From Minisyncoccota bacterium (GTDB taxonomy: Bacteria > Patescibacteriota > Minisyncoccia > Phycocordibacterales > JABAAK01), in NCBI GenBank assembly GCA_963668425.1, contig OY764332.1, forward strand, positions 460,336 to 524,335: DNA of 64,000 nucleotides, read 5' to 3'. The first letter of the stretch is position 1; each line of letters begins with the position of its first letter. The translations under genes were made by a program, and so were the position numbers. The notes under the pieces were generated by a model. That model ran no database searches. It was given only the letters and a program-made list of their open reading frames with translations, and was not told the DNA's origin. This document shows, one piece after another, positions 1 to 64,000 of this stretch.

Positions 1-650
1 GCGGACCTGAAAAAGTCATTGGTGTGCCAGATACCTTATCGTCAATCGGAGTATCGCAGGAGACACAGCGCGCGTTTGCTGCCACCCTAGGACGGATGGA
101 GGAGAAGGGGTATATCGTGCGGGAGGTGTCGTTGCCGATTATGGAAAAGGCAGGGGCGATTTACTATATTATCCAACCAGCAGAGGCATCTTCTAATCTT
201 GCGCGGTTTGATGGGGTGCGGTATGGGTACCATAAGGATGGTGTAGATGTGTGGGGTGATTATATACAAACTCGGAGCAGTGGATTTGGTGAGGAAGTGT
301 CACGACGGATTGTTGTCGGTTCGTATGTGTTGTCTGCGGGGTATTATGATGCGTATTATAAGAAGGCGGTTGCGGCACGTGCTACGATGCGGCGTGCATT
401 TTTGGAGGTGTTGCAGGAGGTTACGGTGTTGGCGATGCCAACGACGCCGGATGTAGCATTTACAGAGGGCGCTATTCAGGATCCGATTGCGATGTATGCA
501 GAAGATCGTCTTACGTTGCAGGCAAATCTTACTGGGTTGCCGGCGATATCGGTGCCAATGCAGGTTGCTGGGTTGCCGAGAGGGGTGCAGTTTATTGGTG
601 GGTATAATAGTGAGGAGATGTTGTTTTCTTGTGCGCGAGATGTTGTGTGA
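1..650 (+). CDS. gatA: Glutamyl-tRNA(Gln) amidotransferase subunit A, C-terminal part (5-prime partial, continues upstream of window)
   Basis: The reading frame is open from position 3. It carries the amidase-family motifs EASSNLARFDGVRYG and YYDAYYKKA typical of the GatA C-terminus. gatB follows downstream. Confidence 0.8.
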   Translation, partial: GPEKVIGVPDTLSSIGVSQETQRAFAATLGRMEEKGYIVREVSLPIMEKAGAIYYIIQPAEASSNLARFDGVRYGYHKDGVDVWGDYIQTRSSGFGEEVSRRIVVGSYVLSAGYYDAYYKKAVAARATMRRAFLEVLQEVTVLAMPTTPDVAFTEGAIQDPIAMYAEDRLTLQANLTGLPAISVPMQVAGLPRGVQFIGGYNSEEMLFSCARDVV

Positions 651-705
651 AAAAAATATCGGGACGCATGAGCGTCCCGATAGTTGTGGCAGTGTGGCAG
701 GATAG

Positions 706-1476
706 TTAGAATGCATATGAAACACCTACATTACCCCAGGTGTAGTATTTCTTTCGTTGCATATCCTGGAATAGGTTAAATCCCACCTGCAGTTTTACCG
801 CATCTCGGGGTTCTATTTCCAACGCTATTTTGCTTCTTAACGTTGTTTCTGGTTCTTGTCCAACGTTAACTAGCGTTGTTGCAATAGCAGTATCGGTGGT
901 GATTGCCATATTTTGTTGTACTTGTGTGCGCGTAGCAAGCCCCACACCACCCATTCCGATCATTTCTTCTATCGGGATGTGGGCGGGTGCTAGGAAACCA
1001 ATGAAGATGTAAGGTTTCCGTGTGCTTGATGCAGCAAGTGTCGCTTTCAGTAGGGTCTCGTACTTATCGTTTTGAAAGTGGTCTTGCTTGCTTGGCATGC
1101 TTGTGTGCATGTACATATGCTGTGCGCTCAAGTGTACCTTATCAATCCGCCTTTTGGCGGCAACGACGATGCTCGTGTGTCCGTTCGTTCCGTCTTGGAC
1201 TTGGTCATTGCTCCACAGACGTGTGGTGGTGGTGTTTATGCTACCACTAAAGACAGCTAAACCAATTGGGTACTCTGCTGACATCCCTATTCCAGTGCTT
1301 GGATTTTCTGCGAAATGAGGGAGTAGGTTTCCCCTTACATCCTTACTTGTATGCAGTAGGTCTGCTTGGACCCCAAGGGGTCCCTGTTGTGCGTGCGCTA
1401 TTGGCATTAGCGATACCAATAGCATACTCGCTATGATTGCGATATACGCTTTTCGTGCCATGTTGGATTCCTCCAA
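706..1476 (-). CDS. Secreted hypothetical protein (signal peptide, C-terminal ...SYAF)
   Basis: 256-aa ORF with an N-terminal hydrophobic signal (MARKAYIAIIASMLLVSLMPIAHAQQ) and a C-terminal aromatic residue. I recognise no family. Confidence 0.5.
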   Translation of the reverse strand: MEESNMARKAYIAIIASMLLVSLMPIAHAQQGPLGVQADLLHTSKDVRGNLLPHFAENPSTGIGMSAEYPIGLAVFSGSINTTTTRLWSNDQVQDGTNGHTSIVVAAKRRIDKVHLSAQHMYMHTSMPSKQDHFQNDKYETLLKATLAASSTRKPYIFIGFLAPAHIPIEEMIGMGGVGLATRTQVQQNMAITTDTAIATTLVNVGQEPETTLRSKIALEIEPRDAVKLQVGFNLFQDMQRKKYYTWGNVGVSYAF

Positions 1477-1493
1477 ACTTTTTGATTTTATTT

Positions 1494-1528
1494 ACAAATG
1501 TTCACAAATGTTCAAACAGATGTTCATG
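1494..1528. promoter_or_regulatory. Three direct repeats of AAATGTTCA at 10-11 bp spacing, upstream of the minus-strand gene 706..1476
   Basis: Sequence acaaATGTTCAcaaATGTTCAaacagATGTTCAtg sits immediately 5-prime of the ORF start at 1476. Confidence 0.35.
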
Positions 1529-1705
1529 TCGGAGAACCATTTTCTCCGGTACTGTTTCAAGTGTAGCACACATTGGACAGTCAGTCATGTTTGTGTTTAT
1601 GCCAGTGCTTGCTATGCTGTTGAATGTGTGGGATATACGCTGACTATTGGATTATGTAGCGTGTGTTGATTTTTTGAAATTGTTTGTTAGTGTAGGTTTG
1701 TTAGA

Positions 1706-1747
1706 AAAATACCCGAATATTTGAAAATATTCGGGTATTGTTTTTTA
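1706..1747. terminator. Rho-independent terminator hairpin
   Basis: ATACCCGAATATTT-gaaa-AAATATTCGGGTAT followed by a TTTTTT run, at the 3-prime end of the lipoprotein gene. Confidence 0.6.
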
Positions 1748-2056
1748 TTGCGTTGCCATTAAAACTTCGGCAATGCATGTGTTGTGCTTACTTTGGTGTG
1801 TAATCCTCAGGTCAATTTTCCGAATATTGTTTCCGAGGATTTGTCTTGCTTTCTGGTATGCATTCTGTATTGCGATTTCTTCAGGGTGTCCAGTTGCAGA
1901 GACCCAGACAGCTGAGTACTGTTTGCCGTCTATGACAGTCGTGAAGATTTTATTCTCGCCGGCTATCTGTGCTTTTTCCCAGAGGTTGGGTGAAGTTGGT
2001 ACTCCGCAGCTGATACACAATACACATAGTATGAACAATGCAAGACATTTCATCAA
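1745..2056 (-). CDS. Small putative lipoprotein, hypothetical
   Basis: Signal peptide with lipobox-like LCISCG; 103 aa. Confidence 0.45.
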   Translation of the reverse strand: MMKCLALFILCVLCISCGVPTSPNLWEKAQIAGENKIFTTVIDGKQYSAVWVSATGHPEEIAIQNAYQKARQILGNNIRKIDLRITHQSKHNTCIAEVLMATQ

Positions 2057-2140
2057 TAATTCCTCCTTTTGGAAATCTTACATAGGTAGCATATACCTTC
2101 TTATTTTGTTGTGTCAGGAATTTGCTACACTGTAGTCATT

Positions 2141-3556
2141 ATGCCATACACACCAACTATTGGACTTGAAGTGCATGTGGAGCTTTTGACGGAGAGCAAA
2201 CTTTTTTGTGGATGTCGGAATGATCCGAATAGTGATGACCCTAACCTCTATATTTGTCCAGTGTGTGTTGGGTATCCTGGGGCATTGCCATATTTAAATA
2301 GGAAGGCGGTAGAACATGTCTTGCGGATTGGTGTCGCGCTTGGCGGGGAGTTGGCGACCTTTACTGAATTTGATAGGAAGCATTATTTTTATCCTGATAT
2401 ACCGAAGGGGTATCAAATTAGTCAGTATGCGTTTCCGCTAGTGAAGAATGCTAATCTCTCAGGTGTGGGTATTGAGCGAATACACCTTGAAGAAGATACT
2501 GCAAAGAGTTCACATGATGTGTGTTCGCGTGGATCGGTGATTGATTTTAATCGTTCGGGGGTGCCGTTGATGGAGTTGGTAACTGAGCCGGTAATACACA
2601 CTCCTGAGGAAGCGAGGAGATTTGGTGATTTGTTGCAGCGGACACTTCGGTACCTTAAGGTGGCACGTGCGCGAATGGAGTGGGGGGAAATGCGAGTTGA
2701 GGCGAATATCTCGGTGAGCGATACTGATGTGCTTGGTACGAAGGTTGAGGTGAAAAACCTGAACTCATTTAAGTCGGTGTGCGGGGCGATTGTTTATGAG
2801 GTGGAGCGGCAGACGGCGTTACTTGAGAAACAGGAGCGTGTGGCACAGGAGACGCGTGGGTGGAATGAGAACACCGGCAAAACCTTTTCACAGCGATCAA
2901 AAGAAACCTCAGCAGAGTATCGGTATATGCCGGAGCCGGATTTGCCAAAGTATTATATTGATCGTGTGTCGGGTTGGGATGCGGATTCATTGCGAGCAAT
3001 GCTTCCTGAGTTGCCGGAGCAGAAGATGAAGCGCTATATTGAGGAGTTGCAGATTGATGTGAAGAAGGCGGATATTTTGGTGAAGCATCAGCCCTTGGGA
3101 GATCTCTTTGATGCGGTTGTTGGACGTATTGTTCATCCGGATGCGGTGCGTCTGACGGCGAATTATCTCACTTCAGATGTGATGCAGTATGTGGAGGAAG
3201 GTGATGAGACACTCTTTGAGCGAGTAGTCGCTGATGCGGTTGTGGACATTATACAAATGCTTATTGACGGGGTGCTCTCATCGCGTGGTGTGAAGGATGT
3301 TATTGCGATATTGGTGCAGGATGGTGGATCACCGCGGGATATTGCTGAGCGGAAGGGTTTGTTTCAGGAATCCGATGAAGGGGCGTTGCAGGAAGTTATC
3401 AGAAAGGTGGTTGCGGATAATGAAAAAGTGATTCAGGAGTATAGAGCGGGGAAAAAGCAGGCGTTACAGTTTCTTGTTGGGCAGGTGATGAAGGAGACCA
3501 AAGGATCTGCAAATCCGGGAAAGGTGCAGGAATTATTGAAAACATCTCTTGCGTAG
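2141..3556 (+). CDS. gatB: Aspartyl/glutamyl-tRNA(Asn/Gln) amidotransferase subunit B
   Basis: Begins MPYTPTIGLEVHVEL...YICPVCVGYPGALP, the canonical GatB N-terminus, and carries a YqeY-like C-terminus. The ATG at about 2141 is preferred over the ORF-track start at 2111. Confidence 0.9.
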   Translation: MPYTPTIGLEVHVELLTESKLFCGCRNDPNSDDPNLYICPVCVGYPGALPYLNRKAVEHVLRIGVALGGELATFTEFDRKHYFYPDIPKGYQISQYAFPLVKNANLSGVGIERIHLEEDTAKSSHDVCSRGSVIDFNRSGVPLMELVTEPVIHTPEEARRFGDLLQRTLRYLKVARARMEWGEMRVEANISVSDTDVLGTKVEVKNLNSFKSVCGAIVYEVERQTALLEKQERVAQETRGWNENTGKTFSQRSKETSAEYRYMPEPDLPKYYIDRVSGWDADSLRAMLPELPEQKMKRYIEELQIDVKKADILVKHQPLGDLFDAVVGRIVHPDAVRLTANYLTSDVMQYVEEGDETLFERVVADAVVDIIQMLIDGVLSSRGVKDVIAILVQDGGSPRDIAERKGLFQESDEGALQEVIRKVVADNEKVIQEYRAGKKQALQFLVGQVMKETKGSANPGKVQELLKTSLA

Positions 3557-3598
3557 CATATATCGTGCTACTGTGATTAACGTTAGAGCGGTGGATGG

Positions 3599-4105
3599 CT
3601 ATAGGTACACTCTATTCTGACCCCTTTCTCTTTTTTTGGTTCCCTGCTGTCTTTTACCTTCTTCGCGCCTATTTTTTGCGTGTGCTTGTTTGCGCTTTAT
3701 CTTTTCTCTCTTTCTCTCTTTTTCTTCTTCTGATGATTGATTTTGGTTAGGGTTTAGTACTTTTTCAATGGCGTTATTAAGTCGTTTGAAAGCCGCTTTT
3801 TCGTTCTGAGGTTTGTTTTTGTACTCCTTTGCTTTTATGATAATGTTACCATCTTCATTTATCTTCACTAATGCATTGAGCTCATTCTGTTTTTCCTGAA
3901 TTTCTGGACTGAGGTGTGCGATATTGATGCGCATGTCAACTGCTGTTTTGTTTTTATTTACATTTTGTCCGCCGGGCTTTGAGCCGGGGTTAATGGCTTT
4001 TATCTTAATATCTCTGCCTCGTAGGTGAGACAGGTGGTTATAGTTTTTATATTCTTTAGTAGCTCTATGTTCAACTTGGTTGAGATTGAAGAATTTATTT
4101 TTCAT
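3599..4105 (-). CDS. arfB: Peptidyl-tRNA hydrolase ArfB / ICT1-family ribosome rescue factor (GGQ motif)
   Basis: KPGGQNVNKNKTAV is the GGQ class-I release-factor catalytic motif, in a short protein with a strongly basic C-terminal tail. Confidence 0.75.
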   Translation of the reverse strand: MKNKFFNLNQVEHRATKEYKNYNHLSHLRGRDIKIKAINPGSKPGGQNVNKNKTAVDMRINIAHLSPEIQEKQNELNALVKINEDGNIIIKAKEYKNKPQNEKAAFKRLNNAIEKVLNPNQNQSSEEEKERKREKIKRKQAHAKNRREEGKRQQGTKKRERGQNRVYL

Positions 4106-4128
4106 TTTCTTTTGTAGTATACATCTCT

Positions 4129-5124
4129 GTGGCGGTAAGGCGAGCGAGTGTTAGGGGAAAAGTATCATTTCTTCTTTGTTTATTTGTTTTTTTGGTTACC
4201 CTTACTACAGAAGATGGCTGTGTTTTAGGAATTGAGATTTGGTATACTGGTAGTGTGAGTAGTGTTATCATTCAATTGACTATTAATAGCGTGATTGTCG
4301 GGGCATTGTATACGTTGATTGCGGTTGGGTTTACTCTTTCCTATGGGGTAGGGAAATTTTTTAACCTTGCCCATGGAGTGATGACGGCAATTGGGGCGTA
4401 CGCGGTGTTTTATCTGACAAAGGGGTTGCAGGTTAATGTGTGGCTTGCCCTTATTCTTGCCCTTGTGTTTGTCGGTGTGGTTGGATGGTTGTTGGAGCGG
4501 TTTATTTATGCACCACTGCGTGCTAAGAAAGCGTCAAATTTGGTACTGTTGGTTGCCTCACTAGGAGCGTTTACTGCGTTGCAGGGTCTTCTTTCTATTA
4601 TCTTTTCTTCACAGATTCAAACCTTGTCGCAGGGGCGCGCTGTGCAACAAGTGTTTACTATTTTTGGCGCGACTATAACGCATATACAAGTTGTTACTGT
4701 CGTCGTAGCGGCGTTGGTTGTTGTCTCTCTTGTTGTGCTGTTGCGATTTACCTTGTTTGGGAAGGCGGTACGTGCGGTATCTGACGATGAGGAGGTTTCA
4801 AAAATTGTTGGCATTAATACTGCACGGGTGATCGGCATTGTGTTTTTTATTGCCTCTGCTGTTGCTGGATTAGCTGGTATATTGGTTGGGTTTGATACCG
4901 CAATAGAGCCGACGATGGGTATGGCACTTTTGTTGAAGGGGATTATTGCTGCTATTGTTGGTGGTATTGGTAGTGTCTATGGTGCGGTACTTGGTGCGTT
5001 TTTACTTGGGTTTGCAGAGAATTTTGGTATATGGAAAATATCGGGTGAATGGAAGGATGCGATTGCGTTTGGTTTGCTGATTATATTTCTTCTTTTTCGT
5101 CCGCGAGGGATATTACATACATGA
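4129..5124 (+). CDS. livH: Branched-chain amino-acid ABC transporter permease (LivH family)
   Basis: Carries the NLAHGVMTAIGAY motif and multiple transmembrane segments. The true start may be an in-frame GTG near 4255. Confidence 0.8.
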   Translation: MAVRRASVRGKVSFLLCLFVFLVTLTTEDGCVLGIEIWYTGSVSSVIIQLTINSVIVGALYTLIAVGFTLSYGVGKFFNLAHGVMTAIGAYAVFYLTKGLQVNVWLALILALVFVGVVGWLLERFIYAPLRAKKASNLVLLVASLGAFTALQGLLSIIFSSQIQTLSQGRAVQQVFTIFGATITHIQVVTVVVAALVVVSLVVLLRFTLFGKAVRAVSDDEEVSKIVGINTARVIGIVFFIASAVAGLAGILVGFDTAIEPTMGMALLLKGIIAAIVGGIGSVYGAVLGAFLLGFAENFGIWKISGEWKDAIAFGLLIIFLLFRPRGILHT

Positions 5125-5131
5125 TTGTACC

Positions 5132-6010
5132 ATGCAAGAGCTTATTTACTATTTTACCCACCTTTTGATCATGGTCTCCCTGTATGCTATTTTGGCGCTG
5201 GGTCTTAATTTAGTGGTTGGGTATACTGGTTTACTTTCGGTGATGCACTCGGCATTTTATGGTGTTGGCGCGTATGCATCTGCGTTGTTTATGACGCAGT
5301 TAGGTATTACTTTTTTTGTTGCGATCATTTTGAGTGTTCTGATTGCTGTTGTGATAAGTTTGGGGATTGGGTTGGTGTTGAGTAAATTTGACGGAGATTA
5401 CTATGCGCTTGGGTCACTCGGATTTGGTGTGATCCTCTATTCCATCTTTTTGAGCTGGAAGGGGTTAACACGGGGTGCGTTGGGTATTCCGCAGATACCG
5501 AAACCGGTGCTGTTTGGTTTTGATTTTTCACAGATTACAGTTTTTTTACTGTTGGTGTTGGTGGCATTGGCAGGCGTCTACCTTTTTTCCCACTTTGTCG
5601 TACGTTCTTCTTTCGGCAGGGTGCTGATGGCTATTCGTGAGGATGAGCGGGCGATTCAGGTATTTGGGTATAACACGTTGTATTTTAAGTTAACCGTGTC
5701 TGTCCTCGGTGCCGCAATAGCCGCAATAGCCGGATCGCTGTTCGCCTCATACATCACATATATTAACCCATCCTCATTTACTACTATGGAGTCGGTGTAT
5801 CTGCTTTCTGTTATTATTTTGGGTGGGTTGGCAAGCTTGCGTGGGTCTCTTATTGGTGCGCTGTCGTTGGTGTTGTTGTTTGAAGGGTTGCGGTATGTTG
5901 GTCTTTCTGGTGAGGTTGCGGCGCATGCACGGGAGGTGCTCTACGGCGTTATATTGATAGTGTTGATGCTTTATCGTCCCCAGGGACTTGTTGGGAATTA
6001 TAAATTATGA
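5132..6010 (+). CDS. livM: Branched-chain amino-acid ABC transporter permease (LivM family)
   Basis: Polytopic membrane protein with LivM-like topology, adjacent to livH. Confidence 0.8.
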   Translation: MQELIYYFTHLLIMVSLYAILALGLNLVVGYTGLLSVMHSAFYGVGAYASALFMTQLGITFFVAIILSVLIAVVISLGIGLVLSKFDGDYYALGSLGFGVILYSIFLSWKGLTRGALGIPQIPKPVLFGFDFSQITVFLLLVLVALAGVYLFSHFVVRSSFGRVLMAIREDERAIQVFGYNTLYFKLTVSVLGAAIAAIAGSLFASYITYINPSSFTTMESVYLLSVIILGGLASLRGSLIGALSLVLLFEGLRYVGLSGEVAAHAREVLYGVILIVLMLYRPQGLVGNYKL

Positions 6011-6741
6011 GTGCTATGGCAGTAAAAAATATTGTAAAACGATTTGAAGGAGTTTGTGCTCTGGATGGTTTGTCTTTGGAGATTGCACGGGGTGCGGTGG
6101 TCGGTATTGTTGGACCGAATGGGTCTGGGAAGAGTACTTTGATTAATGTGCTTAGTGGCATGTTGCAGATTGATGACGGGTCGCTTTACATCGGTGGTGA
6201 GATGGTGCGTATGAGAGGTCCACATCGGATGAGTGCCTACGGTATTACTCGTACCTTTCAGGAGGTGCGGCTGTTTGAGCAAATGACGGTGTTGGATAAT
6301 GTGCTAGTGGTATTGGCAAGGCGGTCTGTGATTGCTTCATTGTTTCGGCGGCAGGAGGTGCGCTTTGATGCGGATGCTCGTTTGGCACTTGAGATGGTTG
6401 GTTTGTGGGAGAAGCGGAGTGATCTTGCCTCAACGCTATCGTATGGACAGCGAAAATTGTTGGAGATTGCGCGGGTACTCGTTATGCAAGATATGCAAGT
6501 ATACCTTTTTGATGAGCCGTTTGCTGGATTGTTCCCAGCGATGGTGAAGACGGTTGTTGGTGTTATACAGGATTTGCGGCGACAGAGGAAGAGTGTAGTG
6601 CTGATTGAGCACAATATGGATCTGATTCGTCAGTTGTCTGATACAGTGATTGCTATGGATGAAGGGAAATTACTTGCGCAGGGTACTCCTGAGGAGGTGC
6701 TTGCGCGACAGGAGGTTGTTGGGGTGTATTTAGGAGTGTAG
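6007..6741 (+). CDS. livG: ABC transporter ATP-binding protein (LivG family)
   Basis: Walker A GPNGSGKST and an LSYGQRKLLEIARVL signature. It overlaps the upstream permease by 4 nt. Confidence 0.85.
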   Translation: MSAMAVKNIVKRFEGVCALDGLSLEIARGAVVGIVGPNGSGKSTLINVLSGMLQIDDGSLYIGGEMVRMRGPHRMSAYGITRTFQEVRLFEQMTVLDNVLVVLARRSVIASLFRRQEVRFDADARLALEMVGLWEKRSDLASTLSYGQRKLLEIARVLVMQDMQVYLFDEPFAGLFPAMVKTVVGVIQDLRRQRKSVVLIEHNMDLIRQLSDTVIAMDEGKLLAQGTPEEVLARQEVVGVYLGV

Positions 6742-6744
6742 TGT

Positions 6745-7467
6745 ATGGATAAGGAGTTATTATTACAAGTGCATAATCTCAGTGTTCGGTATCGCGGGAT
6801 GCCGGTCCTTAGTGAAGTGTCTTTATTGCTTGACGAAGGAGAGATTGTTGCACTGATGGGGCCGAATGGTGCCGGAAAGTCAACAATATTGAAGTCCATT
6901 TTTGGATTGGCGCCTATCTGTGGTGGAGATCTGTTGTGGCGGAATAAGGTTTTTACACCACTGCCACATCAAGTAGTGCGGCGTGGTATCGCATTTGTGC
7001 CGCAAGGTCGGCGAGTTTTTTCTGGATTGTCTGTTGAGGAGAACTTGGAGATCGGGGGTGCGGTCATTCGTGATGAAGTGGAGATGAGGGAGCGAATTGA
7101 GGAGGTGATGCGTATGTTTCCGGTACTGCGAGAGAAACGGAATGCTCCGTCTGGCACACTTTCTGGTGGACAGCAGCAGATGCTTGCACTTGCGCGTGGA
7201 CTGATGATTGATCCGAAGGTGTTGCTTTTGGATGAGCCGTCGCTTGGGCTGGCGCCGAAGGTTGTGAAAGAAATTTTTGCAAAAATGCAGGAGATTAATG
7301 AAAATCGCAAGACCGCTATTTTGGTTGTTGAGCATAATATTAATTCACTTTTGGATATCGCTCATCGGGCGTATGTGTTGGATAAAGGGAGGATTGTGGT
7401 TGAGAGTACAGCGGATGAGTTGCGGGAGAGTGGTGTATTGGAGAAGGTGTTTCTTGGTAGTTTGTAA
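6745..7467 (+). CDS. livF: ABC transporter ATP-binding protein (LivF family)
   Basis: Walker A GPNGAGKST and the signature LSGGQQQMLALARGL. Confidence 0.85.
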   Translation: MDKELLLQVHNLSVRYRGMPVLSEVSLLLDEGEIVALMGPNGAGKSTILKSIFGLAPICGGDLLWRNKVFTPLPHQVVRRGIAFVPQGRRVFSGLSVEENLEIGGAVIRDEVEMRERIEEVMRMFPVLREKRNAPSGTLSGGQQQMLALARGLMIDPKVLLLDEPSLGLAPKVVKEIFAKMQEINENRKTAILVVEHNINSLLDIAHRAYVLDKGRIVVESTADELRESGVLEKVFLGSL

Positions 7468-7530
7468 TATGCCTGTCGTCTCTGGTGTTGTTCCTTGTTG
7501 TGTTGTGTTTAGGTAGTACACTATCTCTAT

Positions 7531-7992
7531 ATGGACTCCTTTCATTTTTTATCAAGTGAGGTTGTGGGTCTTTTTATTATGCTTGCGGGGTTTGTGGTGG
7601 GGCTTGGGGCAGTGGTCGTGATTGATGTGCATGGCTTTTTGGGACGACGTTCGTTGTATTGGAGTGAGACGACGATACGGACGCATAAGGTGACGAAGCC
7701 GTTGATCTGGATCGGTTTGCTGCTGGCTATTATTGGTGGGCTTATGGTGTATTGGGGTGAGTCGTTTGTGGGTATACCGCTTGTGCACAGTATTGTTGCC
7801 ATTGTGTTGGTGTTGAACGGCTGTTTTTTGTCGTTTTCGGTGAGTCCATTTTTATTGCGGCGTGAACAAGAAGGAAAGGCGAGGGCTTTATTACCGAAAT
7901 CGTGGCAACGAAAGATTATGATTAGTTTAGTGCTCTCTGATGTTGGGTGGTGGGGGAGCTTGTTTTTATTAGCATATTACCTAGTTGGTTAA
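7531..7992 (+). CDS. Hypothetical membrane protein (4 TM)
   Basis: 153-aa hydrophobic ORF between livF and mraY. Confidence 0.4.
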   Translation: MDSFHFLSSEVVGLFIMLAGFVVGLGAVVVIDVHGFLGRRSLYWSETTIRTHKVTKPLIWIGLLLAIIGGLMVYWGESFVGIPLVHSIVAIVLVLNGCFLSFSVSPFLLRREQEGKARALLPKSWQRKIMISLVLSDVGWWGSLFLLAYYLVG

Positions 7993-8042
7993 GGAGTGTT
8001 TTTATTAGAGGTGGTTGTGAAGTGGTACACTGTCTGTTATAT

Positions 8043-9095
8043 ATGGGTACAGGCATTATTGCACTTGGTATTGCTGTTTTTTGGTCGTCGGTTGGCATGG
8101 GGATTGGTGTGACGACATTGGTCATTCCGATTCTCAAAAAAGTGCAGGCGCAGAAAGAGAAAGATCGTAAGGAGACCTTGTATGGAACGGAGGCAGTTGA
8201 ATTTAATAAGATACGAAAAATGGAAGAGCAGGAAATAAAGAAAGAGCCGGTTGCGCGCATTGGCGGTTTGACATTATTGCCGACTGTTTTGTTTGTCGGA
8301 CTTGCTGTTGCGTGGTTGCTACAGTCAATGTTGTTGGTATTTTCTGTGGCGCTGGTGTTTGCGGTGGCGCTGGTGGCGCTGTATGATGATTTGCTTGATG
8401 TTGGCTTGCTTCGGGGGAAGGTGTGGCGTGTGCGGAAACGTCTTTTATTGTTGGGATCTGTTGCGTTTGTAGGTGGTATTGGACTGTATCAACTTTTTCC
8501 CGATATGATGATTACTTTTTTGCCGTTTTCGGTGTTTGAGCAGGTGCCAGTTGGTCTGTGGTTTCCTGTACTGTTCGCAGCATGGTATGTTTTTTGGCAA
8601 GCATCGTCTATGATAGATGGCATAGATGGGTTGTCGGGTAGTGTTTTTTTGCTGTTATTTCTTGGCACTGCGGTGGTGAGTGTGTTGCAGGGAGATGCTG
8701 AGCCGTTTATACTTAGTGCGTTGGGAGCGGGAGTGGTGGTGCCGTGGCTGTTTGTGAATTATGCACCAGCAAAGGTGTATTTGACTGAGGTGGGTATTAC
8801 TATTTTATTGATGTTGTACGCTTTGATTTCATTTTTGCTTGGCAGTGGTGAGTATGCCGGCGATGGTTTGTGGGTTAGTGGTATCTTTGGCATTGTTTTG
8901 ATAGCGACTTGGGGGTCAAATGTGTTGCAACTTTTGTATCGGAAAAAAACTGGAAAAAAGCTGTTTCGTATCGCTCCGTTACATCATCACTTTGAAGCGC
9001 TTGGTTTGCCGGGATGTGCGGTGGTCACGCGCTATATGCTGGTGACGATATTGTCTGTGATGGGTGGACTTTCACTTCTCTTTTTGTTGCAGTAA
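8043..9095 (+). CDS. mraY: Phospho-N-acetylmuramoyl-pentapeptide transferase
   Basis: Motifs SSMIDGIDGLS and PLHHHFE. The likely ATG start is at about 8043; the ORF-track start at 7947 overlaps the previous gene. Confidence 0.85.
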   Translation: MGTGIIALGIAVFWSSVGMGIGVTTLVIPILKKVQAQKEKDRKETLYGTEAVEFNKIRKMEEQEIKKEPVARIGGLTLLPTVLFVGLAVAWLLQSMLLVFSVALVFAVALVALYDDLLDVGLLRGKVWRVRKRLLLLGSVAFVGGIGLYQLFPDMMITFLPFSVFEQVPVGLWFPVLFAAWYVFWQASSMIDGIDGLSGSVFLLLFLGTAVVSVLQGDAEPFILSALGAGVVVPWLFVNYAPAKVYLTEVGITILLMLYALISFLLGSGEYAGDGLWVSGIFGIVLIATWGSNVLQLLYRKKTGKKLFRIAPLHHHFEALGLPGCAVVTRYMLVTILSVMGGLSLLFLLQ

Positions 9096-9121
9096 GTTGT
9101 TTTTTACATACCATTTATTTT

Positions 9122-10288
9122 ATGCAAAATTTGATTCGTCAATATATTACCAAGAAGGAACAGTTGCGACAGCTGATTTTGTTGGTAATTGGTGTCCTGT
9201 TCTGTATGGGGTTGTTTTTTTTGTTTTATGCATATGTTGCTGAGGCAATAAAACTGCCGAATACAAAGATATTTAATAACTTGGGTGTGCAGGTTGTGGC
9301 GTTTGGTGTCGGGTTGTTGGCGATGTATTTAGTATCGCGGCTGAGGTATCAAGTGTATCGTCGACATATTTTTTTAATTGGTACGTTGTCGTTAGTGTCT
9401 ATGTTGCTGTTGTTCACACCACTTTCAATTGAGCGAAATGGTGCCGTGCGATGGTTGGATTTGGGCATTTTGCAATTTCAGCCGTCTGAGATTTTGAAAT
9501 TGGGATTTGTGTTGTTTTTTGCATTTTTATTCACGCAAAAAAATGTTCGGAATAATATAAAAAAATTACTTGGCTTTACCGTTGCGGGGTTTTTGGTGTT
9601 GTTGGGAGCTTCAGTGTTGCAGCCGGATTATGGGTCGGCGGTGATTATCGGAAGCGCGATAATGGGAATGGCGATTATTGCCCGATTGCCGAGAGTTTGG
9701 TGGGTCAGTATTATTAGTGCTTTGCTTGTCGCAAGTGTTGCGATTAGTTTTTTCGCACCGTCGTATATCGCGAATCGTTTTAAGGTTTTTTATGATGTTA
9801 ATTTTGGTGAGTTAACGCCGGAGCAACGATATGGTGAGGCGTATCACTCGTTGCAAAACTTAGAAGCAGTTCGGGTTGGAGGGCTCTTGGGGCAGGGTCC
9901 TGGGTATGTGGCACAGAGTTCGCATTTGAGTATTCCTGAGGTGACGACTGACTCTATTTTTGCGTTGATTGCGGCAGAGGTTGGCTTTATCGGGTCGTTT
10001 ATTCTGATTTCGTTGTTTTTGTGCTTCTTTTTGTTATGTTATACCATCGCTGATTTTACTAAAGATCGGTTCGGGAAGTATGTTGTTGTGGGTATTACAA
10101 CTCTTTTTGCCGCGCAATTTTTTGTGAACATTCTTGTTGTGCTTGGTTTGCCGGCGACTGGTATTCCGCTCATATTCTTTAGTCGTGGTGGTAGTTCGTT
10201 GGTTATTACACTTGCTTCTGTGGGTATTATTCTCAATGTGTTGAAGCAGAAGCCGGTGCGGCGGGAGATTTACCGAGGAGAGTTGTAA
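9122..10288 (+). CDS. ftsW: SEDS-family cell-cycle protein (FtsW/RodA)
   Basis: Ten-TM SEDS architecture with an FtsW/RodA-like periplasmic loop. The ATG at 9122 follows the mraY stop. Confidence 0.75.
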   Translation: MQNLIRQYITKKEQLRQLILLVIGVLFCMGLFFLFYAYVAEAIKLPNTKIFNNLGVQVVAFGVGLLAMYLVSRLRYQVYRRHIFLIGTLSLVSMLLLFTPLSIERNGAVRWLDLGILQFQPSEILKLGFVLFFAFLFTQKNVRNNIKKLLGFTVAGFLVLLGASVLQPDYGSAVIIGSAIMGMAIIARLPRVWWVSIISALLVASVAISFFAPSYIANRFKVFYDVNFGELTPEQRYGEAYHSLQNLEAVRVGGLLGQGPGYVAQSSHLSIPEVTTDSIFALIAAEVGFIGSFILISLFLCFFLLCYTIADFTKDRFGKYVVVGITTLFAAQFFVNILVVLGLPATGIPLIFFSRGGSSLVITLASVGIILNVLKQKPVRREIYRGEL

Positions 10289-10600
10289 CTCGGGTATCCG
10301 TTGCACATGCTCTGTTTTGAAGCATTGCATATCTTGTATTCCTCGTGCGGCCTAACCCGCCTGCAAAGTACTGTGCCTCACGATCTTTCTAAAAGGCACT
10401 CGGAATGCAAATATGCAATGCTTTTATTTGCGTATGTTCAAACGTGTACCTCTCGTTGGTGGATAGGGGCGATATTTGGTTAGTGTTGTGCTAAACGGAG
10501 TGATCTTCGCTGGGTGTGCATCACGTGTTTCATACCGCAGTTTTGTTGTATGTGCAACGGATACCTCTCGCCGGTGGATAGGGGTGGTGTCTGTGTGTAG
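10289..10600. repeat. Copy 1 of a roughly 290-bp intergenic repeat element with 15-bp terminal inverted repeats (GGTATCCGTTGCACA ... TGTGCAACGGATACC)
   Basis: About 95% identical to 12004..12290. It starts directly after the ftsW stop codon. Confidence 0.8.
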
Positions 10601-10639
10601 GGTCTGTGGTGTGTTTGGTATGGTATTATATTTTTTAAT

Positions 10640-11233
10640 ATGCAGTCATATTTATTCTTTGGTCCTCCGGGTTCGGGCAAAGGGACGCAGAAAGATTTAT
10701 TAGCTGGTTTTTTGGAAGGGCGAAGTGGAAATTTTCCTGTTGTTATAGAAACTGGGCAATTGTTGCGTGATTTTGTTGCAGAGAAGGACACGTTGGTTAA
10801 GCGATGTCTCGCTGATGTTATGGCAAGTGGTGGATTGGTGCCATCTGCATTTCCTATTAGTGGCTGGGTGCAATCTCTATTGCAAGAGGTGGGGAATTGC
10901 GAGCATGTTATTGTTGATGGTGCTGGTAGAAAGTTGCTTGAGGCAATAATTATTGTTGAGTTGTTGCAGTTTTTTCCTGATTCGCATATTCATATTGTGT
11001 TCCTTGAGGTGCCTGATAGTGAGGTGACGGATCGGTTACTGAAACGAGGGAGGGCGGATGATAAGGTTGATGTTATTAAAACCCGTCTTGAGAAGTATAA
11101 AGACAAGAAAGTAGGAACTACGGCGTCTATTAATTTTTTGCGGAAGAATGATGAGGTTGCTTTTCATGCTGTGGATGGTGTTGGGAAAATAGAGGAAGTG
11201 CATCAGCGAGTGCGTGATACACTTGGGATATGA
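10640..11233 (+). CDS. adk: Adenylate kinase (short type, no zinc lid)
   Basis: P-loop FGPPGSGKGTQ; followed by map as in canonical gene order. Confidence 0.8.
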   Translation: MQSYLFFGPPGSGKGTQKDLLAGFLEGRSGNFPVVIETGQLLRDFVAEKDTLVKRCLADVMASGGLVPSAFPISGWVQSLLQEVGNCEHVIVDGAGRKLLEAIIIVELLQFFPDSHIHIVFLEVPDSEVTDRLLKRGRADDKVDVIKTRLEKYKDKKVGTTASINFLRKNDEVAFHAVDGVGKIEEVHQRVRDTLGI

Positions 11234-12003
11234 TTGTTACAGAGGAGAGCCAAAGAGAAATATTGTGTGAGGCGGGGAAGCGGCTACGGAAAGTGCTTGA
11301 TGCTGTTTTAGATCGTATTACTGCCGGAATAGATGCAAAATCTTTGGATGCCTTGGCACACAGTATGATTGTGGACGGCGGTGATACCCCAACCTTTTTG
11401 GGGTATCGTCCTCCTGGAGTGGCAGAAGGATATCCGGCGGTGTTGTGTGTGTCGGTGAATGATGAGGTGGTTCATGGCGTTCCCAAAAAGGAGACCGTGT
11501 TCCAGGAGGGGGATGTGGTATCTGTTGATTGTGGACTGCAACATAGAGGAGTGTTTGTTGATGCGGCGTGTACTGTAGCTGTTGGCGAAGGAGATGAAAA
11601 AGCAAGAGATTTGTTGGAGGCGAATAAAAAGGCACTACGGCATGCGTTGGTGTTTGCTCGGGCGGGTGCGACGACGGGTGATATTGGAAGTGCGGTTGAG
11701 ACCATTGCAGAGGAGTATGGTTTTGTGACGCCACCTGAGTTGGGTGGGCATGGTGTTGGTAGTGCGCAGCATGAGGATCCGTTTATACCGAATATCGGAG
11801 ATCCAGGTGCTGGAGAGCGTTTGCAAGAGGGGCAAGTGCTTGCGATAGAGCCGATTTTTTTTGAAGGGGAAAATCCGCATGTTGTTGTTTCAGATGACGG
11901 GTTTACTTATAAAACAGTAAGTGGCGATCGGTCGTCACATTTTGAGCATACCGTGCTTTTGACGGAGGGGGTGCCGGTGTTGGTGACGGGAGAGATGTGG
12001 TAG
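11230..12003 (+). CDS. map: Type I methionine aminopeptidase
   Basis: MetAP fold with metal-ligand residues (D..D..H..E..E pattern); overlaps adk by 4 nt. Confidence 0.85.
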   Translation: MIVTEESQREILCEAGKRLRKVLDAVLDRITAGIDAKSLDALAHSMIVDGGDTPTFLGYRPPGVAEGYPAVLCVSVNDEVVHGVPKKETVFQEGDVVSVDCGLQHRGVFVDAACTVAVGEGDEKARDLLEANKKALRHALVFARAGATTGDIGSAVETIAEEYGFVTPPELGGHGVGSAQHEDPFIPNIGDPGAGERLQEGQVLAIEPIFFEGENPHVVVSDDGFTYKTVSGDRSSHFEHTVLLTEGVPVLVTGEMW

Positions 12004-12340
12004 TGCTCGGGTATCCGTTGCACATGCTCTGTTTTGAAGCATTGCATATCTTGTATTCCTCGTGCGGCCTAACCCGCCTGCAAAGTACTGTGTCTTACGA
12101 TCTTTCTAAAAGGCACTCGGAATGCAAATATGCAATGCTTTCATTTGCACATGTTCAACGTGTACCTCTCGTTGGTGGATAGGGGCGATATTTGGTTGGT
12201 GTTGTGCTAAACGGGGTGATCTTCGCTGGGTGTGCATCACGTGTTTCATACCGCAGTTTTGTTGTATGTGCAACGGATACCTCTCGTATGTGAATAGGGC
12301 GATACTTATTTTTTGTTTAATTAAAGAAAGTGCTTGTCGC
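12004..12340. repeat. Copy 2 of the roughly 290-bp inverted-repeat element (direct orientation relative to copy 1)
   Basis: Same terminal inverted repeats. It starts 1 nt after the map stop codon. Its tail (ctcgtatgtgaatagggcgatacttattttttgtttaattaaagaaagtg) matches the tail of copy 3. Confidence 0.8.
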
Positions 12341-12424
12341 GGGTACTATGTCGTGTTTATTTTTTTACTTTTGTGTGTGGCACTATGCAATTTTTTGTTT
12401 TGAGGGTGTGGTAGCATAAGGGTA

Positions 12425-12748
12425 ATGCGAGCCGTTTTACTTTTTTTAGTGTTGGTTATTGTGGTGCTTGTGGCGTATATATTGGTGCCAGTTGAGCGGA
12501 TGCAGTTGCAGGCGAAGGATACTATCCAGCAAGCACAATTGCTTCATACTTCACTTGATTTTGATACTGTTGTTGATGGCTTTGGTGCACTGCTTGAGAA
12601 ACAGGAGTATGTGTTGAATGGAGAAGGAGAGGTGGTTGAGCAAGGGGGTGCTGCCAATATGTCGGATGTGTTGGTTCCGGATACGTCATCTCAGAGTGCT
12701 GATGAGGTGGTGCCTGGAGAGGGAGATGGTGCAGTGTTGGTGCGGTGA
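12425..12748 (+). CDS. Hypothetical protein with N-terminal TM anchor and acidic C-terminus
   Basis: 107-aa ORF. The 45 bp around its start is duplicated at 13243..13287. Confidence 0.35.
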   Translation: MRAVLLFLVLVIVVLVAYILVPVERMQLQAKDTIQQAQLLHTSLDFDTVVDGFGALLEKQEYVLNGEGEVVEQGGAANMSDVLVPDTSSQSADEVVPGEGDGAVLVR

Positions 12749-13703
12749 GCGTTGTCAATTGTTTTGCTCGTTGCATTACAAGCAAACAAACCCAACACTT
12801 TTGTGTTGGGTTCTTTCGACTGATTTCCATCAGCCATTCGGAAGACAGGTCTTTTCACCCTGCTCTATCCATCCTCCACATCCAAATGAGATGTTGGAGA
12901 ATCATTCGAAAGAATGTTTGCATTGTGAGCCACCTATAGCGGCGCGTTCGAATGCCGGCGAATTTGGTATAGTCCGGCTGCTGAGGCGCCGTGCTGCGGT
13001 GGCTTTCCACAATTCCATAAAGTAACCCGCTGTGGATTATCTTATGGAATTGTGGAACATTCATTCTTTCTTCTTTGAATGTCCTTTACTGTTTCTACTA
13101 TAGCATGTATATTTTTCTTTGTCAAGCCCCTAGAAAGAACTTGATTTTATAGGGTTTTGGTGAAAATAGTGTTGGTTTGCTTGAATTTGTGTCTACTATA
13201 TACATTATATTGTTTAATTTTCTTGATTTTGTGTAGTTGGCTGTTAGAGGTGCTTGTGGCGTATATATTGGTGCCAGTTGAGCGGATGCAGTTTCTAAAA
13301 AGGGCAATAATTTTATCATAAGATTTTATATGATTTGTCAAGAGATATAGGAGGAGGCATCGCGCAAGGATACTACCTTGTGATTTGCTATTTTTTGGTT
13401 TTATTGCGTAATATTCCTTGCTATTATGGGGTTTTGTGGCATAACTATGGGTTGTGTTCTTAGTTTTTATGTGGTATAGTGTTGTTGACAAGTATTCTGT
13501 ATGTTATGCCATCAAGCACAACTATCCGTTACTACGTTGCTAATACCCTTTTGAATAACAGGGTTTTGGTCTGTATTTGGTGATTTTTTCTTCCGATATG
13601 ATCTGGGAGAGAGAGGTTGGTTTTTTTCGTATATTATGGTATGATGATATTGGTTACTGTTTTGTTTTCAAACAAACCCGTGGCCAAGCTACATCATATT
13701 ATT

Positions 13704-14723
13704 ATGAAAATACAAGTAAAAAAATTAGTAGATAAAGCATTGGAGTCGCTGACAGACCAACAGCGTCGGGTGCTTGTATTGCGTTATGGCTTGGACGGTA
13801 AAGGAAAACGAACGCTACAAGAAATCGCCGATGAATACTCATTGACCAGGGAGCGAATTCGCCAAGTTCAAAACATGGCTATTAGTGCTCTCGGCAAAGA
13901 TACCTGTGCGGGTCTGCTTGCCTCTGCCATGACCTATCTTGAAGACATGTTGCGCAAGTGCGGTGGTGTGACTTCTGTTGATGCTTTGTGTGCAAGTTGT
14001 GAATTTGCCACGAAAGCGGAGCATAATTATATTCACCTGCTTTTGATGGTCGGTAATTCTTTCTCTGTTTCTGATGCGACTGATGCTGTTGCTCAGTATT
14101 GGTATGTTGATGAAAAGCATAAGGGAGCTATTGACGCAACCTTGGACAGAGTGCATGAGGATGTTGAGAATCGTGGTGAGGTATTGCTGACTGATGATGA
14201 TATGCGACAATTGTTTGACGCGTTTAGTGTTGAACATAAAGAGCATCTCCCTATGTACAGTGACGCCATGCGTCTTTCGCTTAAGGTGAAGCAGAATCCC
14301 CTCGGTGAATGGGGTCTTGCAAGCCACCCTGAGGTTGCTTTGAATGGTCTTGCTGGTTACATTCGTCTTGTGCTTCGTGATGCGGGTGAGCCGCTTCATT
14401 TTAACAAAGTTGCTGATCGGATTTCAGGGCTGCGTGGTAAGAAGTGCCATCGTGGTAGCTGTCACAACGAATTAGTGCGACGAGATGAGTTTATTCTTGT
14501 TGGTCGCGGTCTGTACGCTCTTGACAGTATGGGATACCGTCCTGGTACTATTGCTGACATTATTGCTGCAGGTATTAAAGAGTTCGGACCTATGACACAG
14601 AAAGAGGTTATTGAATATGTGAGCCGTGAGCGTCATGTGAAGACACAATCTATCGTTTTGACACTCGGTAAGAAAGGTATGTTTACAAGAGATGAGCAGA
14701 GTCGGTACTGTTTGGCAGTATAA
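13704..14723 (+). CDS. Sigma-70 region-4 HTH domain protein with a large uncharacterised C-terminal domain (not a complete sigma factor)
   Basis: The N-terminus LTDQQRRVLVLRYGLDG...TLQEIADEYSLTRERIRQVQNMAISAL is a classic sigma-70 region 4. Regions 2 and 3 are absent. An AT-rich non-coding stretch of about 950 bp lies upstream. Confidence 0.6.
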   Translation: MKIQVKKLVDKALESLTDQQRRVLVLRYGLDGKGKRTLQEIADEYSLTRERIRQVQNMAISALGKDTCAGLLASAMTYLEDMLRKCGGVTSVDALCASCEFATKAEHNYIHLLLMVGNSFSVSDATDAVAQYWYVDEKHKGAIDATLDRVHEDVENRGEVLLTDDDMRQLFDAFSVEHKEHLPMYSDAMRLSLKVKQNPLGEWGLASHPEVALNGLAGYIRLVLRDAGEPLHFNKVADRISGLRGKKCHRGSCHNELVRRDEFILVGRGLYALDSMGYRPGTIADIIAAGIKEFGPMTQKEVIEYVSRERHVKTQSIVLTLGKKGMFTRDEQSRYCLAV

Positions 14724-14779
14724 GTGCTTGATTTGCACTGTGAGATCCTGTTTGCATTGACTCTATCTACGATTAACCG

Positions 14780-14811
14780 AAAAACCCCTTCCTATATATG
14801 GAGGGGTTTTT
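14780..14811. terminator. Rho-independent terminator
   Basis: AAAACCCCTTCC-tatatat-GGAGGGGTTTTT. Confidence 0.6.
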
Positions 14812-14934
14812 CGCTTTGTAGGAGCGTTGGTTGTTGTAGATATCGTAGTATACTGTTTGTATATTTTGTATTAATGTCTTGTGTTCGTTATTTTTAGAGA
14901 CAATATTTATATTCCTTTTTTTAAGGTTGGATTC

Positions 14935-16326
14935 ATGTGCCTCTTTTTTGCGTATATAGCGTACCTTGCGTATAACGTTGTTACGCCGGGTTACTTTATA
15001 GATGCTTTTTTTACCAATCCTTCTTTTTTTGTGGCGATTAAGTTTGCTGCGATATATTTGGTGTTTTGTGCTTTGGTAACATTGGTGTTGTCGGCAGCGC
15101 TGTATGCATATATTGAGGTTGGGCGGTATCGGCAGCAGGTGACATTTTTGAGTGAGGAGCGGAAGATTCTTGAGGTGCGTATTCCTGAGACGGGGCAGGA
15201 AACCCTCGCGTCTATGGAGGCGTTTCTTGAGATGATTTCATATGGTAGTGGTGAGGGGCGTTGGTTTCCGGTGTGGTGGAATGGTAAAAAGCGGGTGCTG
15301 TATTCATTTGAGATTATGTCCAAGGGTGGGATTGTTTCATTTGTTATACATACACGAGCGACTGTTGTAGAGGCAGTGTCATCGGCTATATATTCATTTT
15401 ACCCAAGAGCACAAGTCACAGAATCTGATGATTACGTATATGATTTTGAGTATGATGAGGAGGCGTATGATGTGTTTAGTATTGAGTGGAAGTTTAAAGA
15501 GGATAATGCGTTGCCAATTAAGACGTATGTGGAATTTCAAACTTTGCGGGAGCCAGTGGTTGCCCTTGATAAGACAACACAGCAGCCGATTGATCCGATC
15601 GCTGCGTTGTATGATTTTTTTGGCTCTATTTCCGGAGATGAGCAGTTGTGGGTACAGTATGTTTTTCGCACGCAGAAGTATAGTCGTGCTGAGGAGAGTG
15701 CGAGCGATGATCCGTTGGTGCGGGAGTATTGGAAGAAGCAGAAGTTTCCGGAGGAGGTACACGATGCGTTGGTTGCACTTGAGAAGAAAGTGCGTGGCGG
15801 TAGAGAAGAAGGGGTAGAGCCCGTGGTGTTGAACGCTGCGGAAGAGCGTTTACGAGAGATTGGCGCGCGCATTGCTGAGAAGCAGGCGTTGGAGGTAGGA
15901 ATACGGTCGTTGTATATTGCGAAAAAGGATGCATTTGACAGAGGAAGGATTCCCCCCTTTTTGTCGGTGTATAAACTGACGAACGCTGCCGATAATGCTT
16001 TGGTGCCACAAGGGACGATTCTTGAAGATGTTTCGCACATTCCTGCGCTTGAGCCGCCGCGGAGGGATAAACTTGAGGCGAAGAAGCAGTTGTTGCAGTT
16101 GTATCGGGATCGGATGTTTTGGTTTGCACCGGCGTTGCGTGAGTTTCAGCCATCTGATGAGACACGGAAGGGGGTTGATGGTCCGACGTTGAAGCGGGTT
16201 GCAACTGTGATGTCTACCGAGACCTTGGCGACTATTTGTCACTTTCCGACCGGTTATATTAAGACACCAACGGTACGGCGAGTGCTTTCTACCGAGGTTG
16301 AACCGCCTGAGAACCTACCTATATAA
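14935..16326 (+). CDS. Hypothetical membrane protein (two N-terminal TM helices, about 400-aa soluble domain), translationally coupled to mltG
   Basis: The stop overlaps the mltG start (ATAATGA). A putative promoter TTGGTT-16-TATACT lies at about 14830..14858. Confidence 0.45.
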   Translation: MCLFFAYIAYLAYNVVTPGYFIDAFFTNPSFFVAIKFAAIYLVFCALVTLVLSAALYAYIEVGRYRQQVTFLSEERKILEVRIPETGQETLASMEAFLEMISYGSGEGRWFPVWWNGKKRVLYSFEIMSKGGIVSFVIHTRATVVEAVSSAIYSFYPRAQVTESDDYVYDFEYDEEAYDVFSIEWKFKEDNALPIKTYVEFQTLREPVVALDKTTQQPIDPIAALYDFFGSISGDEQLWVQYVFRTQKYSRAEESASDDPLVREYWKKQKFPEEVHDALVALEKKVRGGREEGVEPVVLNAAEERLREIGARIAEKQALEVGIRSLYIAKKDAFDRGRIPPFLSVYKLTNAADNALVPQGTILEDVSHIPALEPPRRDKLEAKKQLLQLYRDRMFWFAPALREFQPSDETRKGVDGPTLKRVATVMSTETLATICHFPTGYIKTPTVRRVLSTEVEPPENLPI

Positions 16327-17519
16327 TGAGTAGTATGCATCAGTATCTTATTGTAATTCAGGAACACCTTGTTGGTTTGGGTGGATTGTTTGTGTCTTTT
16401 TTTTCGCGACGTAGGTTGGTGTATTGGTATGGTATTGCTAGTTTTTTATTTTTGCTTTTTTGCTTGTTGGCACTTTTTCTTTTGCCTCCGCTGGGGGAAG
16501 AGCGGTATCCGCAGGTGTTTATTGCTTCTGAAGGAAAGACGATACGGGCTATTGCTGGTGATCTGCGTCGACAGAATATTATTAGTTCTCCATCTCTTTT
16601 TATTTTTTCTAACTATCTATTTGGTGGGAATATTATGTGGGGTTCATACCATTTTCACAAATCACGCGGTGTAATTTTTCATGCACATGATTTGTATGTT
16701 GGCAGACAAAATATGCCACTTCGAAGGGTAAGGATACCTGAGCGTAGTGATGCGTATAAGATGGCTGATATATTTGAGAAGGAGTTTCCCGATTTTGATC
16801 GTGATGCATTTTTGGAGGTAGCGCTTCCACATCACGGTTATTTATATCCGGATACGTATTTATTTGCGCATAGTTACGGTTCTGTAAATCACCTTGTTGA
16901 AGTCATGACGGAAACTTTCAGGCAAAGAACAGCTGATTTGTTTGCTTCATATACTGGTGATTTAACTATGGATGAGATTGTGACGTTGGCGTCTATTGTT
17001 GACCTTGAGGCAAGTCGTTTTGAGGACAGGCGAAAAATAGCGCAGGTGCTTTTGAATCGGTTGGAGATTAATATGCCGTTGCAGGTTGATGTGTCGTTTT
17101 TGTTTATTGAGGATAAACATACCTTTCAGATCAGTCGTGATGATTTGGCTTCTGATGATCCCTCTAATACATATAAGTATGCTGGTATTCCTCCTATACC
17201 AATTACAAATCCGATCCGTGCATCTATTGAGGCCGTTATGGACCCAGAAGAGACAGACGCATTATATTTTTTGGCGGATTTTTATGGGAATACCTACTAC
17301 AGCAGAACTTTTCAAGAGCACTTGGTGAAGAAGGAGAAATACATAGACAGTGTGCGTAGGGAAAATGGTGGTCGTGTTCCTGTTGCATCAAAGCCAGATG
17401 GGGAGAAACAGGTGGTAGAGAGTGATCTAGATGAGGAGCGGCAGGTGGTAGAGGATGGAGACGGTGATGATAATGAGATGACTGCTTTGCCGTCTGGGTC
17501 GGTGATAATGAGAGAGTAG
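16326..17519 (+). CDS. mltG: Endolytic murein transglycosylase MltG (YceG family)
   Basis: N-terminal TM. YceG-like motifs MPLQVDVSFLF, YNTY and AGIPPIPITNPIRASIEAVMDPEETDALYFLAD. Confidence 0.7.
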   Translation: MSSMHQYLIVIQEHLVGLGGLFVSFFSRRRLVYWYGIASFLFLLFCLLALFLLPPLGEERYPQVFIASEGKTIRAIAGDLRRQNIISSPSLFIFSNYLFGGNIMWGSYHFHKSRGVIFHAHDLYVGRQNMPLRRVRIPERSDAYKMADIFEKEFPDFDRDAFLEVALPHHGYLYPDTYLFAHSYGSVNHLVEVMTETFRQRTADLFASYTGDLTMDEIVTLASIVDLEASRFEDRRKIAQVLLNRLEINMPLQVDVSFLFIEDKHTFQISRDDLASDDPSNTYKYAGIPPIPITNPIRASIEAVMDPEETDALYFLADFYGNTYYSRTFQEHLVKKEKYIDSVRRENGGRVPVASKPDGEKQVVESDLDEERQVVEDGDGDDNEMTALPSGSVIMRE

Positions 17520-17581
17520 GGCAACACCACCCTTTGTTTCCGTATACCTTATTTTTTGTTGTTGGTTTATACTGTTTGGTA

Positions 17582-18661
17582 ATGACTGGAGCAAAGAAGG
17601 GCGGTGTTTGTGGGCGTGTTGGGGTGTTGCTTTCTGGTGGGGTTGATTCGTCAGTTGCGGCACATTTGTTATTGCGGGACGGGTTTGCGGTATCAGGGGT
17701 GTTCATCACAATTTGGAACCCTTCGCATATTCCATGCACTGCGGCAACAGATCGGCAGGATGCAATGCGGGCATGTGCTGCGCTTGGCATTCCGTTTGTG
17801 GAGTACGATGCAACTGATGTGTACCGGAAGAAGGTGATAGATCCTTTTGTGGAGGCGTATCGCCGAGGTGAGACGCCGAACCCTGATGTGTTGTGTAATC
17901 AGTTTGTGAAATTTGGCGTGGCTTTTTCTTTTATTCTGGAAAAGGGGTTTGATTGTGTTGCGACTGGACACTATGGGCAGGTGCGAGAAGTTGGTGATGT
18001 GCGTCGGCTGTATCAATCTGTTGATACGGATAAGGATCAGACATATTTTATGTATACGATATCGCAGAAAGTGCTTGATAGGACTCTGTTTCCGGTTGGT
18101 GGGTACACAAAGCGACAGGTGCGTGCATTTGCTCATGTTGCCGATTTACCTGCTGCCGAAAAGAAGGACAGCGTTGGCTTATGTTTTTTGGGTGCTGTTT
18201 CTATGCGAGATTTTTTGTCAGCATACATTAAGACAAAGCAAGGTGACGTGTGTTTGCTTGGGAGTGGGAAGATTATTGGTACGCATGATGGTGCGTGGTT
18301 TTACACGCTTGGACAACGGCATGGGTTTAGTGTTGTAGATGTTGATCAAGGTCCATATGTTGTTGTTGGTAAGGATGTTGAGAGAAATGTGTTGTTTGTG
18401 CAAAAAGGTACTGCTGCTCGTGTGAGTGGCTCTTGTCAGTTTGCTCTCGGAGATGTTGTGTTTCGGCGATTGCCATTGGATGGTGAGGATTTTGTTGCAC
18501 GGTATCGGCATCGGGGGAATTTGTATCCGGCATCGCTTGAGGTGTGTGGTGATTCTGCTGTGGTTACCTTTGCGGAGAAACATGTGGTCGCGAAAGGACA
18601 GTCGGTGGTAGTGTATGGGAGTGATGAGGAGTGTCTCGGAGGAGGGGTGGTGCTCGGGTAG
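17582..18661 (+). CDS. mnmA: tRNA-specific 2-thiouridylase
   Basis: PP-loop VLLSGGVDSSV and the MnmA central and C-terminal domains. Confidence 0.8.
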   Translation: MTGAKKGGVCGRVGVLLSGGVDSSVAAHLLLRDGFAVSGVFITIWNPSHIPCTAATDRQDAMRACAALGIPFVEYDATDVYRKKVIDPFVEAYRRGETPNPDVLCNQFVKFGVAFSFILEKGFDCVATGHYGQVREVGDVRRLYQSVDTDKDQTYFMYTISQKVLDRTLFPVGGYTKRQVRAFAHVADLPAAEKKDSVGLCFLGAVSMRDFLSAYIKTKQGDVCLLGSGKIIGTHDGAWFYTLGQRHGFSVVDVDQGPYVVVGKDVERNVLFVQKGTAARVSGSCQFALGDVVFRRLPLDGEDFVARYRHRGNLYPASLEVCGDSAVVTFAEKHVVAKGQSVVVYGSDEECLGGGVVLG

Positions 18662-19088
18662 TCGCCGAACATGTTTTGCTTTCCTTTGGGTGCTGAGGTG
18701 GTGAGCGGAGTTAATCCCTCTTCGTTATGAGTGTGGTTTTTAGGTGAAGGCGATTTATTTGCTATGTAACCCTTGTCGGTGATATTATGTGTGTAGAGCG
18801 TAAGTGCAATTCCTTATTTTTTGGAGGTGAGAGCGTTGAGAATATCACGATTTCGTTCTCGGATTTTTTCAAAGAAGATTTTTTCTTGTCGGAAGAGAGA
18901 CCGTTCTGTGACCACTGTTTTGAATAAATGTGTTTCTGTTGAGGGTGCTTTTTTTGAGGTATCAGGTCTTTGTTATTTTCAAGATAGACAGACTGCACGT
19001 TGTTTTTATAGCAATTTGCAGGATTTGATACGGGCATTTAAGGGTAGAGATGGTAATTACTTTGAAAGTTCGCTTAGAAAGATATGAT

Positions 19089-19129
19089 TTTTGCCCGACA
19101 GGAGGAGTGTGCCTCCTGTCGGGCATTTT
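19089..19129. terminator. Strong hairpin terminator
   Basis: GCCCGACAGGAGG-agtgtg-CCTCCTGTCGGGC followed by a T-run. It may end a small gene or RNA at 18836..19087. Confidence 0.55.
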
Positions 19130-19182
19130 ACTTGTGATAGCAAGAGTTTTTTGTTAATTCACAACTTATACACAATGTGGTA

Positions 19183-19211
19183 TTGCGTTATTTTGGTGGG
19201 TTGGGTATACT
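19183..19211 (+). promoter_or_regulatory. Putative sigma-70-type promoter of the 23S-5S rRNA operon (TTGCGT-17-TATACT)
   Basis: The hexamers sit about 245 nt upstream of the mature 23S 5-prime end. The same hexamers recur at 47818 and 48466. Confidence 0.45.
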
Positions 19212-19454
19212 GAATTTGTGTTTAAGAAAAGCGATAAATTATAGGAACCTACAAGGGGCTTGATTTTTGTGTATAACGAGAAAAAAAGAACATTGCCCTT
19301 CAAAGGGCAATTTTCTTTGCACTGATCTTTTAACAATTAGCATTGCAAATAGCATGAGCAATTCGTTCATCAAATATTGATGAATAATTGGAACACAAAA
19401 ATAAAAAAAATAATAAAAATAAAGAACGTAAGCGGTTTTTGATTTCCTGTGAAG

Positions 19455-22440
<2,986 letters not shown>

Positions 22441-22567
22441 TTTACAGGAAATCAAAAACCGTTTTTTATTGAGTATTTTTATTGAGTACACTGATGAGTT
22501 GCTCATGCTATTTGCAATGCACACGATCGGACATAGTCCGAATTTTATAGACACAATACATTGTTTT

Positions 22568-22680
22568 GTTCTGGTGATGAAACCGGAGGGGAAACACCTG
22601 TTCTCATTCCGAATACAGCCGTTAAGGCCTCCAGGGGCGATGGTACTGCTTTATAGCGGGAGAGTAGCTCGTCGCCAGTA
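22568..22680 (+). rRNA. rrf: 5S ribosomal RNA
   Basis: Has a CCGAATACAGCCGTTAAG loop-C-like region and the helix I pairing CTGGTGA / TCGCCAG. Confidence 0.7.
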
Positions 22681-22810
22681 CAAAGTAGTGTATGTATTCG
22701 GGTATCCGTTGTACACTCTTTTTACTGTATCTTTGTTGATTGTCCAACGCGTACTTCTCGTGTGTGAATGAGGCGATATTTATTTTTTGTTTGATTAAAG
22801 AAAGTGATCT
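22681..22810. repeat. Copy 3 (short variant) of the inverted-repeat intergenic element, directly 3-prime of the 5S rRNA
   Basis: It starts GGGTATCCGTTGTACAC. Its tail ctcgtgtgtgaatgaggcgatatttattttttgtttgattaaagaaagtgatcttcgc matches copy 2. Confidence 0.7.
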
Positions 22811-23024
22811 TCGCAGGCACTGCACTGGCTTAGAGTATTGCTATATCATGCAATCCTTTCGTTTGTACCTGTGCAATGTGTGTCCTTCATGTGTTGGTGG
22901 GTTTTGTGTGTATTGATACTAAAAATACCTTGTAAAATAAGGTTTTTCTTGGGAGGAAGGTGTCGTTCTTGTGGATGTATGCTACAATTATATTTACTTA
23001 TAGCACATATATAAGAGGGAGAGA

Positions 23025-23423
23025 GTGCTTTGTACATTTTTACTAATTTTGGCAGCACTATCGTGCTGTATTTTTTTTGGAGATGGAATGAAAAATTTAT
23101 CTGCTTTTGAAGCTTTTGCTGAAATTGTTGCCATTGCGTTAGGGATTATATTTTTTGTGATGATGTTTGCTGCTGTTGGGTGTGATAGAGTTTCCAGTAT
23201 GGTTCAAATAATATCTGAGGCATCTGAAGCAGAAGAGATTAGAGAGAATGTGGTATCGGTGAGCAAGTCGTACAAGATTGTCGTTGATAGTGGTGCATCG
23301 TATGTTTACAGAACGGACCTTGATGGATACCCAAGGATGGTGATAATTGAGCGGGTTGGTGTATTTTCTGTTGAGTCCGTTGATGGAGAGCCCTTCAGTG
23401 CTCCGATTGGTCGATGGTTTTGA
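23025..23423 (+). CDS. Hypothetical membrane protein
   Basis: 132-aa ORF with two TM segments. Confidence 0.35.
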   Translation: MLCTFLLILAALSCCIFFGDGMKNLSAFEAFAEIVAIALGIIFFVMMFAAVGCDRVSSMVQIISEASEAEEIRENVVSVSKSYKIVVDSGASYVYRTDLDGYPRMVIIERVGVFSVESVDGEPFSAPIGRWF

Positions 23424-23566
23424 CTTGCCAGTAGAATGTTTGGTTTTTTATATGAGCCGAGTGCTAAAAGCACTTGGCTCGTTTTTATATACAGAAAAAT
23501 GGATTTTTTGGAGGGTGTGCAAAGAGGGCATGGTTGGTGGTTGGGTGTGGTAGCATACAAAGTATC

Positions 23567-24250
23567 ATGAGTATTGTATCTTTTGATGGGGCAACCAAGT
23601 ATTATGGTGATACAGTCGCAGCGCAGGATGTATCATTTGAGATTGATGGTGGTGAGCTTGTTACCTTGGTTGGGCATTCTGGCTCTGGGAAGAGTACCTT
23701 GTTTAAGTTGATTTTAGGTGAGGAAGGTGTGTATTCTGGTGTGGTGTGTCGAGGTGGTGTTGATATCGCCGGTATGTCAAAGCGGGAACTGATTGAGCAT
23801 CGGCGGAAGACAGGTGTGATTTTTCAGGATTTTCGTCTATTGCCTCGGAAAACAGTTTATGAAAACATCTCGTTTGCAATGGAAGCGCTTGGTTATGATG
23901 AAAAGCAAATAGAAAATGATGTGCCATATGTACTTGACTTAGTTGATTTGCGGCATAAGGTGTGGGCGTTTTCGCAAGAGCTTTCGGGTGGCGAACAGCA
24001 ACGAGTGGCAATTGCGCGAGCAATTGTGAATCAGCCCGAGCTGTTGCTTGCGGATGAGCCGACTGGTAATCTTGATCCTGTCAATGCGCATGAGGTGATT
24101 AACATCTTAAAGCAGATTAACAAGCTCGGTACTACTGTGATACTCGCCACGCACGATCAGTCAGTAGTGAAAAAAATAAAAAAACGAGTTATTACTCTGG
24201 TGAATGGCGAGGTTGCACTTGACGATTCGAAAGGTAAGTATATTTTATAA
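23567..24250 (+). CDS. ftsE: Cell-division ABC transporter ATP-binding protein FtsE
   Basis: Walker A GHSGSGKST, signature LSGGEQQRVAIARA; followed by ftsX. Confidence 0.85.
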   Translation: MSIVSFDGATKYYGDTVAAQDVSFEIDGGELVTLVGHSGSGKSTLFKLILGEEGVYSGVVCRGGVDIAGMSKRELIEHRRKTGVIFQDFRLLPRKTVYENISFAMEALGYDEKQIENDVPYVLDLVDLRHKVWAFSQELSGGEQQRVAIARAIVNQPELLLADEPTGNLDPVNAHEVINILKQINKLGTTVILATHDQSVVKKIKKRVITLVNGEVALDDSKGKYIL

Positions 24251-24252
24251 GT

Positions 24253-25179
24253 ATGGGAGGTACACAGATAAAAAGGACTTTTTACTTAGGATTAGTTAAT
24301 GTTGTGCGGAATTCGTTTGTTTCGTTTTCGGTGATATTTGTTATGACCGTTTCATTGTTTATTGTTGGGTTTTCACTTTTGTTTGGGCAGGTGATGAATG
24401 ATGTGACTGAGGAGTTGCGGGATAAGGTTGATGTCACGGCGTACTTCGTGACAGATACACCCGAAGGGCAAATCTTTGCTTTTCGTGATCGTCTTGAGGA
24501 ATTGTCGCAAGTGCAGGAAGTGCTCTATGTCTCACAGGAGATAGCGTTGGAGGAGTATCGCAAGAGACATGAGAATGATCCAGATATCTTACACGGGTTA
24601 GATATTCTTGAGGATAATCCATTTCGTGCACGGCTCTCTATTCGTGCACAACAATCAGGTGATTTTGAATCCATTGTCCGTTTTTTGCAGAATGAGGATA
24701 TTCTTTCCGACAATCCGACAACGGTGATTGATAAGATTGATTTCTATCAAAACCGCCAAGTTATTATGCGCCTGGCATCTGTTGTTGGTACTGCATCTTT
24801 GCTGACGCGAGTAATTATTGCTCTGCTGATATTTATTTCATGCATTATCGTCTTTAATATTATTCGCCTCATTATTTATCTTAGTCGTGAAGAAATTAAG
24901 GTGATGCGTCTTATCGGTGCGGAGGATTGGTATATTCGCGTGCCGTTTTTGGTTTCAGGAGGTATCTATGGGTTTGTTGGTTCAATCTTGGCAACGGTGT
25001 TTTTGTATCCAATCTCGTACTGGCTTTCTCCGGCAGTTGAGCGGTTTTTTGAGGGGCAAGGGTTGTTTTCTTATTATGTTTCAGAATTCTTTATGTTAGT
25101 ACTTATTTTGACTGTTCTTGGTGTTTTTGTCGGAATATTTTCAAGTTACCTTTCTACTCAACGTTATTTGGATGACTAA
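24253..25179 (+). CDS. ftsX: Cell-division permease FtsX
   Basis: N-terminal TM, large extracytoplasmic domain and three C-terminal TM segments, immediately downstream of ftsE. Confidence 0.8.
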   Translation: MGGTQIKRTFYLGLVNVVRNSFVSFSVIFVMTVSLFIVGFSLLFGQVMNDVTEELRDKVDVTAYFVTDTPEGQIFAFRDRLEELSQVQEVLYVSQEIALEEYRKRHENDPDILHGLDILEDNPFRARLSIRAQQSGDFESIVRFLQNEDILSDNPTTVIDKIDFYQNRQVIMRLASVVGTASLLTRVIIALLIFISCIIVFNIIRLIIYLSREEIKVMRLIGAEDWYIRVPFLVSGGIYGFVGSILATVFLYPISYWLSPAVERFFEGQGLFSYYVSEFFMLVLILTVLGVFVGIFSSYLSTQRYLDD

Positions 25180-25238
25180 TCTGCAGAAATAGTAAAATTG
25201 TATTATTATACATACATACTATTGATTGTGTATTTGTG

Positions 25239-25310
25239 TGCCGGATCGTCTAATTGGTAGGACGACGGGTTTTGATCCCGTTAATCTAGGTTCGAGTCCT
25301 AGTCCGGCAG
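25239..25310 (+). tRNA. tRNA-Gln (anticodon UUG)
   Basis: I folded the cloverleaf by hand: U1-A72 acceptor, anticodon loop TTTTGAT, T-loop TTCGAGT. Confidence 0.8.
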
Positions 25311-25339
25311 CTAACTAGTAAAGAGGGGGTGTTTAGTGA

Positions 25340-25843
25340 ATGGAGCAAAGGCATGTAATGAGTTCACGTGCTAATTCAAATAGACAGATTATTAAGAGAG
25401 GTTATGAAGAAGGCGTACTTTACCTTGTTCATGGTGATGAAATTGGGTTTGTTGATGAAGAGGATGGGGATGTCAGTGAGATTTCTGGGTTTATTGGAAT
25501 GCTTGAGCCGGGGACAACGTATATTCTTGCCACACGGTACGATGAAAAAAATGGCTGGCATACACTTATAACTCATCCGAATGGAATAACACCCCTGAGT
25601 CAAAATACTGGGTTAGGTGGTGATTCGAATGTTTTTATAGAGGATGATAATGATAGAATTGTAGCACTTAGAGAAGCATACAAAGATGAGATCTTGCTTG
25701 ATGTGGATGTGGCAAATGATAATGCAAGGAATAGCTATGCATCTTTGCGGAAATCAACGGAAAGGGATTTGGGGGAGGTTTCGGAAGAAGAAGTTAAAGA
25801 AGAGGTTCGAAAAAATGACTTTGAAGGTGATTTTCCTAGATGA
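25340..25843 (+). CDS. Hypothetical protein, truncated paralog of 51260..51910 (lacks the signal peptide)
   Basis: LEPGTTYILATRYDEKNGWHTLITHPNG and REAYKDEILLDVDVANDNARNSYASL align with the 51260 protein. A strong RBS precedes it. Confidence 0.55.
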   Translation: MEQRHVMSSRANSNRQIIKRGYEEGVLYLVHGDEIGFVDEEDGDVSEISGFIGMLEPGTTYILATRYDEKNGWHTLITHPNGITPLSQNTGLGGDSNVFIEDDNDRIVALREAYKDEILLDVDVANDNARNSYASLRKSTERDLGEVSEEEVKEEVRKNDFEGDFPR

Positions 25844-25919
25844 TTTTTTTGTGATTATGAAAAGATTATGAAAAACACGGCACCAAGTGGTGCCGTGCTG
25901 GTTATTGTCCCCTCATCTT

Positions 25920-26633
25920 TCATTCATAGTGAGGGATAATGAAGGCGAATCTGCCGCAATAGTCCTCAGGGTTAAGGGAATTGAATAATCTGTCTTGGTC
26001 TGTGTTGTTTGTAGTATTTTCTATCAGAGCGTTTGAGTTGAGCCAGAGTCCAATGTTGGTTTCTGGGTGTGGGGATGTGTCATCCCGCACTATACTGAAT
26101 ATCTGTGGTATGCCGTCGGCATACCAATTATTTTCTTCAGTTGCTATAAAGAATCCATGATACACTCCGTAGTTAGGTTGATCAGTAAACTGTAGGCGTA
26201 ACTGTACAGCAACTTCAGGTGGACATGGTGCATAACCAAACTCTTTCCCTTTTTCAAGGATATCTTTGAAGGATACTAATGCATCTTCTTCAAACCCTAA
26301 ATCAAAGAGGGAGAGGATTATTACCGCTACCTCACTCTCTTCCTTTGCGATTGGGAAGTTTGGGTGAGAGAGTGATTGCACTGACTGCTGGTCTACTAGA
26401 AATTTTTCTTCTCTAATCTTTCTTAAAAGATCAATGCCGGTTTTCTGCGTTCCAATAGTTAGCGTGGGAAATGGAACGTTTAAATCCCGATCCCCCTTTT
26501 CCATCTCAGGGCATGTGCCTGTATCTATGTTTTCTGAGCAAGAGGTAGTGAAGAGTAGTCCTGAAAAAACTAAGAAAATCAGGTTTGTTTTTATAAGGAA
26601 TGCAAGATTTTTCATGTCGCCCCCTTCATTCAT
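25920..26633 (-). CDS. Lipoprotein, paralog of 50488..51189
   Basis: Signal peptide plus Cys lipobox. The block CPPEVAVQLRLQFTDQ...DGIPQIFSIVRDDTSPHPETNIGL is shared with the 50488 protein. Confidence 0.6.
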   Translation of the reverse strand: MNEGGDMKNLAFLIKTNLIFLVFSGLLFTTSCSENIDTGTCPEMEKGDRDLNVPFPTLTIGTQKTGIDLLRKIREEKFLVDQQSVQSLSHPNFPIAKEESEVAVIILSLFDLGFEEDALVSFKDILEKGKEFGYAPCPPEVAVQLRLQFTDQPNYGVYHGFFIATEENNWYADGIPQIFSIVRDDTSPHPETNIGLWLNSNALIENTTNNTDQDRLFNSLNPEDYCGRFAFIIPHYE

Positions 26634-26829
26634 TTTTTTATTCTGCTGTTAGTTTACCATATTCTTATGGGTGAGCACAGGAGCAGGTTTTTATCATGCG
26701 TTCACACTATGAAAGTTGAACGATTTCATGTGGTTAGCATGTTCAGATATCCGATTAGTAAGATAGTGGAATTTTTGTTTGGTATGGCAAGCAGTTGTTT
26801 CAGATGCTACTCTTTGCTATCTGGTATTG

Positions 26830-29800
26830 CTATTGTGCCAGGGTAGTGAAAGGTACTGGTATGCTTTTTTGCTCTTGTTGCCAAACATTGTCCACCCTAG
26901 GTATTACTTCTACAGCATATGCTGTATTTGATCGGAGTCCGTCTATTTTCTTATAGTTGGTAGATACAAACTGATACTGTGATGTATTGCTTTGGGCGCC
27001 TGTTTTCCACCACCTGACTGTGTACTGATCTGCCTTAGGTAGTGTTGGCCAGGTAGCCGTGGCGCTATCAGATGTGATAGATATTACAGAGAGGGAAATC
27101 TTCTCCTTCGCTATTGTATCATCATCATCTGCTATTGTTGTCGTTGCTGTGCCTTGGGTACTGGAGATTGTGTAGCCACTGCCAGCAGTTACGGTTACCG
27201 TTACCGAGCCGTCTGGTTCATCTACTTGGTCTCCATTCGCTGGGATGGTCAGTGTCGCTGTTCCACTTGTGGGGATAGTTACCGTCTGACTTCCAGCTGT
27301 TATACCATAGTTGCCACTTGCCGTAATTGATACCGTTACTGGCAGATCTGCTGTCGGTACTGGGCTCGCTGAGAGGGTGAATGTTGCACTGCTCCCCTCT
27401 GTTATACCGCCGTCAGTCCTGATACGTATCTCTGGGATGGAAGGCGTTACCCCATCATCATCTGCTATTGTTGTTGTTGCTGTGCCTTGGGTACTGGAGA
27501 TTGTGTAGCCACTGCCAGCAGTTACGGTTACCGTTACCGAGCCGTCTGGTTCATCTACTTGGTCTCCATTCGCTGGGATGGTCAGTGTCGCTGTTCCACT
27601 TGTGGGGATAGTTACCGTCTGACTTCCAGCTGTTATACCATAGTTGCCACTTGCCGTAATTGATACCGTTACTGGCAGATCTGCTGTCGGTACTGGGCTC
27701 GCTGAGAGGGTGAATGTTGCACTGCTCCCCTCTGTTATACCGCCGTCAGTCCTGATACGTATCTCTGGGATGGAAGGCGTTACCCCATCATCATCTGCTA
27801 TTGTTGTTGTTGCTGTGCCTTGGGTACTGGAGATTGTGTAGCCACTGCCAGCAGTTACGGTTACCGTTACCGAGCCGTCTGGTTCATCTACTTGGTCTCC
27901 ATTCGCTGGGATGGTCAGTGTCGCTGTTCCACTTGTGGGGATAGTTACCGTCTGACTTCCAGCTGTTATACCATAGTTGCCACTTGCCGTAATTGATACC
28001 GTTACTGGCAGATCTGCTGTCGGTACTGGGCTCGCTGAGAGGGTGAATGTTGCACTGCTCCCCTCTGTTATACCGCCGTCAGTCCTGATACGTATCTCTG
28101 GGATGGAAGGCGTTACCCCATCATCATCTGCTATTGTTGTTGTTGCTGTGCCTTGGGTACTGGAGATTGTGTAGCCACTGCCAGCAGTTACGGTTACCGT
28201 TACCGAGCCGTCTGGTTCATCTACTTGGTCTCCATTCGCTGGGATGGTCAGTGTCGCTGTTCCACTTGTGGGGATAGTTACCGTCTGACTTCCAGCTGTT
28301 ATACCATAGTTGCCACTTGCCGTAATTGATACCGTTACTGGCAGATCTGCTGTCGGTACTGGGCTCGCTGAGAGGGTGAATGTTGCACTGCTCCCCTCTG
28401 TTATACCGCCGTCAGTCCTGATACGTATCTCTGGGATGGAAGGCGTTACCCCATCATCATCTGCTATTGTTGTTGTTGCTGTGCCTTGGGTACTGGAGAT
28501 TGTGTAGCCACTGCCAGCAGTTACGGTTACCGTTACCGAGCCGTCTGGTTCATCTACTTGGTCTCCATTCGCTGGGATGGTCAGTGTCGCTGTTCCACTT
28601 GTGGGGATAGTTACCGTCTGACTTCCAGCTGTTATACCATAGTTGCCACTTGCCGTAATTGATACCGTTACTGGCAGATCTGCTGTCGGTACTGGGCTCG
28701 CTGAGAGGGTGAATGTTGCACTGCTCCCCTCTGTTATACCGCCGTCAGTCCTGATACGTATCTCTGGGATGGAAGGCGTTACCCCATCATCATCTGCTAT
28801 TGTTGTTGTTGCTGTGCCTTGGGTACTGGAGATTGTGTAGCCACTGCCAGCAGTTACGGTTACCGTTACCGAGCCGTCTGGTTCATCTACTTGGTCTCCA
28901 TTCGCTGGGATGGTCAGTGTCGCTGTTCCACTTGTGGGGATAGTTACCGTCTGACTTCCAGCTGTTATACCATAGTTGCCACTTGCCGTAATTGATACCG
29001 TTACTGGCAGATCTGCTGTCGGTACTGGGCTCGCTGAGAGGGTGAATGTTGCACTGCTCCCCTCTGTTATACCGCCGTCAGTCCTGATACGTATCTCTGG
29101 GATGGAAGGCACTGGATCATTGTGAGAGAGTAGTATGATACGTGGTATTGTTGGTTCTACTTGGTATAAGTCAGGACGAGTCGTAGCAAACCCGTTAGGT
29201 GTTCGTACCACAATATACTGTAAGGCGTCAAGATCGGGAAAGGTGATTTTTTGAGCATCGGCTTCCATTGTGAGTACCTCTGAGTCAGACCCAGATTTAG
29301 TTTTTGGCTCTATGGTCAGAGGGAAATCCCGTTTCCGACTGATAAACAGGTATTGCTTTTGTTTGTTAATTGTTATATGCAATGAGTCATCATCTATATG
29401 TTTGATGGCTAAGATATTATGGGCGGGGTCTATCGTTATTCCGGGCAGGTTGCCGATCAAGGATAGGGTGGCTGTTGCTGCGGCGTCCTGCTCTACCTTA
29501 TTGTCGTCTTTGGTTTCTATCTCGATGTAACCGCGATTTTCTCCTATCTGCATTTGTTCCACTTTCCATTCGATGTCATGATCGGCAGGTTCAGGATCGG
29601 AGTTTTGAGGGATGATAATGAAATTTCCTGCCGTGATGGTAAAGCCCAGCGATAATGTCTGTGTTGGAATTCTGAATGGAATTCGCCGGCTGGAAGTGAA
29701 ATATATTCGATATATCTGATTTCCTTCCGTAATGTTGACGGAAGGAGGTCCGGTAAGACGGATGGTGATGGGCGTGTCATTGTCTACTATCTGCACGGTT

Positions 29801-32800
29801 TTGTCATAGGTCTTGCCGTTATACCGTTCGTCAGTAGAACTCAGTGTAAATCTGATAATCACGGTATCCAGCTCGTTGGTGTCACTGTCTGGTGTCCCGA
29901 GAATGGAAATTGCTTCATCTGTATAGTCGGTTGGACTGAAAGTCAGCGGGCCTCCACTTATGGTGGCATGACTGCTGCCTGTGCTGATTGTTACCTGTGC
30001 TGTTACCTGTGCCGTTGGGGCTGAGTCCAAAGATACCTGCAATGTACCGGCGTTTTCCTCACCAATGTAAAAATCCTGATGCTCGTCTATTCCCTGAGGT
30101 GTTAGCGTTATCCACTGTACATGGTTGGAGGGATCAAAGAGGTACAAGTTGACAGGAGAACCTTGGGTCACTGGATCTGGGTTTCTCGTGTCTGTCTTAG
30201 TGAAGGACAGATCGCCAATAGTTACTGTTACTGCTTCAATGTCGGCCTCTATCGTACTGTCATCAGGAGCGTTTAATGTGAGCGTTGCAGTGGTTGCTGT
30301 GCTTGGGGCAAAAGACACAGTAGCATTGGCGGTGCCAACTCCTGTGTAGGTAACCCCTGCTGCTGCTGTCTCGGTTAGCGTGTAGTCAGTGCCTTGGTCA
30401 GCGTCGCCGGTAACAGTTACTGGCACAGTCAGTGCTTCTCCGGTTTGCAGTGGTCTGTTGAGGGTTAGGGTAATGATGGAATCCTCACCACCTTCAAGTA
30501 TGATTTTCCGCGAGGCATCCAATGTCACCTGTATTGGCTCGTCGTCAATGATGAGTACCGTTGCCGCTGCATTGCTACCGGTGGTAATGGCGGTTGGGCT
30601 GTTTGGTAGTTGATTGGCGTTGATAGTGATGGTGAACTGCTCGTTACCTTCGGCTAGATCATCATTAGGTATATTTGCAGAAAATGTGGCAGTGGACTCA
30701 CCTGCTTTGATAACGATTCCATTGTCGGCGAGGAGGAAGTCCGTTCCTCGGGTTGCGCCCTGTTCTGTGATAGTGATGGGTAGGGTGAGATCACTTCCCA
30801 ATGGTGCACTTAATGTAACCGTTGCTTCAAGCAGTCCAGATGCCTCGTTGACGACAAACATGTTTTTGGAGAATTGGACAGTTGATGTTGCTGGTGGGTC
30901 CTGAATGGTGCTGCTGTATATTGTGCCTTGAGCACCTCCGTGCAGGTTAACGCCGGAGGTTGTGTCTACATCAAGGGTGATGGTGATGGTTTCTGGCGCT
31001 GTCTCGGCGGTTGAGTCCGTCAATACTTGTAGGAATTCGTACATCTGTATATCGGCAATGCTATCTGTATTTTCCGTTGGATCACCTCCGGTAAAGGTGA
31101 TACTTGGACTGTTTCCATTAAAGTTGTTACATACCGCCTTCATATTTTTCAAATTATCAAATCGAGGACAGAGCAGTTTATAGTCCGTGCCGTAGGTTGC
31201 TGTCCCCCCGAAGGTGAATGGTATTGTTATCTCTTCAGGTGCGATTAACTCTCGACTGAGTGTAGTGTTGAACTGATAGATTCCTCCTTCTACTAGGTGC
31301 TCTGGGTTTCCACCAATTACAGGAGTTGCGGATATTAAGGTTGCCTGGCTGTCGTAAATTGGCAGATTGACGGAGTTGGCAGATCCTAAGGTGTAGACGC
31401 CATTGTAATGAGGATCAATGGTTACGGTAATCTGTCCGTTACCAGTGGCCGCTGGTTGGTCAATGCCGTCATTTCGTGTTTCTACCTTGATAGTGGCGGT
31501 GGTTGCTTCTGCAGGTATGGTGGCAGTGAAGAGTCCTGTTTTATCGTCGTCAATGTAGTCATGACCCGGTCCGTCAGTAACGCGATACTTTACTTCTAGG
31601 TCAATATCTGATGATTGGTTGGCGGTGATTGTGAATCTTGCTTCACCTCCTTCTACTACCTCAGTAGCACTATTCATAGGTGCGATGGTAAGCTCCACCT
31701 TTTCCCAAATAGACACACTTGACCCTTCGGTGCTTAAAAGATTCAGCCAACCGGGAAGATTGTTTGTTTGTATGGAGATCTCAAACATTTCAACATTCTC
31801 GTCAATGCTGTCTTTTGCAGTGGGTATTGTGAAGGTTTTTGATTGCTCTCCTTTGGTAAATTTGACTTGGTAAGGTCCTGCTGTATAGTCAGCTGGTGCA
31901 GTTGCGGTTTTGTCTTTGGTATTGACGGTGATGGTTACGTCTTCTTGAGCCGGTGCTGTGAGATGTAGGGTAACTTTTGCACCATCACCTTCACCAACTT
32001 CAAGATTTTTTCTACTGTCATCAAATAGTATTCCAGTTTTCTCTACCTGAAATACTGGAGTGATGCCGTAGAGGCGGTGCTTTGTCGTGTTAGAGGCAGT
32101 GTTGGAAGTGTTGGTATTGCCGATAGGATTGATGCCTGTGCCTGTTACTAACCCTACGGCTCCCCACAAGACCTGACTGGCTCCTAGTGGATTTGTGTTG
32201 TGTTTGGTGCCGTCGTCGTTGGAACCAGTCCACACGGTTATATGGTCTGGGGTTATGCGGTTGCCGGACTCGTCTCTTGGTAGGTTTTGCCGTAAGGGTT
32301 TCCAAGAGCCGTCGTAGAAGTCGGCGTAAGAGTCGGCGACTTTGTCGCCACTTACCCAGTAAATGGGGACATTGTCGTTGGTATCCTGCCATGTTGAGGT
32401 GTTGTTGTTCCACATAGCAGTGTTGTCACGAGCATCAATGGTGCTGGTGGATCCGACTATTTTTATGTTTGCTATTGTGTTGCTGTCTACCTCATCGTTT
32501 GTGAAGGCGTTGTTATTACCAGCGGCGGTCTGTACAAGCGTGTTATAGGTGTTACTATCTGTTGAGTCAGCAGTGTGCTGAGTGGAGGTGATGAATATGA
32601 GGCGGAACTTGTCGTCAGTGCCAATTCCATCGGGGATCAGGGATGAGCTTGGCTGAATCATAAATGGATTGCTCACACTCTGCGCTTCTGCTGGGGCTTG
32701 TGGTCCGAACAAAGATGCTAGTCCAATTGCCACAAGTAAGGCGAGTACGATTGCATAGTGAAATACGTTTTTACTTTGATTGAATACATGTTGATGTCTT

Positions 32801-32877
32801 GGTGTATGCATGATTCTATCTTTTATTATCACACGTTCGGCTTGTTGAATCAAGGTATTTGCTATATTTGCCATCAC
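26830..32877 (-). CDS. Giant (2015 aa) cell-surface protein with multiple Calx-beta-like beta-sandwich domains, six identical 111-aa tandem repeats and a C-terminal fibronectin-III-like domain
   Basis: An N-terminal signal/TM (AIVLALLVAIGLASLF) is followed by Calx-beta-like repeats (APADYTAGPYQVKFTKGEQSKTFTIPTAKDSIDENVEMFEISI). The six 111-aa copies each end ADDDG. The C-terminus (WPTLPKADQYTVRWW...NTAYAVEV) is FN3-like. Confidence 0.8.
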   Translation of the reverse strand: MMANIANTLIQQAERVIIKDRIMHTPRHQHVFNQSKNVFHYAIVLALLVAIGLASLFGPQAPAEAQSVSNPFMIQPSSSLIPDGIGTDDKFRLIFITSTQHTADSTDSNTYNTLVQTAAGNNNAFTNDEVDSNTIANIKIVGSTSTIDARDNTAMWNNNTSTWQDTNDNVPIYWVSGDKVADSYADFYDGSWKPLRQNLPRDESGNRITPDHITVWTGSNDDGTKHNTNPLGASQVLWGAVGLVTGTGINPIGNTNTSNTASNTTKHRLYGITPVFQVEKTGILFDDSRKNLEVGEGDGAKVTLHLTAPAQEDVTITVNTKDKTATAPADYTAGPYQVKFTKGEQSKTFTIPTAKDSIDENVEMFEISIQTNNLPGWLNLLSTEGSSVSIWEKVELTIAPMNSATEVVEGGEARFTITANQSSDIDLEVKYRVTDGPGHDYIDDDKTGLFTATIPAEATTATIKVETRNDGIDQPAATGNGQITVTIDPHYNGVYTLGSANSVNLPIYDSQATLISATPVIGGNPEHLVEGGIYQFNTTLSRELIAPEEITIPFTFGGTATYGTDYKLLCPRFDNLKNMKAVCNNFNGNSPSITFTGGDPTENTDSIADIQMYEFLQVLTDSTAETAPETITITLDVDTTSGVNLHGGAQGTIYSSTIQDPPATSTVQFSKNMFVVNEASGLLEATVTLSAPLGSDLTLPITITEQGATRGTDFLLADNGIVIKAGESTATFSANIPNDDLAEGNEQFTITINANQLPNSPTAITTGSNAAATVLIIDDEPIQVTLDASRKIILEGGEDSIITLTLNRPLQTGEALTVPVTVTGDADQGTDYTLTETAAAGVTYTGVGTANATVSFAPSTATTATLTLNAPDDSTIEADIEAVTVTIGDLSFTKTDTRNPDPVTQGSPVNLYLFDPSNHVQWITLTPQGIDEHQDFYIGEENAGTLQVSLDSAPTAQVTAQVTISTGSSHATISGGPLTFSPTDYTDEAISILGTPDSDTNELDTVIIRFTLSSTDERYNGKTYDKTVQIVDNDTPITIRLTGPPSVNITEGNQIYRIYFTSSRRIPFRIPTQTLSLGFTITAGNFIIIPQNSDPEPADHDIEWKVEQMQIGENRGYIEIETKDDNKVEQDAAATATLSLIGNLPGITIDPAHNILAIKHIDDDSLHITINKQKQYLFISRKRDFPLTIEPKTKSGSDSEVLTMEADAQKITFPDLDALQYIVVRTPNGFATTRPDLYQVEPTIPRIILLSHNDPVPSIPEIRIRTDGGITEGSSATFTLSASPVPTADLPVTVSITASGNYGITAGSQTVTIPTSGTATLTIPANGDQVDEPDGSVTVTVTAGSGYTISSTQGTATTTIADDDGVTPSIPEIRIRTDGGITEGSSATFTLSASPVPTADLPVTVSITASGNYGITAGSQTVTIPTSGTATLTIPANGDQVDEPDGSVTVTVTAGSGYTISSTQGTATTTIADDDGVTPSIPEIRIRTDGGITEGSSATFTLSASPVPTADLPVTVSITASGNYGITAGSQTVTIPTSGTATLTIPANGDQVDEPDGSVTVTVTAGSGYTISSTQGTATTTIADDDGVTPSIPEIRIRTDGGITEGSSATFTLSASPVPTADLPVTVSITASGNYGITAGSQTVTIPTSGTATLTIPANGDQVDEPDGSVTVTVTAGSGYTISSTQGTATTTIADDDGVTPSIPEIRIRTDGGITEGSSATFTLSASPVPTADLPVTVSITASGNYGITAGSQTVTIPTSGTATLTIPANGDQVDEPDGSVTVTVTAGSGYTISSTQGTATTTIADDDGVTPSIPEIRIRTDGGITEGSSATFTLSASPVPTADLPVTVSITASGNYGITAGSQTVTIPTSGTATLTIPANGDQVDEPDGSVTVTVTAGSGYTISSTQGTATTTIADDDDTIAKEKISLSVISITSDSATATWPTLPKADQYTVRWWKTGAQSNTSQYQFVSTNYKKIDGLRSNTAYAVEVIPRVDNVWQQEQKSIPVPFTTLAQ
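27115..29112. repeat. Six perfect tandem copies of a 333-bp coding repeat inside the giant surface-protein gene
   Basis: Five identical 65-aa shadow ORFs on the plus strand sit exactly 333 nt apart. The protein repeat VTPSIPEIRIRTDGG...TTTIADDDG is identical six times. Confidence 0.9.
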
Positions 32878-32985
32878 CTTTTCTTGTTGCCATGCTCAAT
32901 TGCATGTTTTGCATCTGTGCATGGGGTGCTGTTTGTGTGGTTTTGCTGTCGCTGGTGTCACGTTTTCTTTTTTGCAGAGGGGACC

Positions 32986-33531
32986 TTATTTGCTTTCTCG
33001 GAGGGTTTTTTCCACGAGGTCCCAGAAGCGTTTTGAGTGGTTCATTTCTTTGAGGTGGCAGAGTTCGTGGACGATGAGCTTGTCTGCCTCTTTTTTTGGG
33101 AGAAAGATTATTTTGTAGTTAAACGTGAGATTTCTACTTGATGAACAAATACCCCAACTTGCTTTGAGCTGCTTTGCCCATATGTTGTTAAAGGTGAATT
33201 TGTTTTTTCTATTCCAGTATGTTACTTTTTCTTCACAAAATCGTAAAGCCCTTTCTTTGTGTTTGAGAAAATGTTCACGATCGTCTATTGCAAGGTTTTC
33301 GTTCATTCCGTATCTTTTTGTGAAGGACTCAACACGTTCCGCTATCCATGGATGCTTTTCTCGGACAAATGTTTCAACTGTTGTTTTTTTGACCCACTTT
33401 GGTTTTGTGACTGTTATTTTTCCGCCGATGCCGATTGCTAGTTTGAGATGTTGTGCCTTTGGATGGTTAACCAGTTCATACTCTAGATATCGGTTTTTAT
33501 ATCTCATTTTTTGTCGTGAGCGAGTAGCCAT
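32986..33531 (-). CDS. YgjP/DUF45-family metal-dependent hydrolase (SprT-like)
   Basis: HELCHLKEMNHSKRFW zinc-binding motif near the C-terminus. Confidence 0.55.
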   Translation of the reverse strand: MATRSRQKMRYKNRYLEYELVNHPKAQHLKLAIGIGGKITVTKPKWVKKTTVETFVREKHPWIAERVESFTKRYGMNENLAIDDREHFLKHKERALRFCEEKVTYWNRKNKFTFNNIWAKQLKASWGICSSSRNLTFNYKIIFLPKKEADKLIVHELCHLKEMNHSKRFWDLVEKTLRESK

Positions 33532-33798
33532 ATACCTCTCAGTATAGCCATCTACTTCTTAAAAAGCAATCTCCTGATACCGTATCTTGGCACTGCGATA
33601 TGTCGTTTGTATGGAATGAAAAGCCCTATAAAATAAGGATATTTTTGTTATTTTAGGGTGACAATGGGGTAATGGGTTGATAAGGGTGGAAAATTGACAA
33701 TACGTCAATATTGCTATATAATATCTGTATGTTCTATTTTATGGAACAGTCGTATTTTTGTATTTTTTTTACTTAAAAATTTTGAATTGGAGGGAAAA

Positions 33799-34785
33799 AT
33801 GAGAATATTTTTCTGTTTTGCGTTGGCTGTTTGTGTCGGGACCTTTTTGGGGCTTTTTTCCTCTGAGGAGTATGCTTCAAGCAGTGAGGCCGCCGTTGAG
33901 ACGGTGGCCACGAAGAAGGTTTCTTCTATCAGATTCCCCAAACGGGGCGAGGTCTTGAAGGCGGCCAATAAGTTGGCGCCTCATACTAGAGTGCCGGTAA
34001 GTATCTTGCTCGCGATTTGTGAGCAGGAAACCAACCTAGGCGCCAACCAGGGAGAGGTTTCTCGCGCTCTGCGTCGTGCCAGGAGTATCAAGGAACAGAT
34101 TATCCTTGATGTTCTGGCGAAGAAGCAGGGCATGAGTGACCCTGACCTGCTCAAGGTTTCGCCTAATGCAGCCTTTGGCTTGGTCCAGGCCCGGCCGAGT
34201 TATTATCTCCATCATACTGGCATGGAGATTGACTTCGGCAGTACGCCGACAGTGCTCTTACACGGGACAGATCAGTATCGGAATATGTCCCGTGGTGAAA
34301 GGGCGGCAGGGATCAAGGCGATTCAGCACAAGCTCGGCTTGCGTGGGGATGACCTTGATGGTGTTGTAGGGGGGAAGACCCTTGACGCCATAAGGCGTGC
34401 CGCTGGTACTCGGTCGTTTGACCGGCTTGCTAAGTACCGGCTGGTAAAAAAATTCTTTGCCGATCAGGTAAAGGTGAAGACCGCCAAAAGCAAAGACAAA
34501 GTGTGGCGGCGGATTTGCCTTGCTGAGGGCAAGGATCCTCGTAAGGCAAAGTACTTCATGCCGGACCTCTGGGATCCGCTTCACGCCTTTGCCTATGCAA
34601 GCGTCCACATTGAGGACGACCTGCGTTTGGCAGGTGGGAAGTTGGACATTGCCATTGCCGCGTACTATACCGGCATTGGCAGCGCAAAGCAAGGTTGCAG
34701 GGATGGGGTTTGGTATAGAAGGCAAGTGAAAGCAAAGGCAAAGAAGTATGCTTCTGCCTCACTTGCTAAGTCAAATGTCTCCTGA
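33799..34785 (+). CDS. Secreted protein with lytic-transglycosylase-like N-terminal region and a peptidoglycan-binding-like repeat
   Basis: Has a signal peptide, CEQETNLGANQGE...AFGLVQ (SLT-like) and KLGLRGDDLDGVVGGKTLDAIRRAAG (PG_binding_1-like). The RBS GGAGGG precedes the ATG at 33799. Confidence 0.45.
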   Translation: MRIFFCFALAVCVGTFLGLFSSEEYASSSEAAVETVATKKVSSIRFPKRGEVLKAANKLAPHTRVPVSILLAICEQETNLGANQGEVSRALRRARSIKEQIILDVLAKKQGMSDPDLLKVSPNAAFGLVQARPSYYLHHTGMEIDFGSTPTVLLHGTDQYRNMSRGERAAGIKAIQHKLGLRGDDLDGVVGGKTLDAIRRAAGTRSFDRLAKYRLVKKFFADQVKVKTAKSKDKVWRRICLAEGKDPRKAKYFMPDLWDPLHAFAYASVHIEDDLRLAGGKLDIAIAAYYTGIGSAKQGCRDGVWYRRQVKAKAKKYASASLAKSNVS

Positions 34786-34891
34786 TCTTTATATGGGGCG
34801 AACGTTTTACGTTCGCCCCTATTTTTATACTTGCAGATTACTATTGTTTTGCTATTTTTGCACTATATACTGTTTATATACTATACGTTGT

Positions 34892-35728
34892 ATGAGTGAT
34901 GTACATGTTGACAAGTTGAATAATTCGCAGTTGATATTGTTGGTGCTATTGATCTCGTTGGTGGTTAGTGCGGCGACGGCAGTGGCGACTTTGTCGGTGG
35001 TGTATGAGCGTTTGGCATTGGCTACGGAAGAGGATGTGGAAGCACGGCCGACCATTATTCGTCAGACCATTAATCGAATTATTGAGCGGGAGCCGGCGTT
35101 GCTGTCATCTGAGGTTGCTACAGGTATGCAACAGGTGTCGAGTGCGGGTATGGCACTTACGCTGGAGGCCATTGAGCAATCTTTAGTGCGAATTTACTTT
35201 GGCTCACAGCCATCTGCTCATGGTGTGTATGTCTCGCTGGACGGACACATTCTTACCTCGGAGGTGCTGGATGGACAACGGCGGTACAGTGTGCTTGATA
35301 GGGCGGGGCACCCCACTTTCTTTTCACTTTTGTATAGTGGTGAGGAGTACTCGTTGCTCTCTCCGGTAGATGTTGGTGTGCATACCGTGCAGCACTATGT
35401 GCCACTTGAGCATATCACTGATGTATCACTCGGGCAGGCAGTGGTTGTCTTTAGTGGGTCAGGACAGAATGCACAGTTGCACACTGGCATTGTTTCGCAA
35501 AAGAAGGTGATGGCCAATGCAGTTGAATCGGTGCGGATTTCTGTTGCTATGTCAGATGTTGTTAGCACTTCTGTAGTGTTTATTGAAAATTTGTTTGCTG
35601 GGTTTACACGGTCGTACTCCGACTGGGTTCCATTACTTGACAGTGCTTTTGTTGCTGGTGCGGCGCAGGCGATTCAGGCGCAGGCAGCGGCAAGAGATAC
35701 TGAATCAGCAGATGTAGGATCATCATAA
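34892..35728 (+). CDS. Hypothetical membrane-anchored protein
   Basis: N-terminal TM (LILLVLLISLVVSAATAVA). I recognise no family. Confidence 0.4.
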   Translation: MSDVHVDKLNNSQLILLVLLISLVVSAATAVATLSVVYERLALATEEDVEARPTIIRQTINRIIEREPALLSSEVATGMQQVSSAGMALTLEAIEQSLVRIYFGSQPSAHGVYVSLDGHILTSEVLDGQRRYSVLDRAGHPTFFSLLYSGEEYSLLSPVDVGVHTVQHYVPLEHITDVSLGQAVVVFSGSGQNAQLHTGIVSQKKVMANAVESVRISVAMSDVVSTSVVFIENLFAGFTRSYSDWVPLLDSAFVAGAAQAIQAQAAARDTESADVGSS

Positions 35729-35787
35729 TAATGGAGGGGTGTAAAGTGGTTGAAACGGCAGATTGGGTGTGTTACTATGTGTACTGT

Positions 35788-38490
35788 ATGTCGTCGTTTC
35801 AGCAATTTACCGCAAAAGCAAAAGAGGCCTTTCGGATGGCGCAAGAACTTGCCGTTGACAATGGACATCAGAATATTAGTCCAGTGCATTTATTCACTGC
35901 GCTTGTTGGGCAGGAGGATGGGATTGTACAGCCGGTGCTTCAGAAATTAAATATTGATCCTTATGCGCTATACAATCAGGCGGTTGGGTTGTTGGAGTCC
36001 CGTGCTTCATCGTTTGATATAGAAGGGTCGCCGATTGTGCAGCTGTATCCGACGCCGGAGCTGGCTATTGTGCTTGAGCATTCGGGTAAGATTGCAAATG
36101 CGCTTAAGGAAAAGCATATTTCAACTGAGCATTTGTTTTTGGCGGTGCTTGAAAAGCCGGGTATCCTGCGAGGATTGCTAGAGGGATATGGATTATATGC
36201 CAAGGAAGTGCATGAGACGATTGTGCAGTTGCGGAAGGAGAACAAGCAGGAAGTGCAAAATACAAAGGCGAAGAGCTTGGAGAAATATGGGCGTAATTTA
36301 ACGCAACTTGCCCGGGAAAATAAGTTGGATCCGGTTATTGGGCGCGATGAAGAGACCGCGCGAGTTATTCAGATATTGTCCCGCAGAACAAAGAACAACC
36401 CGATTCTTATCGGTGAGGCGGGAACTGGTAAGACGGCAATAGGTGAGGGTTTGGCGCAGAGAATTGTATCTGGTGATGTGCCAGAATCTATGCGCTCTAA
36501 AGAGTTGTACAGTTTGGATGTGGTTAGTATGTTGGCTGGGACGAAGTTTCGTGGGGAATTTGAGGATCGTCTGAAAAAGGTGATGAAAGAAGTGGAAGAC
36601 GCAAAGGATGCATATATTTTGTTTGTGGATGAGATACATTCGTTGGTTGGTACTGGGAATGCTGAGGGGACGATGGATGCCGCGAACATTCTGAAACCGG
36701 CACTTGCTCGTGGGCAGATGCGGATGATTGGGGCGACTACTTTGAAAGAATATCAGCAGCATATTGAAAAGGATGGTGCACTGACACGACGCTTTCAGCC
36801 GGTGTATGTTTCTGAGCCGTCTATTGAAGATGCGATTTCTATTCTGCGTGGGTTGCGAGAGCGGTATGAGGTATACCATGGTGTACGTATTACTGATGCG
36901 GCAATTGTTGCGGCGGCACAGCTGAGTAGTCGGTATATCACGGAGCGATTTTTGCCGGATAAGGCGATTGATTTGGTGGATGAGGCGGCTTCGTTGATGC
37001 GGGTATCGCTTGAGAATAAACCACCTGAGCTGGATGTGGCGCACCGGAGAATTATGCAGCTTGAAATTGAGATGGAAGCCGTTAAGAAAGATCATGAGGC
37101 GACAAAAGATGTCGGTACCAAAGAGCGGATGGAACAGTTGGAAAAGGAAATTGCTGATGTAAAGGAGGAGAGTAGGGAGCTGGAGGTGCGCTGGAAAAAT
37201 GAGAAAGAAACTATTGAGCAGATCAAGGAGTTGCAGACCAATCTTGAACGGAAACGCTATGAGGGAGAAGAAGCGGAAAGTAAGGCGGATTTTACGCGTG
37301 CGGCAGAGATTCGGTATAAGGATATTCCGCTGATTGAGAGTAAGTTTAAAAAGGCGCAGTCACGTTTGAAGCGACTGCAGAAAAATAGGAAGATATTGCG
37401 AGAGGAAGTTACTGAAGAGGATATTGCACATGTTATCGCGCGATGGACTGGTGTTCCGGCAACGAGAATGCTTGAGAGTGAGGCGAAGAAGTTGGGCAGA
37501 ATGGAGACAGAACTCAAGAAGCAAATTATCGGACAGGATGAATCTATACACAAAATTGCCGCGGCGATTAAGCGTTCGCGTGCTGGTATCGCGAATCCGG
37601 ATCGGCCGGTTGGCTCGTTTTTGTTTCTGGGTCCGACTGGTGTCGGGAAGACCGAACTTGCAAAACAGCTTGCACAGTATATGTTTGATGATGAGAAAGC
37701 GTTGGTGCGGTTTGATATGTCTGAGTATATGGAGCGGCACACGGTGTCTAAAATGATTGGTGCGCCTCCTGGGTATGTTGGCTATGAAGAGGCGGGTAAA
37801 CTGACTGAGGCAGTGCGACACCGACCGTATTCAATTGTGTTGTTTGATGAGATAGAGAAAGCGCATCCAGATGTATTTAATGTGTTATTGCAGGTGCTGG
37901 ATGACGGGCGGCTTACTGATAGCAAGGGGCGGCTGGTTAATTTTAAAAATGTGGTTGTTATTCTTACTTCTAATGTTGGTTCTGAGAAATTGATCAATAT
38001 GAATCAAATTGGATTTGAAGAAACGGTGAAGAAATCTGAAGAACGGTCCAGGCAGTATGATGAGGTGCGCAATAGGGTGATGGATACCCTGCAAAAATCG
38101 TTTAGGCCAGAGTTTTTGAATCGTCTTGATGAGATTATTGTCTTTAGACCGCTTAGTCAGCCAGATGTTAGGAAGGTGGTAACTTTGCAAGTTAATGAGG
38201 CGATACAACGACTTGCTGATCGGGAGATTACTATTACTGTTGATCGTGCGGTTTATGAGAAGATTGGCAAGGAGGGGTATCATGCTGAGTACGGTGCACG
38301 GCCGCTTCGTAGGAAGATTCAGACAGACCTGCTCAATCCACTTGCCAATGCCATTATTGAGGGTAATCTCGGCAGAGGTTCAAGTGTTCATGTGCGTGTT
38401 GAAAATGGTATGTACAAGTTTGGTGTTACCAAGAAGCATACTCAAAAATCTAAAGCAAAAACCAAAAAACGCGAAGGTGTGTTGGTGTAG
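35788..38490 (+). CDS. clpB: ATP-dependent chaperone ClpB
   Basis: Clp_N domain, two AAA+ modules (GEAGTGKTA; GPTGVGKT) and a long coiled-coil M-domain between them. Confidence 0.9.
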   Translation: MSSFQQFTAKAKEAFRMAQELAVDNGHQNISPVHLFTALVGQEDGIVQPVLQKLNIDPYALYNQAVGLLESRASSFDIEGSPIVQLYPTPELAIVLEHSGKIANALKEKHISTEHLFLAVLEKPGILRGLLEGYGLYAKEVHETIVQLRKENKQEVQNTKAKSLEKYGRNLTQLARENKLDPVIGRDEETARVIQILSRRTKNNPILIGEAGTGKTAIGEGLAQRIVSGDVPESMRSKELYSLDVVSMLAGTKFRGEFEDRLKKVMKEVEDAKDAYILFVDEIHSLVGTGNAEGTMDAANILKPALARGQMRMIGATTLKEYQQHIEKDGALTRRFQPVYVSEPSIEDAISILRGLRERYEVYHGVRITDAAIVAAAQLSSRYITERFLPDKAIDLVDEAASLMRVSLENKPPELDVAHRRIMQLEIEMEAVKKDHEATKDVGTKERMEQLEKEIADVKEESRELEVRWKNEKETIEQIKELQTNLERKRYEGEEAESKADFTRAAEIRYKDIPLIESKFKKAQSRLKRLQKNRKILREEVTEEDIAHVIARWTGVPATRMLESEAKKLGRMETELKKQIIGQDESIHKIAAAIKRSRAGIANPDRPVGSFLFLGPTGVGKTELAKQLAQYMFDDEKALVRFDMSEYMERHTVSKMIGAPPGYVGYEEAGKLTEAVRHRPYSIVLFDEIEKAHPDVFNVLLQVLDDGRLTDSKGRLVNFKNVVVILTSNVGSEKLINMNQIGFEETVKKSEERSRQYDEVRNRVMDTLQKSFRPEFLNRLDEIIVFRPLSQPDVRKVVTLQVNEAIQRLADREITITVDRAVYEKIGKEGYHAEYGARPLRRKIQTDLLNPLANAIIEGNLGRGSSVHVRVENGMYKFGVTKKHTQKSKAKTKKREGVLV

Positions 38491-38709
38491 GGAAAGATTG
38501 GCTTGTGTTCGGTGCTACCTTTGACGGTGCTATAAAACCATCAGAAAACTATCTGCGGGATGCAGTGTATATTTTTCTGATGGTTTTCGGCGTTCTGCTT
38601 ACGCCACTCGTCAAGCTTTTGCTTTGCAAAAACCTATCGGCTGTCGCCGATGTTCTCGTCGCCCGGTTCACACCATTACTGTTTCATTTTTATTGATAGT
38701 TGGTATTAC

Positions 38710-38794
38710 GGTGCGCCGGGCAGGATTTGAACCTGCGAAGCCTTTCGGCGATGGATTTACAGTCCATTGCAATTGACCACTCTGCCACCGACGC
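38710..38794 (-). tRNA. tRNA-Tyr (anticodon GUA), long variable arm
   Basis: Reverse complement folds with acceptor GCGTCGG/CCGGCGC, anticodon loop CTGTAAA and variable arm GCCGAAAGGC. Confidence 0.75.
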
Positions 38795-38858
38795 GCAATA
38801 TGCTGAGTATACCACCTTTTTTGAAAAATGATTGGGTGGTATGGTATACTACACCACT

Positions 38859-39014
38859 ATGTCACAAGATAATATCATTAATATGAAGTGCGAAGAAACA
38901 GGGGATATTCATTATGTAACTCGCAAGAATAGGAAACAGAATCCTGATCCGCTGGTACTAAAGAAGTATAATCAGAAACTCCGCAAGCACACCACGTACA
39001 AGGAATCTAAGTAA
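38859..39014 (+). CDS. rpmG: 50S ribosomal protein L33
   Basis: MSQDNIINMKCEETGDIHYVTRKNRKQNPDPLVLKKYNQKLRKHTTYKE matches the L33 pattern (C..C...Y.T.KN......L.LKKY.P...KHT..KE). Confidence 0.7.
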   Translation: MSQDNIINMKCEETGDIHYVTRKNRKQNPDPLVLKKYNQKLRKHTTYKESK

Positions 39015-39056
39015 ACCGCCTTACGTTTTGAAAATGCCTTAAAAATAAGGGATAGT

Positions 39057-39773
39057 ATGGTGTATACTGGCAAGGATATGGTAGGAGTGCTGTATGTGGT
39101 TGGGACGCCAATTGGGAATTTGGGGGATATGACAGGTCGGGCGGTGGAGGTATTGCGGGAGGTGGATACTATTTTTTGTGAAGATACACGGGTAACGCGG
39201 AATCTGTTGGCGCATTACACAATTGATGTTGCGTGTGTATCGTATCATTCGTTTAGTGGTTTCGGGAAGATTGCGTTGGCAATAGCCCTTATGAGACAAG
39301 GGAAAGATATTGCACTTGTCTCTGATGCTGGTACGCCGACTATCTCTGATCCAGGGGTAAAGTTTGTCCGGCATGTTCGTGAGACGTTTGGTGATGCGGC
39401 AGATATTCGTGCGGTACCGGGTGCATCTGCGGTTGTTGCCGCACTGTCTATCTCTGGTGCTCCGAGCTCTTCGTTTGTATTTTTAGGATTTCTGCCGCGG
39501 AAGAGGGGACGAAGATCTCTTTTTAGGGAGATTGCTGCTGAGAAGCGTACTGTGGTGTGTTATGAGGCACCACATCGATTGCTAAAGACACTTGAATCTC
39601 TGCGAGAGCATGTTGATCCGATGCGAGAAGTTATTGTTGCACGGGAAATGACAAAGGTGTATGAGCAAGTTGTTGCTGGAACAGCGGCAGATGTATTGGC
39701 ATATTATGTGGCACATTCGGATAAAGTGCGAGGTGAGGTGGTTATTATTATTTCCGCTTTGCAGAAGGTCTGA
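39057..39773 (+). CDS. rsmI: 16S rRNA (cytidine1402-2'-O)-methyltransferase RsmI (tetrapyrrole-methylase fold)
   Basis: Motifs LYVVGTPIGNLGDMT and IFCEDTRVTRNLL. Confidence 0.75.
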   Translation: MVYTGKDMVGVLYVVGTPIGNLGDMTGRAVEVLREVDTIFCEDTRVTRNLLAHYTIDVACVSYHSFSGFGKIALAIALMRQGKDIALVSDAGTPTISDPGVKFVRHVRETFGDAADIRAVPGASAVVAALSISGAPSSSFVFLGFLPRKRGRRSLFREIAAEKRTVVCYEAPHRLLKTLESLREHVDPMREVIVAREMTKVYEQVVAGTAADVLAYYVAHSDKVRGEVVIIISALQKV

Positions 39774-39846
39774 GTGTGTATGCTGTTTTTGTTTTTTTAT
39801 TGGTGTGAATGATATAGGTGGGATGGTTGCTGTATACTGAACTTGT

Positions 39847-40053
39847 ATGATATATCGCCTTATATTTGTCGCAAGTGTTGTTTTGCTTTCGTTTCCGTTT
39901 GTGGGGGTATATTTAAAGTGGAAAGTGTGGGTGGCGTTTGGGCTGGGAGTGTTGTTTTTTGTGTATTCTGTCTACAGTGCGGTTCGGCATGTTGCTGAGA
40001 AAGGAGAGAAGGAGTCGGCGGAGGTGGCGAAGCATGTTAAAAAGCAAGAGTAA
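39847..40053 (+). CDS. Small membrane protein, hypothetical
   Basis: 68 aa, two TM. Confidence 0.3.
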   Translation: MIYRLIFVASVVLLSFPFVGVYLKWKVWVAFGLGVLFFVYSVYSAVRHVAEKGEKESAEVAKHVKKQE

Positions 40054-40058
40054 ACTGT

Positions 40059-43000
40059 ATGGTGTACGATCCTGAAAGAATAGTAAGCATTGGGGAGCTA
40101 GAAAAACGAGGGAAGACCGTGCGTTTTGGTATTAAGGAAAAGGATAGGTCTCGGCATATTTATGTTATCGGACAGACGGGTACTGGTAAGTCAACATTGT
40201 TGGAGATGTTGGCGATGCAGGATATACGAAACGGTACCGGTTTGATTTTTATGGATCCGCATGGGCAGTCAGTTGAAGCATTGTTGCAATATGTAACACG
40301 GGACTATTTGGATAACATTATCTACTTTGCGCCACATCATCAGGAAAGACCGATTGGGTTGAATATTATGGAAGATATTGGCTATGATAAGCGGCATTTG
40401 GTGGTAAGTAGTTTGATGGCGTCGTTTGAGAAAATTTGGGGAGCTGGAACCTGGTCAGATAGGATGGCATACATTTTGCAGAATACGTTACTGGCGTTGA
40501 TTGAGTATCCTGGTACCACCTTGCTTGATGTTGGACGAATGTATAGTAGTAAAGGTTTTCGGGAGAAAGTTGTTGCTAACTTAAAAGACCCACAGGTGCG
40601 GAAGTACTGGGTTGAGGAATTTGCAAACTATACCGAGCGATACGCTCAGGAGGCAACACCATCTATTCAGAACAAGCTCGGTCAGTTTACCTCTAATCCG
40701 TTGATGCGAAATATTATTGGACAGAAGGACTCTGCGTTTAATTTTCGGGAGATTATGGATGAGGGGAAAATACTATTGGTGAATTTATCAAAAGGGCAGA
40801 TTGGTGAGAATAATGCACGAATGCTTGGTGTGTTGTTCACGACGAAGATTTATCTTGCCGCACTATCGCGAAGTAATATGACGAAGGCAGAGTTAGAGGC
40901 GGCGAATCCTTGTAATTTCTTTGTTGATGAGTTTCAGTCATTTGCGAATTCTTCTTTTTCTGATATTTTGTCTGAGGCGCGAAAATATAAGTTAAATCTG
41001 GTGATGGCGCATCAGTATTTAGGACAGTTATACTCTGATGACTCTGGTGGCGGAGATGTGATTCGGGATGCGGTGTTTGGTAATGTGGGAACCTTTGTAT
41101 CATTTCGGGTTGGTCCGGTTGATGCGGAGATTATTTCTAAACAATTTGCGCCGGATATTGCGGAGGAGGACTTGGTTGCGTTGCCACGGTATCATATATA
41201 CCTTACGTTGAATATTGATGGTGCCGGCTCTACACCATTTTCTGCAAGGACTTTTTATGAGCCAGCGCCGGAGAGTATGTCATTGGAGGATGAGGTTGTG
41301 CAGCGAACAATGGATGTTTACGGTGCTGATCGAGCGGCTGTAGAGAAATTGGTTGAGGATAATTTGGCGGAGGATGTTCAATCTAATGAAGTAGCAAAGA
41401 AATCTGGTGGACAGAAGGGTGGTGGGAAGAAATCTGGCTGGCAGCAGGGTGGTGGTGGACAAAGATCTGGCGGACAGAGGTCTGGTGGACAGAAGGGTGC
41501 ACATGGTGGTGACCGGAGAGATCTAGAGACCCATACCCCATTGAAGGGGTTGGTACAACAGATGATGCAGCGACCTGGGCAACAGAAGGAGGAGAAATCA
41601 AAAGAGCGAGGAGATGATGGTGAGGGATTTGTAAAAAAGAGGGTAGATGCGTCTGATCAGCCAAGGATGGATAGGTCAAAAGAACGTGTTGGGCAGAGGA
41701 GTGAAAGTAGGAGAATCCTGAAGAAGAAGGTGGATGTGTTGGAGCAGCGAGGAGCGAATGAGCCAAAGGAGCGTGTTGAGCAGAAGGGTGAGGTTGGAAA
41801 GGTTGTGAAGAAGGATGTTGCTATGTCAGTGACTGATATGCCGAAGAAAGGGCAGAGTGTCGTTGAGAGGTCAGAAGATGTTCGTGTTGTGGATACCCCA
41901 AAAGTACAGCACTCTTTTCCTGCAGAAGAACAGCGTAGGAGGCGAGGACGAGGGTCGGAAGGCGCTGCATCGGAGCGTGAACAGAATGACGACAGAAAAC
42001 GGTCTGCATCAAGTGGCAAGGTTCGTCGTGAAGAATCTGTTGCCATGCCGAGTCCTAATCAACAACGTACTCAGCGTAGGTCAAATCGTAGAGATGTTAA
42101 GCAGGATGATGGTGGTGGACAAAGATCTGGCGGACAGAGGTCTGGTGGACAGAAGGGTGAGGTTGGAAAGGTTGTGAAGAAGGATGTTGCTATGTCAGTG
42201 ACTGATATGCCGAAGAAAGGGCAGAGTGTCGTTGAGAGGTCAGAAGATGTTCGTGTTGTGGATACCCCAAAAGTACAGCACTCTTTTCCTGCAGAAGAAC
42301 AGCGTAGGAGGCGAGGACGAGGGTCGGAAGGCGCTGCATCGGAGCGTGAACAGAATGACGACAGAAAACGGTCTGCATCAAGTGGCAAGGTTCGTCGTGA
42401 AGAATCTGTTGCCATGCCGAGTCCTAATCAACAACGTACTCAGCGTAGGTCAAATCGTAGAGATGTTAAGCAGGATGATGGTGGTGGACAAAGATCTGGC
42501 GGACAGAGGTCTGGTGGACAGAAGGGTGAGGTTGGAAAGGTTGTGAAGAAGGATGTTGCTATGTCAGTGACTGATATGCCGAAGAAAGGGCAGAGTGTCG
42601 TTGAGAGGTCAGAAGATGTTCGTGTTGTGGATACCCCAAAAGTACAGCACTCTTTTCCTGCAGAAGAACAGCGTAGGAGGCGAGGACGAGGGTCGGAAGG
42701 CGCTGCATCGGAGCGTGAACAGAATGACGACAGAAAACGGTCTGCATCAAGTGGCAAGGTTCGTCGTGAAGAATCTGTTGCCATGCCGAGTCCTAATCAA
42801 CAACGTACTCAGCGTAGGTCAAATCGTAGAGATGTTAAGCAGGATGGAGAGGGTTCTGTACGGAATAGAGGGCAGCGACAGAAGAGGCAAAAGAACCATG
42901 GTGGAGGTGGTGGTCAGAGACATGCTCCCATAGATAAATTTGTTGTACGTACAGAGAAAGAGAAGGGTGGTTCTACAAGCAAGCAAGGAGTTTCTGCTGA

Positions 43001-43379
43001 CGTTAAGCAGGACGAAGCACGCGTAGAACAGCAGGTGAAAGAGAGGCGACCGCAACTTGCTGACGCTCTGCGACGACCAAATGGTGTTGTTGTTGGCACT
43101 GTTTCGCGAAGTATGGCGACACAGCAGTCAGTGACTGAACAACGTACTGAGCAGCCGGATGTCTCAGGTGGGCAGCAAGGCGCACAGGATGCAAAGCAGG
43201 AGCATTCTGGGAAACAGCAGCAGCGTGGGCATGCTGGTGGATTGGGTGATTTGGTAAAGACGACAAAGGCAAGCGGATTGCGAAAAGATTTGAAAGTTGC
43301 ACCGAAAAAAGAGAAGCATGCGCCGCCGATCAGATATGAGGAAGGGTGGTTTTCGATTGGGGATCTTGCCCGGAAGTAG
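40059..43379 (+). CDS. TraD/TraG/VirD4-like (type IV coupling protein family) P-loop ATPase without a TM anchor, with a long basic low-complexity C-terminal tail containing tandem repeats
   Basis: Walker A IGQTGTGKST, the MDPHG motif and Walker B FFVDEFQSF. The C-terminal 550 aa are rich in GGQRSGGQ and RR/KK. Confidence 0.6.
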   Translation: MVYDPERIVSIGELEKRGKTVRFGIKEKDRSRHIYVIGQTGTGKSTLLEMLAMQDIRNGTGLIFMDPHGQSVEALLQYVTRDYLDNIIYFAPHHQERPIGLNIMEDIGYDKRHLVVSSLMASFEKIWGAGTWSDRMAYILQNTLLALIEYPGTTLLDVGRMYSSKGFREKVVANLKDPQVRKYWVEEFANYTERYAQEATPSIQNKLGQFTSNPLMRNIIGQKDSAFNFREIMDEGKILLVNLSKGQIGENNARMLGVLFTTKIYLAALSRSNMTKAELEAANPCNFFVDEFQSFANSSFSDILSEARKYKLNLVMAHQYLGQLYSDDSGGGDVIRDAVFGNVGTFVSFRVGPVDAEIISKQFAPDIAEEDLVALPRYHIYLTLNIDGAGSTPFSARTFYEPAPESMSLEDEVVQRTMDVYGADRAAVEKLVEDNLAEDVQSNEVAKKSGGQKGGGKKSGWQQGGGGQRSGGQRSGGQKGAHGGDRRDLETHTPLKGLVQQMMQRPGQQKEEKSKERGDDGEGFVKKRVDASDQPRMDRSKERVGQRSESRRILKKKVDVLEQRGANEPKERVEQKGEVGKVVKKDVAMSVTDMPKKGQSVVERSEDVRVVDTPKVQHSFPAEEQRRRRGRGSEGAASEREQNDDRKRSASSGKVRREESVAMPSPNQQRTQRRSNRRDVKQDDGGGQRSGGQRSGGQKGEVGKVVKKDVAMSVTDMPKKGQSVVERSEDVRVVDTPKVQHSFPAEEQRRRRGRGSEGAASEREQNDDRKRSASSGKVRREESVAMPSPNQQRTQRRSNRRDVKQDDGGGQRSGGQRSGGQKGEVGKVVKKDVAMSVTDMPKKGQSVVERSEDVRVVDTPKVQHSFPAEEQRRRRGRGSEGAASEREQNDDRKRSASSGKVRREESVAMPSPNQQRTQRRSNRRDVKQDGEGSVRNRGQRQKRQKNHGGGGGQRHAPIDKFVVRTEKEKGGSTSKQGVSADVKQDEARVEQQVKERRPQLADALRRPNGVVVGTVSRSMATQQSVTEQRTEQPDVSGGQQGAQDAKQEHSGKQQQRGHAGGLGDLVKTTKASGLRKDLKVAPKKEKHAPPIRYEEGWFSIGDLARK
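41789..42850. repeat. About 2.9 perfect tandem copies of a 369-bp coding repeat in the coupling-protein-like gene tail
   Basis: Identical 106-aa shadow ORFs lie at 41857, 42226 and 42595, with period 369. A partial extra copy sits near 41455. Confidence 0.85.
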
Positions 43380-43564
43380 GGCTTTGTGTTGCGGGTGTTA
43401 CTTGCTTCACATGTGTATTTCTTGTGTGTTGATATAGGTGATACTTTACTGCTGGCTAGGGTTATATCGGGTGGTTATTGCTGGGCTGGTGTTGTGTTTT
43501 TTGTAGATGGCGCCTGTTGCCGTGGCTATAGGTGAGGTGGTGTTTGTGATACAATACCTTTATT

Positions 43565-46500
43565 ATGGTTGAAAAAAGAGGTGAAAAGGTTTCCGATCGG
43601 GAGGAGCGGATATTGCGGTTTTGGCGAGAGAATGCGGTTTTTGAGAAAAGTGAAGGGCGAGAGAAGAAAGGTTTTTTGTGGCGTTTATTGCGAACAGTAT
43701 TCCCTAAAAGGCGATTTATTTTTTATGATGGTCCGCCATTTGCGACGGGTTTGCCGCATTTTGGTAACCTCTTGGCGAGTATTGTGAAAGACGCAGTGCC
43801 GCGTTATAAGACAATGCGAGGGTATCAGGTTTCTCGGCGTTGGGGGTGGGATTGTCATGGATTACCGCTTGAAGTGGAGATGGAAAAGAAGATCGGGACG
43901 AATACGAAACGGGATATTGAGGAGTATGGAATAGAGAAGTTTAATCGTGGTATTTGTGATACTATTTTTACCTATATAGATGAGTGGAAGAGGATTATTC
44001 CGCGAATTGGTCGGTGGGTGGATATGGAGCGTGATTACCGTACTATCAGTACATCGTATATGGAATCAGTATGGTCGGTGTTTCATCGGTTACATACACG
44101 CGGTTTTGTCAGTAATGGTTTCAAGTCGCTGTATTTTTGTCCGCGCTGTTCAACCACTATTTCAAATGCAGAAGTTGCTGATACGTATGAGATGTTGACT
44201 GATACAGCGGTGTTTGTACTTTTTCCTCTGAAGGATGATCCGGATACTTATTTAGTTGCGTGGACGACGACCCCATGGACATTATTTGGTAATGTTGCAC
44301 TTGGTGTGGATGTTGGTATGGATTATACGGTTGTTGAAAAAGATGGGAAAAAATATATACTTCAGAAGAGTGCAGCTGATGTTGTTTCTGGTGGTACCGT
44401 TGTTGGAGTGGAGAAAGGTGCTGCATTGCTTGGGAAGGAGTATGTGCCGCCGTTTGACCATCTCTATGTTGAGGATGGTGAGCAGGTGAAAGCGAAGTTG
44501 TGGCGTGTGCAAAAGGTGTCGTATATTGAGGAGGGGGTTGGCACTGGTATTGTGCATCTTGCTCCGGCGTATGGAGCAGAGGATATGGAGGTTGCACTGA
44601 GGGAAGGTTTGCCGATTCGGCATCATGTTAGCAAGGAGGGTGTTTTTGTCCCGCAGATAGAGGGATATGCCGGTTTGCGTCCTAAAGAGGTGGGGAATCC
44701 AAATGATGTTGATGAAAAGATATTGCAGGATTTACGGAATAAGGGTGTACTGCTCTATGATGAGGCAATAGAGCATATGTATCCGGTGTGTTGGCGCTGT
44801 AAGACACCACTTCTGAACTATGCTACAGATTCGTGGTTTGTGCATTCGGAGCGGTTTAAAGATCGTATGGTTTCTGAAAACAAAAAAGTCGTTTGGGTGC
44901 CGGCACATATTCGGGATGGTCGGTTTGGTAATTGGTTGGCAGATGCGCGTGAATGGGCGGTGTCACGGGATCGCTTCTGGGGTGCGCCGGTGCCAACGTG
45001 GAAAGTTGAAAAAACAGGTGCACATATCATCGTTCGTTCATTGGAGGATATGTGCAAGAGGATGCGTCCGAGAAATCGCTATTTTTTTGTGCGACATGGA
45101 CATTCGATAAGCAATGAAAAAGGTGTTTTGAACTGCAAAGAAGAGGAGGGTGATGGATTGACTGAGAAGGGAAGAGAGCAGGCGGTAGCAGTTGTACAAA
45201 AATTGAAAGATGTAAAGCCGACTGTTATTTTTTATTCACCCCTGGCTCGCACACGAGAAACGGCAATGTGTATTGCAAAAGAAACTGGTGCGCAGATGGT
45301 TGAGGAGCCGTTGCTGACTGAGTTGCAGGTGCCGAGTTTACATAATCGGTCAATACGCGAATTGTGGAGATCAGTTCATTCGCTTGATGCGTTTCGTAAT
45401 TTGGACAAATCTATCGCTGGAGGTGAATCATTTTTAGATGTGTATCGGCGAGTATTGCAATTTTTTGAAAAAGTAGATCAGGAATATAAAGATGCGAATA
45501 TTGTGGTGGTTACACATCGCTCGGTTGTTAACGCGGCACGCTCGGTTGCGCCGACACATGCGCAGTTTACGAAGCTGTATAGGAAAGGCACTGTGATCAA
45601 ACCAATTCCTAATGGAGGAGTGTGTAGCGTTCGGTATGTACATTTACAGAGGGACGAGAATGGGGAAGTTGATTTGCATCGGCCGTATGTTGATGGAGTG
45701 GTGTTGTATGATGTGGACGGCAATCCGGCGTATCACACCAAGGAGGTGTTTGACTGTTGGTTTGAGTCGGGTGCTATGCCGTACGGGTCGCATCATTATC
45801 CATTTGAGAATAAGTGGTCGTTTAATCCGATGTTGCAACGTGGCTTTCCGGCACATTTTATTTGTGAAGGGTTGGATCAGACACGTGGGTGGTTTTATAG
45901 CTTGATGGCAATTGGTGTTGGTGCGTTTGATCAGTCGCCGTATCGTAATGTGGTGGTAACCGGTCTGATTCGTGCCGCGGATGGAAAAAAGATGAGTAAA
46001 AGCTTGCAGAATTACACTGATCCGATGGAACTTGTTGAGCGCTATGGCGCGGATGCACTGCGACATTACCTTCTTGGTTCTTCAGTAGTGCGTGGGGAAG
46101 ATCTTGATTTTAAGGATGAACAGATTGATGAGATTTATAAGAAGGTATATACTCGGCTACATAATTGCCTTAATTTTTATATGATATATGCACATCTGCC
46201 GCATCTTGGAGGCAGCAGGAATGTATTGGATATCTATATTCATTCTCGACTTGCTCAAACTCGGAATGCGATGATGAAAGGGTTTGAATTGTATCATGTT
46301 GATGAGGCGGTCGCACCAATAGGATCATTTGTGGAGGATTTATCAACTTGGTATATTCGTCGTTCACGGGATAGGATAAAGAATCGGACGGATGACGGTG
46401 CGCAGGCGCGTGAGACATTGCGATTTGTATTGACTGAATTCGCGAAATGTCTTGCTCCGATTGCGCCATTTTATGCTGAATATTTGTTTTTGGAAATGCG

Positions 46501-47065
46501 GAAGCATCATCCGCATAAATTCTTTTTGCCAGAGAGTGTACACCTTGCGCGATGGCCACAGAGGATGTTGATTCAGAAGGAGGCGATAGAGAAAACTGTC
46601 GCGGTGCGTGATATTGCTTCATCTGTGCATGAACAACGAGCTGAGGCGGGGATAAAGGTGCGGCAGCCGTTGTCAAAGGTGATACTACAGCAGGAGGTGG
46701 ATGAAGGGCAGAAAGAATTGCTTAAAGCCGAGGTGAATGTTAAAGAGGTAATTGTTGATCCTGAGGCCGTGCGGTCTGTGGTACTGCATACTGAGCTTAC
46801 GGATGCGTTGCGTGCTGAGGGGTTTGTGCGGGAGTATATTCGTAATGTTCAGAAGATGCGAAAAGAGAAAGGATTTTCACCTACAAAAATGGCGGACACG
46901 TTATTTGTATGTGTGTTTGACGAGCAGAAAAAATATCTGCAGGATCATGAAGTGAAAATTAAGCAAGAGGTACAGGTGCGTTCTGTTGTGTACACTGAGA
47001 CAAGTCCGAAGGATGCTACTGTGTTTAGCATAGATCGTATGGAAGTTGTATCAGATATTGTGTAA
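43565..47065 (+). CDS. ileS: Isoleucine--tRNA ligase with an inserted histidine-phosphatase (PGM-family) domain
   Basis: HIGH-like PHFGN, KMSKS, and the editing and anticodon-binding domains are all present. A 190-aa module with RHG, SPLARTRETA and VVVTHRSV motifs is inserted in frame. Confidence 0.85.
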   Translation: MVEKRGEKVSDREERILRFWRENAVFEKSEGREKKGFLWRLLRTVFPKRRFIFYDGPPFATGLPHFGNLLASIVKDAVPRYKTMRGYQVSRRWGWDCHGLPLEVEMEKKIGTNTKRDIEEYGIEKFNRGICDTIFTYIDEWKRIIPRIGRWVDMERDYRTISTSYMESVWSVFHRLHTRGFVSNGFKSLYFCPRCSTTISNAEVADTYEMLTDTAVFVLFPLKDDPDTYLVAWTTTPWTLFGNVALGVDVGMDYTVVEKDGKKYILQKSAADVVSGGTVVGVEKGAALLGKEYVPPFDHLYVEDGEQVKAKLWRVQKVSYIEEGVGTGIVHLAPAYGAEDMEVALREGLPIRHHVSKEGVFVPQIEGYAGLRPKEVGNPNDVDEKILQDLRNKGVLLYDEAIEHMYPVCWRCKTPLLNYATDSWFVHSERFKDRMVSENKKVVWVPAHIRDGRFGNWLADAREWAVSRDRFWGAPVPTWKVEKTGAHIIVRSLEDMCKRMRPRNRYFFVRHGHSISNEKGVLNCKEEEGDGLTEKGREQAVAVVQKLKDVKPTVIFYSPLARTRETAMCIAKETGAQMVEEPLLTELQVPSLHNRSIRELWRSVHSLDAFRNLDKSIAGGESFLDVYRRVLQFFEKVDQEYKDANIVVVTHRSVVNAARSVAPTHAQFTKLYRKGTVIKPIPNGGVCSVRYVHLQRDENGEVDLHRPYVDGVVLYDVDGNPAYHTKEVFDCWFESGAMPYGSHHYPFENKWSFNPMLQRGFPAHFICEGLDQTRGWFYSLMAIGVGAFDQSPYRNVVVTGLIRAADGKKMSKSLQNYTDPMELVERYGADALRHYLLGSSVVRGEDLDFKDEQIDEIYKKVYTRLHNCLNFYMIYAHLPHLGGSRNVLDIYIHSRLAQTRNAMMKGFELYHVDEAVAPIGSFVEDLSTWYIRRSRDRIKNRTDDGAQARETLRFVLTEFAKCLAPIAPFYAEYLFLEMRKHHPHKFFLPESVHLARWPQRMLIQKEAIEKTVAVRDIASSVHEQRAEAGIKVRQPLSKVILQQEVDEGQKELLKAEVNVKEVIVDPEAVRSVVLHTELTDALRAEGFVREYIRNVQKMRKEKGFSPTKMADTLFVCVFDEQKKYLQDHEVKIKQEVQVRSVVYTETSPKDATVFSIDRMEVVSDIV
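45070..45650 (+). other. Histidine-phosphatase (phosphoglycerate-mutase-like) domain embedded in IleRS between the WGAPVP and DLHRPYVD blocks
   Basis: FVRHGHSISN (the catalytic His of the RHG motif), FYSPLARTRETA, GGESFLDVYRRV and IVVVTHRSVV appear in canonical order. Confidence 0.75.
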
Positions 47066-47089
47066 GGTGATGTGAATGAATGAAAGGTA

Positions 47090-47665
47090 TTATTGGTGGT
47101 ATAGGGCGTTTTTGAGATGTTGTTGTAACTCTTTTTGTCGGTGTGGGTTGGCTATGGTTTCCTTGAGTATGTTTGTAAACTGAGTAGGTACGATATTTTG
47201 ATCGGGTACGTATCCGAGTGTAGTGAGTAGCATTACCTGCGCAATGAGGAGAATGTGTTGGACATGTGTTTGTTGTGATTTTTGAAGGAGTTCTGTTGCA
47301 GTTTCAACGGTATGAAACACATTTTCATCGTACGATTCAGTTATAGGGATGAGTGTTCGGAGACAGCGTAAGAGGGCAACAAATGCTGTATATTTTTGTT
47401 TATTATTCCATATTTGGTCGAGCGTGTTGGTGATGGTGATGTCTTTTAATATGGTGCGTCTGCTCAGTATTACAGAAACAGAAACACGGGCATACGGTTT
47501 GGCACCGCCTCGCATTTTTGCACCATCTTTACGGATTCCGCGTGCATATAGGTTCATAAGCCCATTTTCTTTTGTGAGTGCGGTGATTACTCTATCTGCC
47601 TCACCGGTTGCTCGGGTGTGGATGATGAATGCGTCTGTGGTGAGTATGGGGTATGATTTTAGCAT
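47090..47665 (-). CDS. recO: DNA repair protein RecO (putative)
   Basis: The N-terminal OB-fold region (ILTTDAFIIHTRATGEADRVITALTKENGLMNLYARGIRK) resembles the RecO N-terminus. The C-terminus is divergent. Confidence 0.5.
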   Translation of the reverse strand: MLKSYPILTTDAFIIHTRATGEADRVITALTKENGLMNLYARGIRKDGAKMRGGAKPYARVSVSVILSRRTILKDITITNTLDQIWNNKQKYTAFVALLRCLRTLIPITESYDENVFHTVETATELLQKSQQTHVQHILLIAQVMLLTTLGYVPDQNIVPTQFTNILKETIANPHRQKELQQHLKNALYHQ

Positions 47666-47817
47666 ACGGTTTCAAAAGGGTTCGTAGGGAGTTCTGTATT
47701 GGATGATTGAATTGGTAGCATGCAACACTGGTGTGTAGTATACGTTATTCATACTGCCTATTTTGATTTTAGAAGGTATTTTGCTATGCATCCAGTAGTG
47801 TTATTTGTTGATTCATT

Positions 47818-47847
47818 TTGCGTTGTTGTCTATGGGTGTGGTATACT
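47818..47847 (+). promoter_or_regulatory. Putative promoter TTGCGT-18-TATACT, within 80-bp duplicated module copy A (47769..47850)
   Basis: It sits upstream of a 42-aa peptide ORF (ATG about 47915, RBS ACGGAGGT) and ORF 48028. Confidence 0.4.
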
Positions 47848-48027
47848 GCTAATGGATTAGGTTTTGTAAGTTTTGTTTTAGAGGGTGGGCTATTTAATAT
47901 AACGGAGGTCACAAATGAATATTGTATTGTTGATCGTGCTTGTCTCATTCTTGCCAGTACTCGTAACACTGGTTGTATTTCATATCTCCAAACAGTTTAG
48001 ATCCCAGCCACAGAGTGTGGGAGTGTT

Positions 48028-48336
48028 TTGTCAATTCTGGTAACATTGATAGTGCTTGAATTGGGTAAAACAGTGGCGCTACAATTTGCACCGTGGATGT
48101 ACCACTTAGAAATAAAGGAACTTATTGGAATCTTCTCATTAGGCATAATACCGCTATCCTTAGTAACATTTTTAGTAACATTTGCTATCTTTAGGGAACT
48201 CAAGGTGAGCTATTTTGCTGAACAATCTACTGTTGACATGTTACGGCAATCATTGCTCGTAACAGGCATAACAGTAGTATTCATTGTGTTCAAAACGTAC
48301 GAAATTCAGTCAATTGCAGAAATTATCAATGGGTAA
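48028..48336 (+). CDS. Hypothetical small membrane protein (TTG start in track; ATG alternatives at 47915 for a 42-aa peptide, or an internal ATG)
   Basis: Hydrophobic ORF downstream of the duplicated promoter. A terminator follows at 48348. Confidence 0.35.
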   Translation: MSILVTLIVLELGKTVALQFAPWMYHLEIKELIGIFSLGIIPLSLVTFLVTFAIFRELKVSYFAEQSTVDMLRQSLLVTGITVVFIVFKTYEIQSIAEIING

Positions 48337-48347
48337 ATATTGGTACG

Positions 48348-48385
48348 TAATAAAATCTGCCAGCACACGCTGGCAGATTTTTACT
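48348..48385. terminator. Rho-independent terminator
   Basis: ATCTGCCAGC-acac-GCTGGCAGAT followed by TTTTACTTTTT. Confidence 0.55.
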
Positions 48386-48465
48386 TTTTGGATTCAACAT
48401 TCATAAAAATTTTATGAATTTCAAGGTATTTGCTATGCATCCAGTAGTGTTATTTGTTGATTCGT

Positions 48466-48495
48466 TTTGCGTTGTTGTCTATGGATGTGGTATAT
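48466..48495 (+). promoter_or_regulatory. Putative promoter TTGCGT-18-TATATT, within duplicated module copy B (48423..48500)
   Basis: About 95% identical to copy A; upstream of the gene at 48555. Confidence 0.4.
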
Positions 48496-48554
48496 TGTCG
48501 GTAGGTTGAGTTCTGAAAGTTCTATTTTTTACAAATACAAAAGGAGGGTTTACT

Positions 48555-49163
48555 ATGAGAACGTATGCCAAGATGAGAGTGACTGGAGGTCCTGGATTTG
48601 TGCCGCCTCTTTCTGTTGGTGTGACTGATGTCTATGAAGATGACTCAGTGCAAGTTTCAGAGGTTGCGAGACGTCATTACAGTTCTTTGTTGTCTGCTGG
48701 GTTTCCTTTTCGATTTGAACGTTTATATAATGGGCTTGCCCGGTATTTAGGGGATGCTGTTCATCTGTTGGATTTCAAAACCATCTATGAATTTGATGTT
48801 TTTTCTCAAGTCCCCGAAAGATACATGCAGAAGGGTGAGAATTTTACTTTGTTTGAAGATATGTACTCTTTCCTCCGATGGGATGGGTCGTTTGTGGGTA
48901 TTGGTGAGGACGGTTTTGGTCCACAACGATACCTTGTGCGACAAAAGGTGTTGTCCTGCACTACCCCCGTTGCAGAGCATGTGGGTGATTTTACTGTTCT
49001 TTCTGAGGGTGAAACAGTCAAGCATGCCTTTGATGTTGCTATCTATTCCAGAGGGTGGTATATTTATGGAATATTGTTTGAGCAGAGATCGGATGGTCGT
49101 CTGTTGAATGCCGTTTTACACCTTCCTTCTGGATGCAAAGGGACTCTTTCGCCCCGTGGATGA
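48555..49163 (+). CDS. Hypothetical cytoplasmic protein
   Basis: 202 aa, strong RBS AAGGAGGG; no family recognised. Confidence 0.45.
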   Translation: MRTYAKMRVTGGPGFVPPLSVGVTDVYEDDSVQVSEVARRHYSSLLSAGFPFRFERLYNGLARYLGDAVHLLDFKTIYEFDVFSQVPERYMQKGENFTLFEDMYSFLRWDGSFVGIGEDGFGPQRYLVRQKVLSCTTPVAEHVGDFTVLSEGETVKHAFDVAIYSRGWYIYGILFEQRSDGRLLNAVLHLPSGCKGTLSPRG

Positions 49164-49249
49164 CATCTTCATTTTCTTGGAGTGTCCTTGATATTCATAT
49201 ATTTGCCTTGCAAAAGCAAGGCAAATTATTTTTTTGACCAAATTTGTTG

Positions 49250-49343
49250 TATGACCGCCGTGAAACGGCGGAAACTGACCGCTGTATGTTGCATGCACTG
49301 ACGTGCTGTTTTGTGTGACCCCACGGGGAATCGAACCCCCTGT
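49250..49343. repeat. Tandem duplicate of the tRNA-Glu 3-prime 24 nt plus about 70 bp of its downstream flank
   Basis: 49250..49343 is nearly identical to 49370..49460. The two copies are separated by a 28-bp hairpin (GTTTTTGgctctgaCAAAAAC). Confidence 0.8.
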
Positions 49344-49435
49344 TTTTGGCTCTGACAAAAACCTGGTTATATGACCGCCGTGAAACGGCGGAAACTGACC
49401 GCTGTATGTTGCATGCACTGACGTGCTGTTTTGTG

Positions 49436-49507
49436 TGACCCCACGGGGAATCGAACCCCGGTTTCCGCCGTGAAAGGGCGGCGTCCTAGCCGCTAGACGA
49501 TGGGGCC
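49436..49507 (-). tRNA. tRNA-Glu (anticodon UUC)
   Basis: Reverse complement folds GGCCCCA...CTTTCAC anticodon loop...TTCGATT T-loop...TGGGGTC-A. Confidence 0.8.
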
Positions 49508-49571
49508 AGTGAACAAAGTATAGTATATACTATACTTTGTTCATGTTCCACTTTGATTTTTTTGAAGGAGG

Positions 49572-50180
49572 GTGAAGATGTATCAGGATGTTGCTCTTAC
49601 TGATAGGCATCGTCGGTTGCTTTTGCGGAAGATGGGTGCCTCTGTAGAGTTGACAGGAGTTATCAATTCGGTTTTTGAGGCGTTGGTAGCGCATGCTTGT
49701 CCACGGTTTTCAGCTTTTGCAGCATTGACTGCTGCGATATCTGCTTTTAGGAAGAAGGATTTTGGTATCTTTCCTGATTATGAGGCGGTTTGGTTGCCGA
49801 CTGTTGTTCTTGATGATATTCATTGTGTACGATACCGTACTGATGTTATGCAGACCGTGTACGAAGCGATAGTGCCGGTGTGCATATCCGAATTGACCAG
49901 GCATTGTTTGCAAGCAGCGTTGCGAATACACGATCTGCAGATTTTGTTTTTATGTAATGGGAGTTTTTTAATCGGTGAGATAAAACGTATTCGTGCTTTT
50001 GGTGAGTCGTTTGAGCATGTTCGCCGTGAAAAAAGGTACTCAACGGCTGATACGAATAGGTGTCCGATACAGATGGTTGGTAGCTTTGACCGCATGCCGG
50101 ATCCCACTATTGACTTATGCCCAGAAGGAGCTGAGAAGCGATTATTTCATGATATTGAAAAAATGCTTCGTGTGCTTTAG
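49572..50180 (+). CDS. Hypothetical cytoplasmic protein
   Basis: 202 aa, RBS GGAGGG. A 17-bp perfect palindrome lies upstream at about 49512..49548. Confidence 0.45.
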   Translation: MKMYQDVALTDRHRRLLLRKMGASVELTGVINSVFEALVAHACPRFSAFAALTAAISAFRKKDFGIFPDYEAVWLPTVVLDDIHCVRYRTDVMQTVYEAIVPVCISELTRHCLQAALRIHDLQILFLCNGSFLIGEIKRIRAFGESFEHVRREKRYSTADTNRCPIQMVGSFDRMPDPTIDLCPEGAEKRLFHDIEKMLRVL

Positions 50181-50303
50181 GAGGTACTTGTTCTTTCTGG
50201 TTTGCGAGCTCGCTAACATGCATATTTTTGAGTGAAAAGATTAATTTTTTTCTTCTAATTTTTGAGGCGCGTTGGGATTACTTGTCCTGATGCGCCTTTT
50301 TTG

Positions 50304-50349
50304 TGTGCGAATGGTAGGACTCGAACCTACGACCTCTCCATTATCAGTG
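50304..50349. repeat. Direct repeat of the 3-prime 45 nt of tRNA-Ile; left boundary of a 2.3-kb islet
   Basis: tgtgcgaatggtaggactcgaacctacgacctctccattatcagtg is identical to the 3-prime half of the tRNA at 52601..52673. The upstream T-run is also shared. Confidence 0.8.
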
Positions 50350-50487
50350 AGTTCATTTGAACTATGTATAGGGATTGAGAGATTAGAAATAAAAGGTGGA
50401 TGAAGTGCGCAAGGTGTCTTTTTGCTTTAAATATGATTACTTGTATACTGTGAGTAGGGTACAAAAAGGTAAGTAAGGAGGAGTACA

Positions 50488-51189
50488 GTGATGTCTCATT
50501 TTTTTTCATTAAAGGTATTCTTGTTTCCGATAATTTTGTTTTGCTTGATCTTTGTTTTTGCATGCTCTCAAGATAATGAGGATGTGTGTATTATCACTCT
50601 TTCAGGTGGAGAACGATCAATTGCACTCCATTTTCCCTCTATAACCTTGAGGGCTTTCGACAATGGTGCCGATTTACTTCAAGATCTGGAAGAAGGAAGA
50701 TTTCTGGTAGATAAGAAATCGACACAAACCCTCTCTCATCCTGATTTTCCAACCTCAAAAGAAGAAACCAGAGTGAGTGTGGTTGTTCGTTCACTTCTTA
50801 GCATGGGGTTTCCTGCGAATGAGTTGATTTCTTACAAGGAAATTCTTGAAAAAGGAAAAGATCTTGGCCTTATGGTCTGTCCCCCTGATCTTGCTGCACA
50901 GCTCCGTTTACAGTTTACTGATCAGTCATCTCACGGATGGCTTGGTGATTTTCTCATTGCAACCGAGGAAATCAACTTGCACACCGATGGCATCCCAGGA
51001 ATATTTGCTGTTGTGCGGGATGATTCATCTCCTCATCCAGAGACCGGTATTGGATTACACCTCGTCTTCTATAATTTAGTGAGGGGAGGTCAAAATCAAT
51101 TGTTTGATCCTCGTAACTCCGAGAAAAATATCTATTGCGGGAAATTTGCTTTTATTGCTCCTGTAGATAATTTGATTTTTGAAGAGTAA
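50488..51189 (+). CDS. Lipoprotein, paralog of 25920..26633
   Basis: Signal plus Cys lipobox (LIFVFACSQ). Shares VCPPDLAAQLRLQFTDQ...DGIPGIFAVVRDDSSPHPETGIGL with the paralog. RBS AAGGAGG. Confidence 0.6.
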   Translation: MMSHFFSLKVFLFPIILFCLIFVFACSQDNEDVCIITLSGGERSIALHFPSITLRAFDNGADLLQDLEEGRFLVDKKSTQTLSHPDFPTSKEETRVSVVVRSLLSMGFPANELISYKEILEKGKDLGLMVCPPDLAAQLRLQFTDQSSHGWLGDFLIATEEINLHTDGIPGIFAVVRDDSSPHPETGIGLHLVFYNLVRGGQNQLFDPRNSEKNIYCGKFAFIAPVDNLIFEE

Positions 51190-51259
51190 TAAGCTTTGCG
51201 CGGCACTGATTTTGTGCCGCGCTTTTTATTCCCACTGTAATTTTTTACATGACACAATG

Positions 51260-51910
51260 TTATTTTGATGCCTGCAGAGATTTGAAGCTGTTTCTTGCAT
51301 TGCCTTTCGCCACATCCACTTTTAGTAATACCTCATTTTTATATGCCTTCTTTAATTGTGCAACTCTTTCATCATTGTTTGCTATACCCTTTAGATTCTC
51401 CAGACTTGATCCGGCATCTTGGCTAAGAACTTTCTTTCCATTTGGATGGGACATAAGTGTATGCCAATCTTTATCCTCGTAGTATCGTGTAGAAAGAAGG
51501 TAGGTTTCCCCGGGTTCAAGCAATCCTTCAGTATTGCCATCAGCGGGAGATAGTATGTCGCCATTGTGCACGACATGGAGTACGCCATTTTTATACCCGC
51601 CTAATTGATTTATGGTTACAGTATTCTGTAAGCTTCCTTTGACATTTCTTATTACTGCTACTTCAAATTGTGTATAAGGAACATCTATGGTGCTGAAAGT
51701 GCCACTTTGTCGAATCACCTTTCCAACAAAAATATTATGTGATGTGCCAACTAATATTTTATCATCTGTAAAATCAGCAACCCACTTAGGGTGTATTTCT
51801 TTTACAATAGGAAGCTTAATTGCATTTGTATGCAATCCAATGCTAATGCATAAAACAAAAAGCAATATGCTTCCAATTGCTATATGTATGGTGGTTAATT
51901 TTTTAGTCAT
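51260..51910 (-). CDS. Secreted or membrane-anchored hypothetical protein, full-length paralog of 25340..25843
   Basis: N-terminal TM/signal; shares LEPGETYLLSTRYYEDKDWHTLMSHPNG and KKAYKNEVLLKVDVAKGNARNSFKSL with the 25340 protein. Confidence 0.55.
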   Translation of the reverse strand: MTKKLTTIHIAIGSILLFVLCISIGLHTNAIKLPIVKEIHPKWVADFTDDKILVGTSHNIFVGKVIRQSGTFSTIDVPYTQFEVAVIRNVKGSLQNTVTINQLGGYKNGVLHVVHNGDILSPADGNTEGLLEPGETYLLSTRYYEDKDWHTLMSHPNGKKVLSQDAGSSLENLKGIANNDERVAQLKKAYKNEVLLKVDVAKGNARNSFKSLQASK

Positions 51911-51950
51911 AGTTGATTAAATGTTATTGAAATAATTTAAAGTAATGTGA

Positions 51951-52529
51951 TCAATCCCATAGGGTATTATTGTTATAGTCATATTTATCAATAGGCCCCA
52001 AAGAGGTTTTCAAGTTTACAGTATCATGCATAATATTGCCAGAATGGGAATGATCTAATCCTAGTGCGTGACCAAGTTCATGTAGAATAACATTTTTTAT
52101 TGTGGCATCTTGCCATGCCCAGGGAAGGATACTAAGGTCATCGTCAAGATAATGTTTATTCAGATACAGTTCATCACTACCGATCCAATCGTAATCATAT
52201 AGCCCCGCCCAATCTGCATCAGCGCTGTATACATCCCTTACAGTCAGATCCTGATAAGTCCAAAAAGTATCGGGAGCTATATTAATTTCTCCCAGCGCAT
52301 TCCATGTTGAAATCCCATAGCTCCATTGAGTTGAATATTTTGTTGATCCTCCCCACCGTATTTCATAGTCATCTACCGCGTTATTATCATTAAAATGTCC
52401 ATCAGTTGAGCCAGCGAAAACAAGAGTAACACCTAGTAAAGATGTGATTACCATTACCATTGTCAATACAAAAAGTATTGAGATTTTATTTTTCATAAAT
52501 GTAATTATATTATTAAGTAAATAACCCAC
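51951..52529 (-). CDS. Secreted matrixin-like (metzincin) zinc metalloprotease
   Basis: HELGHALGLDHSHSGNIMH is the HExxHxxGxxH metzincin signature plus a Met-turn. An N-terminal signal/TM is present. Confidence 0.7.
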   Translation of the reverse strand: MGYLLNNIITFMKNKISILFVLTMVMVITSLLGVTLVFAGSTDGHFNDNNAVDDYEIRWGGSTKYSTQWSYGISTWNALGEINIAPDTFWTYQDLTVRDVYSADADWAGLYDYDWIGSDELYLNKHYLDDDLSILPWAWQDATIKNVILHELGHALGLDHSHSGNIMHDTVNLKTSLGPIDKYDYNNNTLWD

Positions 52530-52600
52530 ACTTTCAGTTATTGTTAGTATACAGTCTTTTGAAGCGTATTAGAGATATTTGTTCCAGTGTGCTTTTTATG

Positions 52601-52673
52601 TGCGAATGGTAGGACTCGAACCTACGACCTCTCCATTATCAGTGGAGTGCTCTAACCACCTGAGCTACATTCG
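52601..52673 (-). tRNA. tRNA-Ile (anticodon GAU)
   Basis: Reverse complement folds GCGAATG...CTGATAA anticodon loop...TTCGAGT...CATTCGC-A. Confidence 0.8.
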
Positions 52674-52769
52674 CATATTGTGTATTATAGCGTAAAAGGT
52701 TTGTCTGTGTGGTTGGTAACACTACCTTGTTTTTTGGGCGTGTATGTTCTGTATAGTAGAATAGTACTA

Positions 52770-53150
52770 ATGGTTTCTGTTTTATATACACTGCGGGTTT
52801 TGTGTGTACTGAGTGTTTTTATGGTATGTGTTTTTTCTACTTGTTTTGTGTATGCCACTGAGTCAGTGCTTAGCATTACGGAGATTATGTATGATGCTGA
52901 GGGAGGGGATGATGGAAAAGAATTTGTAGAAGTTCTAAATACTGGGTCAGAAGAAATTGATATGACGACAGTGAAGTTTTTTGAACGAAATGATCGCCCT
53001 GATCGCCCCGGCGGATCTCTTGCGTCAGGTCAGGGAGGTGTTGTTTGCGACCGGGGGAGGTCGCGATTATTGTGGCAAAACCGGATCTCTTTTTGCAGCA
53101 TTATTCGTTTGATGGGGTTGTGCTTGATACCAGAAATTTTGCACTATTGA
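52770..53150 (+). CDS. N-terminal part (signal peptide plus start of a lamin-tail domain) of a surface protein interrupted by a frameshift near 53005..53045
   Basis: ITEIMYDAEGGDDGKEFVEVLNTGSEEIDM is an LTD core. The frame then runs into nonsense, and the LTD continues in another frame. Confidence 0.45.
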   Translation: MVSVLYTLRVLCVLSVFMVCVFSTCFVYATESVLSITEIMYDAEGGDDGKEFVEVLNTGSEEIDMTTVKFFERNDRPDRPGGSLASGQGGVVCDRGRSRLLWQNRISFCSIIRLMGLCLIPEILHY

Positions 53151-54256
53151 ATACGGGTGCGACTGTTTCGTTAGAGGTTGCCGGTCGCCTGCTACACAGT
53201 GTCGCATATACCACGGAGGACGGCGCGAAGGGTGATGGGAATTCATTACATATTAGGCAGGATGCTGTTATTTTTGCAGGCGAGCCGAATCCTGGGGTGG
53301 TGCAGGGTGTTGTTACGGATGACTCTGGTGCCAGTGAGCGTGATGAGGAGATTGGTGCTGTAGATACTCAGGTAGCGTTTGACACGCAGCAGAGAAATAC
53401 TGAAGAAGCAGAATCCTCTGTTTTTGTGCCCGATGCACAGCATTTGTCTGTCGGGGGAACAGAACCTCCTATTTTTGTATCTGATCCTTCGGTTGTTTTT
53501 TCTGCGTCAACAACTCGGTTTTCAGTTGTGCGTCAGGGGAATGGGCAGGAAGAGATGTATGGGTTGTGGAACTTCGGAGATGGTGACTACACCTATGGCA
53601 CTGTTGTGGAGCATGTGTATTTACACCCTGGTGCCTATATTGTTGTGTTTCAGGCGTTAGATGAGGATGGGTCTGAGGGCTTCGCATTACAAAAAGAGAT
53701 TCGTGTGTTGTTCCCGCAGGTCAGCATTGAGAGAATTGATGATGCATTTGTGCGGTTGCATAATCGTCATCCTTTTGTGCTTGATGTGTCAGGTTGGCGT
53801 ATTGAGTCACAGGGTACTGTTTTTGATTTTCCTATGAGGTCATTGGTGCCGAAGCAGAATAGTATTGTTGTTCCGTTTGCATTTGATGAGAGGCAGGATG
53901 TGTTCTTTGTGACTGCTGGAGGAGGGCAATTCAGCGGGACGTATGTTTCTCCTGATGTCAATAAAGGGCAGGAGGTGGATGTTGCTAAAGCGTTGGTAGC
54001 AGAGAGCCCTGTGTCAGCGAGACGACAAGTTTCCACAAGAAAGGATGTCGTGATTGAGCAGGAGCGAGTCAGTGGCGTGACTCATACTGATGTTTTTGTT
54101 GCGGATGTTGTTAATGATCAGGAAGAAAAACATACTGGTGTTGCTGTGCGGATGATTGCGGTGTGGGTTGTGTTGTTGATTGGCATTATGATTGTTGCAT
54201 TAGTGCCATTTATTTTTACGCGACGGGAAAAAGCAAAACGTTTTGATCATACGTAG
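53045..54256 (+). CDS. Continuation of the LTD-PKD-LTD surface protein (remainder of first LTD, a PKD domain, a second LTD-like domain, C-terminal TM anchor); frameshifted relative to 52770..53150
   Basis: Contains LRPGEVAIIVAKPDLF (LTD), WNFGDGDYTYGTVVEHVYLHPGAYIVVFQALDEDG (PKD) and a C-terminal VAVRMIAVWVVLLIGIMIVALVPFIF. Confidence 0.55.
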   Translation: MRPGEVAIIVAKPDLFLQHYSFDGVVLDTRNFALLNTGATVSLEVAGRLLHSVAYTTEDGAKGDGNSLHIRQDAVIFAGEPNPGVVQGVVTDDSGASERDEEIGAVDTQVAFDTQQRNTEEAESSVFVPDAQHLSVGGTEPPIFVSDPSVVFSASTTRFSVVRQGNGQEEMYGLWNFGDGDYTYGTVVEHVYLHPGAYIVVFQALDEDGSEGFALQKEIRVLFPQVSIERIDDAFVRLHNRHPFVLDVSGWRIESQGTVFDFPMRSLVPKQNSIVVPFAFDERQDVFFVTAGGGQFSGTYVSPDVNKGQEVDVAKALVAESPVSARRQVSTRKDVVIEQERVSGVTHTDVFVADVVNDQEEKHTGVAVRMIAVWVVLLIGIMIVALVPFIFTRREKAKRFDHT

Positions 54257-54405
54257 CGATGAAGTATTGGTGAAAATTTTGATGAATGGTGGTGGGAGAG
54301 TTTTCCACACATTGTAGTATGAAGATGTAAAAAGATGTATAGGGTTACCATAATATAAGTAGACCTGCAAAACAGCGGTCAATTATTAATGTAACCTTTC
54401 ATTTC

Positions 54406-54630
54406 ATGAAACGAAAACGACGAACCACAAAGAAGTCCGCCGCGAAGAAGACAGTGAAGAAGCGACGAAGCACAAAAAAGTCAGCTTCTAAGAAGACAAC
54501 GAAGAAGCGACGAAGCACAAAAAAGTCAGCTTCTAAGAAGACAACGAAGAAGCGACGAAGCACAAAGAGGCGGTCAGCAAAGAAGGTGACTAAAAAGATG
54601 ACAAAGCGTCGAAGTCGCCGTCGCAGGTAA
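54406..54630 (+). CDS. Lysine/arginine-rich repetitive basic protein (histone H1-like / nucleoid-associated candidate)
   Basis: 74 aa, more than 50% K/R, with KKRRSTKKSASKKTT repeats encoded by two perfect 45-bp DNA repeats. Confidence 0.45.
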   Translation: MKRKRRTTKKSAAKKTVKKRRSTKKSASKKTTKKRRSTKKSASKKTTKKRRSTKRRSAKKVTKKMTKRRSRRRR

Positions 54631-54798
54631 GAACTTTCCCTTTTTGTTTTAACAAGCAGGGGTATGTAAGAATGGAGATTTTCTATTTTTACGTGCCCCT
54701 GTTTTGTTTTTTGTTATTTATGTGAGTGACTTCTATCGTTGCGACAGGAGTCGTAGTGTTGGTGATGCCCCTTTCTTTTTATGCGGTATACTTGAGGT

Positions 54799-55404
54799 AT
54801 GGATAGAGAGCATTTTGAACGGACGTTGGTTATTATTAAGCCGGATGCGGTGCAACGAGTATTAGTTGGTGAGATTATTCGGCGTTTTGAGCGAGTTGGA
54901 TTAAAGATAGTCGCGATGAAAATGGTGCGGGTGGATGCTGTCACCGTTGAAAAGCATTATTCACTTGATCCGGATTGGAGGCGAAAAGCCGGTGAGAAGC
55001 AGTTGCGCAATGAAGTGGGAGATGTGGGTGTTGTTAGTGAAGGCGATGCAGTTGCGGCAGGTGAACTTATTTTAGGACACTTAAAGCGATTTATGACTGC
55101 TGGTCCAGTAGTGCCGTTGGTGTTGGAGGGGGCATATGCGGTTTCGTTGACACGAAAGTTAGTTGGCGGTACTGAGCCGTTTTCATCTGATGTTGGTACT
55201 ATTCGTGGAGATTTTGTATTGGATTCGTACGCGTTGGCAAATGATGCAAATCGCTCTATTCGAAATGCGATACATGCGTCTTCAAGTGTTGAGGAAGCCG
55301 AAAAAGAAGTTGCGTTGTGGTTTCAACCGGAAGAAATGCTTGTGTATGAGACCGCGTATGAACGTATATTATACGATGTAAATTTTGATAATGTTATTGA
55401 ATAG
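54799..55404 (+). CDS. ndk: Nucleoside diphosphate kinase with an internal insertion of about 50 aa
   Basis: ERTLVIIKPDAVQR...GLKIVAMK and NAIHASSSVEEAEKEVALWF (active-site His region). About 200 aa versus the typical 140. Confidence 0.7.
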   Translation: MDREHFERTLVIIKPDAVQRVLVGEIIRRFERVGLKIVAMKMVRVDAVTVEKHYSLDPDWRRKAGEKQLRNEVGDVGVVSEGDAVAAGELILGHLKRFMTAGPVVPLVLEGAYAVSLTRKLVGGTEPFSSDVGTIRGDFVLDSYALANDANRSIRNAIHASSSVEEAEKEVALWFQPEEMLVYETAYERILYDVNFDNVIE

Positions 55405-55774
55405 AAACAATTATACTCGTCGTATGCAAGCGTTGCTGTTTGCATTGTTTGCTGCGTCATTGATGGTTGTTCTGCATGGTGTTGGTACAGAGCGTGCCTG
55501 GTACTGGACGTATCAGTGGTTTGATATTATTACACACCTGCTTGGTGGTTTTTCGTTGGGTTTGCTTGCTGCATTGTTGTACGGGAAAACAAAGAGGTCT
55601 TTGATTCTTTCCCTTGCTACTGTGCTGCTATTGATTATTGGGTGGGAAGTATTTGAAGTGTTGTTTGTGGGTACAGCGGTAGGAGATGCATGGTATGGTG
55701 TAAAAACTATGAAGGATGTGGCGGTAGGTCTTGTTAGTGCGTATGTAGCAATAATGGTGTATGAGAAAGGGTAG
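55385..55774 (+). CDS. Small membrane protein (possibly VanZ-like)
   Basis: Four TM segments; WFDIITHLLGGFSLGLL resembles the VanZ-family motif. Weak evidence. Confidence 0.3.
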   Translation: MIMLLNRNNYTRRMQALLFALFAASLMVVLHGVGTERAWYWTYQWFDIITHLLGGFSLGLLAALLYGKTKRSLILSLATVLLLIIGWEVFEVLFVGTAVGDAWYGVKTMKDVAVGLVSAYVAIMVYEKG

Positions 55775-55795
55775 CCGTGTCTACAGCATTTTTTT

Positions 55796-56143
55796 CTATG
55801 CTTTAGTAGATTCGACGATGCGGTCAAATAGTATTTTCCTTTTTTGTGCAATTTCTGACAACATTTTTCGGTTGAGTAGTATACCTTTTTTCTTTAATGT
55901 ACCCATAAATGTGCTATATGAAAGGTTGTGGGGCTTTAGTGCCGCACTGATGCGGATATTCCAGAGCCGTCTAAAATCCCCTTTTTTCTTTTTGCGATGT
56001 GCGAATGCATGATTGCCAGCGTGAAGCCATGCTTCGCGTGCTTGCCTCTCCTTGGTGGAACGACCCCAGCGATACCCTTTTACTTTTTTTAGTAGGGATT
56101 TTCTGCTTTTTAGGGAAATTGTACCTCGTTTTACGCGAACCAT
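55796..56143 (-). CDS. rplT: 50S ribosomal protein L20
   Basis: MVRVKRGTISLKSRKSLLKKVKGYRWGRS...FRRLWNIRISAA matches L20. Confidence 0.85.
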   Translation of the reverse strand: MVRVKRGTISLKSRKSLLKKVKGYRWGRSTKERQAREAWLHAGNHAFAHRKKKKGDFRRLWNIRISAALKPHNLSYSTFMGTLKKKGILLNRKMLSEIAQKRKILFDRIVESTKA

Positions 56144-56163
56144 ATATTTTATAGTATATCCTC

Positions 56164-56349
56164 CTATGTAGAGAGTGTATATCGTTGTTGCATTTTGGTT
56201 GACATCTGTACTGACCTTTGTCGCTTTTTTGCTAGTTTTTTAGAACGAGAGTATTTCGCATTGAAATGACCGCGACCTTTACCACTGGCAAGAAGCACAC
56301 CTTTTTTTGTAACACGGATGCGTGAACGAGCTGCTTTGTTTGATTTCAT
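56164..56349 (-). CDS. rpmI: 50S ribosomal protein L35
   Basis: 61-aa basic protein between infC and rplT (canonical operon position); GKGRGHF is L35-like. Confidence 0.65.
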   Translation of the reverse strand: MKSNKAARSRIRVTKKGVLLASGKGRGHFNAKYSRSKKLAKKRQRSVQMSTKMQQRYTLST

Positions 56350-56462
56350 ATTGTGTAAAGTATATCATATAAAGTAGGGTTTGTGCAAAAGGGTGTGATG
56401 GTGTAGGATATATGATAAGGCCTATGGGGTACTAGTAACGATATTAGATATGGAGGAGTTGT

Positions 56463-57068
56463 ATGATGAGAGGGAGAGCTATTATAGTTTTTGGGCTTCC
56501 AGGGTCAGGGAAGAGAACACAGGTTGCCAATCTCTGTGTTGCTGTTGAAGAGCGTGGTCAGACGTGTCAGGTCATAGAGGTTGGCAGGTGTCTTCGTGCC
56601 ATAACGGCAACACAGCACTCTTCGTTTGTGGCAGAATCTCTTGCTGAAGTGATGAGTGAAGGGAGATTAGTGCCTGAAATATTTCCGTTGTATGTGTTGG
56701 CGAAGGAGGTGATTGAAACCCCTCTCGCAGATGTTGTTATTATGGATGGATTTGGTAGACGGCTTCCTGAATTGAAAATGGTGTTGCGTTTGTTTGGTAT
56801 GGTTAAGTATCAGATAGATGCTGTTCTTTTAGATATCAGCACAGATGAGGCACGTAAGCGGCTCTTTGACCGAGGTCGTGAGGATGATGTGCCCGAGGCT
56901 ATCACTCAAAGGATTTGTGCCTATCAAGGGAGTACCAAAGTGTCTCTTCGCTATCTTCGGCGTAACACAGAGCAAGTGAGTTTTTATAAAATTGATGGTG
57001 TAGGCACTGTTGATGAAGTGCACCAACGATTAATTGATTGCCTTATAAAAAATAAGACGCCTTACTGA
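56463..57068 (+). CDS. Adenylate-kinase-family paralog (divergent P-loop GLPGSGKRTQ)
   Basis: Aligns along its full length with the adk at 10640 (DGFGRR, RLFDRGREDD, IDGVGTVDEVHQRL), but the conserved GKGTQ is changed to GKRTQ. Confidence 0.6.
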   Translation: MMRGRAIIVFGLPGSGKRTQVANLCVAVEERGQTCQVIEVGRCLRAITATQHSSFVAESLAEVMSEGRLVPEIFPLYVLAKEVIETPLADVVIMDGFGRRLPELKMVLRLFGMVKYQIDAVLLDISTDEARKRLFDRGREDDVPEAITQRICAYQGSTKVSLRYLRRNTEQVSFYKIDGVGTVDEVHQRLIDCLIKNKTPY

Positions 57069-57075
57069 GGCGTCT

Positions 57076-57636
57076 TTATTTTTTGCTATCACCTGATTGG
57101 AGTGTGGTAGAAAAACCCTTTGGGCTTTTGCGGATTTCACCTATAATATTAATTTCACCTGGAATGGTTTTTATGAATGATGAGAGTTTCTTTTTTAGAA
57201 AATCCACATCCATACTTTTGTAGCGGCCAAATAGAAATAGATCTACCTGTACACGGCTGCCATTGTCTAGCCACTCGCGGATTTTTTTTGCCCGCATTTC
57301 AAGGATGTCGCCACTGGTACCTGGCTTGATTTGTGTATGTTTTGTACCTTCTTGTTTTTTACCTTTTTCTTTATCTTGATCTGCCCATTTCTTTTTTAGT
57401 TTATTTTGCTCATACTGATATTTGCCGTAGTCGGCAATGCGGACAACTGGTGGATTGGATTTTGCGGTTACTTCTACCAAGTCAAGATTTGCTTTGCGTG
57501 CCTGTGCCATAGCATCTTTTATTGAAACAACTCCTGCATTTCCTCCGGTGGCATCAACGAGGCGAACTTTGTATGCACGAATTGCCTCGTTGATACGAAC
57601 CTTTGGTTGTGCTAATTTTTTTGGTCCTCTACGAAT
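57076..57636 (-). CDS. infC: Translation initiation factor IF-3, probably using an AUU start codon
   Basis: ANLDLVEV...PPVVRIADYGKYQYE is IF3. An in-frame N-terminal extension (IRRGPKKLAQPKVRINEAIRAYKVRLVD) begins at an ATT at about 57636. Putative promoter TTGTCT-17-TATACT lies just upstream. Confidence 0.65.
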   Translation of the reverse strand: MRRGPKKLAQPKVRINEAIRAYKVRLVDATGGNAGVVSIKDAMAQARKANLDLVEVTAKSNPPVVRIADYGKYQYEQNKLKKKWADQDKEKGKKQEGTKHTQIKPGTSGDILEMRAKKIREWLDNGSRVQVDLFLFGRYKSMDVDFLKKKLSSFIKTIPGEINIIGEIRKSPKGFSTTLQSGDSKK

Positions 57637-57725
57637 ATGCAGGTAGTATATATCACGCTAGATGGGTAGACAAGGGCTATACACATGTTGCAAAAGTGTT
57701 GTGCGTACGGTAGTATACTAATTAT

Positions 57726-57899
57726 ATGTTACAGTATTTTGTCGGCGTTGCTGGAGAGTTTAAGCAAATTCGTTGGTTGTCAGCAAAAAGAGCCTTTTTG
57801 TTTTCTGTCATTGTTGTTGTTGTGTCGTTTTTGTTTGGGTTTGCTCTTGGTGCAGTAGATAGCTTGTTTGCGACATTACTTAAGAGTATTGTTATATAG
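57726..57899 (+). CDS. secE: Preprotein translocase subunit SecE (57 aa; below the ORF-track cutoff)
   Basis: MLQYFVGVAGEFKQIRWLSAKRAF followed by a single TM, immediately upstream of nusG (conserved secE-nusG order). Confidence 0.55.
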   Translation: MLQYFVGVAGEFKQIRWLSAKRAFLFSVIVVVVSFLFGFALGAVDSLFATLLKSIVI

Positions 57900-57911
57900 T
57901 ATACGTGTTAT

Positions 57912-58457
57912 ATGGAAGAGATACAGGAAGAAAAACAGCCAAAATGGTATGTGGTGAAAGTTCACTCAGGTTTTGAGCAGGTGGTGAGAATGAGTATTAT
58001 GCAGACCATAGAGTCGCTTGGGCTTGCAGATAAGATATTTGAAGTGGTAATACCGACTGAGAAACAGGTACGTATTAAGGGAGGTAAGCGAACGGAGAAA
58101 GAGGAGCGGATATATCCTGGTTATATTTTGGTATACATGATTATTGATGATCAGACGTGGTATGCGATTAACAATGTTGAGTATTCCTCAGGGTTTCTTG
58201 GTTCTCGGGCGCATGCTGAGTCATTATCGCAGGAGGAGGTTGATGTTATTAAGGAGCGAATGCGTGGTGATACGGTGCGGCATGAAACTGACCTTAAGGT
58301 GGGAGATGCTGTTAAAATTATTGATGGCCCATTTTCGGATCTGGGTGGCAAGGTTAGTGAGGTGGATATTGATAAAGGTCAAGCGACGGTGCTTATTCCT
58401 ATGTTTGGTAGAGAGACCCCAGTCAAACTGGATCTTTTCCAAATTCGCAGTGTGTAG
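57912..58457 (+). CDS. nusG: Transcription termination/antitermination factor NusG
   Basis: NGN domain (WYVVKVHSGFEQ) and KOW domain (VGDAVKIIDGPFSDLGGKV). Confidence 0.85.
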   Translation: MEEIQEEKQPKWYVVKVHSGFEQVVRMSIMQTIESLGLADKIFEVVIPTEKQVRIKGGKRTEKEERIYPGYILVYMIIDDQTWYAINNVEYSSGFLGSRAHAESLSQEEVDVIKERMRGDTVRHETDLKVGDAVKIIDGPFSDLGGKVSEVDIDKGQATVLIPMFGRETPVKLDLFQIRSV

Positions 58458-58478
58458 TACACTGTGTATGTTATTAGT

Positions 58479-58901
58479 ATGGCAAAACCAATCAAACAAG
58501 TTATCAAGCTGCAAATAGAGGCGGGCAAAGCAACGCCAGCGCCGCCTATCGGCACTGTGCTTGGTCCGGCGGGGATTAATATCGGTGATTTTTGTTCGCA
58601 GTTTAATGAACAGTCAAAAGAGCGGAGTGGGGAAATTGTACCGGTTGTGTTGACGATATATGAAGACAGGACATTCAGTTTTATAATGAAAACGCCACCG
58701 GCGTCGTTTTTGTTGCGTGAGGCAGCGGGGGTGGATAAAGGGTCTGGGCAAAATCTTGTGAAAAAGGCGGGTAAGGTTAGTGCGTCTGCAGTGCGTGAGA
58801 TTGCGGAGCGAAAAATGGAGGATTTGAATGCTCGAGATGTGGAGGCAGCGATGGAGATTGTGCGAGGGACGGCACGGTCTATGGGGATAGAGGTGGTATA
58901 A
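58479..58901 (+). CDS. rplK: 50S ribosomal protein L11
   Basis: MAKPIKQVIKLQIEAGKATPAPPIGTVLGPAGINI is the L11 N-terminus. Confidence 0.85.
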   Translation: MAKPIKQVIKLQIEAGKATPAPPIGTVLGPAGINIGDFCSQFNEQSKERSGEIVPVVLTIYEDRTFSFIMKTPPASFLLREAAGVDKGSGQNLVKKAGKVSASAVREIAERKMEDLNARDVEAAMEIVRGTARSMGIEVV

Positions 58902-58917
58902 TGGGACTGGTGGGCGT

Positions 58918-59496
58918 ATGTATATAATTAATATGAGCAAGGTGTATATAATTAGTGGGATATTACTATTTGTAATTCTTTTCGTTGTGCTGATGTACAA
59001 TGGGCTGGTTCGTATGCGCAATCGGCAAGAGGAGGCATGGTCTGATATTGATGTGCAATTGAAACGACGGTATGATCTGATACCGAATTTGGTGAGTACT
59101 GTGAAGGGGTATGCGAAACATGAGCAGGAGACATTGCGAAACGTAACTGAGATGCGGACTCGTGCGCTTGCGGCAGATGGGGCAAAAGAGAAGGGAGAGG
59201 CGGAAAACATGTTGAGCGGTGCATTAAAAACTATTTTTGCGGTTGCTGAAAATTATCCTGATTTGAAGGCGAGTGAAAACTTTGTTGAGTTGCAGCGAGA
59301 ACTGAGTGATACCGAGAATAAAATTCAGTCCGCGCGTCGTTTTTATAACAACACGGTGCAGGATTTAAATACTGCGGTGCAGGTGTTTCCAAAGAATATC
59401 ATTGCGAACATGTTTGGCTTTAAGGAGGAAGAGTTTTTTGAACTTGCTGAGGAAGAGAAAGAGAAGGCAGGTGATCCGGTTGAGGTGCAGTTTTAA
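58918..59496 (+). CDS. lemA: LemA-family membrane protein
   Basis: N-terminal TM and the LemA signature WSDIDVQLKRRYDLIPNLV...NYPDLKASENF. Confidence 0.75.
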   Translation: MYIINMSKVYIISGILLFVILFVVLMYNGLVRMRNRQEEAWSDIDVQLKRRYDLIPNLVSTVKGYAKHEQETLRNVTEMRTRALAADGAKEKGEAENMLSGALKTIFAVAENYPDLKASENFVELQRELSDTENKIQSARRFYNNTVQDLNTAVQVFPKNIIANMFGFKEEEFFELAEEEKEKAGDPVEVQF

Positions 59497-59511
59497 TACT
59501 AAGCGTGTGAT

Positions 59512-60444
59512 ATGGCTTCGTTGTACGCAGAACAAGGAAAGAATGTTCGGCAGACATTTTTCTTAATGTCACTTTTTTTGGTGCTTGTTATTGGTGTTGG
59601 TTGGTTGGCATCAGTTTACTTTGGATCGCCGGGTATTTTGTATATTGTAACGCTGATAGCGATTCTGATTAACGTTTTTGCCTACTGGCATTCTGATAGC
59701 ATTGCTGTTCGTTTGACGCGTGCTCGGGAAATTTCCCGAGATGAATATTTTGACTACTGGAATGCGGTGGAAAATCTTTGTATTAGCATTGGCGCGCCGA
59801 TGCCGAAACTGTACGTCATCAATGACACTTCTCCTAATGCGTTTGCTACCGGTCGGAGTCCGAAGCATTCTGCCATTGTTGTAACAAAAGGGTTGCTTGA
59901 TGTGATGGATAATGTGGAGTTGGAAGGGGTGTTGGCGCATGAGCTTGCGCATATACAAAATCGGGATACTCTTTTGATGACTTCTGTGGTGGTGTTGTTT
60001 GGTTTCGTGGTGATACTGCTTGATATGTTGTTGCATGTTATGGCATTTGGAGGTGATGATGATGATGGTGGCAGTCCGTTGATGCTTCTTATTGTTGTCG
60101 CTGCTTATTTTGTGATGCCATTGCTGTTGACCTTGATTCGTCTTGCAGTTTCACGGAAGCGGGAGTTTCTTGCTGATGCGACTGCTGGAGTGTACACCAG
60201 ACACCCTGAAGGACTTGCTTCTGCGCTGGAGAAAATTGGCAAGATACATCAGCCGATGCGGCATACTAGCTCTGCAACTGCACATCTTTTTATTTCTGAT
60301 CCGTTTGCTTCGTATGCTGATAGTTCAAATGATGGTGGTATGCATCGTCGGCCTAGGCGACGACTTGGCAGGAGGTTTGCTCGACTTTTTGACACTCATC
60401 CGCCGATAGTAGAACGGGTTAGTGCATTGTGTGGTAAAAAGTAA
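59512..60444 (+). CDS. htpX: Zinc metalloprotease HtpX (M48 family)
   Basis: HELAHIQNRD zinc motif and four TM segments. Confidence 0.8.
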   Translation: MASLYAEQGKNVRQTFFLMSLFLVLVIGVGWLASVYFGSPGILYIVTLIAILINVFAYWHSDSIAVRLTRAREISRDEYFDYWNAVENLCISIGAPMPKLYVINDTSPNAFATGRSPKHSAIVVTKGLLDVMDNVELEGVLAHELAHIQNRDTLLMTSVVVLFGFVVILLDMLLHVMAFGGDDDDGGSPLMLLIVVAAYFVMPLLLTLIRLAVSRKREFLADATAGVYTRHPEGLASALEKIGKIHQPMRHTSSATAHLFISDPFASYADSSNDGGMHRRPRRRLGRRFARLFDTHPPIVERVSALCGKK

Positions 60445-60483
60445 TTATTGTGTTTTGTTTTAGTATGGTATACATGAATTGTT

Positions 60484-60555
60484 GGGTCTATAGTTTAATT
60501 GGTAAAACAGCGGTCTCCAAAACCGCCGTTTCAGGTTCAAGTCCTGATGGACCCG
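60484..60555 (+). tRNA. tRNA-Trp (anticodon CCA)
   Basis: Cloverleaf with anticodon loop CTCCAAA and T-loop TTCAAGT. Confidence 0.75.
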
Positions 60556-60639
60556 CCTCTTTGCTCTATGCCTGCCGTGTTATTTTTCGCTGTTTTGGAG
60601 ACCGCACGCGGTCTCGCCATTAGTCAGCTTCGCTAAACG

Positions 60640-60715
60640 CTCGCAACGCCACCGTTTCAGGAACAAGATCTGATGGACCCGCCTCTTTGCTCTATGCCTG
60701 TCGTGTTATTTTTTG
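60640..60715. repeat. Degenerate duplicate of the tRNA-Trp 3-prime portion plus about 37 bp of downstream flank
   Basis: ccaccgtttcaggaacaagatctgatggacccgcctctttgctctatgcctgtcgtgttatttttt matches aaccgccgtttcaggttcaagtcctgatggacccgcctctttgctctatgcctgccgtgttattttt. Confidence 0.7.
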
Positions 60716-61610
60716 TCGTTTGTATGTAGTGTCAAGGTCTTGATGGAGTTGACCTACTTGGTGTTCTTGGTACCAATGGGCTTCTGGGTAGCGGCGGAGC
60801 CAATTTTCTTGTCTTTTGGCGTAAGCGAATATAGCATTGAGGAGGTTTGCCTTTGTTTCTTCAGGCGAGATATGTTGTGTAAGCATGGCTGCTATGTGTC
60901 TGCATTCTAATCCCATGCGAGAAAACCATACTTCTTCCACGCCTTGCTTGAGCAATGTTTTGATCTCTTCGGCCATTGTGTCAAATCGAATGTCCAATCG
61001 TTTTGCTATGCGTTCTCGTAGGTGTGGTCTGCTGTGTTTGATGCCGATCATTATGTAGTTGTACCGTTTCATTCTTTTTTGCATTGGGAATACACCGAGT
61101 TCTCGTATGATTTCAAGTGCGCGGATAAGTCGTCTGGGATTTTGTATATCTATCCTGTCGTAGGCATCGTGATCTTTTTTTTTGAGTTCTTGTTGCAGTT
61201 CAGTCAACTCTTTTTGCTCCATTGTTTTTCTGTAGGCAGGATTTGTCGGTACCTTTGCAGTTGTACCACTGAAGAGTAGGGCATCAATATAGAAACCAGA
61301 GCCACCGGCGATAATCGGTAGGCGTGCGCGGCTGTGTATTGCTTTTATGTGTGGCGTTGCCTCGTCGGCAAACTGGTGTGCGCTGTACTCTTTGCCTGGG
61401 TTGATGATGTCTAGCATATGGTGTGGGACGTCGCACATCTCTGATTTGGTGATTTTTCCTGTTGTCGCATCTAAGTGACGGTATACCTGTCGTGAATCGG
61501 CAGAGATGACCTCGCCGTTGTATCGTCGTGCTAGGTCAACTGCGAGATCGCTTTTGCCACTGGCAGTTGTGCCTACGATGACGAGGAGAGGTGGGTGAGA
61601 TTGCTCCATA
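60692..61610 (-). CDS. miaA: tRNA dimethylallyltransferase MiaA
   Basis: P-loop VIVGTTASGKSDLA and the MiaA core. The real start is the ATG at 61610. The 68-aa extension in the ORF track reads through tRNA-Leu sequence. Confidence 0.8.
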
Positions 61611-61674
61611 GTGCCGAAGGAGGGACTTGAACCCTCACTCCCGAAGGAACGCGATTTTGAGTCGCGCGCGTCTG
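61608..61674. repeat. Partial duplicate of tRNA-Leu(CAA): 62 nt of its 3-prime portion including the complete anticodon arm, plus CATAG. It abuts the miaA start codon
   Basis: Identical to 61733..61799 of the intact tRNA region. The duplicated CATAG supplies the miaA ATG. Confidence 0.8.
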
Positions 61675-61737
61675 CCCGTGCCGTCAATCTTTGATTGGCG
61701 CTGACTATCAGACGCCACTGTGGCGGAATTATCATAG

Positions 61738-61819
61738 TGCCGAAGGAGGGACTTGAACCCTCACTCCCGAAGGAACGCGATTTTGAGTCGCGCGCGTCTG
61801 CCAATTCCGCCACTTCGGC
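61738..61819 (-). tRNA. tRNA-Leu (anticodon CAA), long variable arm
   Basis: Reverse complement folds GCCGAAG...CTCAAAA anticodon loop...variable arm...TTCAAGT...CTTCGGC-A. Confidence 0.75.
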
Positions 61820-61907
61820 TCATTTTGATTGTACCATTTTCTGTACTTGGTGGTGTTGTAATGCAATTTCTGCTATACTATCTGTATTACAAAATAGAAT
61901 ATATAAT

Positions 61908-62159
61908 ATGAATGAAGATAAAAAAATAGAAGTTTATAGCTCACCAACGTGCCATTACTGTGTTGATTTGAAAAAGTTTTTAGATGAGAAGGGAGTGCAG
62001 TATACCGAGTATGATGTTACTACCGATGAAGAGAAGAGAAAGGAGTTGCTTGAGCGGAGTCAGCAGGTTGGGGTGCCGGTGATGTTTATCAATGACACTG
62101 AAATGATAGACGGTTTTGACAAAGAAAAAATAGTTGCCTCACTTGGGTTGAGTGATTAG
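61908..62159 (+). CDS. Glutaredoxin-like / NrdH-like thioredoxin-fold protein
   Basis: CHYC redox motif in an 83-aa protein. The ATG at 61908 is used; the upstream part of the track ORF overlaps the tRNA. Confidence 0.65.
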   Translation: MNEDKKIEVYSSPTCHYCVDLKKFLDEKGVQYTEYDVTTDEEKRKELLERSQQVGVPVMFINDTEMIDGFDKEKIVASLGLSD

Positions 62160-62227
62160 TAGGGTTTAGTTAGCAAAAATGCGGTAGGAGGTATCGTGTC
62201 GTTGTAGTGGTACTATGGATACGACTA

Positions 62228-62300
62228 CTCCCTGTAGTTTAACGGGATAGAACAGATCCCTCCTAAGGATCAGATCCAGGTTCAAGTCCTGGCAGGGAGG
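62228..62300 (+). tRNA. tRNA-Arg (anticodon CCU)
   Basis: Cloverleaf with anticodon loop CTCCTAA and T-loop TTCAAGT. Confidence 0.7.
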
Positions 62301-62445
62301 CATGATGCTCTGAATATGCTTTGTCTGTGAGGAGTGCTGTGCAATCTTGTTGACGGACGTGGGTGATGTGTGGTATGCTTGGAGCAGGAGGAAAATTTTC
62401 TGTTATTGCGTGTAAAGATTGAAAAATCTTAAGGAGGTTTTGTAA

Positions 62446-62564
62446 TGCGAATTATTATTTTCATTATTTTATTTTTTATTGTTGGTGCTGGCATCTATTT
62501 TGTCTTTAATTTTGATGCTGTTATTGGTGTCATCACGAACTTTATTTGTAATCTCGTTTGTTAG
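62446..62564 (+). CDS. 39-aa hydrophobic peptide (candidate small membrane protein)
   Basis: A perfect RBS AAGGAGG lies 7 nt upstream of the ATG. An intrinsic terminator follows immediately. Too short for the ORF track. Confidence 0.3.
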
Positions 62565-62590
62565 AAGTATAATTTCTGATTGTTTTGTTT

Positions 62591-62626
62591 ACGGACAGGT
62601 TGTTTGACCTGTCCGTATTTTTTTTA
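62591..62626. terminator. Rho-independent terminator
   Basis: ACGGACAGGT-tgtttg-ACCTGTCCGT followed by TTTTTTTT. Confidence 0.6.
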
Positions 62627-62647
62627 TGTTGTGTTATACTGCCGGTG

Positions 62648-63061
62648 ATGGAAAAAAAGAACACACCTCGTAAAGGTTTTTTGGAGAGAGGTCGTCGGGA
62701 GAAACAGTTAGATGAATTGTTGCGAATTACGAAAGACACGAATAAGATGTTGCGGGGTGAGCGGAATATGCGCAAGATTAAGATGCTGGTGTTGCTAGTG
62801 GTGATTTTTGCGGTTGCGGGTTATGGGTACTATCTTTTTGAGAAGCACAAGCTGAAAATTATTGAGTTTCAGCAAAAGGTTGAAGAGTTGCAACGTCACC
62901 TGCAAGAAGCAGGAGATCTTGCTGGAAAAGTAGGGGACACCGCGCACTCTATCCGTGGCATTTTTGAAGGACTTGAACCTGATGCAGACATTGTGGATGC
63001 TACGAAAGCAAACGTGGATACTGCAGAGGCAGTTGAGGATACTGTAGATTCAGTGGAGTGA
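62648..63061 (+). CDS. Hypothetical single-pass membrane protein with coiled-coil
   Basis: The ATG at about 62648 (MEKKN) is preferred. The track start at 62585 overlaps the terminator. Confidence 0.4.
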   Translation: MEKKNTPRKGFLERGRREKQLDELLRITKDTNKMLRGERNMRKIKMLVLLVVIFAVAGYGYYLFEKHKLKIIEFQQKVEELQRHLQEAGDLAGKVGDTAHSIRGIFEGLEPDADIVDATKANVDTAEAVEDTVDSVE

Positions 63062-63182
63062 TAAAGCACTGTTGCAGTAGCGTGCTGTTATGTGCGGATT
63101 TTAAGTCCTGTGCCAATAAAGTAGCTGTATGCTGTTACGAAAAACTGTATATGTATGGCATGTTGTGTATACTATTAGAGAT

Positions 63183-63256
63183 GCTGAGGTAGCTCAGTCG
63201 GCTAGAGCACTCGCCTGAAGAGCGAGGTGTCGTGGGTTCGAGTCCCACCCTCAGCA
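63183..63256 (+). tRNA. tRNA-Phe (anticodon GAA)
   Basis: GCTGAGGTAGCTCAGTCGG...anticodon loop CTGAAGA...TTCGAGTCC...CCTCAGC-A. Confidence 0.8.
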
Positions 63257-63417
63257 CTGTTGAGCAAAAACTATTTTGCACTTGCGAGATCACTTGTGTT
63301 TTCTGTGTATGTTGCTTGCTGTTTGTTGCTGTTATTTTTAATGGCGTGTGTACGAATGGTGTACAATCGTACTATATGCCTGATGATTCAAAAGTACACC
63401 GTTCTATAGAGGATGAG

Positions 63418-64000
63418 ATGGTGGATGGGATAAAAAATAGTATTGTAACGCCTGCTGAAACCTTTTTTTTCGCCCTGTTTGTGTTTGGTGTGTTGTCGTT
63501 GGCGGCGACAACTCTGGTCGGTACGTGTGGTAATGTGGATGATTTTGAAAAAGAGGTTTCAGAGCGCAGTTTGGAGCCGATTGTTGGTGCGACAGCGGTG
63601 CTGACACAGTCCGTTGTTTTTGATGATACCATTGCCGGGTCAGGGACTTGTGTGATTATTGAGCGGATTGATGAGGAAGAAGAGGAAGAGGGTGTATATG
63701 TTCACGTACTTGCAAAAGCACAACCATTTTTTACCGGTGACCCAGAAACATACAGGCCATTAGCGTCGTTTGAAAATTTCTTTAGAGCGCCGGTTTCCAC
63801 GATGCTCTTTCTCCACAAAGGAACACCAAAAGGCGAGGTGTCGCTACGGCAGATTTCTGTTGTGGAGACACAAACCTATACCAGCTGGTTTCGCAATTTT
63901 TATTTGAATACTATTTATATTGTTATGGCAGTGTTGGGTGTGCTGTTGGCATTTCTTGTGTACATTGGGGTAAAGTTTGAGAAAAAGCGTAAGGTGTGGT
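63418..64000 (+). CDS. Hypothetical membrane protein (3-prime partial, runs off window)
   Basis: Open frame from the ATG at 63418 to the window end. It has N- and C-terminal TM segments and an acidic EEEEEE stretch. Confidence 0.4.
   Translation, partial: MVDGIKNSIVTPAETFFFALFVFGVLSLAATTLVGTCGNVDDFEKEVSERSLEPIVGATAVLTQSVVFDDTIAGSGTCVIIERIDEEEEEEGVYVHVLAKAQPFFTGDPETYRPLASFENFFRAPVSTMLFLHKGTPKGEVSLRQISVVETQTYTSWFRNFYLNTIYIVMAVLGVLLAFLVYIGVKFEKKRKVW

Follow-up and report, generated by a model that had tools for sequence, protein, structure and literature searches.

The repeats that bracket the adk-map gene pair and follow the 5S rRNA gene in a 64-kb stretch of DNA (hereafter, the window) from a Candidatus Kaiserbacteria genome are real, lie far beyond chance expectation and belong to a family restricted to a small clade within that group of CPR bacteria. 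The original prediction described a structured, non-coding repeat; this was right in that the sequences form hairpins, one of which (H1) covaries between genomes, but the 'element' is a mosaic of smaller modules, all of them on the coding strand, and not a single 290-bp unit with terminal repeats. The interpretation to which we give an even chance is that these are lineage-restricted mosaic intergenic repeats, built from hairpin modules that would be co-transcribed with the neighbouring genes and would have spread locally by duplication and gene conversion.

The recurrent unit is about 100-110 nt long and consists of H1, a purine-rich box, the H3 hairpin and a GGGUAC box. H1 has the form CUCG-GGGUA...UACC-N-CUCG, and its loop takes inserts of 17 to about 235 nt, among which the long hairpins (A-D) are unrelated to one another. 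In all first arms CTCG stands directly 5' of the GGGTA stem base (CTTG or TTCG in some copies), and a single left arm matches several downstream right arms. The purine-rich linker (box 2) is conserved as GUGGAUGGGG, H3 corresponds to GCGAUA...UCGC, and the GGGUAC box (box 3) serves as the beginning of the next H1 or, alternatively, folds into a weak hairpin ahead of a U-rich tract. Across 21 units, 15 columns are invariant.

Copies 1 and 2 are 95.9% identical over 295 nt by BLAST (10289-10583 versus 12006-12299), in agreement with the roughly 95% first claimed for the pair around adk-map, and a repeat search of the window divides this match into two parts of 97% (10289-10441/12006-12158) and 96% (10441-10583/12157-12299). 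Copy 1 is a composite element on the plus strand, located in the ftsW/adk spacer (10289-10598), whose left arm (10289-10310) directly adjoins the stop codon of ftsW (9014-10288, plus strand). Next come inner hairpin A (approximately 10319-10425), an internal right arm with a complete unit (10429-10536, with box 2 at 10456-10468 and H3 at 10469-10510) and an outer right arm (10548-10566), followed by CUCG (10567-10570) and a truncated box 2 that extends to about 10598. Copy 2 (12006-12365, plus strand), in the spacer between map and the next gene, has the same layout up to 12286 and ends in a complete terminal unit (12287-12365) made up of box 2 (12287-12298), H3 (12299-12340), the box-3 hairpin (12338-12355) and a T-run (12356-12365); the right end first given for this copy fell about 60 nt short of a unit that runs to about 12363. 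Between them, the two copies bracket adk (10640-11233) and map (11230-12003), both on the plus strand. Copy 3 is a short form on the same strand (22697-22837, the right end being approximate), located 3' of the 5S rRNA gene (22570-22680, plus strand, identified by an Rfam match). Its H1, formed by 22699-22716 with 22738-22757, is an imperfect 14-bp stem with a 17-nt loop, and the remainder comprises CUCG (22757-22760), box 2, H3 (22773-22814) and box 3. This shorter relative had been recognised from its left end and its tail, the latter of which is 80% identical to that of copy 2, but its left arm begins at 22697 and not, as first described, at 22681. In addition to the three copies originally counted, there is a fourth, degenerate site (18653-18675, plus strand), a left-arm remnant, CTCGGGTAGTCGCCGAACATG, that overlaps the end of mnmA, so that the mnmA stop codon (TAG, 18659-18661) is inside the remnant and falls within CTCGGGTAG.

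The inverted repeat of the window copies, GGTATCCGTTGCACAT/ATGTGCAACGGATACC, is perfect over 16 nt, one more than predicted (10293-10308/10550-10565 and 12010-12025/12266-12281), and as RNA it grows to 19 bp with G.U pairs. Nested inside it, in copy 1, is a second perfect inverted repeat of 13 nt (10320-10332/10411-10423), which supplies the arms of inner hairpin A (10320-10423, plus strand, with further pairs); this hairpin sits in the H1 loop and recurs at 12037-12140 and, in the relative L011, behind both yceG and mnmA. Terminal inverted repeats of the kind expected of a MITE are thus present in the window copies, but the arms are imperfect in copy 3 and in relatives, and the family consensus of the right side is GTGTACC, not GGATACC. 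The perfect inverted repeat is a derived trait of the source genome, and no further match to it was found elsewhere in the window. The repeated internal motif that had been noticed corresponds to TACYTCTCGNNNGTGRATRRGG, which occurs five times in the window, always on the plus strand (10447, 10562, 12163, 12278 and 22752), against about 0.01 occurrences expected by chance. A palindrome at 1708-1739 has CGGGTAT in common with the left arm and was judged to be a chance 7-mer match. As predicted, no open reading frame is conserved with the repeats: the short ORFs at 10301-10483, 11997-12182 and 12122-12403 are not kept across copies that differ by insertions and deletions, and coding potential was rejected.

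The left end of the repeats, CTCGGGTA, follows the ftsW and map stop codons by 0-10 nt in the window as well as in the relatives L011 and L014 (after ftsW also in L013), and in L011 it is found at this same distance from the yceG and mnmA stops. A start within 1 nt of the upstream stop codon, which had been claimed for both window copies, holds for ftsW (TAA, 10286-10288), where the distance is 0 nt, but not for map (TAG, 12001-12003), where it is 2 nt. Behind the 5S rRNA gene of the window, the left arm starts at 17 nt and copy 3 is directly 3' of the 5S processing stem. Behind the 5S rRNA of L015, a distant relative, there is a minimal GGGUA...UACCU hairpin in the corresponding position, and this hairpin and the short form in the trailer of the window point to a connection with the rRNA trailer and not to a classical transposon. 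The neighbouring genes are all encoded on the same strand, which is the G/T-rich strand and is single-stranded in replication. A structure in single-stranded DNA would account equally well for the orientation bias and the G.U (G.T) pairs, and the C-to-T mutation bias of the G/T-rich strand could, on its own, enrich G.U pairs.

The potential for secondary structure is conserved in H1, in inner hairpin A and, in a strand-specific manner, in H3. The arm cores of H1 covary, being GUUG/CAAC in the window and L011, GCCG/CGGC in L013 and CACC/GGUG in L014. Over a sample of 10 arm pairs from about three to four lineages, 80.5% of the H1 cells are paired, compared with 26-53% when the partner columns are slid, two-sided changes affect nine of the 19 pairs, and the observed values were reached in none of 500 shuffles. 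H1 and inner hairpin A taken together are 94.5% paired in four copies, with three compensatory pairs. This covariation between genomes shows that the element is more than three chance copies. H3 exists with two or three unrelated inner sequences, each of which forms a hairpin, and as these variants do not align column by column they were folded individually. On the plus strand, most units reach -7 to -14 kcal/mol in H3 (one only -1.6), with a mean z of -1.41, versus -1 to -5 kcal/mol (one -10.3) and a mean z of -0.13 on the minus strand. Folded as a consensus, the whole unit gives a weak structure of -3.2 kcal/mol, in which the outer H3 pairs are invariant. For the tandem array of L011, stability does not exceed that of shuffled sequence (z +0.37).

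A family profile search with nhmmer over the window and its relatives found five units in the window, 14 in L011, two in L013 and four in L014, all of them intergenic and on the coding strand. These three relatives, with 82-87% Adk identity, therefore carry 2-14 units at the same gene ends. Zero units were found in L012, a fourth close relative, and in the more distant relatives, including L026-L031, which were reached through FtsE. At the end of mnmA, where the window has the remnant only, L011 has about 700 nt with five units, and the yceG|mnmA spacer measures 390 nt in L011 versus 14-30 nt in the window and L014. Units of L011 are also arranged in tandem, recurring about every 109 nt. With the pattern TCGGGTATCCGTTGYACA, the genome contig collection returned 10 single hits scattered over unrelated phyla and attributable to chance; a scan of metagenome contigs with GTGTACYNCTCGN{12,15}GCGATAYTT gave nine single hits, none of them homologous, and that of the viral contig collection gave none. 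No comparable repeat family was found in the literature for CPR or Patescibacteria.

Regarding the way in which the repeats spread, copies within one genome are much alike (95.9% identity in the window, 94.6% in L014), whereas identity between genomes at a shared site does not exceed 83% over about 100 nt. The near-identity of the copies around adk-map thus seems better explained by gene conversion, which would have operated independently in L014 too. Modules were, as had been claimed, copied between intergenic regions: one of 155 nt lies behind ftsW and map in the window and behind yceG and mnmA in L011, with 82-83% identity. All units are located at 10289-22840 in the 64-kb window and, in the 31 kb of the L011 contig that were read, inside a stretch of 10.4 kb; this local clustering could be a sampling effect, since the window is about 10% of the source genome. 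According to the interpretation that we favour, units were probably seeded from the rRNA (5S) trailer and would multiply and homogenise locally, through tandem duplication and through gene conversion between neighbouring intergenic regions, with no cut-and-paste transposition.

The location of one module behind different genes and the very precise left junction would also fit transposition, and the idea of a MITE-like sequence, part of the original prediction, has to be weighed in its broader form, that of a non-autonomous mobile element (MITE-, REPIN- or PATE-like) served in trans by a transposase from elsewhere in the genome. A candidate enzyme would be a single-strand-specific Y1 (HUH) transposase recognising the hairpin on the lagging-strand template and cutting next to CTCG. 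This explanation, which we regard as unlikely, would account for the perfect 16-nt inverted repeat of the window copies, the left junction, which often reads GTAA|CTCGGGTA, the presence/absence polymorphism (the filled and empty yceG|mnmA spacers, L012 without units), CTCG on both sides of the hairpin, comparable to the conserved tetranucleotide beside REP hairpins, and the restriction of every copy to the G/T-rich strand; a TnpB/Cas12f-like gene is also present in the related genome L026. Against it, comparison of the filled yceG|mnmA site of L011 with the empty one of L014 and the window revealed no target-site duplication, in every copy the flanking CTCG is itself a component of the conserved unit, and the right-hand edge is diffuse. 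No transposase was found among the 30 window ORFs scanned against Pfam, nor any RAYT (Y1 transposase) among the window ORFs, in 64 kb of a genome of about 696 kb, and no unit lies outside one stretch of 10-12 kb in the 64 kb and 31 kb examined. Moreover, the arms covary and are not conserved, which is unexpected for a transposase binding site, the genome, metagenome and viral contig collections scanned yielded no copies, and recombination fits the tandem arrays and the mosaic exchange of flanks better. Simple recombination, on the other hand, does not explain the 0-nt junctions behind three unrelated genes, CUCG on both hairpin sides or the strict single orientation. To these features a more speculative scheme would apply, which we hold to be very improbable, in which a new kind of hairpin element would home to the position right after stop codons via a single-stranded DNA or RNA intermediate and its conserved core (CUCG ... 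GUGGAUGGGGCGAUA ... UCGCGGGUAC) could act as an undescribed catalytic or processing RNA that sets its own ends. An integron attC site or cassette was rejected: judged by eye, the arms misfit the core-site consensus, there is no integrase, and adk and map belong to the core genes and keep a conserved synteny.

It had also been proposed that the two copies mobilised adk-map, and a second adk paralog was pointed out, which is indeed present as an ADK-domain gene at 56463-57068. The order mraY-ftsW-adk-map-x-sigma is common to L011 and L014, which have repeats, and to L012, which has none, and in L013 the shared order holds through map only. Because ftsW-adk-map also exists without repeats, mobilisation is not supported, and the repeats very probably did not carry the pair to its present position. 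In a wider form of the same idea, the repeats would be recombination sites or scars that caused, or mark, the rearrangement which placed adk-map and the 23S-5S block between ftsW and ftsE. In favour of this, the three window copies occupy three synteny junctions relative to more distant relatives, L026 has ftsE directly after ftsW, in L015 and L016 adk-map comes after 23S-5S and before secDF, and direct repeats of 96% identity stand on both sides of adk-map. Nevertheless, the presence of ftsW-adk-map in L011, L013 and L014 makes the junctions older than the near-identical copies, L012 keeps the ftsW-adk-map-x-sigma order with no units, and homogenisation of the flanking copies took place separately in the window and in L014. 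L011 also has units at yceG|mnmA and after mnmA, where no rearrangement is seen, and the window ORFs include no recombinase gene nearby; we thus consider a role in this rearrangement highly doubtful.

With respect to function, the favoured interpretation has the units transcribed together with the upstream gene, as its 3' flank, where the RNA hairpin modules may provide a barrier at the 3' end, a site of processing, or a weak terminator or insulator between independently promoted genes. A candidate adk promoter with an extended -10-like sequence, TGGTATTAT, can be read downstream of copy 1 (10616-10639, plus strand, about 14 nt before the ATG), and versions of it occur in L011, L012 and L014 (TGGTATCAT in L014). 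H1 was rejected as an intrinsic (Rho-independent) terminator, being followed by CUCG and the purine-rich box. The box-3 hairpin and U-run of copy 2 (12338-12365) are terminator-like in the scan, although weak, and this is the sole module to pass. The absence of a U-tract after H1 and the presence of ordinary GC-rich terminators elsewhere in the window (for example, at 19092-19125) make a canonical terminator role unlikely for most modules. Each unit could alternatively be the gene for a discrete structured small RNA (a multi-copy sRNA, a ribozyme or a processing signal) with its own start and end, as the tandem period of L011, the conserved boxes with their invariant columns, the strand-specific folding and the weak hairpin and U-rich tail at the unit ends would suggest. 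We find this improbable, given that the sigma-70-type promoter scan returned no convincing site within the unit, the consensus fold is weak, and the number and content of units vary freely among close relatives, one of which has none, which argues against an essential RNA gene. Nor do the repeats have any match at the gathering score of Rfam 15 in the window and L011, where the E-value mode yielded only miRNA-precursor noise, far below threshold. As to the possibility of a known rRNA-operon spacer, raised with the prediction, the short form does lie in the rRNA trailer.

Compared with known systems, the repeats are a new family of the REP, BOX, ERIC and MIRU kind, that is, non-coding, intergenic, recombining modules whose copy number varies between strains. 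The REP/BIME sequences of Enterobacteria are intergenic, often just 3' of genes, and are thought to work as 3' hairpins in the transcript. The Kaiserbacteria units appear analogous to REP/BIMEs and REPINs as non-coding hairpin units whose stem base bears a short conserved sequence and which form mosaics with other motifs, but the tetranucleotide at the 5' foot of REPs is GTAG and here CTCG, so that the likeness is one of analogy only. REPs are about 35 nt long, dispersed in hundreds, of alternating orientation in BIMEs and RAYT-linked, whereas the units described here are about 100 nt long and of a single orientation, were seen in one region of 10-12 kb and have no RAYT among the window ORFs. 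ERICs (IRUs), from Enterobacteria and Vibrio, seem comparable as imperfect palindromes of 100-130 nt in transcribed intergenic regions, with larger versions that arise through insertions at fixed internal sites, as hairpins A-D do in the H1 loop; unlike the present units, they are genome-wide, in both orientations and never in tandem arrays, and their sequences show no similarity to the units. BOX elements of Streptococcus pneumoniae are likewise modular and intergenic, with a variable number of middle modules, predicted stable RNA structures and no known transposase, although their more than 100 copies are dispersed, their modules differ, they are not tied to stop codons or the rRNA trailer and they show no sequence similarity.

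The mycobacterial MIRUs resemble the units as tandem repeats of 50-100 nt in the spacers of same-strand clusters, oriented with transcription, abutting or overlapping the upstream stop codon and differing in copy number between strains; however, MIRUs carry short translation-coupling ORFs and are not hairpin-based, while here there are covarying hairpins and no conserved ORF. With the Correia (NEMIS) elements of Neisseria and classical MITEs they have in common a size of 100-300 bp, terminal inverted repeats and presence/absence polymorphism between strains. Correia elements are also co-transcribed, which is presumed for the present units, and their RNA folds into long hairpins, which in Neisseria are a substrate of RNase III. 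They differ in having target-site duplications of TA, inverted repeats conserved over 26 bp and dispersed copies in the hundreds, where here no duplication was found, the arms covary and the copies seen are clustered locally.

The genomes of CPR bacteria are very small and compact, with little intergenic DNA. In some strains the repeat-bearing spacers reach about 870 nt, and the same spacers measure only about 130-170 nt in sister strains. If the modules are RNA 3'-end structures, they would offer a way in which transcripts are kept apart in uncultured bacteria whose genes are individually promoted and nearly leaderless, and the family may illustrate the recruitment of an rRNA trailer hairpin for this purpose. 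The direct repeats around essential genes also provide a clean, small case of concerted evolution, and the family could serve as a strain-level marker. In practice, such repeats break assemblies and create spurious ORFs; in L011, a spurious 124-aa 'gene' has been called across the repeats at 18928-19302.

The repeats of the original prediction were confirmed, and its interpretation proved right in part, in that the element is repeated, structured, non-coding and copied among sites. The two long copies, one between ftsW and adk (copy 1, 10289..10598) and one after map (copy 2, 12006..12365), had been put at about 95% identity and are 95.9% identical across 295 nt by BLAST. A repeat search of the window divides them into two aligned segments split by a 1-nt indel, 10289-10441 versus 12006-12158 (97% identity) and 10441-10583 versus 12157-12299 (96%). 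Homology sets in 0 nt past the stop codon of ftsW and 2 nt past that of map, and the genes beside the long copies are ftsW, adk and map according to Pfam. The expected perfect terminal inverted repeat is present in both long copies with a length of 16 nt (GGTATCCGTTGCACAT/ATGTGCAACGGATACC), with a second perfect inverted repeat of 13 nt nested inside it. The internal motif noticed earlier corresponds to the 22-nt TACYTCTCGNNNGTGRATRRGG, which occurs five times in the window, on the plus strand only (chance expectation, about 0.01). The short form, copy 3, begins 17 nt past the end of the 5S rRNA (22570-22680, Rfam) and ends at about 22837; its tail, thought to be shared with copy 2, is 80% identical to that of copy 2. 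A second adk paralog had also been claimed, and an ADK-domain gene lies at 56463-57068.

The single 290-bp element that had been proposed is, on comparison with related genomes (contig regions L011-L016), a mosaic of recurring units of about 100-110 nt. The 5' part of the unit, hairpin H1, consists of a left arm (CTCG-GGGTA...), a loop and a right arm (...GTGTACC-N-CTCG). The purine-rich box GTGGATGGGG comes 3' of the right arm and is followed by hairpin H3, formed by GCGATAYTT, an inner stretch of about 22 nt that comes in two or three sequence types, and ...TCGC. The unit ends with GGGTACYGCACTGTG and a T-rich stretch. This terminal box is similar to the left arm and, in tandem arrays such as that at L011 18945-19271 (period 109 nt), constitutes the left arm of the following unit. 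The H1 loop holds differing long hairpins at differing sites: A in the window (10320-10423 and 12037-12140) and after yceG and mnmA in L011, B in the spacers behind ftsW in L011 and L013, C in the two spacers of L014, and D in the L011 map spacer. The family consensus of the right arm, GTGTACC, leaves one U.G pair and one mismatch; in the window the outer arm reads GGATACC, and the perfect inverted repeat there is a local refinement. A fourth window site lies at the 3' end of the mnmA ORF, which reads CTC GGG TAG (18653-18661) followed by TCGCCGAACATG, a degenerate version of the L013-type left arm, which provides the mnmA stop codon. In L011, mnmA ends in ...GTGTAA, directly followed by CTCGGGTATCC and then by about 700 nt with five units.

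By its Adk homologues, the window belongs to Candidatus Kaiserbacteria, one of the CPR groups. The profile made from these units detects five of them in the window and, in the region around adk of the six other contigs, 14 in L011 and four in L014 (both 87% Adk identity), two in L013 (82%) and none in L012 (84%) or in L015 and L016 (70%). It also detects none in L026-L031, the ftsE regions of relatives with 85-93% FtsE identity. All detected units are intergenic and on the coding strand. Exact-pattern scans of genome, metagenome and viral collections returned chance singletons only, and no Rfam family matches the repeats. Their sites are clustered, within 10,289-22,840 of the 64 kb of the window and, for all 14 units of the L011 contig (of which an additional 10.5 kb was retrieved as L032), inside a 10.4-kb part of the 31 kb read.

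The window shares the order mraY-ftsW-adk-map-x-sigma with L011, with L014 and with L012, which has no repeats; in L013 the order is conserved only as far as map, after which a restriction-modification cluster follows. Because repeat-bearing genomes have this order in common with L012, the position of adk-map is judged to predate the near-identical repeats and to be independent of them, and the suggestion that two copies mobilised this gene pair is left unsupported by synteny across relatives. All three window copies happen to coincide with old junctions, at which deeper relatives differ: ftsE directly follows ftsW in L026, and L015 and L016 have the order 23S-5S-ART-adk-map-secDF. That the repeats caused these old junctions is nevertheless argued against by L012, with the same order and no repeats. 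The MITE-like nature originally envisaged fails on target-site duplications, since site comparisons, including that of the yceG-mnmA spacer, showed neither such a duplication nor a sharp right boundary. As to dispersal and a transposase it is unproven, and no transposase or recombinase was found among the 30 window ORFs.

Regarding their spread, the spacers of the close relative L012 are short (167 and 127 nt) and carry no units, while the spacer between ftsW and adk is 351 nt long in the window and reaches about 870 nt in L011. In L011 alone the yceG-mnmA spacer contains a 390-nt element; that of the window measures 14 nt and that of L014 30 nt. The L011 elements after yceG and mnmA share 82-83% identity with a 155-nt module of the window, whereas the L011 ftsW element matches this module over about 100 nt only. 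The copies flanking adk-map are alike within each genome (94.6% mutual identity in L014), and their inner parts are unrelated between the window and L014. We take this as homogenisation by independent gene conversion or re-duplication, which would act on direct repeats 1.7 kb apart.

In a test of ten H1 arm pairs from the few lineages sampled, aligned on fixed anchors, pairing reached 80.5% over the 19 pairs scored, compared with 26-53% when partner columns were slid. Two-sided changes affect nine of these pairs (for example, GUUG/CAAC to GCCG/CGGC to CACC/GGUG), and 0 of 500 shuffles match the observed pairing or covariation score. H1 together with hairpin A is 94.5% paired, with three compensatory pairs (four copies, two genomes). 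H3 (GCGA...UCGC), likewise from few lineages, folds on the plus strand at -7 to -14 kcal/mol in the majority of units and at only -1.6 in one (mean z -1.41), and on the minus strand at -1 to -5 kcal/mol, with one at -10.3 (mean z -0.13); each unrelated inner variant forms a hairpin. Folding the whole unit as a consensus gives a weak structure, the outer four pairs of H3 are invariant, and the tandem array of L011 does not exceed shuffled sequence in stability. G and T strongly predominate on the plus strand (GC skew about +0.3), so that G.U pairs are favoured by composition alone; this strand is also the one exposed as single-stranded DNA in replication. T outnumbers A over almost the full window (1-64000), and the G/T-rich strand carries nearly all of the genes.

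Copy 3 lies directly 3' of an extended 5S helix, as read from the sequence, and the same post-5S position in L015 holds TTTGGGTAATCATGTGCTACCT, a minimal hairpin with an identical GGGUA/UACC base. These two lineages suggest that H1 began as the rRNA trailer hairpin and was copied later to nearby gene ends. The 23S-5S pair occupies 19448-22680, and the 19 kb upstream of it contain no 16S rRNA gene; the L015 23S gene carries a LAGLIDADG ORF (L015 6905-7594), probably intronic.

From the functional point of view, H1 has no U-tract, and a terminator-like arrangement, a weak box-3 hairpin with a T-run, is found at 12338-12365 only; ordinary GC-rich terminators exist elsewhere in the window (e.g., 19092-19125). 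Candidate extended -10 elements are located past the repeats, such as TGGTATTAT before adk (10616-10639), with versions in L011, L012 and L014 (TGGTATCAT in the latter). They lie just some 14 nt ahead of the start codons of the downstream genes, which suggests near-leaderless transcripts with one promoter per gene. Further boxes of this kind are TGGTTTATACT before mnmA (17560-17584) and L012 9975-10000. Most economically, the upstream transcript would carry the units at its 3' end, where their hairpins would serve as barriers or as processing sites, the roles usually ascribed to REP, ERIC and Correia elements; the units may also be nearly neutral passengers. We assign the repeats, as a new member with a narrow distribution, to the mosaic intergenic hairpin repeats (REP/BIME, ERIC, BOX, MIRU), among which they are unusual for their streamlined CPR genome, exact stop-codon placement and local concerted evolution.

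Other features were observed in the window and its relatives. Related contigs carry a TnpB/Cas12f-like gene, a resolvase and restriction-modification clusters, including a BglII-like endonuclease, near ftsW/ftsE (L026 3605-5014, L013 11570-14779, L029 12792-17275); this conserved neighbourhood is an insertion hotspot. The L011 ftsW (7948-9021) is called as three fragments of 174, 84 and 93 aa, which indicates either a pseudogene or frameshifts introduced by errors of long-read assembly. The map-to-sigma interval of the window contains a perfect 45-nt direct repeat (12463-12507 and 13249-13293), and its short, overlapping ORFs suggest a partly duplicated or decayed gene. Six tandem repeats with a 333-bp period (27120-29084) lie inside a 2015-aa minus-strand ORF (26830-32877), and their 100% identity suggests a very recent expansion or assembly collapse/duplication. 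A 1106-aa ORF (40059-43379) contains three 369-bp tandem repeats, 99-100% identical (41774-42811), together with a related 59-nt repeat that codes for a Gly/Gln-rich sequence. Duplications of whole tRNAs or parts of them, spaced 120-126 nt apart, occur at 49246-49459, 60518-60721 and 61607-61819; they comprise a 94-nt repeat overlapping a minus-strand tRNA-Glu, a partial tRNA-Trp copy and two tRNA-Leu(caa), and could be att-site duplications from integrated elements or decaying tRNA copies. Finally, a 32-nt perfect palindrome between divergent genes, AATACCCGAATATTTGAAAATATTCGGGTATT (1708-1739), is conserved in L011/L032 (L032 9733-9760) and might function as an operator or bidirectional terminator; it has CGGGTAT in common with the left arm of the repeats, probably by chance.

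What the first reader, a model, noticed from the sequence alone, without database searches (positions are those of the whole stretch)
25340..26633. Duplicated convergent two-gene module (lipoprotein plus partner protein) present at two tRNA-adjacent loci
Module 1 is 25340..25843(+) and 25920..26633(-), right after tRNA-Gln. Module 2 is 50488..51189(+) and 51260..51910(-), inside the tRNA-Ile islet. They encode recognisably paralogous proteins in the same convergent arrangement but mirror-imaged. The lipoproteins share the block CPP(D/E)(L/V)A(A/V)QLRLQFTDQ...DGIP.IF..VRDD.SPHPET.IGL. The partners share LEPG.TY.L.TRY.E...WHTL..HPNG...LSQ and (K/R)(K/E)AYK.E.LL.VDVA..NARNS. The copy at 25340 lacks the N-terminal secretion signal of its paralog, so it may be truncated. 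Neither protein matches a family I know. A conserved convergent pair of secreted proteins duplicated at tRNA-linked sites is the kind of unit that could encode a toxin/immunity pair, an adhesion pair or another accessory system.
Basis: seen in the sequence. Interest (0 to 1): 0.65.

Follow-up and report, generated by a model that had tools for sequence, protein, structure and literature searches.

The report
Duplicated tRNA-islet: protease partner plus lipoprotein
The duplicated gene pair is real, but it is two diverged copies (one of them truncated) of a small islet beside a tRNA gene: one gene's conserved partner is an overlooked neighbouring secreted metalloprotease (a protease/TIMP-like pair described in Listeria), and the lipoprotein belongs to a family of binding proteins that some bacteria hypermutate.

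Summary
A1/A2 are 45% identical over 230 aa and B1/B2 are 46% identical over 119 aa, in convergent order, next to tRNA-Gln and tRNA-Ile.

The interpretation needs correcting.
- **Module 2 has three genes.** A 52-nt direct repeat of the tRNA-Ile 3' end brackets a secreted mini-matrixin (51951-52496), B2 and A2.
- **B's conserved partner is the metzincin, not A.** In 32 other B loci (candidate-phyla-radiation (CPR) bacteria, Bacillaceae, methanogens), a metzincin lies directly upstream in 21, an ECF sigma factor in 6, and an A-type gene nearby in none.
- **B2 has a TIMP-like fold.** It models as a membrane-anchored TIMP/NTR-like beta-barrel. It is remotely homologous (hhalign 97.9%) to a Listeria-phage ORF pair matching the published Listeria mtz-tim description, in which the protease cleaves its anchored TIMP-like partner.
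- **A is a lipoprotein from a large family absent from Pfam.** Its Patescibacteria members include verified targets of diversity-generating retroelements (DGRs). A1/A2 show no template repeat or reverse transcriptase in the window.
- **B1 is truncated.** It lacks the membrane anchor and half the barrel, and module 1 lacks the protease.

Verdict: a remote new member of a known protease/TIMP-like pair on a tRNA-linked islet, with a passenger binding lipoprotein. It is not a toxin/immunity pair.

The parts
25239..25311 (+). tRNA-Gln(UUG), anchor point of module 1
   Evidence: ARAGORN. No partial repeat of its 3' half elsewhere in the window.
25340..25843 (+). B1: 5'-truncated Tim-like gene. It holds the last strands of the barrel, the C-terminal helices and an acidic tail. 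It has no signal or anchor. Public annotation calls it from 25358 (161 aa).
   Evidence: Aligns to B2 aa 105-215 only. In-frame stops lie directly upstream and GAGGGGG sits about 10 nt before the ATG. The retained part scores 103 bits against the family C-terminal profile; intact members score 64-166. Start used in public data.
25876..25897 (.). GC-rich hairpin between the convergent genes B1 and A1 (candidate bidirectional terminator)
   Evidence: 9-bp stem CACGGCACC/GGTGCCGTG. Fold z = -3.4. It shares the core CGGCAC...GTGCCG with the module 2 hairpin.
25920..26633 (-). A1: lipoprotein with the A domain (same family as DGR variable proteins)
   Evidence: 45% identical to A2. Hydrophobic leader followed by the invariant Cys-Ser. 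tblastn with verified DGR targets P0072 and P0281 hits it at E=6e-19 and 8e-17.
50298..50349 (-). Distal copy of the 3' 45 nt of tRNA-Ile plus 7 nt (att-like repeat, far boundary of the islet)
   Evidence: 52 nt, 98% identical to 52593-52644 (family D15).
50488..51189 (+). A2: lipoprotein with the A domain (GTG start at 50488; the public call starts at ATG 50491, 232 aa)
   Evidence: AF2 model pLDDT 81, pTM 0.77, with beta-alpha-alpha-beta-beta-beta-beta order in aa 94-224. The best PDB matches are C-type lectin domains, but only at E about 0.5.
51198..51222 (.). GC-rich hairpin between the convergent genes A2 and B2 (candidate bidirectional terminator)
   Evidence: 9-bp stem GCGCGGCAC/GTGCCGCGC followed by a T-run. 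Fold z = -4.2.
51260..51910 (-). B2: full-length Tim-like protein. It has an N-terminal membrane helix (aa 2-27), a TIMP/NTR-like beta-barrel (aa 36-163) and C-terminal helices.
   Evidence: AF2 pLDDT 83, pTM 0.76. Foldseek against PDB returns TIMP-1/-2, agrin NtA, PCOLCE and complement NTR domains at probability 0.99-1.0, E about 1e-3, TM(target) about 0.6. hhalign to the Listeria-phage Tim-like ORF: 97.9%, E=6e-13.
51951..52496 (-). Secreted mini-matrixin (Mtz-like metzincin, 181 aa with signal peptide). This gene was missing from the finding.
   Evidence: Pfam Peptidase_M10 30.9 bits, above the cut-off of 24; motif HELGHALGLDHSHSGNIMH. The 181-aa form is the one in public data. BLASTP to the Listeria-phage Mtz-like ORF E=5e-9. 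The same family lies directly upstream of B in 21 of 32 other loci.
52600..52674 (-). tRNA-Ile(GAU). Its 3' 45 nt plus 7 nt (52593-52644) form the proximal att-like repeat.

Best explanation
The finding is two diverged copies of one small accessory islet that sits at the 3' end of a tRNA gene.

The complete copy (50298-52674) reads, from tRNA-Ile: a secreted, prodomain-less matrixin-like metalloprotease; then, 40 nt downstream on the same strand, B2; then a shared hairpin; then, convergent, the lipoprotein A2; then a 45-nt duplicate of the tRNA-Ile 3' end. B2 is a membrane-anchored protein with a TIMP/NTR-like beta-barrel.

The copy at tRNA-Gln has the same orientation relative to its tRNA. 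It has lost the protease and the 5' half of B, leaving B1 as a signal-less fragment, and it keeps the hairpin and A1.

A and B are neighbours by descent, because the block was copied or acquired as a unit. They are not a conserved working pair.

The working pair is metzincin + B, a remote member of the Listeria mtz-tim type. Inferred mechanism: the exported protease binds the anchored TIMP-like partner at the cell surface. The partner restrains the protease, or is itself cleaved and released as shown for Listeria Tim, and so acts on envelope or neighbouring-cell proteins.

A is inferred to be a surface ligand-binding lipoprotein. It uses the scaffold that related Patescibacteria diversify with DGRs, but here it is fixed and not diversified.
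For: Paralogy.

Islet boundaries: 52-nt tRNA-Ile repeat. Positionally equivalent GC hairpins lie in both convergent gaps.

Metzincin-B linkage: same-strand adjacency or overlap in L002, L005, L007 and L008 and in 21 of 32 non-redundant B loci spanning CPR bacteria, Bacillaceae, Methanosarcinaceae and Methanoperedens.

B fold: TIMP/NTR hits dominate the Foldseek list on a confident model.

Homology to a Listeria-phage ORF pair that matches the published mtz-tim description: the Bacillus metzincin and B hit adjacent ORFs of Listeria phage LM 4-14-1 at E=3e-11 and 6e-8. The B profile against that Tim-like ORF gives hhalign 97.9%, E=6e-13. The window metzincin against its Mtz-like ORF gives E=5e-9.

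Published function: Mtz cleaves anchored Tim; the pair is associated with mobile elements across Firmicutes (PMC8235301).

A family: 1705 profile hits. Members P0072 and P0281 have C-terminal variable regions matched by template repeats, with 20/21 and 18/18 mismatches at template adenines, next to bAvd and RVT_1 genes. These proteins match A1/A2 directly.

No A-B co-occurrence elsewhere: 0 of 32 B loci.
Against: - Both copies of the A-B block have survived to about 45% identity with both ORFs open. B1's retained part is as well conserved as in intact orthologues and has a good ribosome-binding site. Some A-B or B1-specific function is therefore not excluded.
- The only close CPR relative of A (P0002) sits 167 nt from a contig end, so its downstream neighbour is unseen.
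- There is no integrase in or next to the islet, no att-like repeat at tRNA-Gln, and only a mild GC dip.
- The TIMP similarity is at fold level only, at E about 1e-3. B has no Cys1-X-Cys3 and no ectodomain cysteines, so canonical TIMP chemistry is impossible.
- The link to Listeria Tim rests on a phage contig, not on LMRG_00714 itself.
- The C-type lectin fold of A is not significant in fold searches.
Confidence: 0.65

Rival explanations
1. A and B form a true two-component system, as the first reader proposed (toxin/immunity, adhesin plus partner). The convergent arrangement has been kept by selection in both copies.
For: Two copies keep the same order, the same shared hairpin and near-equal divergence of 45% and 46%. 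B1's remaining part shows no decay.
Against: 0 of 32 B loci elsewhere has an A-type gene within 5 kb, and the A-family loci examined have no B. B's conserved partners are a metzincin (21/32) or an ECF sigma factor (6/32). B1 has no export signal, whereas A1 is a lipoprotein, so the two could not meet. No toxin, immunity or defence family matched.
Confidence: 0.1
2. The two modules are not an intragenomic duplication. They are two independent integrations of related mobile islets at different tRNA genes, and the tRNA-Gln copy later lost its tRNA-proximal end.
For: Both modules abut a tRNA 3' end in the same orientation relative to the tRNA. Module 2 is bracketed by a tRNA-derived direct repeat. 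mtz-tim pairs are reported to travel on prophages and integrative elements (PMC8235301). The window has several other partial tRNA duplications (families D9, D12, D13).
Against: No integrase is present. There is no repeat at tRNA-Gln. The GC anomaly is weak. Each paralogue's best match in the window is the other copy, and A is very rare elsewhere. This fits a local duplication at least as well.
Confidence: 0.3
3. B is a signalling (anti-sigma-type) sensor domain rather than a protease partner.
For: In Bacillaceae the B domain follows a cytoplasmic extension and a membrane helix. The gene overlaps an upstream ECF sigma factor gene in 6 loci.
Against: B2 has only about 8 cytoplasmic residues. 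No sigma factor gene lies next to either module. In CPR bacteria and archaea the neighbour is a metzincin. In Metabacillus (L027) the sigma/anti-sigma-B pair sits beside a metzincin/B pair, which suggests the sensor version also relates to the protease.
Confidence: 0.08
4. A1 and A2 are active DGR targets, and their template repeat and reverse transcriptase lie elsewhere in the 696-kb genome.
For: They are homologous to verified DGR variable proteins, and the verified variable regions align to the C-terminal 60 residues of A1/A2. DGRs are common in CPR bacteria (PMC8144416).
Against: The window holds no repeat of 45 nt or more matching either 3' end and no RT or Avd. The region equivalent to the variable region carries insertions (PHPET..., GIGLWL) and is conserved across the lipoprotein subfamily from CPR bacteria to Poribacteria. 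That is the opposite of hypervariation.
Confidence: 0.06

Closest known systems
Listeria monocytogenes mtz-tim pair (LMRG_00713/00714; Boichis et al. 2021, PMC8235301)
   Same: A secreted small metzincin is followed immediately, on the same strand, by an anchored protein with a TIMP-like fold. The pair is carried on mobile or accessory DNA. Sequence homology is detectable via a Listeria-phage copy.
   Different: B is anchored by a membrane helix, not a lipobox. It has a conserved C-terminal helical extension (AYKNE..LLD.D...N.RNSY). The homology is remote, with about 30% identity over the barrel core. The host is a CPR bacterium. The islet carries a third gene (A) and has a second, truncated copy. 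Cleavage of B by the protease is untested.
Metazoan TIMPs / NTR modules (TIMP-1/-2, PCOLCE NTR, agrin NtA, complement C345C)
   Same: The predicted beta-barrel with flanking helices matches these at probability 0.99-1.0. B is genetically linked to a matrixin-type protease.
   Different: No sequence similarity. No Cys1-X-Cys3 and no disulfide framework. The N-terminus is embedded in, or close to, the membrane, so zinc chelation by a free N-terminal cysteine cannot apply.
Potempin/KLIKK-peptidase system of Tannerella forsythia (PMC9890683)
   Same: Membrane-anchored small beta-barrel (OB-fold) proteins are encoded next to secreted peptidases, including the MMP-like karilysin. They protect the producer's own surface.
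   Different: In that system the inhibitor gene lies upstream, not downstream. The inhibitors are lipoproteins of a diderm outer membrane. No homology was tested or claimed here; this is an analogy only.
DGR variable proteins of CPR/Patescibacteria (Roux et al. 2021, PMC8144416)
   Same: A1/A2 share a domain with about 200-aa Patescibacteria proteins whose C-termini are verified variable regions beside bAvd and RT genes. Such CPR targets are described as lacking recognisable domains.
   Different: A1/A2 are lipoproteins, carry insertions in the region equivalent to the variable region, and have no template repeat, RT or Avd in the window. They look like fixed, non-diversified relatives.

Membership tests
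mtz-tim (metzincin + TIMP-like) pair | Secreted metzincin with HEXXHXXGXXH and a Met-turn | tested here: met
   PF00413 at 30.9 bits, above the cut-off of 24. The sequence has HELGHALGLDH...NIMH and a signal peptide MKNKISILFVLTMVMVITSLLGVTLVFAG.
mtz-tim (metzincin + TIMP-like) pair | Partner gene immediately downstream on the same strand | tested here: met
   40-nt gap in the window. Adjacency or overlap in 21 of 32 other loci.
mtz-tim (metzincin + TIMP-like) pair | Sequence homology of both genes to the Listeria pair | tested here: met
   hhalign of the B profile against the Listeria-phage Tim-like ORF gives 97.9%, E=6e-13. BLASTP of the metzincin gives E=5e-9. This was tested against a phage-borne copy, not against LMRG_00713/00714 themselves.
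mtz-tim (metzincin + TIMP-like) pair | TIMP-like fold of the partner | tested here: met
   Foldseek top hits are TIMP-1/-2 and NTR modules, at probability 0.99-1.0, E about 1e-3, TM(target) 0.58-0.61.
mtz-tim (metzincin + TIMP-like) pair | Lipobox anchoring of Tim (Listeria form) | tested here: not met
   B2 has a membrane helix with no lipobox cysteine before the domain. The paper notes that other Firmicutes homologues also lack the lipobox.
mtz-tim (metzincin + TIMP-like) pair | Cleavage and release of Tim by Mtz | not testable with these tools
   Needs biochemistry.
TIMP family (Pfam PF00965 / NTR PF01759) | N-terminal Cys-X-Cys and conserved disulfides; match to the family profile | tested here: not met
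   No Pfam hit at E<=1. No PDB sequence hit. The ectodomain has no cysteines.
DGR variable protein | Homology to proteins with a verified variable region | tested here: met
   P0072 and P0281 match A1/A2 at E=1e-12 to 1e-19. Their variable regions differ from the template repeats at template adenines in 20/21 and 18/18 mismatches.
DGR variable protein | Own variable region matched by a template repeat with adenine-specific mismatches; RT and Avd nearby | tested here: not met
   No such repeat and no RT or Avd in the 64-kb window. The rest of the genome was not available.
DGR variable protein | C-type lectin fold | tested here: inconclusive
Bacterial lipoprotein (A1, A2) | Hydrophobic leader ending in a lipobox with an invariant Cys | tested here: met
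   A2 has ...IFVFAC|SQ and A1 has ...LFTTSC|SE. The Cys-Ser is invariant in the close subfamily. Judged by eye; no predictor was run.
tRNA-integrated genomic island | Direct repeat of the tRNA 3' part at the far end | tested here: met
   Met for tRNA-Ile (52 nt, 98%). Not met for tRNA-Gln.
tRNA-integrated genomic island | Integrase gene in the island | tested here: not met
   The islet holds only the three genes. The neighbouring ORFs 48555-49163 and 49572-50180 have no Pfam hit.
Toxin/immunity or defence system | Recognisable toxin, immunity or defence domain | tested here: not met
   No PADLOC, Pfam, NCBIfam or PHROG match for A or B.

The most novel reading that the evidence does not exclude
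Matrixin plus TIMP-fold partner is an old, mobile prokaryotic two-gene unit shared by CPR bacteria, Firmicutes and methanogenic archaea. If matrixins moved between bacteria and animals, as recently argued (PMC12587646, which never mentions TIMPs), the animal TIMP/NTR inhibitor fold could descend from this bacterial partner, transferred together with the protease. In this reading the CPR islet is a three-part surface-remodelling cassette in which lipoprotein A targets the protease/partner complex to another cell.
Probability: 0.1. Interest if true: 0.8.

Novelty: new member of a known kind. Interest (0 to 1): 0.42.

Why it matters
It turns four 'hypothetical proteins' into testable objects.
- The published Listeria metzincin/TIMP-like pair extends, with the same gene order, into candidate-phyla-radiation bacteria and methanogenic archaea. 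The same lineages were recently noted to carry horizontally moving matrixins (PMC12587646). The protease therefore appears to travel with a dedicated TIMP-fold partner.
- The lipoprotein ties a large Pfam-less family together. Its members appear as DGR targets, as ECF-sigma-linked sensors and as lipoproteins. This gives a lead on what CPR hypermutation targets bind.
- For genome annotation, the lesson is that a repeated neighbour pair within one genome can reflect block duplication rather than a functional pair.

Tried and rejected
- **Curated libraries.** Pfam, NCBIfam, PHROGs and PADLOC gave nothing for A or B. Profile searches of PDB sequences gave only noise.
- **Metagenome scans.** Two scans for close A relatives returned no confirmed locus.
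- **Exact-sequence look-ups.** Look-ups of P0003 and P0038 found no contig, so I could not retrieve the host record name or a sister strain.
- **Remnants of the lost genes.** I looked for traces of the metzincin or the B N-terminal half near tRNA-Gln or anywhere in the window and found none. A weak hit led to ORF 32986-33531, which is a YgjP-like hydrolase and unrelated.
- **att-like repeat at tRNA-Gln.** None found.
- **Composition.** GC gives only a mild dip over both modules, which is not decisive.
- **Toxin/immunity reading.** Considered and rejected for lack of any supporting domain or co-occurrence.
Full report
**1. Observation**

- A1 (25920-26633, -) and A2 (50488-51189, +) align over 230 residues at 45% identity, E=4e-71.
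- B1 (25340-25843, +) and B2 (51260-51910, -) align over 119 residues at 46% identity, E=7e-34.
- The sequence is not low-complexity, and every quoted motif is present.
- tRNA-Gln ends 29 nt before B1, and tRNA-Ile lies beside module 2.

**2. Anatomy**

Three features were missing from the finding.

- **A third gene.** Directly upstream of B2 on the same strand, with a 40-nt gap, lies a 181-aa gene (51951-52496). It has a signal peptide and the motif HELGHALGLDHSHSGNIMH. It passes Pfam's Peptidase_M10 (matrixin) threshold at 30.9 bits against a cut-off of 24.
- **A bracketing repeat.** A 52-nt direct repeat at 98% identity (50298-50349 and 52593-52644) consists of the 3' 45 nt of tRNA-Ile plus 7 nt. 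It brackets exactly these three genes (family D15). This is the classic footprint of integration into a tRNA gene, although no integrase is present.
- **Matching hairpins.** Both convergent gaps hold a 9-bp GC hairpin with a shared core: CACGGCACC/GGTGCCGTG at 25876-25897 and GCGCGGCAC/GTGCCGCGC at 51198-51222.

Read from the tRNA, both modules have the same order: tRNA 3' end, (protease), B, hairpin, then A on the opposite strand. Module 1 lacks the protease and the first 104 residues of B. No remnant of either exists in the window. tRNA-Gln has no att-like repeat.

**3. Protein B**

*Relatives and neighbours.*
- A word-indexed search found 32 relatives, all unnamed or 'hypothetical', some from Parcubacteria.
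- A scan of species-representative genomes added 29 loci. They come from many CPR lineages, Bacillaceae and Paenibacillus, Methanosarcinaceae and Methanoperedens.
- In every longer CPR contig I opened, B follows a small Peptidase_M10/M43-like gene with a gap of 16-19 nt or an overlap.
- Scored systematically over 32 non-redundant loci, a metzincin lies directly upstream on the same strand in 21. An ECF sigma factor does so in 6. Neither does in 6, two of which are at contig ends.

*Structure.*
- The AlphaFold model of B2 (pLDDT 83, pTM 0.76) has a membrane helix (aa 2-27), a beta-barrel (aa 36-163) and C-terminal helices.
- Foldseek against the PDB returns TIMP-1/-2 (several in complex with MMPs), agrin NtA, PCOLCE NTR and complement C345C domains. 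Probability is 0.99-1.0, E about 1e-3 and target-normalised TM about 0.6.
- B has no cysteine framework and no TIMP or NTR profile match. It is TIMP-like in fold only.

*Published precedent.*
- Boichis et al. 2021 (PMC8235301) describe the Listeria mtz-tim pair. It is a secreted metzincin followed at once by a TIMP-like lipoprotein, carried on prophages and other mobile elements across Firmicutes.
- In that system Mtz cleaves anchored Tim and releases the TIMP-like fragment, which weakens the cell wall.

*Homology test.*
- The Bacillus sp. ISL-45 metzincin and B hit adjacent ORFs of a Listeria-phage contig at E=3e-11 and 6e-8.
- The B profile aligns to that Tim-like ORF at hhalign 97.9%, E=6e-13.
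- The window metzincin aligns to the Mtz-like ORF at E=5e-9.
- Metzincin + B2 is therefore a remote member of this pair family.

**4. Protein A**

*Relatives.*
- The first search found only itself and one relative.
- An exhaustive profile search found 1705 relatives, 261 of them below 1e-10. A second profile search found 1362.
- None carries a Pfam domain in the A region.

*Three architectures appear.*
- Lipoproteins of about 250 aa: A1, A2, P0002 and a group that includes a protein annotated Candidatus Poribacteria.
- Proteins with a membrane helix plus the A domain. These are encoded just after an ECF sigma factor (L009) or fused to one (about 20 proteins of roughly 450 aa).
- Unexported Patescibacteria proteins of about 200 aa.

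*DGR link.* I sampled three proteins of the third kind, and all lie near bAvd and RVT_1 genes. For two of them the 3' end of the gene is a variable region matched by a template repeat, and the mismatches fall at template adenines:

| Protein | Locus | Mismatches at template adenines |
|---|---|---|
| P0072 | L011 | 20 of 21 |
| P0281 | L048 | 18 of 18 |

This is the diagnostic mark of a diversity-generating retroelement. Both proteins match A1 and A2 directly, at E=1e-12 to 1e-19. Their variable regions align to the last ~60 residues of A1/A2.

*A1/A2 themselves are probably not diversified.*
- The window has no RT, Avd or template repeat.
- The equivalent region carries insertions and is conserved across the lipoprotein subfamily.

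*Fold.*
- The A2 model (pLDDT 81, pTM 0.77) has a beta-alpha-alpha-beta-beta-beta-beta order in its C-terminal two-thirds.
- Its best PDB matches are C-type lectin domains, but only at E about 0.5. That fold is suggested, not shown.

**5. Is A-B a functional pair?**

- None of the 32 B loci outside this genome has an A-type gene within 5 kb.
- The A-family loci examined have no B. The closest CPR relative of A ends 167 nt before a contig end, so that case is blind.
- The equal divergence of A and B, and the conserved hairpin, are what one expects if the block B-hairpin-A (or protease-B-hairpin-A) was copied or acquired as a unit.
- I therefore read the adjacency as inheritance, not function.

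**6. The truncated copy**

- B1 keeps only the last barrel strands and the helices. It has no export signal and starts right after stop codons that follow the tRNA.
- Its retained part scores 103 bits against a family profile of that region. Intact members score 64-166.
- It has a plausible ribosome-binding site and is called as a gene in public data.
- Either the truncation is recent or the fragment has some use. I cannot tell which.

**7. Mechanism**

- *Shown here:* gene order, linkage, homology and fold.
- *From the literature:* in Listeria the protease cleaves its anchored partner.
- *Inferred:* the CPR metzincin has no prodomain. After secretion it meets B2 at the cell surface. B2 either restrains it, in the manner of potempins (PMC9890683) and AprI, or is cut near its conserved juxtamembrane segment and released. 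A2 is a surface binding protein.
- Chelation of the catalytic zinc by a free N-terminal cysteine, as in true TIMPs, is excluded.

**8. Novelty**

- The pair type is known (2021), so I file this as a new, remote member.
- What is new is its reach into CPR bacteria and methanogens. A 2025 study reports horizontally moving matrixins in those lineages without mentioning any TIMP-like partner (PMC12587646).
- Also new are the membrane-helix anchoring, the tRNA-bracketed three-gene islet, and its partial second copy.
- Two side results deserve follow-up: the A family linking DGR targets, ECF-linked sensors and lipoproteins, and the B domain as an anti-sigma ectodomain in Bacillaceae.

**9. Limits**

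- The host genome outside the window and sister strains could not be reached.
- The Listeria comparison used a phage contig that fits the paper's description, not the published locus itself.

Noticed in passing
L027:4235-6736 (Metabacillus sp. Hm71); also L028, L029, L030, L032, L034: In Bacillaceae the B domain forms the outer part of an anti-sigma-type protein (cytoplasmic extension plus membrane helix), and its gene overlaps an upstream ECF sigma factor gene. In L027 this pair sits directly beside a metzincin/B pair, giving a four-gene cluster. That suggests a sigma factor switched by the protease or by its partner.
   Followed up: partly
L009:6251-7609; proteins P0200-P0219, P0041: The A domain also occurs behind a membrane helix, either just after an ECF sigma factor gene or fused to one in a single protein of about 450 aa (about 20 distinct proteins, some on multi-megabase contigs). 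The A and B domains have therefore both been recruited as extracytoplasmic parts of ECF-sigma-linked proteins in other phyla.
   Followed up: partly
L011:5001-7625; L048:1091-3313: Unexported A-family proteins of Patescibacteria are bona fide DGR targets. Their variable regions differ from the template repeats almost only at template adenines (20/21 and 18/18), next to bAvd and RT genes. The family has no Pfam model.
   Followed up: yes
L044:3270-7953: Here an A-family gene (P0089) lies just upstream of a DGR, but the template repeat matches two neighbouring genes of a different family (307 and 295 aa) and not the A-family gene.
   Followed up: partly
L041:3120-5570 (Candidatus Uhrbacteria): Two protease/partner pairs lie in tandem. 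A second Peptidase_M10-like gene (3120-3767) is followed at once by a 203-aa membrane-anchored protein that the B profile does not detect. The canonical metzincin/B pair comes next.
   Followed up: partly
window 26830-32877 (-): A 2015-aa Calx-beta/LapA-like surface protein contains six perfectly identical 333-nt tandem repeats (27120-29084). A1 lies 196 nt downstream on the same strand.
   Followed up: partly
window 49246-49459 and 47780-48528: A 94-nt direct repeat at 99% identity, spaced 120 nt apart, includes the 3' end of tRNA-Glu (49435-49507). A 100-nt repeat at 85% identity lies at 47780/48429. These are further att-like scars next to two 202-aa ORFs with no family match.
   Followed up: no
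window 60518-60721 and 61607-61819: There is a partial duplicate of the tRNA-Trp 3' region (78 nt, 86%) and a tandem pair of tRNA-Leu(CAA) genes (80 nt, 95%).
   Followed up: no
window 10289-10583 and 12006-12299: A direct repeat of about 295 nt (96-97% identity) flanks a 1.7-kb segment holding two ORFs (10640-11233, 11230-12003). An 80%-identical 99-nt copy of its end lies at 22723-22821.
   Followed up: no
window 52680-54256 (+): On the other side of tRNA-Ile, two overlapping ORFs carry Lamin-tail (LTD) and PKD domains. They look like one surface protein gene split by a frameshift.
   Followed up: no
window 40059-43379 (+) and 54415-54594: A 1106-aa ORF contains three 369-nt repeats at 99-100% identity (41774-42811). 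Separately, there are 45-nt tandem repeats encoding a Lys/Arg-rich stretch.
   Followed up: no

Follow-up and report, generated by a model that had tools for sequence, protein, structure and literature searches.

Periscope Proteins, a class that includes SasG, Rib, Sgo_0707, CdrA and Esp (Whelan et al. 2021, PMC8201768), are the closest described counterparts of the protein analysed here. Shared with it are secretion, an N-terminal non-repeat domain and a stalk of tandem folded domains with near-100% identity at the DNA level (PMC8201768), together with domain termini at opposite ends of the fold, proline in the linkers and a repeat number that differs between close relatives, here congeneric genomes. 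The logic of an adhesive domain plus a stalk, and fast evolution, also link it to the fibrillar adhesins of Monzon et al. (PMC8286594, PMC9210967). Every member of the Patescibacteria so far brought into culture lives as an obligate episymbiont, and beyond type IV pili it is little understood how they recognize and hold their hosts (PMC12206443). No paper linking Calx-beta with Patescibacteria came up in a literature search.

The gene lies within a 64,000-nucleotide stretch of DNA, referred to here as the window, and the coordinates of its parts are collected in Table 1. At 6 kb it makes up about 0.9% of the ~0.7-Mb contig (697 kb), and its product is rich in T, S and D with two cysteines in total (570 and 583). 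The identical protein in a public clustered database is 2014 aa long and begins at the ATG at 32874; alignment of the orthologs favours the ATG at 32811 (M23, 'MHTPRHQ...') over this as the real start. Scans for promoters and terminators gave counts not above those in shuffled sequence. Exact-sequence look-up with two start choices found no further copies of the protein, and the same kind of look-up for ClpB gave no record either. Metagenome contigs scanned with a 40-mer from the repeat and then with a protein query gave no match, and a scan of a genome-contig collection of species representatives returned two distant Calx-beta relatives only, so that the source genome is not part of that collection. 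ClpB places the organism near Kaiserbacteria/Paceibacteria (CPR, Patescibacteria), and the contigs of its relatives, one of them circular, are 0.65–0.85 Mb in size, which is consistent with the small-genome, host-associated bacterium proposed in the initial annotation.

Table 1. Coordinates of the gene, its domains and its repeat array (positions in the window)
Feature	Position	Strand	Basis or remark
Putative giant surface protein, ORF	26830..32877	minus	2015 codons from GTG; intact; stop codon 26830-26832
Sec-type signal peptide (aa 23-65)	32683..32811	minus	Read from sequence
Endostatin-like (C-type-lectin-fold) domain (aa 66-282, ~215 aa)	32032..32682	minus	AF2 model and Foldseek
Calx-beta module 1 (aa 283-395)	31693..32031	minus	Significant in Pfam
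Module 2 (aa 396-512), Calx-beta-like	31342..31692	minus	Nearest non-repeated module to the repeat unit, repeat-profile i-E 2.6e-10
Module 3 (aa 513-664), no family match; holds both Cys (570, 583)	30886..31341	minus	
Calx-beta module 4 (aa 665-782)	30532..30885	minus	Significant in Pfam; NCX1 CBD1 sequence match
Modules 5-8 (aa 783-1256), weak Calx-beta-like or beta-rich without family	29111..30531	minus	
Array of six DNA-identical 333-bp units (111 aa each, aa ~1257-1922), Calx-beta fold	27120..29110	minus	Tandem Repeats Finder, period comparison and fold
C-terminal fibronectin type III domain (aa 1927-2015)	26833..27099	minus	Pfam fn3; stop codon directly after

The sole hydrophobic segment of the protein lies at aa ~38–60, within a signal peptide that ends AEA/QSV, and the AxA/QSV junction is kept in all four orthologs (4/4), in agreement with the secreted, multi-domain beta-sandwich protein that had been proposed. 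At the other end, the C-terminal 97 aa match fn3 (PF00041) with 26.2 bits (E 9.6e-6), a small margin over the threshold of 25, and also match FN3-related families, as the initial annotation had it. Searching the whole protein for a cell anchor gave no LPXTG, no C-terminal or second transmembrane segment, no lipobox, and no RTX repeats or GGxGxD; of the signal peptide and recognisable cell anchor that mark Periscope Proteins and fibrillar adhesins, only the former was found. A sortase-anchored adhesin is ruled out by the lack of LPXTG, and a LapA-type T1SS/RTX adhesin by the lack of the RTX motif (GGxGxD) and the presence of a Sec signal. With no C-terminal anchor and the only hydrophobic segment at the N-terminus, the molecule could be arranged the other way round, an uncleaved signal serving as N-terminal membrane anchor and the FN3 domain being distal, or it could be shed and act in solution, as a multivalent lectin or an effector. 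Either seems improbable to us, as the AxA/Q site is canonical and conservation restarts exactly behind it in four orthologs, which suggests cleavage, and as the N-terminal domain is the projected end in the Periscope/fibrillar-adhesin class (PMC8201768). In the orientation we prefer, FN3 would be the cell-proximal end.

Structure prediction resolved the N-terminal 400 aa, initially left unassigned, into the signal peptide, an endostatin-like domain and one Calx-beta module. In a Foldseek search of the PDB, the AF2 model of the endostatin-like domain (pLDDT 87.3) had only five matches below E = 1e-3, all of them endostatin structures (E 5e-6 to 7e-5, probability 1.0, target-normalised TM 0.66–0.70 over ~194 columns of the predicted model); these were followed by C-type lectin-like proteins with E above 0.4. 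The likeness to the endostatin of collagens XVIII/XV is one of predicted fold (Foldseek E 5e-6, TM ~0.7), sequence identity being only 12–14%. Pfam Endostatin (PF06482) gave no match to the domain at E <= 1 and touched 1 of 32 family members (E = 0.016), a sequence search against the PDB returned insignificant matches only, and Pfam and NCBIfam yielded nothing for the domain or for six multi-copy relatives. The family is nevertheless large: among clusters at 50% identity, at least 2,907 representatives matched at E <= 1e-3. A single protein can hold as many as 14 copies of the domain, the longest such protein reaches 7,601 aa, and FN3, cadherin, Calx-beta and LRR are among the domains that accompany it. 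An endostatin-fold family that was missed here by Pfam, NCBIfam and PDB sequence searches merits a family model of its own. The multi-copy relatives are giant proteins of uncultured bacteria, in which the domain is mostly internal; only 37 of 384 instances begin within the first 100 aa, and thus a head at the tip is no rule of the family. Among bacteria, surface modules resembling endostatin are already known from the Len proteins of Leptospira, which lie on the outer surface and have laminin, fibronectin and factor H as ligands (PMC2063517); the parallel drawn with these (Len/DUF1554) is one of predicted fold, not of descent. The domain at aa 66–282 can be put forward as a putative ligand-binding head.

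Six tandem units, identical at the nucleotide level over 1,998 bp, had been reported for the gene. The DNA array is real: between 27120 and 29110, Tandem Repeats Finder gave a period of 333, 6.0 copies, 99% matches and 0 indels. However, the identical stretch measures 1,991 bp, or 5.98 units, and a base-by-base comparison at period 333 found one mismatch (27142 versus 27475) in 1,658 positions. This mismatch lies within the last unit and is synonymous, and the six units, each of 111 aa, have one and the same protein sequence. Divergence is seen at the outermost edges of the first and last units, where these adjoin unique sequence, and the linkers between units contain proline (GVTPSIPE). Identity on such a scale cannot have arisen by chance. 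Since a unit of 333 bp spans exactly 111 codons, adding or removing one preserves the reading frame. On/off phase variation, one of the consequences first suggested, is rejected on this ground, and only length or antigenic variation is expected; unit number differs between congeneric genomes (2, 6 and 12+1 units).

The same window holds a second perfect array (41781–42846, 369 bp x 2.9, 0 mismatches), which fits either real homogeneity or consensus polishing.

Consensus polishing can inflate the 100% identity of assembled repeats, and a perfect tandem repeat of 2 kb is a classic assembly hazard. The first array could therefore be real while its six copies, its perfect identity or both are products of assembly or polishing, the true number being different or heterogeneous in the population. 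The second perfect array could reflect such consensus homogenisation, and in L001, whose contig naming suggests a long-read assembly, the ortholog retains 7 variable sites among its units. Against this, the array keeps the reading frame and passes cleanly into unique sequence at either edge, homologous arrays occupy the equal position in three independent assemblies of relatives, and a single 697-kb contig carrying six copies would imply reads longer than the array; we judge an artefact of this kind unlikely. For curation of the genome, the copy number of the 27120–29110 array and of the second array (41.8–42.8 kb) are points needing verification.

The fold of the unit had been described as Calx-beta-like. 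Pfam Calx-beta (PF03160) matches the whole protein with 107.8 bits, well past the gathering threshold of 27 bits, and, when the protein is scanned in pieces, aa 283–395 with 66.5 bits and aa 665–782 with 64.9 bits. A single repeat unit gave no Calx-beta match in the Pfam scan at E <= 10 and fell below every Pfam threshold, the top match being the LapA domain (PF20579; 19.4 bits against a 27-bit cut-off), and sequence matches of the repeat profile to the PDB were insignificant. However, hhalign aligned the unit with the protein's own Calx-beta modules over the full length and in register (probability 81.7%, E 1.1e-5), and an AlphaFold2 model of the unit (pLDDT 93.3) has seven strands. The best 21 Foldseek matches of this model in the PDB were all Calx-beta, not an unrelated fold, with NCX1 CBD1 at E 6e-7 and CALX CBD1 giving the highest TM (0.76); integrin beta4 was also among the matches. 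The description 'Calx-beta-like' is thus supported for the six units at the level of predicted fold only. Across repeat units, D72, E76 and D106 are invariant, D75 and D78 are at least 90% conserved, and the acidic positions D106–108 are conserved as a DDD motif. In the hhalign alignment the acidic motif of the unit falls on the D..DE motif present in the Calx-beta modules of the same protein, and that D..DE motif aligns to the Ca-site stretch of NCX1. We infer from these alignments that the acidic loop residues (the D-x-x-D-E-x-D-G and DDD motifs) may bind Ca2+.

Orthologs were compared in four congeneric genomes (the source and three relatives), whose ClpB proteins are 95–96% identical. They share the order YgjP-like peptidase, giant gene, ftsX/ftsE. 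One relative has 6 units of 327 bp, another has 2 of 333 bp and the third has 12 of ~318 bp plus 1, so that the four genomes carry 2, 6, 6 and 12+1 units; the variation in copy number is between congeneric genomes, not within a population. In three of the four genomes the units are nearly uniform (amino acid/nucleotide identity 100/99.9, 99.7/98.8 and 100/99.7%) and in the fourth they are 68.5% identical, while between genomes unit identity is 53–66% at the amino acid level. In the relative L002, exact duplicated blocks of 1,006 and 494 bp are offset by whole units, and block duplication there is ongoing. By these sequence comparisons, the history of the array is one of concerted evolution with copy-number change, which upholds the recent expansion or concerted homogenisation originally proposed. 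One gene, P0004, had the appearance of a truncated gene; this was ruled out, as a complete signal peptide lies upstream in the same open frame and the gene caller took an internal start.

The giant protein diverges quickly, with 60–75% identity between genomes compared with 93–98% for the neighbours ClpB, FtsX and FtsE. The endostatin-like domain is 74–80% identical among orthologs, against an average of 60–75% for the non-repeated region, and the most divergent part is aa 1167–1256, the last of modules 5–8 (30–48%). The protein might instead be a structural component of the envelope, of an S-layer or of a matrix, or a scaffold that binds Ca2+ but recognises no particular ligand, its repeats providing bulk only. 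The Calx-beta modules of characterised proteins bind Ca2+ (PDB matches), none of the domains has a proven adhesive function and no anchor is recognised. Yet a signal peptide, a distinct globular N-terminal domain and a long homogeneous stalk are found together in variable fibrillar adhesins (PMC8201768, PMC8286594), for which rapid lineage-specific divergence is also typical (PMC8201768, PMC8286594), and the known proteins of endostatin fold are binding modules (endostatin; Leptospira Len, PMC2063517). A purely structural role is therefore quite doubtful in our view.

The reading we prefer, and consider reasonably likely, is that of a Periscope-type fibrillar surface protein of Patescibacteria, exported by Sec, modular and variable in length; the giant protein probably acts as an adhesin. 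After Sec export the signal peptide would be cleaved at AEA/QS, leaving the endostatin-like, C-type-lectin-fold domain at the N-terminus to act as the ligand-binding head. Roughly 14 sandwiches of Calx-beta fold would make up the stalk, to which Ca2+ at the conserved D-x-x-D-E-x-D-G and DDD motifs would probably lend stiffness; the array, as modelled, would form the variable part of the stalk. Intragenic homologous recombination, by unequal crossover or gene conversion, would repeatedly duplicate, delete and homogenise the six C-proximal modules. Gain or loss of units would alter only the length of the stalk, and with it the distance to which the head is projected, and the exposed sequence would also be refreshed.

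Its share of the contig, a conserved position, several-fold more divergence than in housekeeping neighbours and a stalk of variable length make the protein a concrete candidate for host attachment or specificity. More tentatively, the putative head may belong to a very large family of binding modules that the Pfam and NCBIfam models missed here, and might be the determinant of host recognition in this CPR lineage, its reach and exposed surface being tuned by a fast-turnover Calx-beta stalk; as such it would be a candidate specificity factor for Paceibacteria episymbiosis, a possibility that we raise without leaning towards it.

The modules resemble the Calx-beta domains of NCX1/CALX (CBD1-CBD2) and integrin beta4 in being sandwiches of seven strands, with acidic D..DE.. 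and DDD motifs where the Ca2+ site lies. Pfam recognises two of the modules, which also match NCX1 at the sequence level (E 4e-12), whereas the six identical units are sub-threshold in Pfam and lack the 'tA..g.Dy' motif, and the bacterial, presumably extracellular use in a stalk differs from the cytosolic Ca2+ sensor of NCX1/CALX. The giant T1SS adhesins of LapA type (PF20579), whose domain is the best, sub-threshold Pfam match to the unit (19.4 bits), likewise have long arrays of ~100-aa beta-sandwich repeats, but the protein described here has an N-terminal Sec signal and neither RTX nonapeptides nor a C-terminal T1SS signal. Compared with the fibrillar adhesins of Monzon et al., its head domain has no Pfam model. 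The folded tandem domains of very high DNA identity that mark Periscope Proteins are present (5.98 x 333 bp with one mismatch, and a folded model of the unit). Unlike in that class, the stalk is of Calx-beta fold and the head endostatin-like, neither LPXTG nor any other anchor was found, the bacterium belongs to the CPR and is uncultured, and repeat number varies between congeneric genomes only, not strains. The use of identical stalk modules to vary the projection of a binding domain is a known strategy, of which this protein is a good example and not a new kind.

When the array in the giant surface protein gene was compared base by base at a period of 333, only position 27142 disagreed; the difference falls in the last unit and is synonymous. 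Together with the Tandem Repeats Finder result, this bears out the six identical units described in the initial annotation, although identity extends over 1,991 bp rather than 1,998 bp. Since the unit is 111 codons long, gain or loss of units keeps the reading frame. Thus, of the kinds of repeat-driven variation that had been proposed, length or antigenic variation is expected, but on/off phase variation is not.

Coordinates of features in the window and composition of the arrays
Feature	Position	Strand	Description
Giant-protein ORF	26830..32877	-	intact, 2015 codons from GTG
333-bp tandem array	27120-29110	-	Tandem Repeats Finder: 6.0 copies, 99% matches, no indels
Weak Calx-beta-like modules	aa 396-512, 783-904, 929-1036, ~1108-1166		own-module profiles
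Six identical units	aa 1257-1921		after weak Calx-beta-like modules
Window array			5.98 x 333 bp
L001 array			6.0 x 327 bp
L003 array			2.0 x 333 bp
L002 array			12 units, two alternating types (6 x 651 bp), Cys-rich insert, one further unit
L002 Cys-rich insert	protein P0002 aa ~2527-2598; L002 17500-17800		
Second in-frame tandem array	41781-42846	+	gene 40059-43379; 369 bp x 2.89, 0 mismatches
23S + 5S rRNA genes	19448-22680	+	no adjoining 16S gene, unlinked rRNA operon
YgjP-like gene	32986-33531	-	
Insert between giant gene and ftsX	25239-26633		
Fast-evolving protein gene	33694-34785	+	
Isoleucyl-tRNA synthetase-like gene	43565-47065	+	

Three congeneric loci (L001, L002 and L003) carry syntenic orthologs, with a YgjP-like metallopeptidase gene, the giant gene and ftsX/ftsE in order and clpB nearby; the L003 gene is full length, the gene caller having picked an internal start. 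Units within a genome were 100/99.9% (aa/nt) identical in the window, 99.7/98.8% in L001, 100/99.7% in L003 and 68.5/76.5% in L002, against 53-66% aa identity between genomes. The seven variable sites in the L001 units, mostly synonymous, are common to neighbouring units, and in L002 blocks of 1,006 and 494 bp recur exactly, offset by whole units. These patterns carry the signature of concerted evolution, pointing to ongoing intragenic recombination with units gained and lost. The proposal of recent expansion or concerted homogenisation is strongly supported by arrays that are homogeneous within most genomes, diverged between them and different in unit number. The Cys-rich insert of L002 (∼70 aa, about 9 Cys) sits between unit 12 and the final unit and is missing from the other orthologs.

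Another perfect array is found in a DUF87/TrwB (VirD4-like) ATPase of 1106 aa, within its highly charged C-terminal tail; the L002 ortholog of this ATPase (921 aa) is without the triplication and has one diverged copy only. The perfect identity of the window arrays reflects either very active tandem duplication in the lineage or homogenisation of the copies by consensus polishing, and the presence of two such arrays in the same window fits both.

The whole giant protein evolves fast: outside the repeats, it shows 60-75% identity between genomes, compared with 93-98% for the neighbouring ClpB, FtsX and FtsE and 86-90% for the YgjP-like protein. The least conserved module (30-48%) is directly before the array, and the N-terminal domain (74-80%) lies above the average for the non-repeated region.

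Pfam detected Calx-beta at aa 283-395 and 665-782 only; further modules were found with profiles made from the protein's own modules. The FN3-like C-terminal domain was recovered as Pfam fn3 (26.2 bits against a 25-bit cut-off). A single repeat unit did not reach Pfam Calx-beta, its best match being a LapA domain below cut-off (19.4 versus 27 bits), and had no significant match in a PDB sequence search. However, when ten distinct units drawn from four genomes were made into a profile, hhalign aligned it over its full length and in register with the genuine Calx-beta modules of the protein (81.7%, E 1.1e-5). The AlphaFold2 model of the unit (pLDDT 93.3, seven strands) had Calx-beta domains as all of its 21 best Foldseek PDB matches, among them NCX1 CBD1 (E 6e-7), CALX CBD1 (TM 0.76) and integrin beta4. 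Thus, 'Calx-beta-like' is right for the repeats at the level of the fold, but they are not members of Calx-beta by the Pfam criterion. The acidic residues D72, D75, E76, D78 and D106-108 vary little or not at all and align with a D..DE motif in the protein's own Calx-beta modules, which in turn aligns with the NCX1 stretch DDDIFEED, part of the CBD1 Ca2+ site. The repeat unit may therefore bind Ca2+.

The initial annotation had called for structure prediction of the N-terminal 400 aa. No match was found for aa 66-282 in Pfam, NCBIfam or PDB sequences, and the AlphaFold2 model of this domain (32 sequences; pLDDT 87.3, pTM 0.86) matched the endostatin fold. At E < 1e-3, its only PDB matches were five endostatin structures (collagen XVIII/XV NC1; E 5e-6 to 7e-5, TM 0.66-0.70, ∼194 columns), the next being C-type-lectin-like proteins at E > 0.4. 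Only one of the 32 aligned members touched Pfam Endostatin (E = 0.016), and small proteins consisting solely of this domain had no Pfam match. With E ≤ 1e-3 as threshold, an exhaustive HMMER search gave 2,907 cluster representatives (1,542 at E ≤ 1e-10); a strong motif marks the family, FRLLFVTS…YN.FVQ…GST..DARDNT…PIYW..G.KVAD.Y.DFYDGSW…WTGS..DGT…YGLSPV. The domain is often multi-copy (as many as 14 per protein; protein length reaches 7,601 aa) and co-occurs with FN3, cadherin, LRR, SWM_repeat and Calx-beta. A by-product is thus a large endostatin-fold family that the Pfam, NCBIfam and PDB sequence searches here did not detect. The Leptospira Len proteins, which bind laminin, fibronectin and factor H, are a bacterial precedent, the likeness to endostatin again being one of modelled fold (PMC2063517).

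An identical protein in a public database (2014 aa, 696,550-bp contig) starts at the ATG at 32874, while ortholog comparison favours the ATG at 32811 (M23). The only hydrophobic segment, aa ∼38-60, ends AEA|QSV; this AxA|QSV junction is common to all orthologs and conservation restarts exactly there. This stretch is a Sec signal peptide, which is probably cleaved. The protein has two cysteines, and its sequence contains no LPXTG, second hydrophobic segment or RTX motif; no cell anchor was found in it. G+C is 48.4% for the gene and 52.0% for its repeats, above the 44.8% of the window. Outside the orthologs, the endostatin-like domain has its closest carriers on contigs of several Mb, which would be in keeping with acquisition from bacteria with larger genomes.

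The best named relatives of the adjoining ClpB are Candidatus Kaiserbacteria (73% identity), 'Patescibacteria group' and Paceibacterota, and close relatives are on contigs of 0.6-0.85 Mb, one flagged circular (647,271 bp). With the 23S-5S pair lacking an adjoining 16S gene, this supports the small-genome bacterium suggested earlier, here a CPR (Patescibacteria) organism. The YgjP-like HEXXH metallopeptidase gene lies ∼110 bp upstream of the giant gene on the same strand, an arrangement kept in all four genomes. Relative to the three orthologous loci, the stretch separating the giant gene from ftsX contains additional features: tRNA-Gln, an acidic ORF of 167 aa (+) and a putative lipoprotein of 237 aa (-; 'LFTTSC'). 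The fast-evolving protein (53-56% identity between genomes with ClpB 95% identical) had no Pfam match; visual inspection shows a signal peptide (internal ATG) and lytic-transglycosylase-like (EQETNLG) and peptidoglycan-binding-like motifs, and the protein is possibly a host-cell-wall-directed enzyme. A histidine-phosphatase domain (His_Phos_1, aa 507-660) interrupts the isoleucyl-tRNA synthetase-like gene as an insertion, and the L002 ortholog of this gene is built alike.

The sequence data largely support a variable-length fibrillar surface protein, a known kind; what is new is the combination of domains and the phylum. For a Paceibacteria-type CPR bacterium, it offers a concrete candidate for host attachment. 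Intragenic recombination could change unit number and so alter projection of the N-terminal domain, the variation in number being seen between congeneric genomes only. In Periscope Proteins, surface proteins with stalks of tandem DNA-identical folded domains, recombination changes domain number and thereby how far an N-terminal binding domain projects (PMC8201768). The features of the giant protein match theirs, including the linker GVTPSIPE between units, as proline-containing linkers are associated with elongated arrays (PMC8201768), and they also match those of fibrillar adhesins in general (PMC8286594).

Follow-up and report, generated by a model that had tools for sequence, protein, structure and literature searches.

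The open reading frame (ORF) at 40059..43379 (+ strand) of the window, by which we mean the whole 64-kb stretch of DNA that was analyzed, is complete and encodes a protein of 1,106 amino acids (aa) in which a type IV coupling protein (T4CP)-type ATPase is followed by a basic disordered tail and a conserved C-terminal module. Taken as a whole, the data are explained best, in our moderately confident view, by a cytoplasmic ATPase of the VirD4/TrwB/TraD family that has no transmembrane domain (TMD), is encoded by a housekeeping-like gene, and couples cargo to a membrane channel. The family to which it belongs has become vertically inherited and housekeeping-like in Paceibacteria-type Patescibacteria, outside conjugation or type IV secretion system (T4SS) clusters.

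The ORF lies where the initial annotation had placed it, and the motifs named there were recovered in the translation (GQTGTGKST, aa 38 to 46; MDPHG, aa 65 to 69; FFVDEFQ, aa 287 to 293; MAHQYLGQL, aa 316 to 324). Read from the translation, Walker A (GQTGTGKST) is at 40170..40196 and Walker B (NFFVDE, aa 286 to 291) is at 40914..40931, both on the + strand. Among 26 homologs, G38, T40, G41, G43, K44, S45, and T46 of Walker A and V289, D290, E291, F292, and Q293 of the Walker B region were invariant. In an AF2 model of the ATPase (pLDDT, 84.3; pTM, 0.84), the folded domain (aa 1 to 445; 40059..41393, + strand; pI 5.1) consists of a nucleotide-binding domain and an all-alpha domain in a VirD4/TrwB fold. 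It ends at about aa 445, so the 560-aa ATPase half proposed initially had its boundary about 115 aa off. The all-alpha domain (40383..40760, + strand; helices aa 109 to 234 in the AF2 secondary structure) lies between Walker A and Walker B, the arrangement that we used as the criterion for a T4CP and that is absent from VirB4, HerA, and FtsK; the account of TrwB given in PMC7434980 likewise puts its all-alpha domain between the Walker regions.

Assignment to the TraD/VirD4 family had been proposed from the sequence, with a profile search as the suggested check. Pfam analysis of the ATPase domain gave DUF87 at 34.9 bits (cutoff, 23.2), TrwB_AAD_bind at 25.7 bits (cutoff, 20.5), and TraG-D_C at 22.1 bits (cutoff, 22.0), and a PDB sequence search recovered TrwB (E value of 9e-5). 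Foldseek searches with the AF2 model agreed, placing Cagbeta/VirD4 (8dol; E value of 2e-13) and TrwB at the top, followed by HerA, DotL, and VirB4; TM-scores for TrwB were 0.61 to 0.66 on target length. No curated T4CP equivalog was matched among the NCBIfam models TraD, SXT_TraD, CD1115, and CedD (best, SXT_TraD at 43 bits versus a cutoff of 366; CedD at 36 versus 600). We also considered a HerA/FtsK translocase, for which one would expect a HAS-barrel at the N terminus (HerA) or alpha/beta/gamma domains with multipass TM (FtsK) and no all-alpha insertion, and rejected it: the all-alpha insertion is present, HerA structures fit worse than TrwB (query-length TM-scores of 0.47 to 0.50 versus 0.56 to 0.59), and the HerA NCBIfam model scored 13 bits against a cutoff of 800. 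By profile matches and predicted fold, residues 1 to 445 are a VirD4/TrwB-type coupling-protein ATPase.

The protein had initially been described as soluble and devoid of a transmembrane (TM) anchor. A hydropathy scan bore out the missing anchor, finding no TM segment anywhere in the 1,106 aa (maximum 19-aa Kyte-Doolittle mean, 0.96); all homologs share the start position of the ATPase, without an N-terminal extension, and the protein is of the "T4CP lacking TMD" subfamily, not of the VirD4 type, which has two or more N-terminal TM helices. That it is soluble holds as far as its own TM segments go but is otherwise doubtful, because a conserved two-TM mini-protein is encoded directly upstream. 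The mini-protein ORF (39847..40053, + strand; 68 aa) is predicted by hydropathy to form two TM helices (aa 1 to 25 and 27 to 47) with a charged C-terminal tail, and it stops 5 nucleotides (nt) before the ATPase ATG. Homologs are found directly upstream of the ATPase in loci L001, L003, L005, and L093, and a profile search of the 50 loci whose upstream sequence extends for 5 kb or more placed the mini-protein ahead of the ATPase, on its strand, in 41 of them and nowhere else. The 5-nt spacing is kept in the window and in L093, though both lack the DUF4015 gene; DUF4015 in most relatives comes directly after the mini-TM gene and ahead of the ATPase, and in many loci the three are packed on the same strand (gaps of 22 to 56 nt in L026, L071, and L038). 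Since DUF4015 usually intervenes, the link between mini-TM protein and ATPase may be one of synteny only. By gene arrangement, the mini-protein is nonetheless a candidate membrane tether for the ATPase. TMD-less T4CPs are presented as a recognized subfamily, thought to use small membrane partners, in the sections of PMC7434980 and PMC13037476 that treat them; the latter describes membrane recruitment of TraJ by TraI as a postulate.

The locus is of housekeeping character. Upstream is an rsmI-like methyltransferase gene (TP_methylase; 39057..39773, + strand; PF00590, E value of 2e-34), a conserved neighbor that marks a syntenic block running rsmI, mini-TM, a DUF4015 wall-hydrolase-like gene where present, and ATPase; an rsmI homolog precedes the ATPase gene on the same strand in all 43 related loci that contain one. 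The ATPase gene has clpB, L33, rsmI, ileS, and recO as neighbors in the window, and Pfam returned housekeeping matches or none for the 38 other window ORFs (the matches include ftsEX, clpB, rsmI, ileS, recO, gatB, mraY-like, ftsW, yceG, mnmA, miaA, nusG, ndk, adk, and peptidases). The initial annotation had inferred a chromosomal gene with no conjugation or T4SS gene nearby, and this agrees with the 64 kb, in which Pfam recognized no T4SS, relaxase, or pilin family among those 38 ORFs, a result that small divergent T4SS subunits could escape. Neither was linkage to virB4 or a relaxase recognized by Pfam in the examined flanks of relatives. In line with a gene outside T4SS clusters, PMC12102498 gives 5,713 T4CP homologs in 2,918 Patescibacteria genomes, just 148 of them near virB4.

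The gene belongs to a large family, with at least 8,000 matches in a clustered database (5,008 representatives at an E value of ≤1e-30) and 591 confirmed matches among GTDB species genomes. Almost all of the 80 loci kept from the GTDB matches are titled as Patescibacteria/CPR groups. Members are 50 to 57% identical across classes, and in the same genome pairs the median identity was 54.6% for the ATPase versus 50.7% for RsmI. The closest family members score 750 to 880 bits; the closest ortholog, P0121 of locus L093, is on a circular 647-kb contig and is 95% identical in the ATPase. The best plasmid match is 37.5% identical and the best phage match 27%, and a TMD-less homolog with 27% identity lies in a Bacillus plasmid transfer region beside relaxase-like and VirB4-like genes.

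With the ATPase ending near aa 445, the tail comprises 661 aa (aa 446 to 1106; 41394..43376, + strand) rather than the 550 aa first proposed. It is rich in R (13%), G (13%), K (10%), and Q (10%), with 152 K+R and 96 D+E residues, a net charge of +56, and a pI of 10.6, and the AF2 pLDDT falls under 50 beyond about aa 445. Tails in the family are 85 to 354 aa long and net positive in 77 of 80 cases; we infer nucleic-acid binding by the tail from its charge alone. The description of the tail as highly variable is apt, as it gave no DNA-level alignment even against a relative with 81 to 84% identity in the flanking genes. DNA similarity to L093 stops exactly at an internal motif, ETHTPLKGLVQQMMQR (41526..41573, + strand; aa 490 to 505), which is aligned across the subgroup (columns 517 to 530) and with P0121. 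The tail ends in a 45-aa module, LGDLVKTTKASGLRKDLKVAPKKEKHAPPIRYEEGWFSIGDLARK (43242..43376, + strand), that is conserved in the subgroup alignment and is a putative docking peptide; the last 157 aa are 51% identical to P0121. Across the family, the C-terminal peptide motif occurs at 64 of 78 tail ends versus 3 of 3,900 shuffled ends and is absent from the rest of the tails (11,477 aa scanned). AF2 gave no confident docking of the peptide onto the ATPase.

Within the tail lies a perfect tandem array (41781..42846, + strand) of 1,066 bp, or 2.89 copies of 369 bp, which has zero mismatches and is in frame (aa 575 to 930). Exact comparison delimits the copies at 41781-42149, 42150-42518, and 42519-42846, and Tandem Repeats Finder reports a period of 369, 2.9 copies, 100% matches, and a score of 2132. 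The period, identity, and copy number of about 2.9 noted initially thus stand, while the bounds given with them (41789..42850) were off by 4 to 8 nt. Each 123-aa unit carries 29 K+R and 19 D+E residues. By exact nucleotide comparison, a 49-nt element encoding GGQRSGGQRSGGQKG (41454..41502, + strand) recurs identically at 42114 and 42483, where it forms both internal junctions of the array, and the left array boundary has a 10-nt microhomology (CAGAAGGGTG). In P0121 the unit occurs once, as a diverged copy starting at the equivalent residue, aa 575 (33% identity; E value of 2e-13). Because the closest ortholog has only this one copy, the triplication appears to be recent and lineage specific; the copy number is that of the assembly, and reads are needed to verify it.

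An origin of the three-copy array wholly or partly in assembly, with one or two copies in the true genome or a number that varies within the population, seems improbable to us. Perfect 369-bp repeats do exceed short-read length, the exact protein was not found in public collections, and no second assembly of this strain exists; DNA similarity to the unit is lacking in its nearest relatives (L086, L087, and L093). Assemblers, however, usually collapse perfect tandem repeats and rarely expand them, and the reading frame passes intact through the array. The conserved C-terminal module, reached after 616 aa of tail, is still in the frame of the ATPase, evidence that translation of the entire ORF continues across the repeats. 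The composite junctions, in which a 49-nt element is reused and a 10-nt microhomology appears, are unlike a simple duplication error by an assembler and argue for a real, stepwise rearrangement. The repeat would be the product of a very recent unequal-recombination or slippage event, adding 246 aa and a net charge of about +20 to the linker and probably altering its reach and charge rather than its function. Its interest is mainly as a natural case of a disordered linker that has changed quickly in length, and it may also mark strain-level heterogeneity.

Under the explanation that we favor, the ATPase would assemble as a TrwB-like hexameric ring. The mini-TM protein would hold it at the membrane, the role postulated for TraI toward TraJ in pIP501, and/or partners bound through the C-terminal peptide would tether it there. 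The basic tail could work as a flexible arm that captures either nucleic acid (DNA or RNA), as polyanionic cargo, or acidic partner proteins, and ATP hydrolysis would pass the cargo to a membrane channel, most probably the phylum's chromosomal T4SS, encoded elsewhere. Several observations count against T4SS coupling. No T4SS component was recognized in 64 kb. Of 3,035 assemblies, 2,918 have T4CP homologs versus 2,417 with VirB4, a difference of about 500. PMC12102498 reports that in Southlakia the T4CP homolog is dispensable and the T4SS essential. A second, membrane-anchored type of paralog (DUF8128 plus T4CP) occurs in a cluster with a T4SS-pilin-like gene (a weak Pfam match at the one locus examined) and may already fill the coupling role. 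Finally, the tail is basic, and the T4CP C-terminal domains described so far are acidic, at least as PMC7434980 summarizes them.

The anchored paralog, the assembly counts, and the basic tail would fit better with a tentative alternative that we rate below T4SS coupling: a T4CP exapted as a T4SS-independent, housekeeping DNA or RNA translocase that grips nucleic acid with its tail and is partnered by the products of its gene block, the mini-TM protein and the extracytoplasmic wall hydrolase DUF4015. Such a motor might import DNA for nucleotide scavenging or handle the chromosome or nucleoid at division. It would agree with synteny to housekeeping genes rather than virB4, with conservation of the ATPase at least as strong as that of RsmI, and with the tight same-strand packing of its three genes, and the authors of PMC12102498 state, in their discussion of these homologs, that exaptation "cannot be ruled out." Both DNA/RNA binding and the channel partner are putative, however; missing virB4 genes in draft metagenome assemblies may reflect incompleteness, and a nonessential Southlakia homolog is hard to square with a core role in segregation. 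ComEC-based competence is dispensable in Southlakia as well. A bolder version, which we regard as a long shot, makes the short T4CP the motor of a minimal, phylum-wide device (mini-TM, DUF4015 hydrolase, and ATPase) that moves nucleic acid across or along the membrane independently of both T4SS and ComEC. If it were true, host DNA or RNA import, for example, could feed organisms unable to make nucleotides, and the fast-evolving tail, with its repeat expansion and conserved end peptides, would tune cargo capture.

Two further origins are far less likely. A part in antiphage defense, as a HerA-type or MADS mad8-like ATPase, is very unlikely even though PADLOC matched mad8 (E value of 7e-15): that match reaches just 53 bits, versus 181 bits for PHROG 5156 and the 750 to 880 bits of the closest family members, HerA models are weak, and SIR2-HerA and other defense HerA complexes stand lower in the Foldseek ranking than T4CP folds. 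No other MADS, SIR2, or nuclease gene was found nearby among the window ORFs by Pfam, and a locus fixed beside rsmI and inherited vertically in hundreds of species is unlike a defense island; with clpB, L33, rsmI, ileS, and recO as neighbors, we rejected a MADS system, in which mad8 accompanies the other mad genes (methyltransferase, nuclease, and others). Descent from an integrated conjugative element, plasmid, or prophage, of which the gene would be a remnant, is harder still to credit. T4CPs are typical of mobile elements, homologs occur on plasmids and in Bacillus phages, and PHROG 5156 matches with an E value of 5e-53, but those plasmid and phage homologs are distant, no integrase, relaxase, or transposase was found in the window, and the local GC content (0.46 to 0.49) lies within the window range (0.39 to 0.50). 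Both flanks are moreover collinear with the relative's circular 647-kb chromosome, and all 43 genomes whose flank includes rsmI have the gene in an identical position.

Patescibacteria account for much of bacterial diversity and depend on other microbes, which makes their supply of building blocks a matter of interest. In Southlakia, the sole genetically tractable species, the T4SS is essential, and its cluster has no recognizable coupling protein (Wang et al.). A near-universal, conserved coupling-type ATPase away from the T4SS would either supply the coupling or recruitment factor that is missing or represent a coupling protein turned to housekeeping, and both outcomes would be informative. 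Experiments can start from the C-terminal peptide, from the mini-TM partner and the DUF4015 neighbor, or from the split between short and long paralogs.

The family is almost certainly already catalogued rather than a one-off, among the orphan VirD4-type T4CP homologs of Patescibacteria counted in 2025 (Quinonero-Coronel et al., PMC12102498), which come from the same phylum, have the same Pfam signature, and are chromosomal and mostly far from virB4. The portions of that report dealing with these homologs count them and make no mention of an absent TMD, a basic tail, a C-terminal peptide, rsmI/mini-TM/DUF4015 synteny, or a short/long split; relative to them, the 2.9-copy perfect repeat is specific to the present genome. 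In the literature on these homologs we found no description of the basic tail with its end peptide, the upstream two-TM mini-protein, or the anchored DUF8128-T4CP paralog near a weak T4SS-pilin-like match, and these are the additions of the present analysis. The long DUF8128-T4CP paralogs, which also match PHROG 5156, are of the same phylum and 42 to 49% identical in the ATPase, closer than any plasmid T4CP. They carry one or two N-terminal TM helices and a DUF8128 domain of about 350 aa, whereas the short form has no anchor; at the one locus examined, two copies flank the cluster with the pilin-like gene, a context that the short form lacks.

Among characterized systems, TraJ and TraI of pIP501, as outlined in PMC7434980 and PMC13037476, offer the same combination of a TMD-less T4CP ATPase and a small membrane protein encoded beside it, in the monoderm MPF-FATA setting, of which the Patescibacteria T4SS is a relative. 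The likeness is one of gene arrangement, and here the mini-TM gene is followed more often by DUF4015 than by the ATPase. TraJ and TraI belong to a tra operon that also includes a relaxase and VirB4; the present gene lies among housekeeping genes, and the descriptions of TraJ in those two sources mention no long basic tail. TrwB (R388) and Cagbeta/VirD4 (Helicobacter pylori) are the best structural matches (Foldseek E values of 2e-13 to 1e-12) although just 12 to 18% identical to the present ATPase. Both have the nucleotide-binding domain, with the all-alpha domain lying between the two Walker regions, and their Walker motifs are similar (GATGTGKS in TrwB, GQTGTGKS here). Unlike the present protein, TrwB and VirD4 have an N-terminal two-TM anchor that is essential for function, are encoded on a plasmid or pathogenicity island beside their T4SS, and lack a basic disordered tail. 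TraD of the F plasmid and DotL of Legionella likewise join an ATPase ring to a flexible C-terminal extension, the end of which docks a specific partner (TraM for TraD; IcmSW and adaptors for DotL), but their extensions are acidic and shorter, whereas the tail described here is basic (pI 10.6) and 661 aa long.

The ORF at 40059..43379 (+) is genuine and encodes a protein of 1106 aa, whose translation contains all of the motifs quoted in the initial annotation. Its N-terminal domain belongs to the ATPase family of type IV coupling proteins (T4CPs; VirD4/TrwB type), as had been proposed, and this assignment is sound, since profile searches, PDB searches, the predicted fold and the catalytic residues all support it. 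The HMM search suggested earlier matched the Pfam models DUF87/HerA-central, TrwB_AAD_bind and TraG-D_C, all above gathering score, and a PDB sequence search returned TrwB (E = 9e-5) and HerA (E = 5.5e-4). An AF2 model of the domain, made from 26 homologues, was confident (pLDDT of 84.3; pTM of 0.84); its RecA-like core holds an all-helical insertion (aa 109-234), which separates Walker A (aa 38-46) from Walker B (aa 286-291), and a published account (PMC7434980) describes an all-alpha domain at the same place in TrwB. Foldseek comparison of this model with the PDB placed Cagbeta/VirD4 and TrwB at the top (E of 2e-13 to 1e-12; TrwB TM-score of 0.61-0.66 by target length), with HerA, DotL and VirB4 ranked below them, and the catalytic residues are invariant among homologues. 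The top NCBIfam models, TraD-type and CedD, scored far under their cutoffs, so the protein lies outside all curated equivalogs. Scans for promoters and terminators near the gene gave counts not above those of shuffled sequence, and an Rfam scan of its flanks returned no RNA elements.

Hydropathy scanning found no transmembrane (TM) segment anywhere in the 1106-aa protein (maximum 19-residue mean, 0.96), bearing out the earlier reading that an anchor is missing. The folded part ends at about aa 445, rather than at the 560 aa first assigned to the N-terminal part, and the AF2 model is disordered beyond that point; the tail, from aa 446, is therefore 661 aa long and not 550. It is strongly basic (K+R, 152; D+E, 96; net charge, +56; pI 10.6), and the ATPase domain has a pI of 5.1. 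We surveyed tails in 80 complete loci, including two duplicate contigs of the same genes and the window itself. Tails of relatives span 85 to 354 aa (median of 176 over all 80 loci), which makes the window tail the longest by far, and they are net positive in 77 of the 80 loci, with a median pI of 9.7. A basic disordered tail is thus universal in the family.

The tails also end in a conserved peptide. Of 78 proteins, 58 carry the motif E-(V/I)-P-E-(E/D)-x-L-(R/K)-x-(I/L)-(L/F) within their final 32 residues, and two subgroup variants, including that of the window, PP(I/V)xYEEGW(V/F)S(I/L)GDL, account for six more. Among 3,900 shuffled tail ends, 3 contained such a motif, and 11,477 aa of real tail held these motifs at no other position. 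The conserved end forms a 45-aa module in the subgroup of the window, and an internal tail motif, THTPLKGLVQQ, is conserved as well. A full-length AF2 model of P0004, a short-tailed homologue, gave a tail pLDDT below 50, with three short low-confidence helices at the conserved tail motifs and a terminal peptide making no confident contact with the ATPase. In a 5.8-billion-protein database, a 15-sequence profile of the C-terminal module returned no other protein at an E value of ≤1, a search in which true family members also went unscored; a single 47-aa C-terminal query had too few common words for that database.

The family is large. With aa 1-460 as the query, at least 7,999 proteins among 8,000 scored candidates matched at an E value of ≤1e-5; by the sources that name them, these homologues come mostly from Kaiserbacteria, Paceibacteria and Minisyncoccia, and NCBI calls them [quoted passage not shown] When 1.84 billion representatives were scanned exhaustively with HMMER, there were 5,008 proteins at an E value of ≤1e-30 and 20,652 at ≤1e-3. 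Among GTDB species genomes there were 591 confirmed matches, from which 80 loci were kept, nearly all with titles that name Patescibacteria or CPR groups. Identity of the ATPase domain holds at 50 to 57% throughout the Kaiserbacteria/Paceibacteria/Minisyncoccia-type lineages, and the domain is conserved no less well than the rRNA methyltransferase RsmI (median identities of 54.6% and 50.7%, respectively, for the same genome pairs). Moreover, all 43 loci that include rsmI have it upstream of the ATPase gene in the same orientation. The closest full-length orthologue, P0121 (921 aa; ATPase 95% identical), is encoded at locus L093 on a circular 647,271-bp contig with 465x coverage in the order clpB, rsmI, mini-ORF, ATPase, ileS, recO, which is the order in the window, and the flanking DNA is 81 to 84% identical. 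As judged from these comparisons, steady identity, RsmI-level conservation, shared synteny, the collinear contig and flank similarity indicate vertical, housekeeping-like inheritance. The best plasmid and phage homologues are 37.5% and 27% identical, and we reject an origin from a plasmid, ICE or prophage in view of this low identity together with synteny. A defense function (PADLOC mad8, 53 bits; HerA) is likewise rejected in view of context and score.

The chromosomal setting proposed earlier agrees with the surrounding genes. The window is ordinary chromosome, in which 38 other ORFs scanned with Pfam gave housekeeping matches or none. Upstream of the ATPase gene lie ftsE/ftsX, a 2015-aa Calx-beta surface protein gene, clpB, tRNA-Tyr, L33 and rsmI; downstream are ileS and recO; and farther away are gatB, an MraY-like glycosyltransferase gene, ftsW, yceG, mnmA, miaA, nusG, ndk, adk, peptidase genes and a 23S-5S rRNA pair. 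As the initial annotation had noted for conjugation genes, Pfam recognized no T4SS, relaxase, integrase or pilin family among the 38 ORFs, a scan that small divergent T4SS subunits could evade.

Several features of this region were recorded in passing. GC skew is positive across 1..64000 (0.06 to 0.40 per 2 kb), and the + strand holds almost every plausible gene. The 2015-aa ORF (26830..32877, -), with Calx-beta domains and a weak LapA-like match under the Pfam cutoff, probably encodes a giant surface or adhesin protein. The 23S (19448-22448) and 5S (22570-22680) rRNA genes (+) have no 16S rRNA gene in the window, and its absence from the 19 kb upstream of the 23S gene means that the rRNA genes are unlinked. 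ARAGORN called two adjacent tRNA-Leu(CAA) genes (61611-61695 and 61737-61819, -), of which the second alone meets the Rfam threshold. Because the miaA ORF as mechanically called (60692..61813) runs into both of them at its 5′ end, the true miaA start is probably farther downstream. In the ileS product (43565..47065, +), a histidine-phosphatase domain (PF00300; E = 2e-30) occupies aa 507-660 as an insertion that splits the catalytic domain in two; the relatives L086, L087 and L093 share this architecture. In L086 (3650..6533) and L087 (5519..7924), close relatives both out of metagenome assembly ERZ21830300, the orthologous ATPase gene was called in two or three pieces; we suspect frameshift errors in noisy long-read contigs rather than real pseudogenes.

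Directly upstream, a 68-aa ORF with two TM segments (mini-TM; 39847..40053, +) ends 5 nt before the ATPase gene. Recognizable homologues (LLSFPF.G.Y..WK.W; in other lineages, PFSGLP) immediately precede the ATPase gene in L001, L003, L005 and L093. Among 50 loci with 5 kb or more of sequence on the upstream side, a mini-TM profile matched there in 41, always in the orientation of the ATPase gene, and it matched at no other position. At about 30 loci, a TM-anchored glycosyl-hydrolase-like DUF4015 gene (PF13200; E = 3e-91) stands between the mini-TM and ATPase genes, its start codon often overlapping the mini-TM stop codon. The mini-TM/DUF4015 pair (L006, 4045..5590; L014, 2181..3733; L026, 4443..5952; and about 27 others) is located between rsmI and the ATPase gene in most Paceibacteria-type genomes and is missing in the window; there and in L093, which lack DUF4015, the mini-TM gene still lies 5 nt from the ATPase gene. 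The mini-TM protein is thus a member of a conserved block of rsmI, mini-TM, DUF4015 and ATPase. Since DUF4015, and not the ATPase, directly follows mini-TM at those 30 or so loci, a "split anchor" role for mini-TM, suggested by analogy, is a lead and not a result.

The exceptional length of the window tail accompanies a perfect 369-bp tandem array. Tandem Repeats Finder (single array, period 369, 2.9 copies, 100% matches, score of 2132) and an exact scan (1,066 bp, 2.89 copies, no mismatch) agree with the copy number first reported, and the array itself stood while its ends moved by 4 to 8 nt, to 41781..42846 (+). It spans aa 575 to 930, starting in codon phase 0, and each unit adds 123 aa and +10 net charge. 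The window and P0121 tails can be aligned only at their ends (first 144 aa, 46% identity; last 157 aa, 51%), the first block ending at the start of repeat unit 1, and 41574..43068 has no DNA similarity to L093, in contrast to the flanks. P0121 carries one diverged unit copy (33% identity over 119 aa; E = 2e-13 without composition adjustment) starting at the same residue, aa 575; the triplication is therefore later than the split of the two lineages. Zero differences in 1,066 bp mean that it is very recent or that its uniformity is maintained by recombination. A 49-nt element, J (GGQRSGGQRSGGQKG; 41454..41502, +), lies upstream of the array and recurs identically inside both inter-copy junctions, and the 10-nt string CAGAAGGGTG is common to the left boundary of the array and the end of J. 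The resulting layout, J-A-B-J-B-J-B, where B is the array unit, is most readily accounted for by template switching or unequal recombination, with the J-B unit amplified afterward, and is unlike the product of a simple assembler duplication. Neither the array nor any DNA similarity to its unit was found in L086 or L087, and an exact-sequence lookup of the 1106-aa protein in public records found no entry. Only 7 of 78 family tails contain any tandem array, all but that of the window small (scores of ≤106), so the large perfect repeat is exceptional and not a family trait. As assembled, the triplication is a recent change at the level of the strain.

With an intact T4CP-fold ATPase, no anchor, a basic disordered tail with end-peptides, a neighboring two-TM protein and vertical inheritance, members of this family might, by analogy with coupling proteins, act as hexameric rings that bind a substrate and then translocate it or pass it on. 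Recruitment to the membrane could occur via the mini-TM protein, in the manner of TraI and TraJ, or via partners of the C-terminal peptide, and family knowledge suggests that the basic tail may be an arm that captures polyanionic cargo or else acidic partners.

Whether such a motor would serve a T4SS divides two readings. The phylum's T4SS has no recognized coupling protein in cis (the essential Southlakia cluster lacks a recognizable coupling protein or relaxase [Wang et al. 2023]); for this reason we rate a T4SS-associated role slightly above a T4SS-independent one, in which the T4CP has been exapted. Findings of Quinonero-Coronel et al. (2025, PMC12102498), who raise exaptation as possible, favor the latter: they count 5,713 VirD4-type T4CP homologues, spread over 2,918 of 3,035 Patescibacteria assemblies, more widespread than VirB4 (2,417 assemblies) and only 148 of them near virB4, and they report that in Southlakia the T4CP homologue is dispensable and the T4SS essential. 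Paralogues with an anchor point the same way. About 46 of the best 150 representatives, all ≤49% identical, are of a long type with one or two N-terminal TM helices and a DUF8128 of about 350 aa ahead of the ATPase, the layout of PHROG 5156. At one locus (L091/L092), two such genes (10001..12826, +, and 20701..22826, -) flank about 12 small genes without Pfam matches and one weak T4SS_pilin match (PF18895), whereas the short, anchorless type studied here is an orphan. A basic rather than acidic tail also fits exaptation. Because this evidence contrary to a T4SS role is substantial, we give exaptation real weight, while thinking it rather unlikely.

This kind of gene is already catalogued, and no family member is characterized. 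A T4CP subfamily without a TM domain is recognized in two reviews (PMC7434980 and PMC13037476), exemplified by TraJ of pIP501, for which the small membrane protein TraI is a putative anchor; these reviews also describe the C-terminal domains of known T4CPs as acidic, in contrast to the basic tail here. On a Bacillus subtilis plasmid (CP121709.1; L090, 5974..7709), a 412-aa T4CP-like gene without a TM domain is followed by two tiny ORFs of 87 and 60 aa, both extremely acidic, and then by a relaxase-like gene; the acidic "tail" that T4CPs typically have may there be encoded as separate peptides. The family described here differs from characterized coupling proteins in four ways: it has no TM domain, no T4SS linkage, a basic tail with a putative docking peptide, and housekeeping-like conservation.
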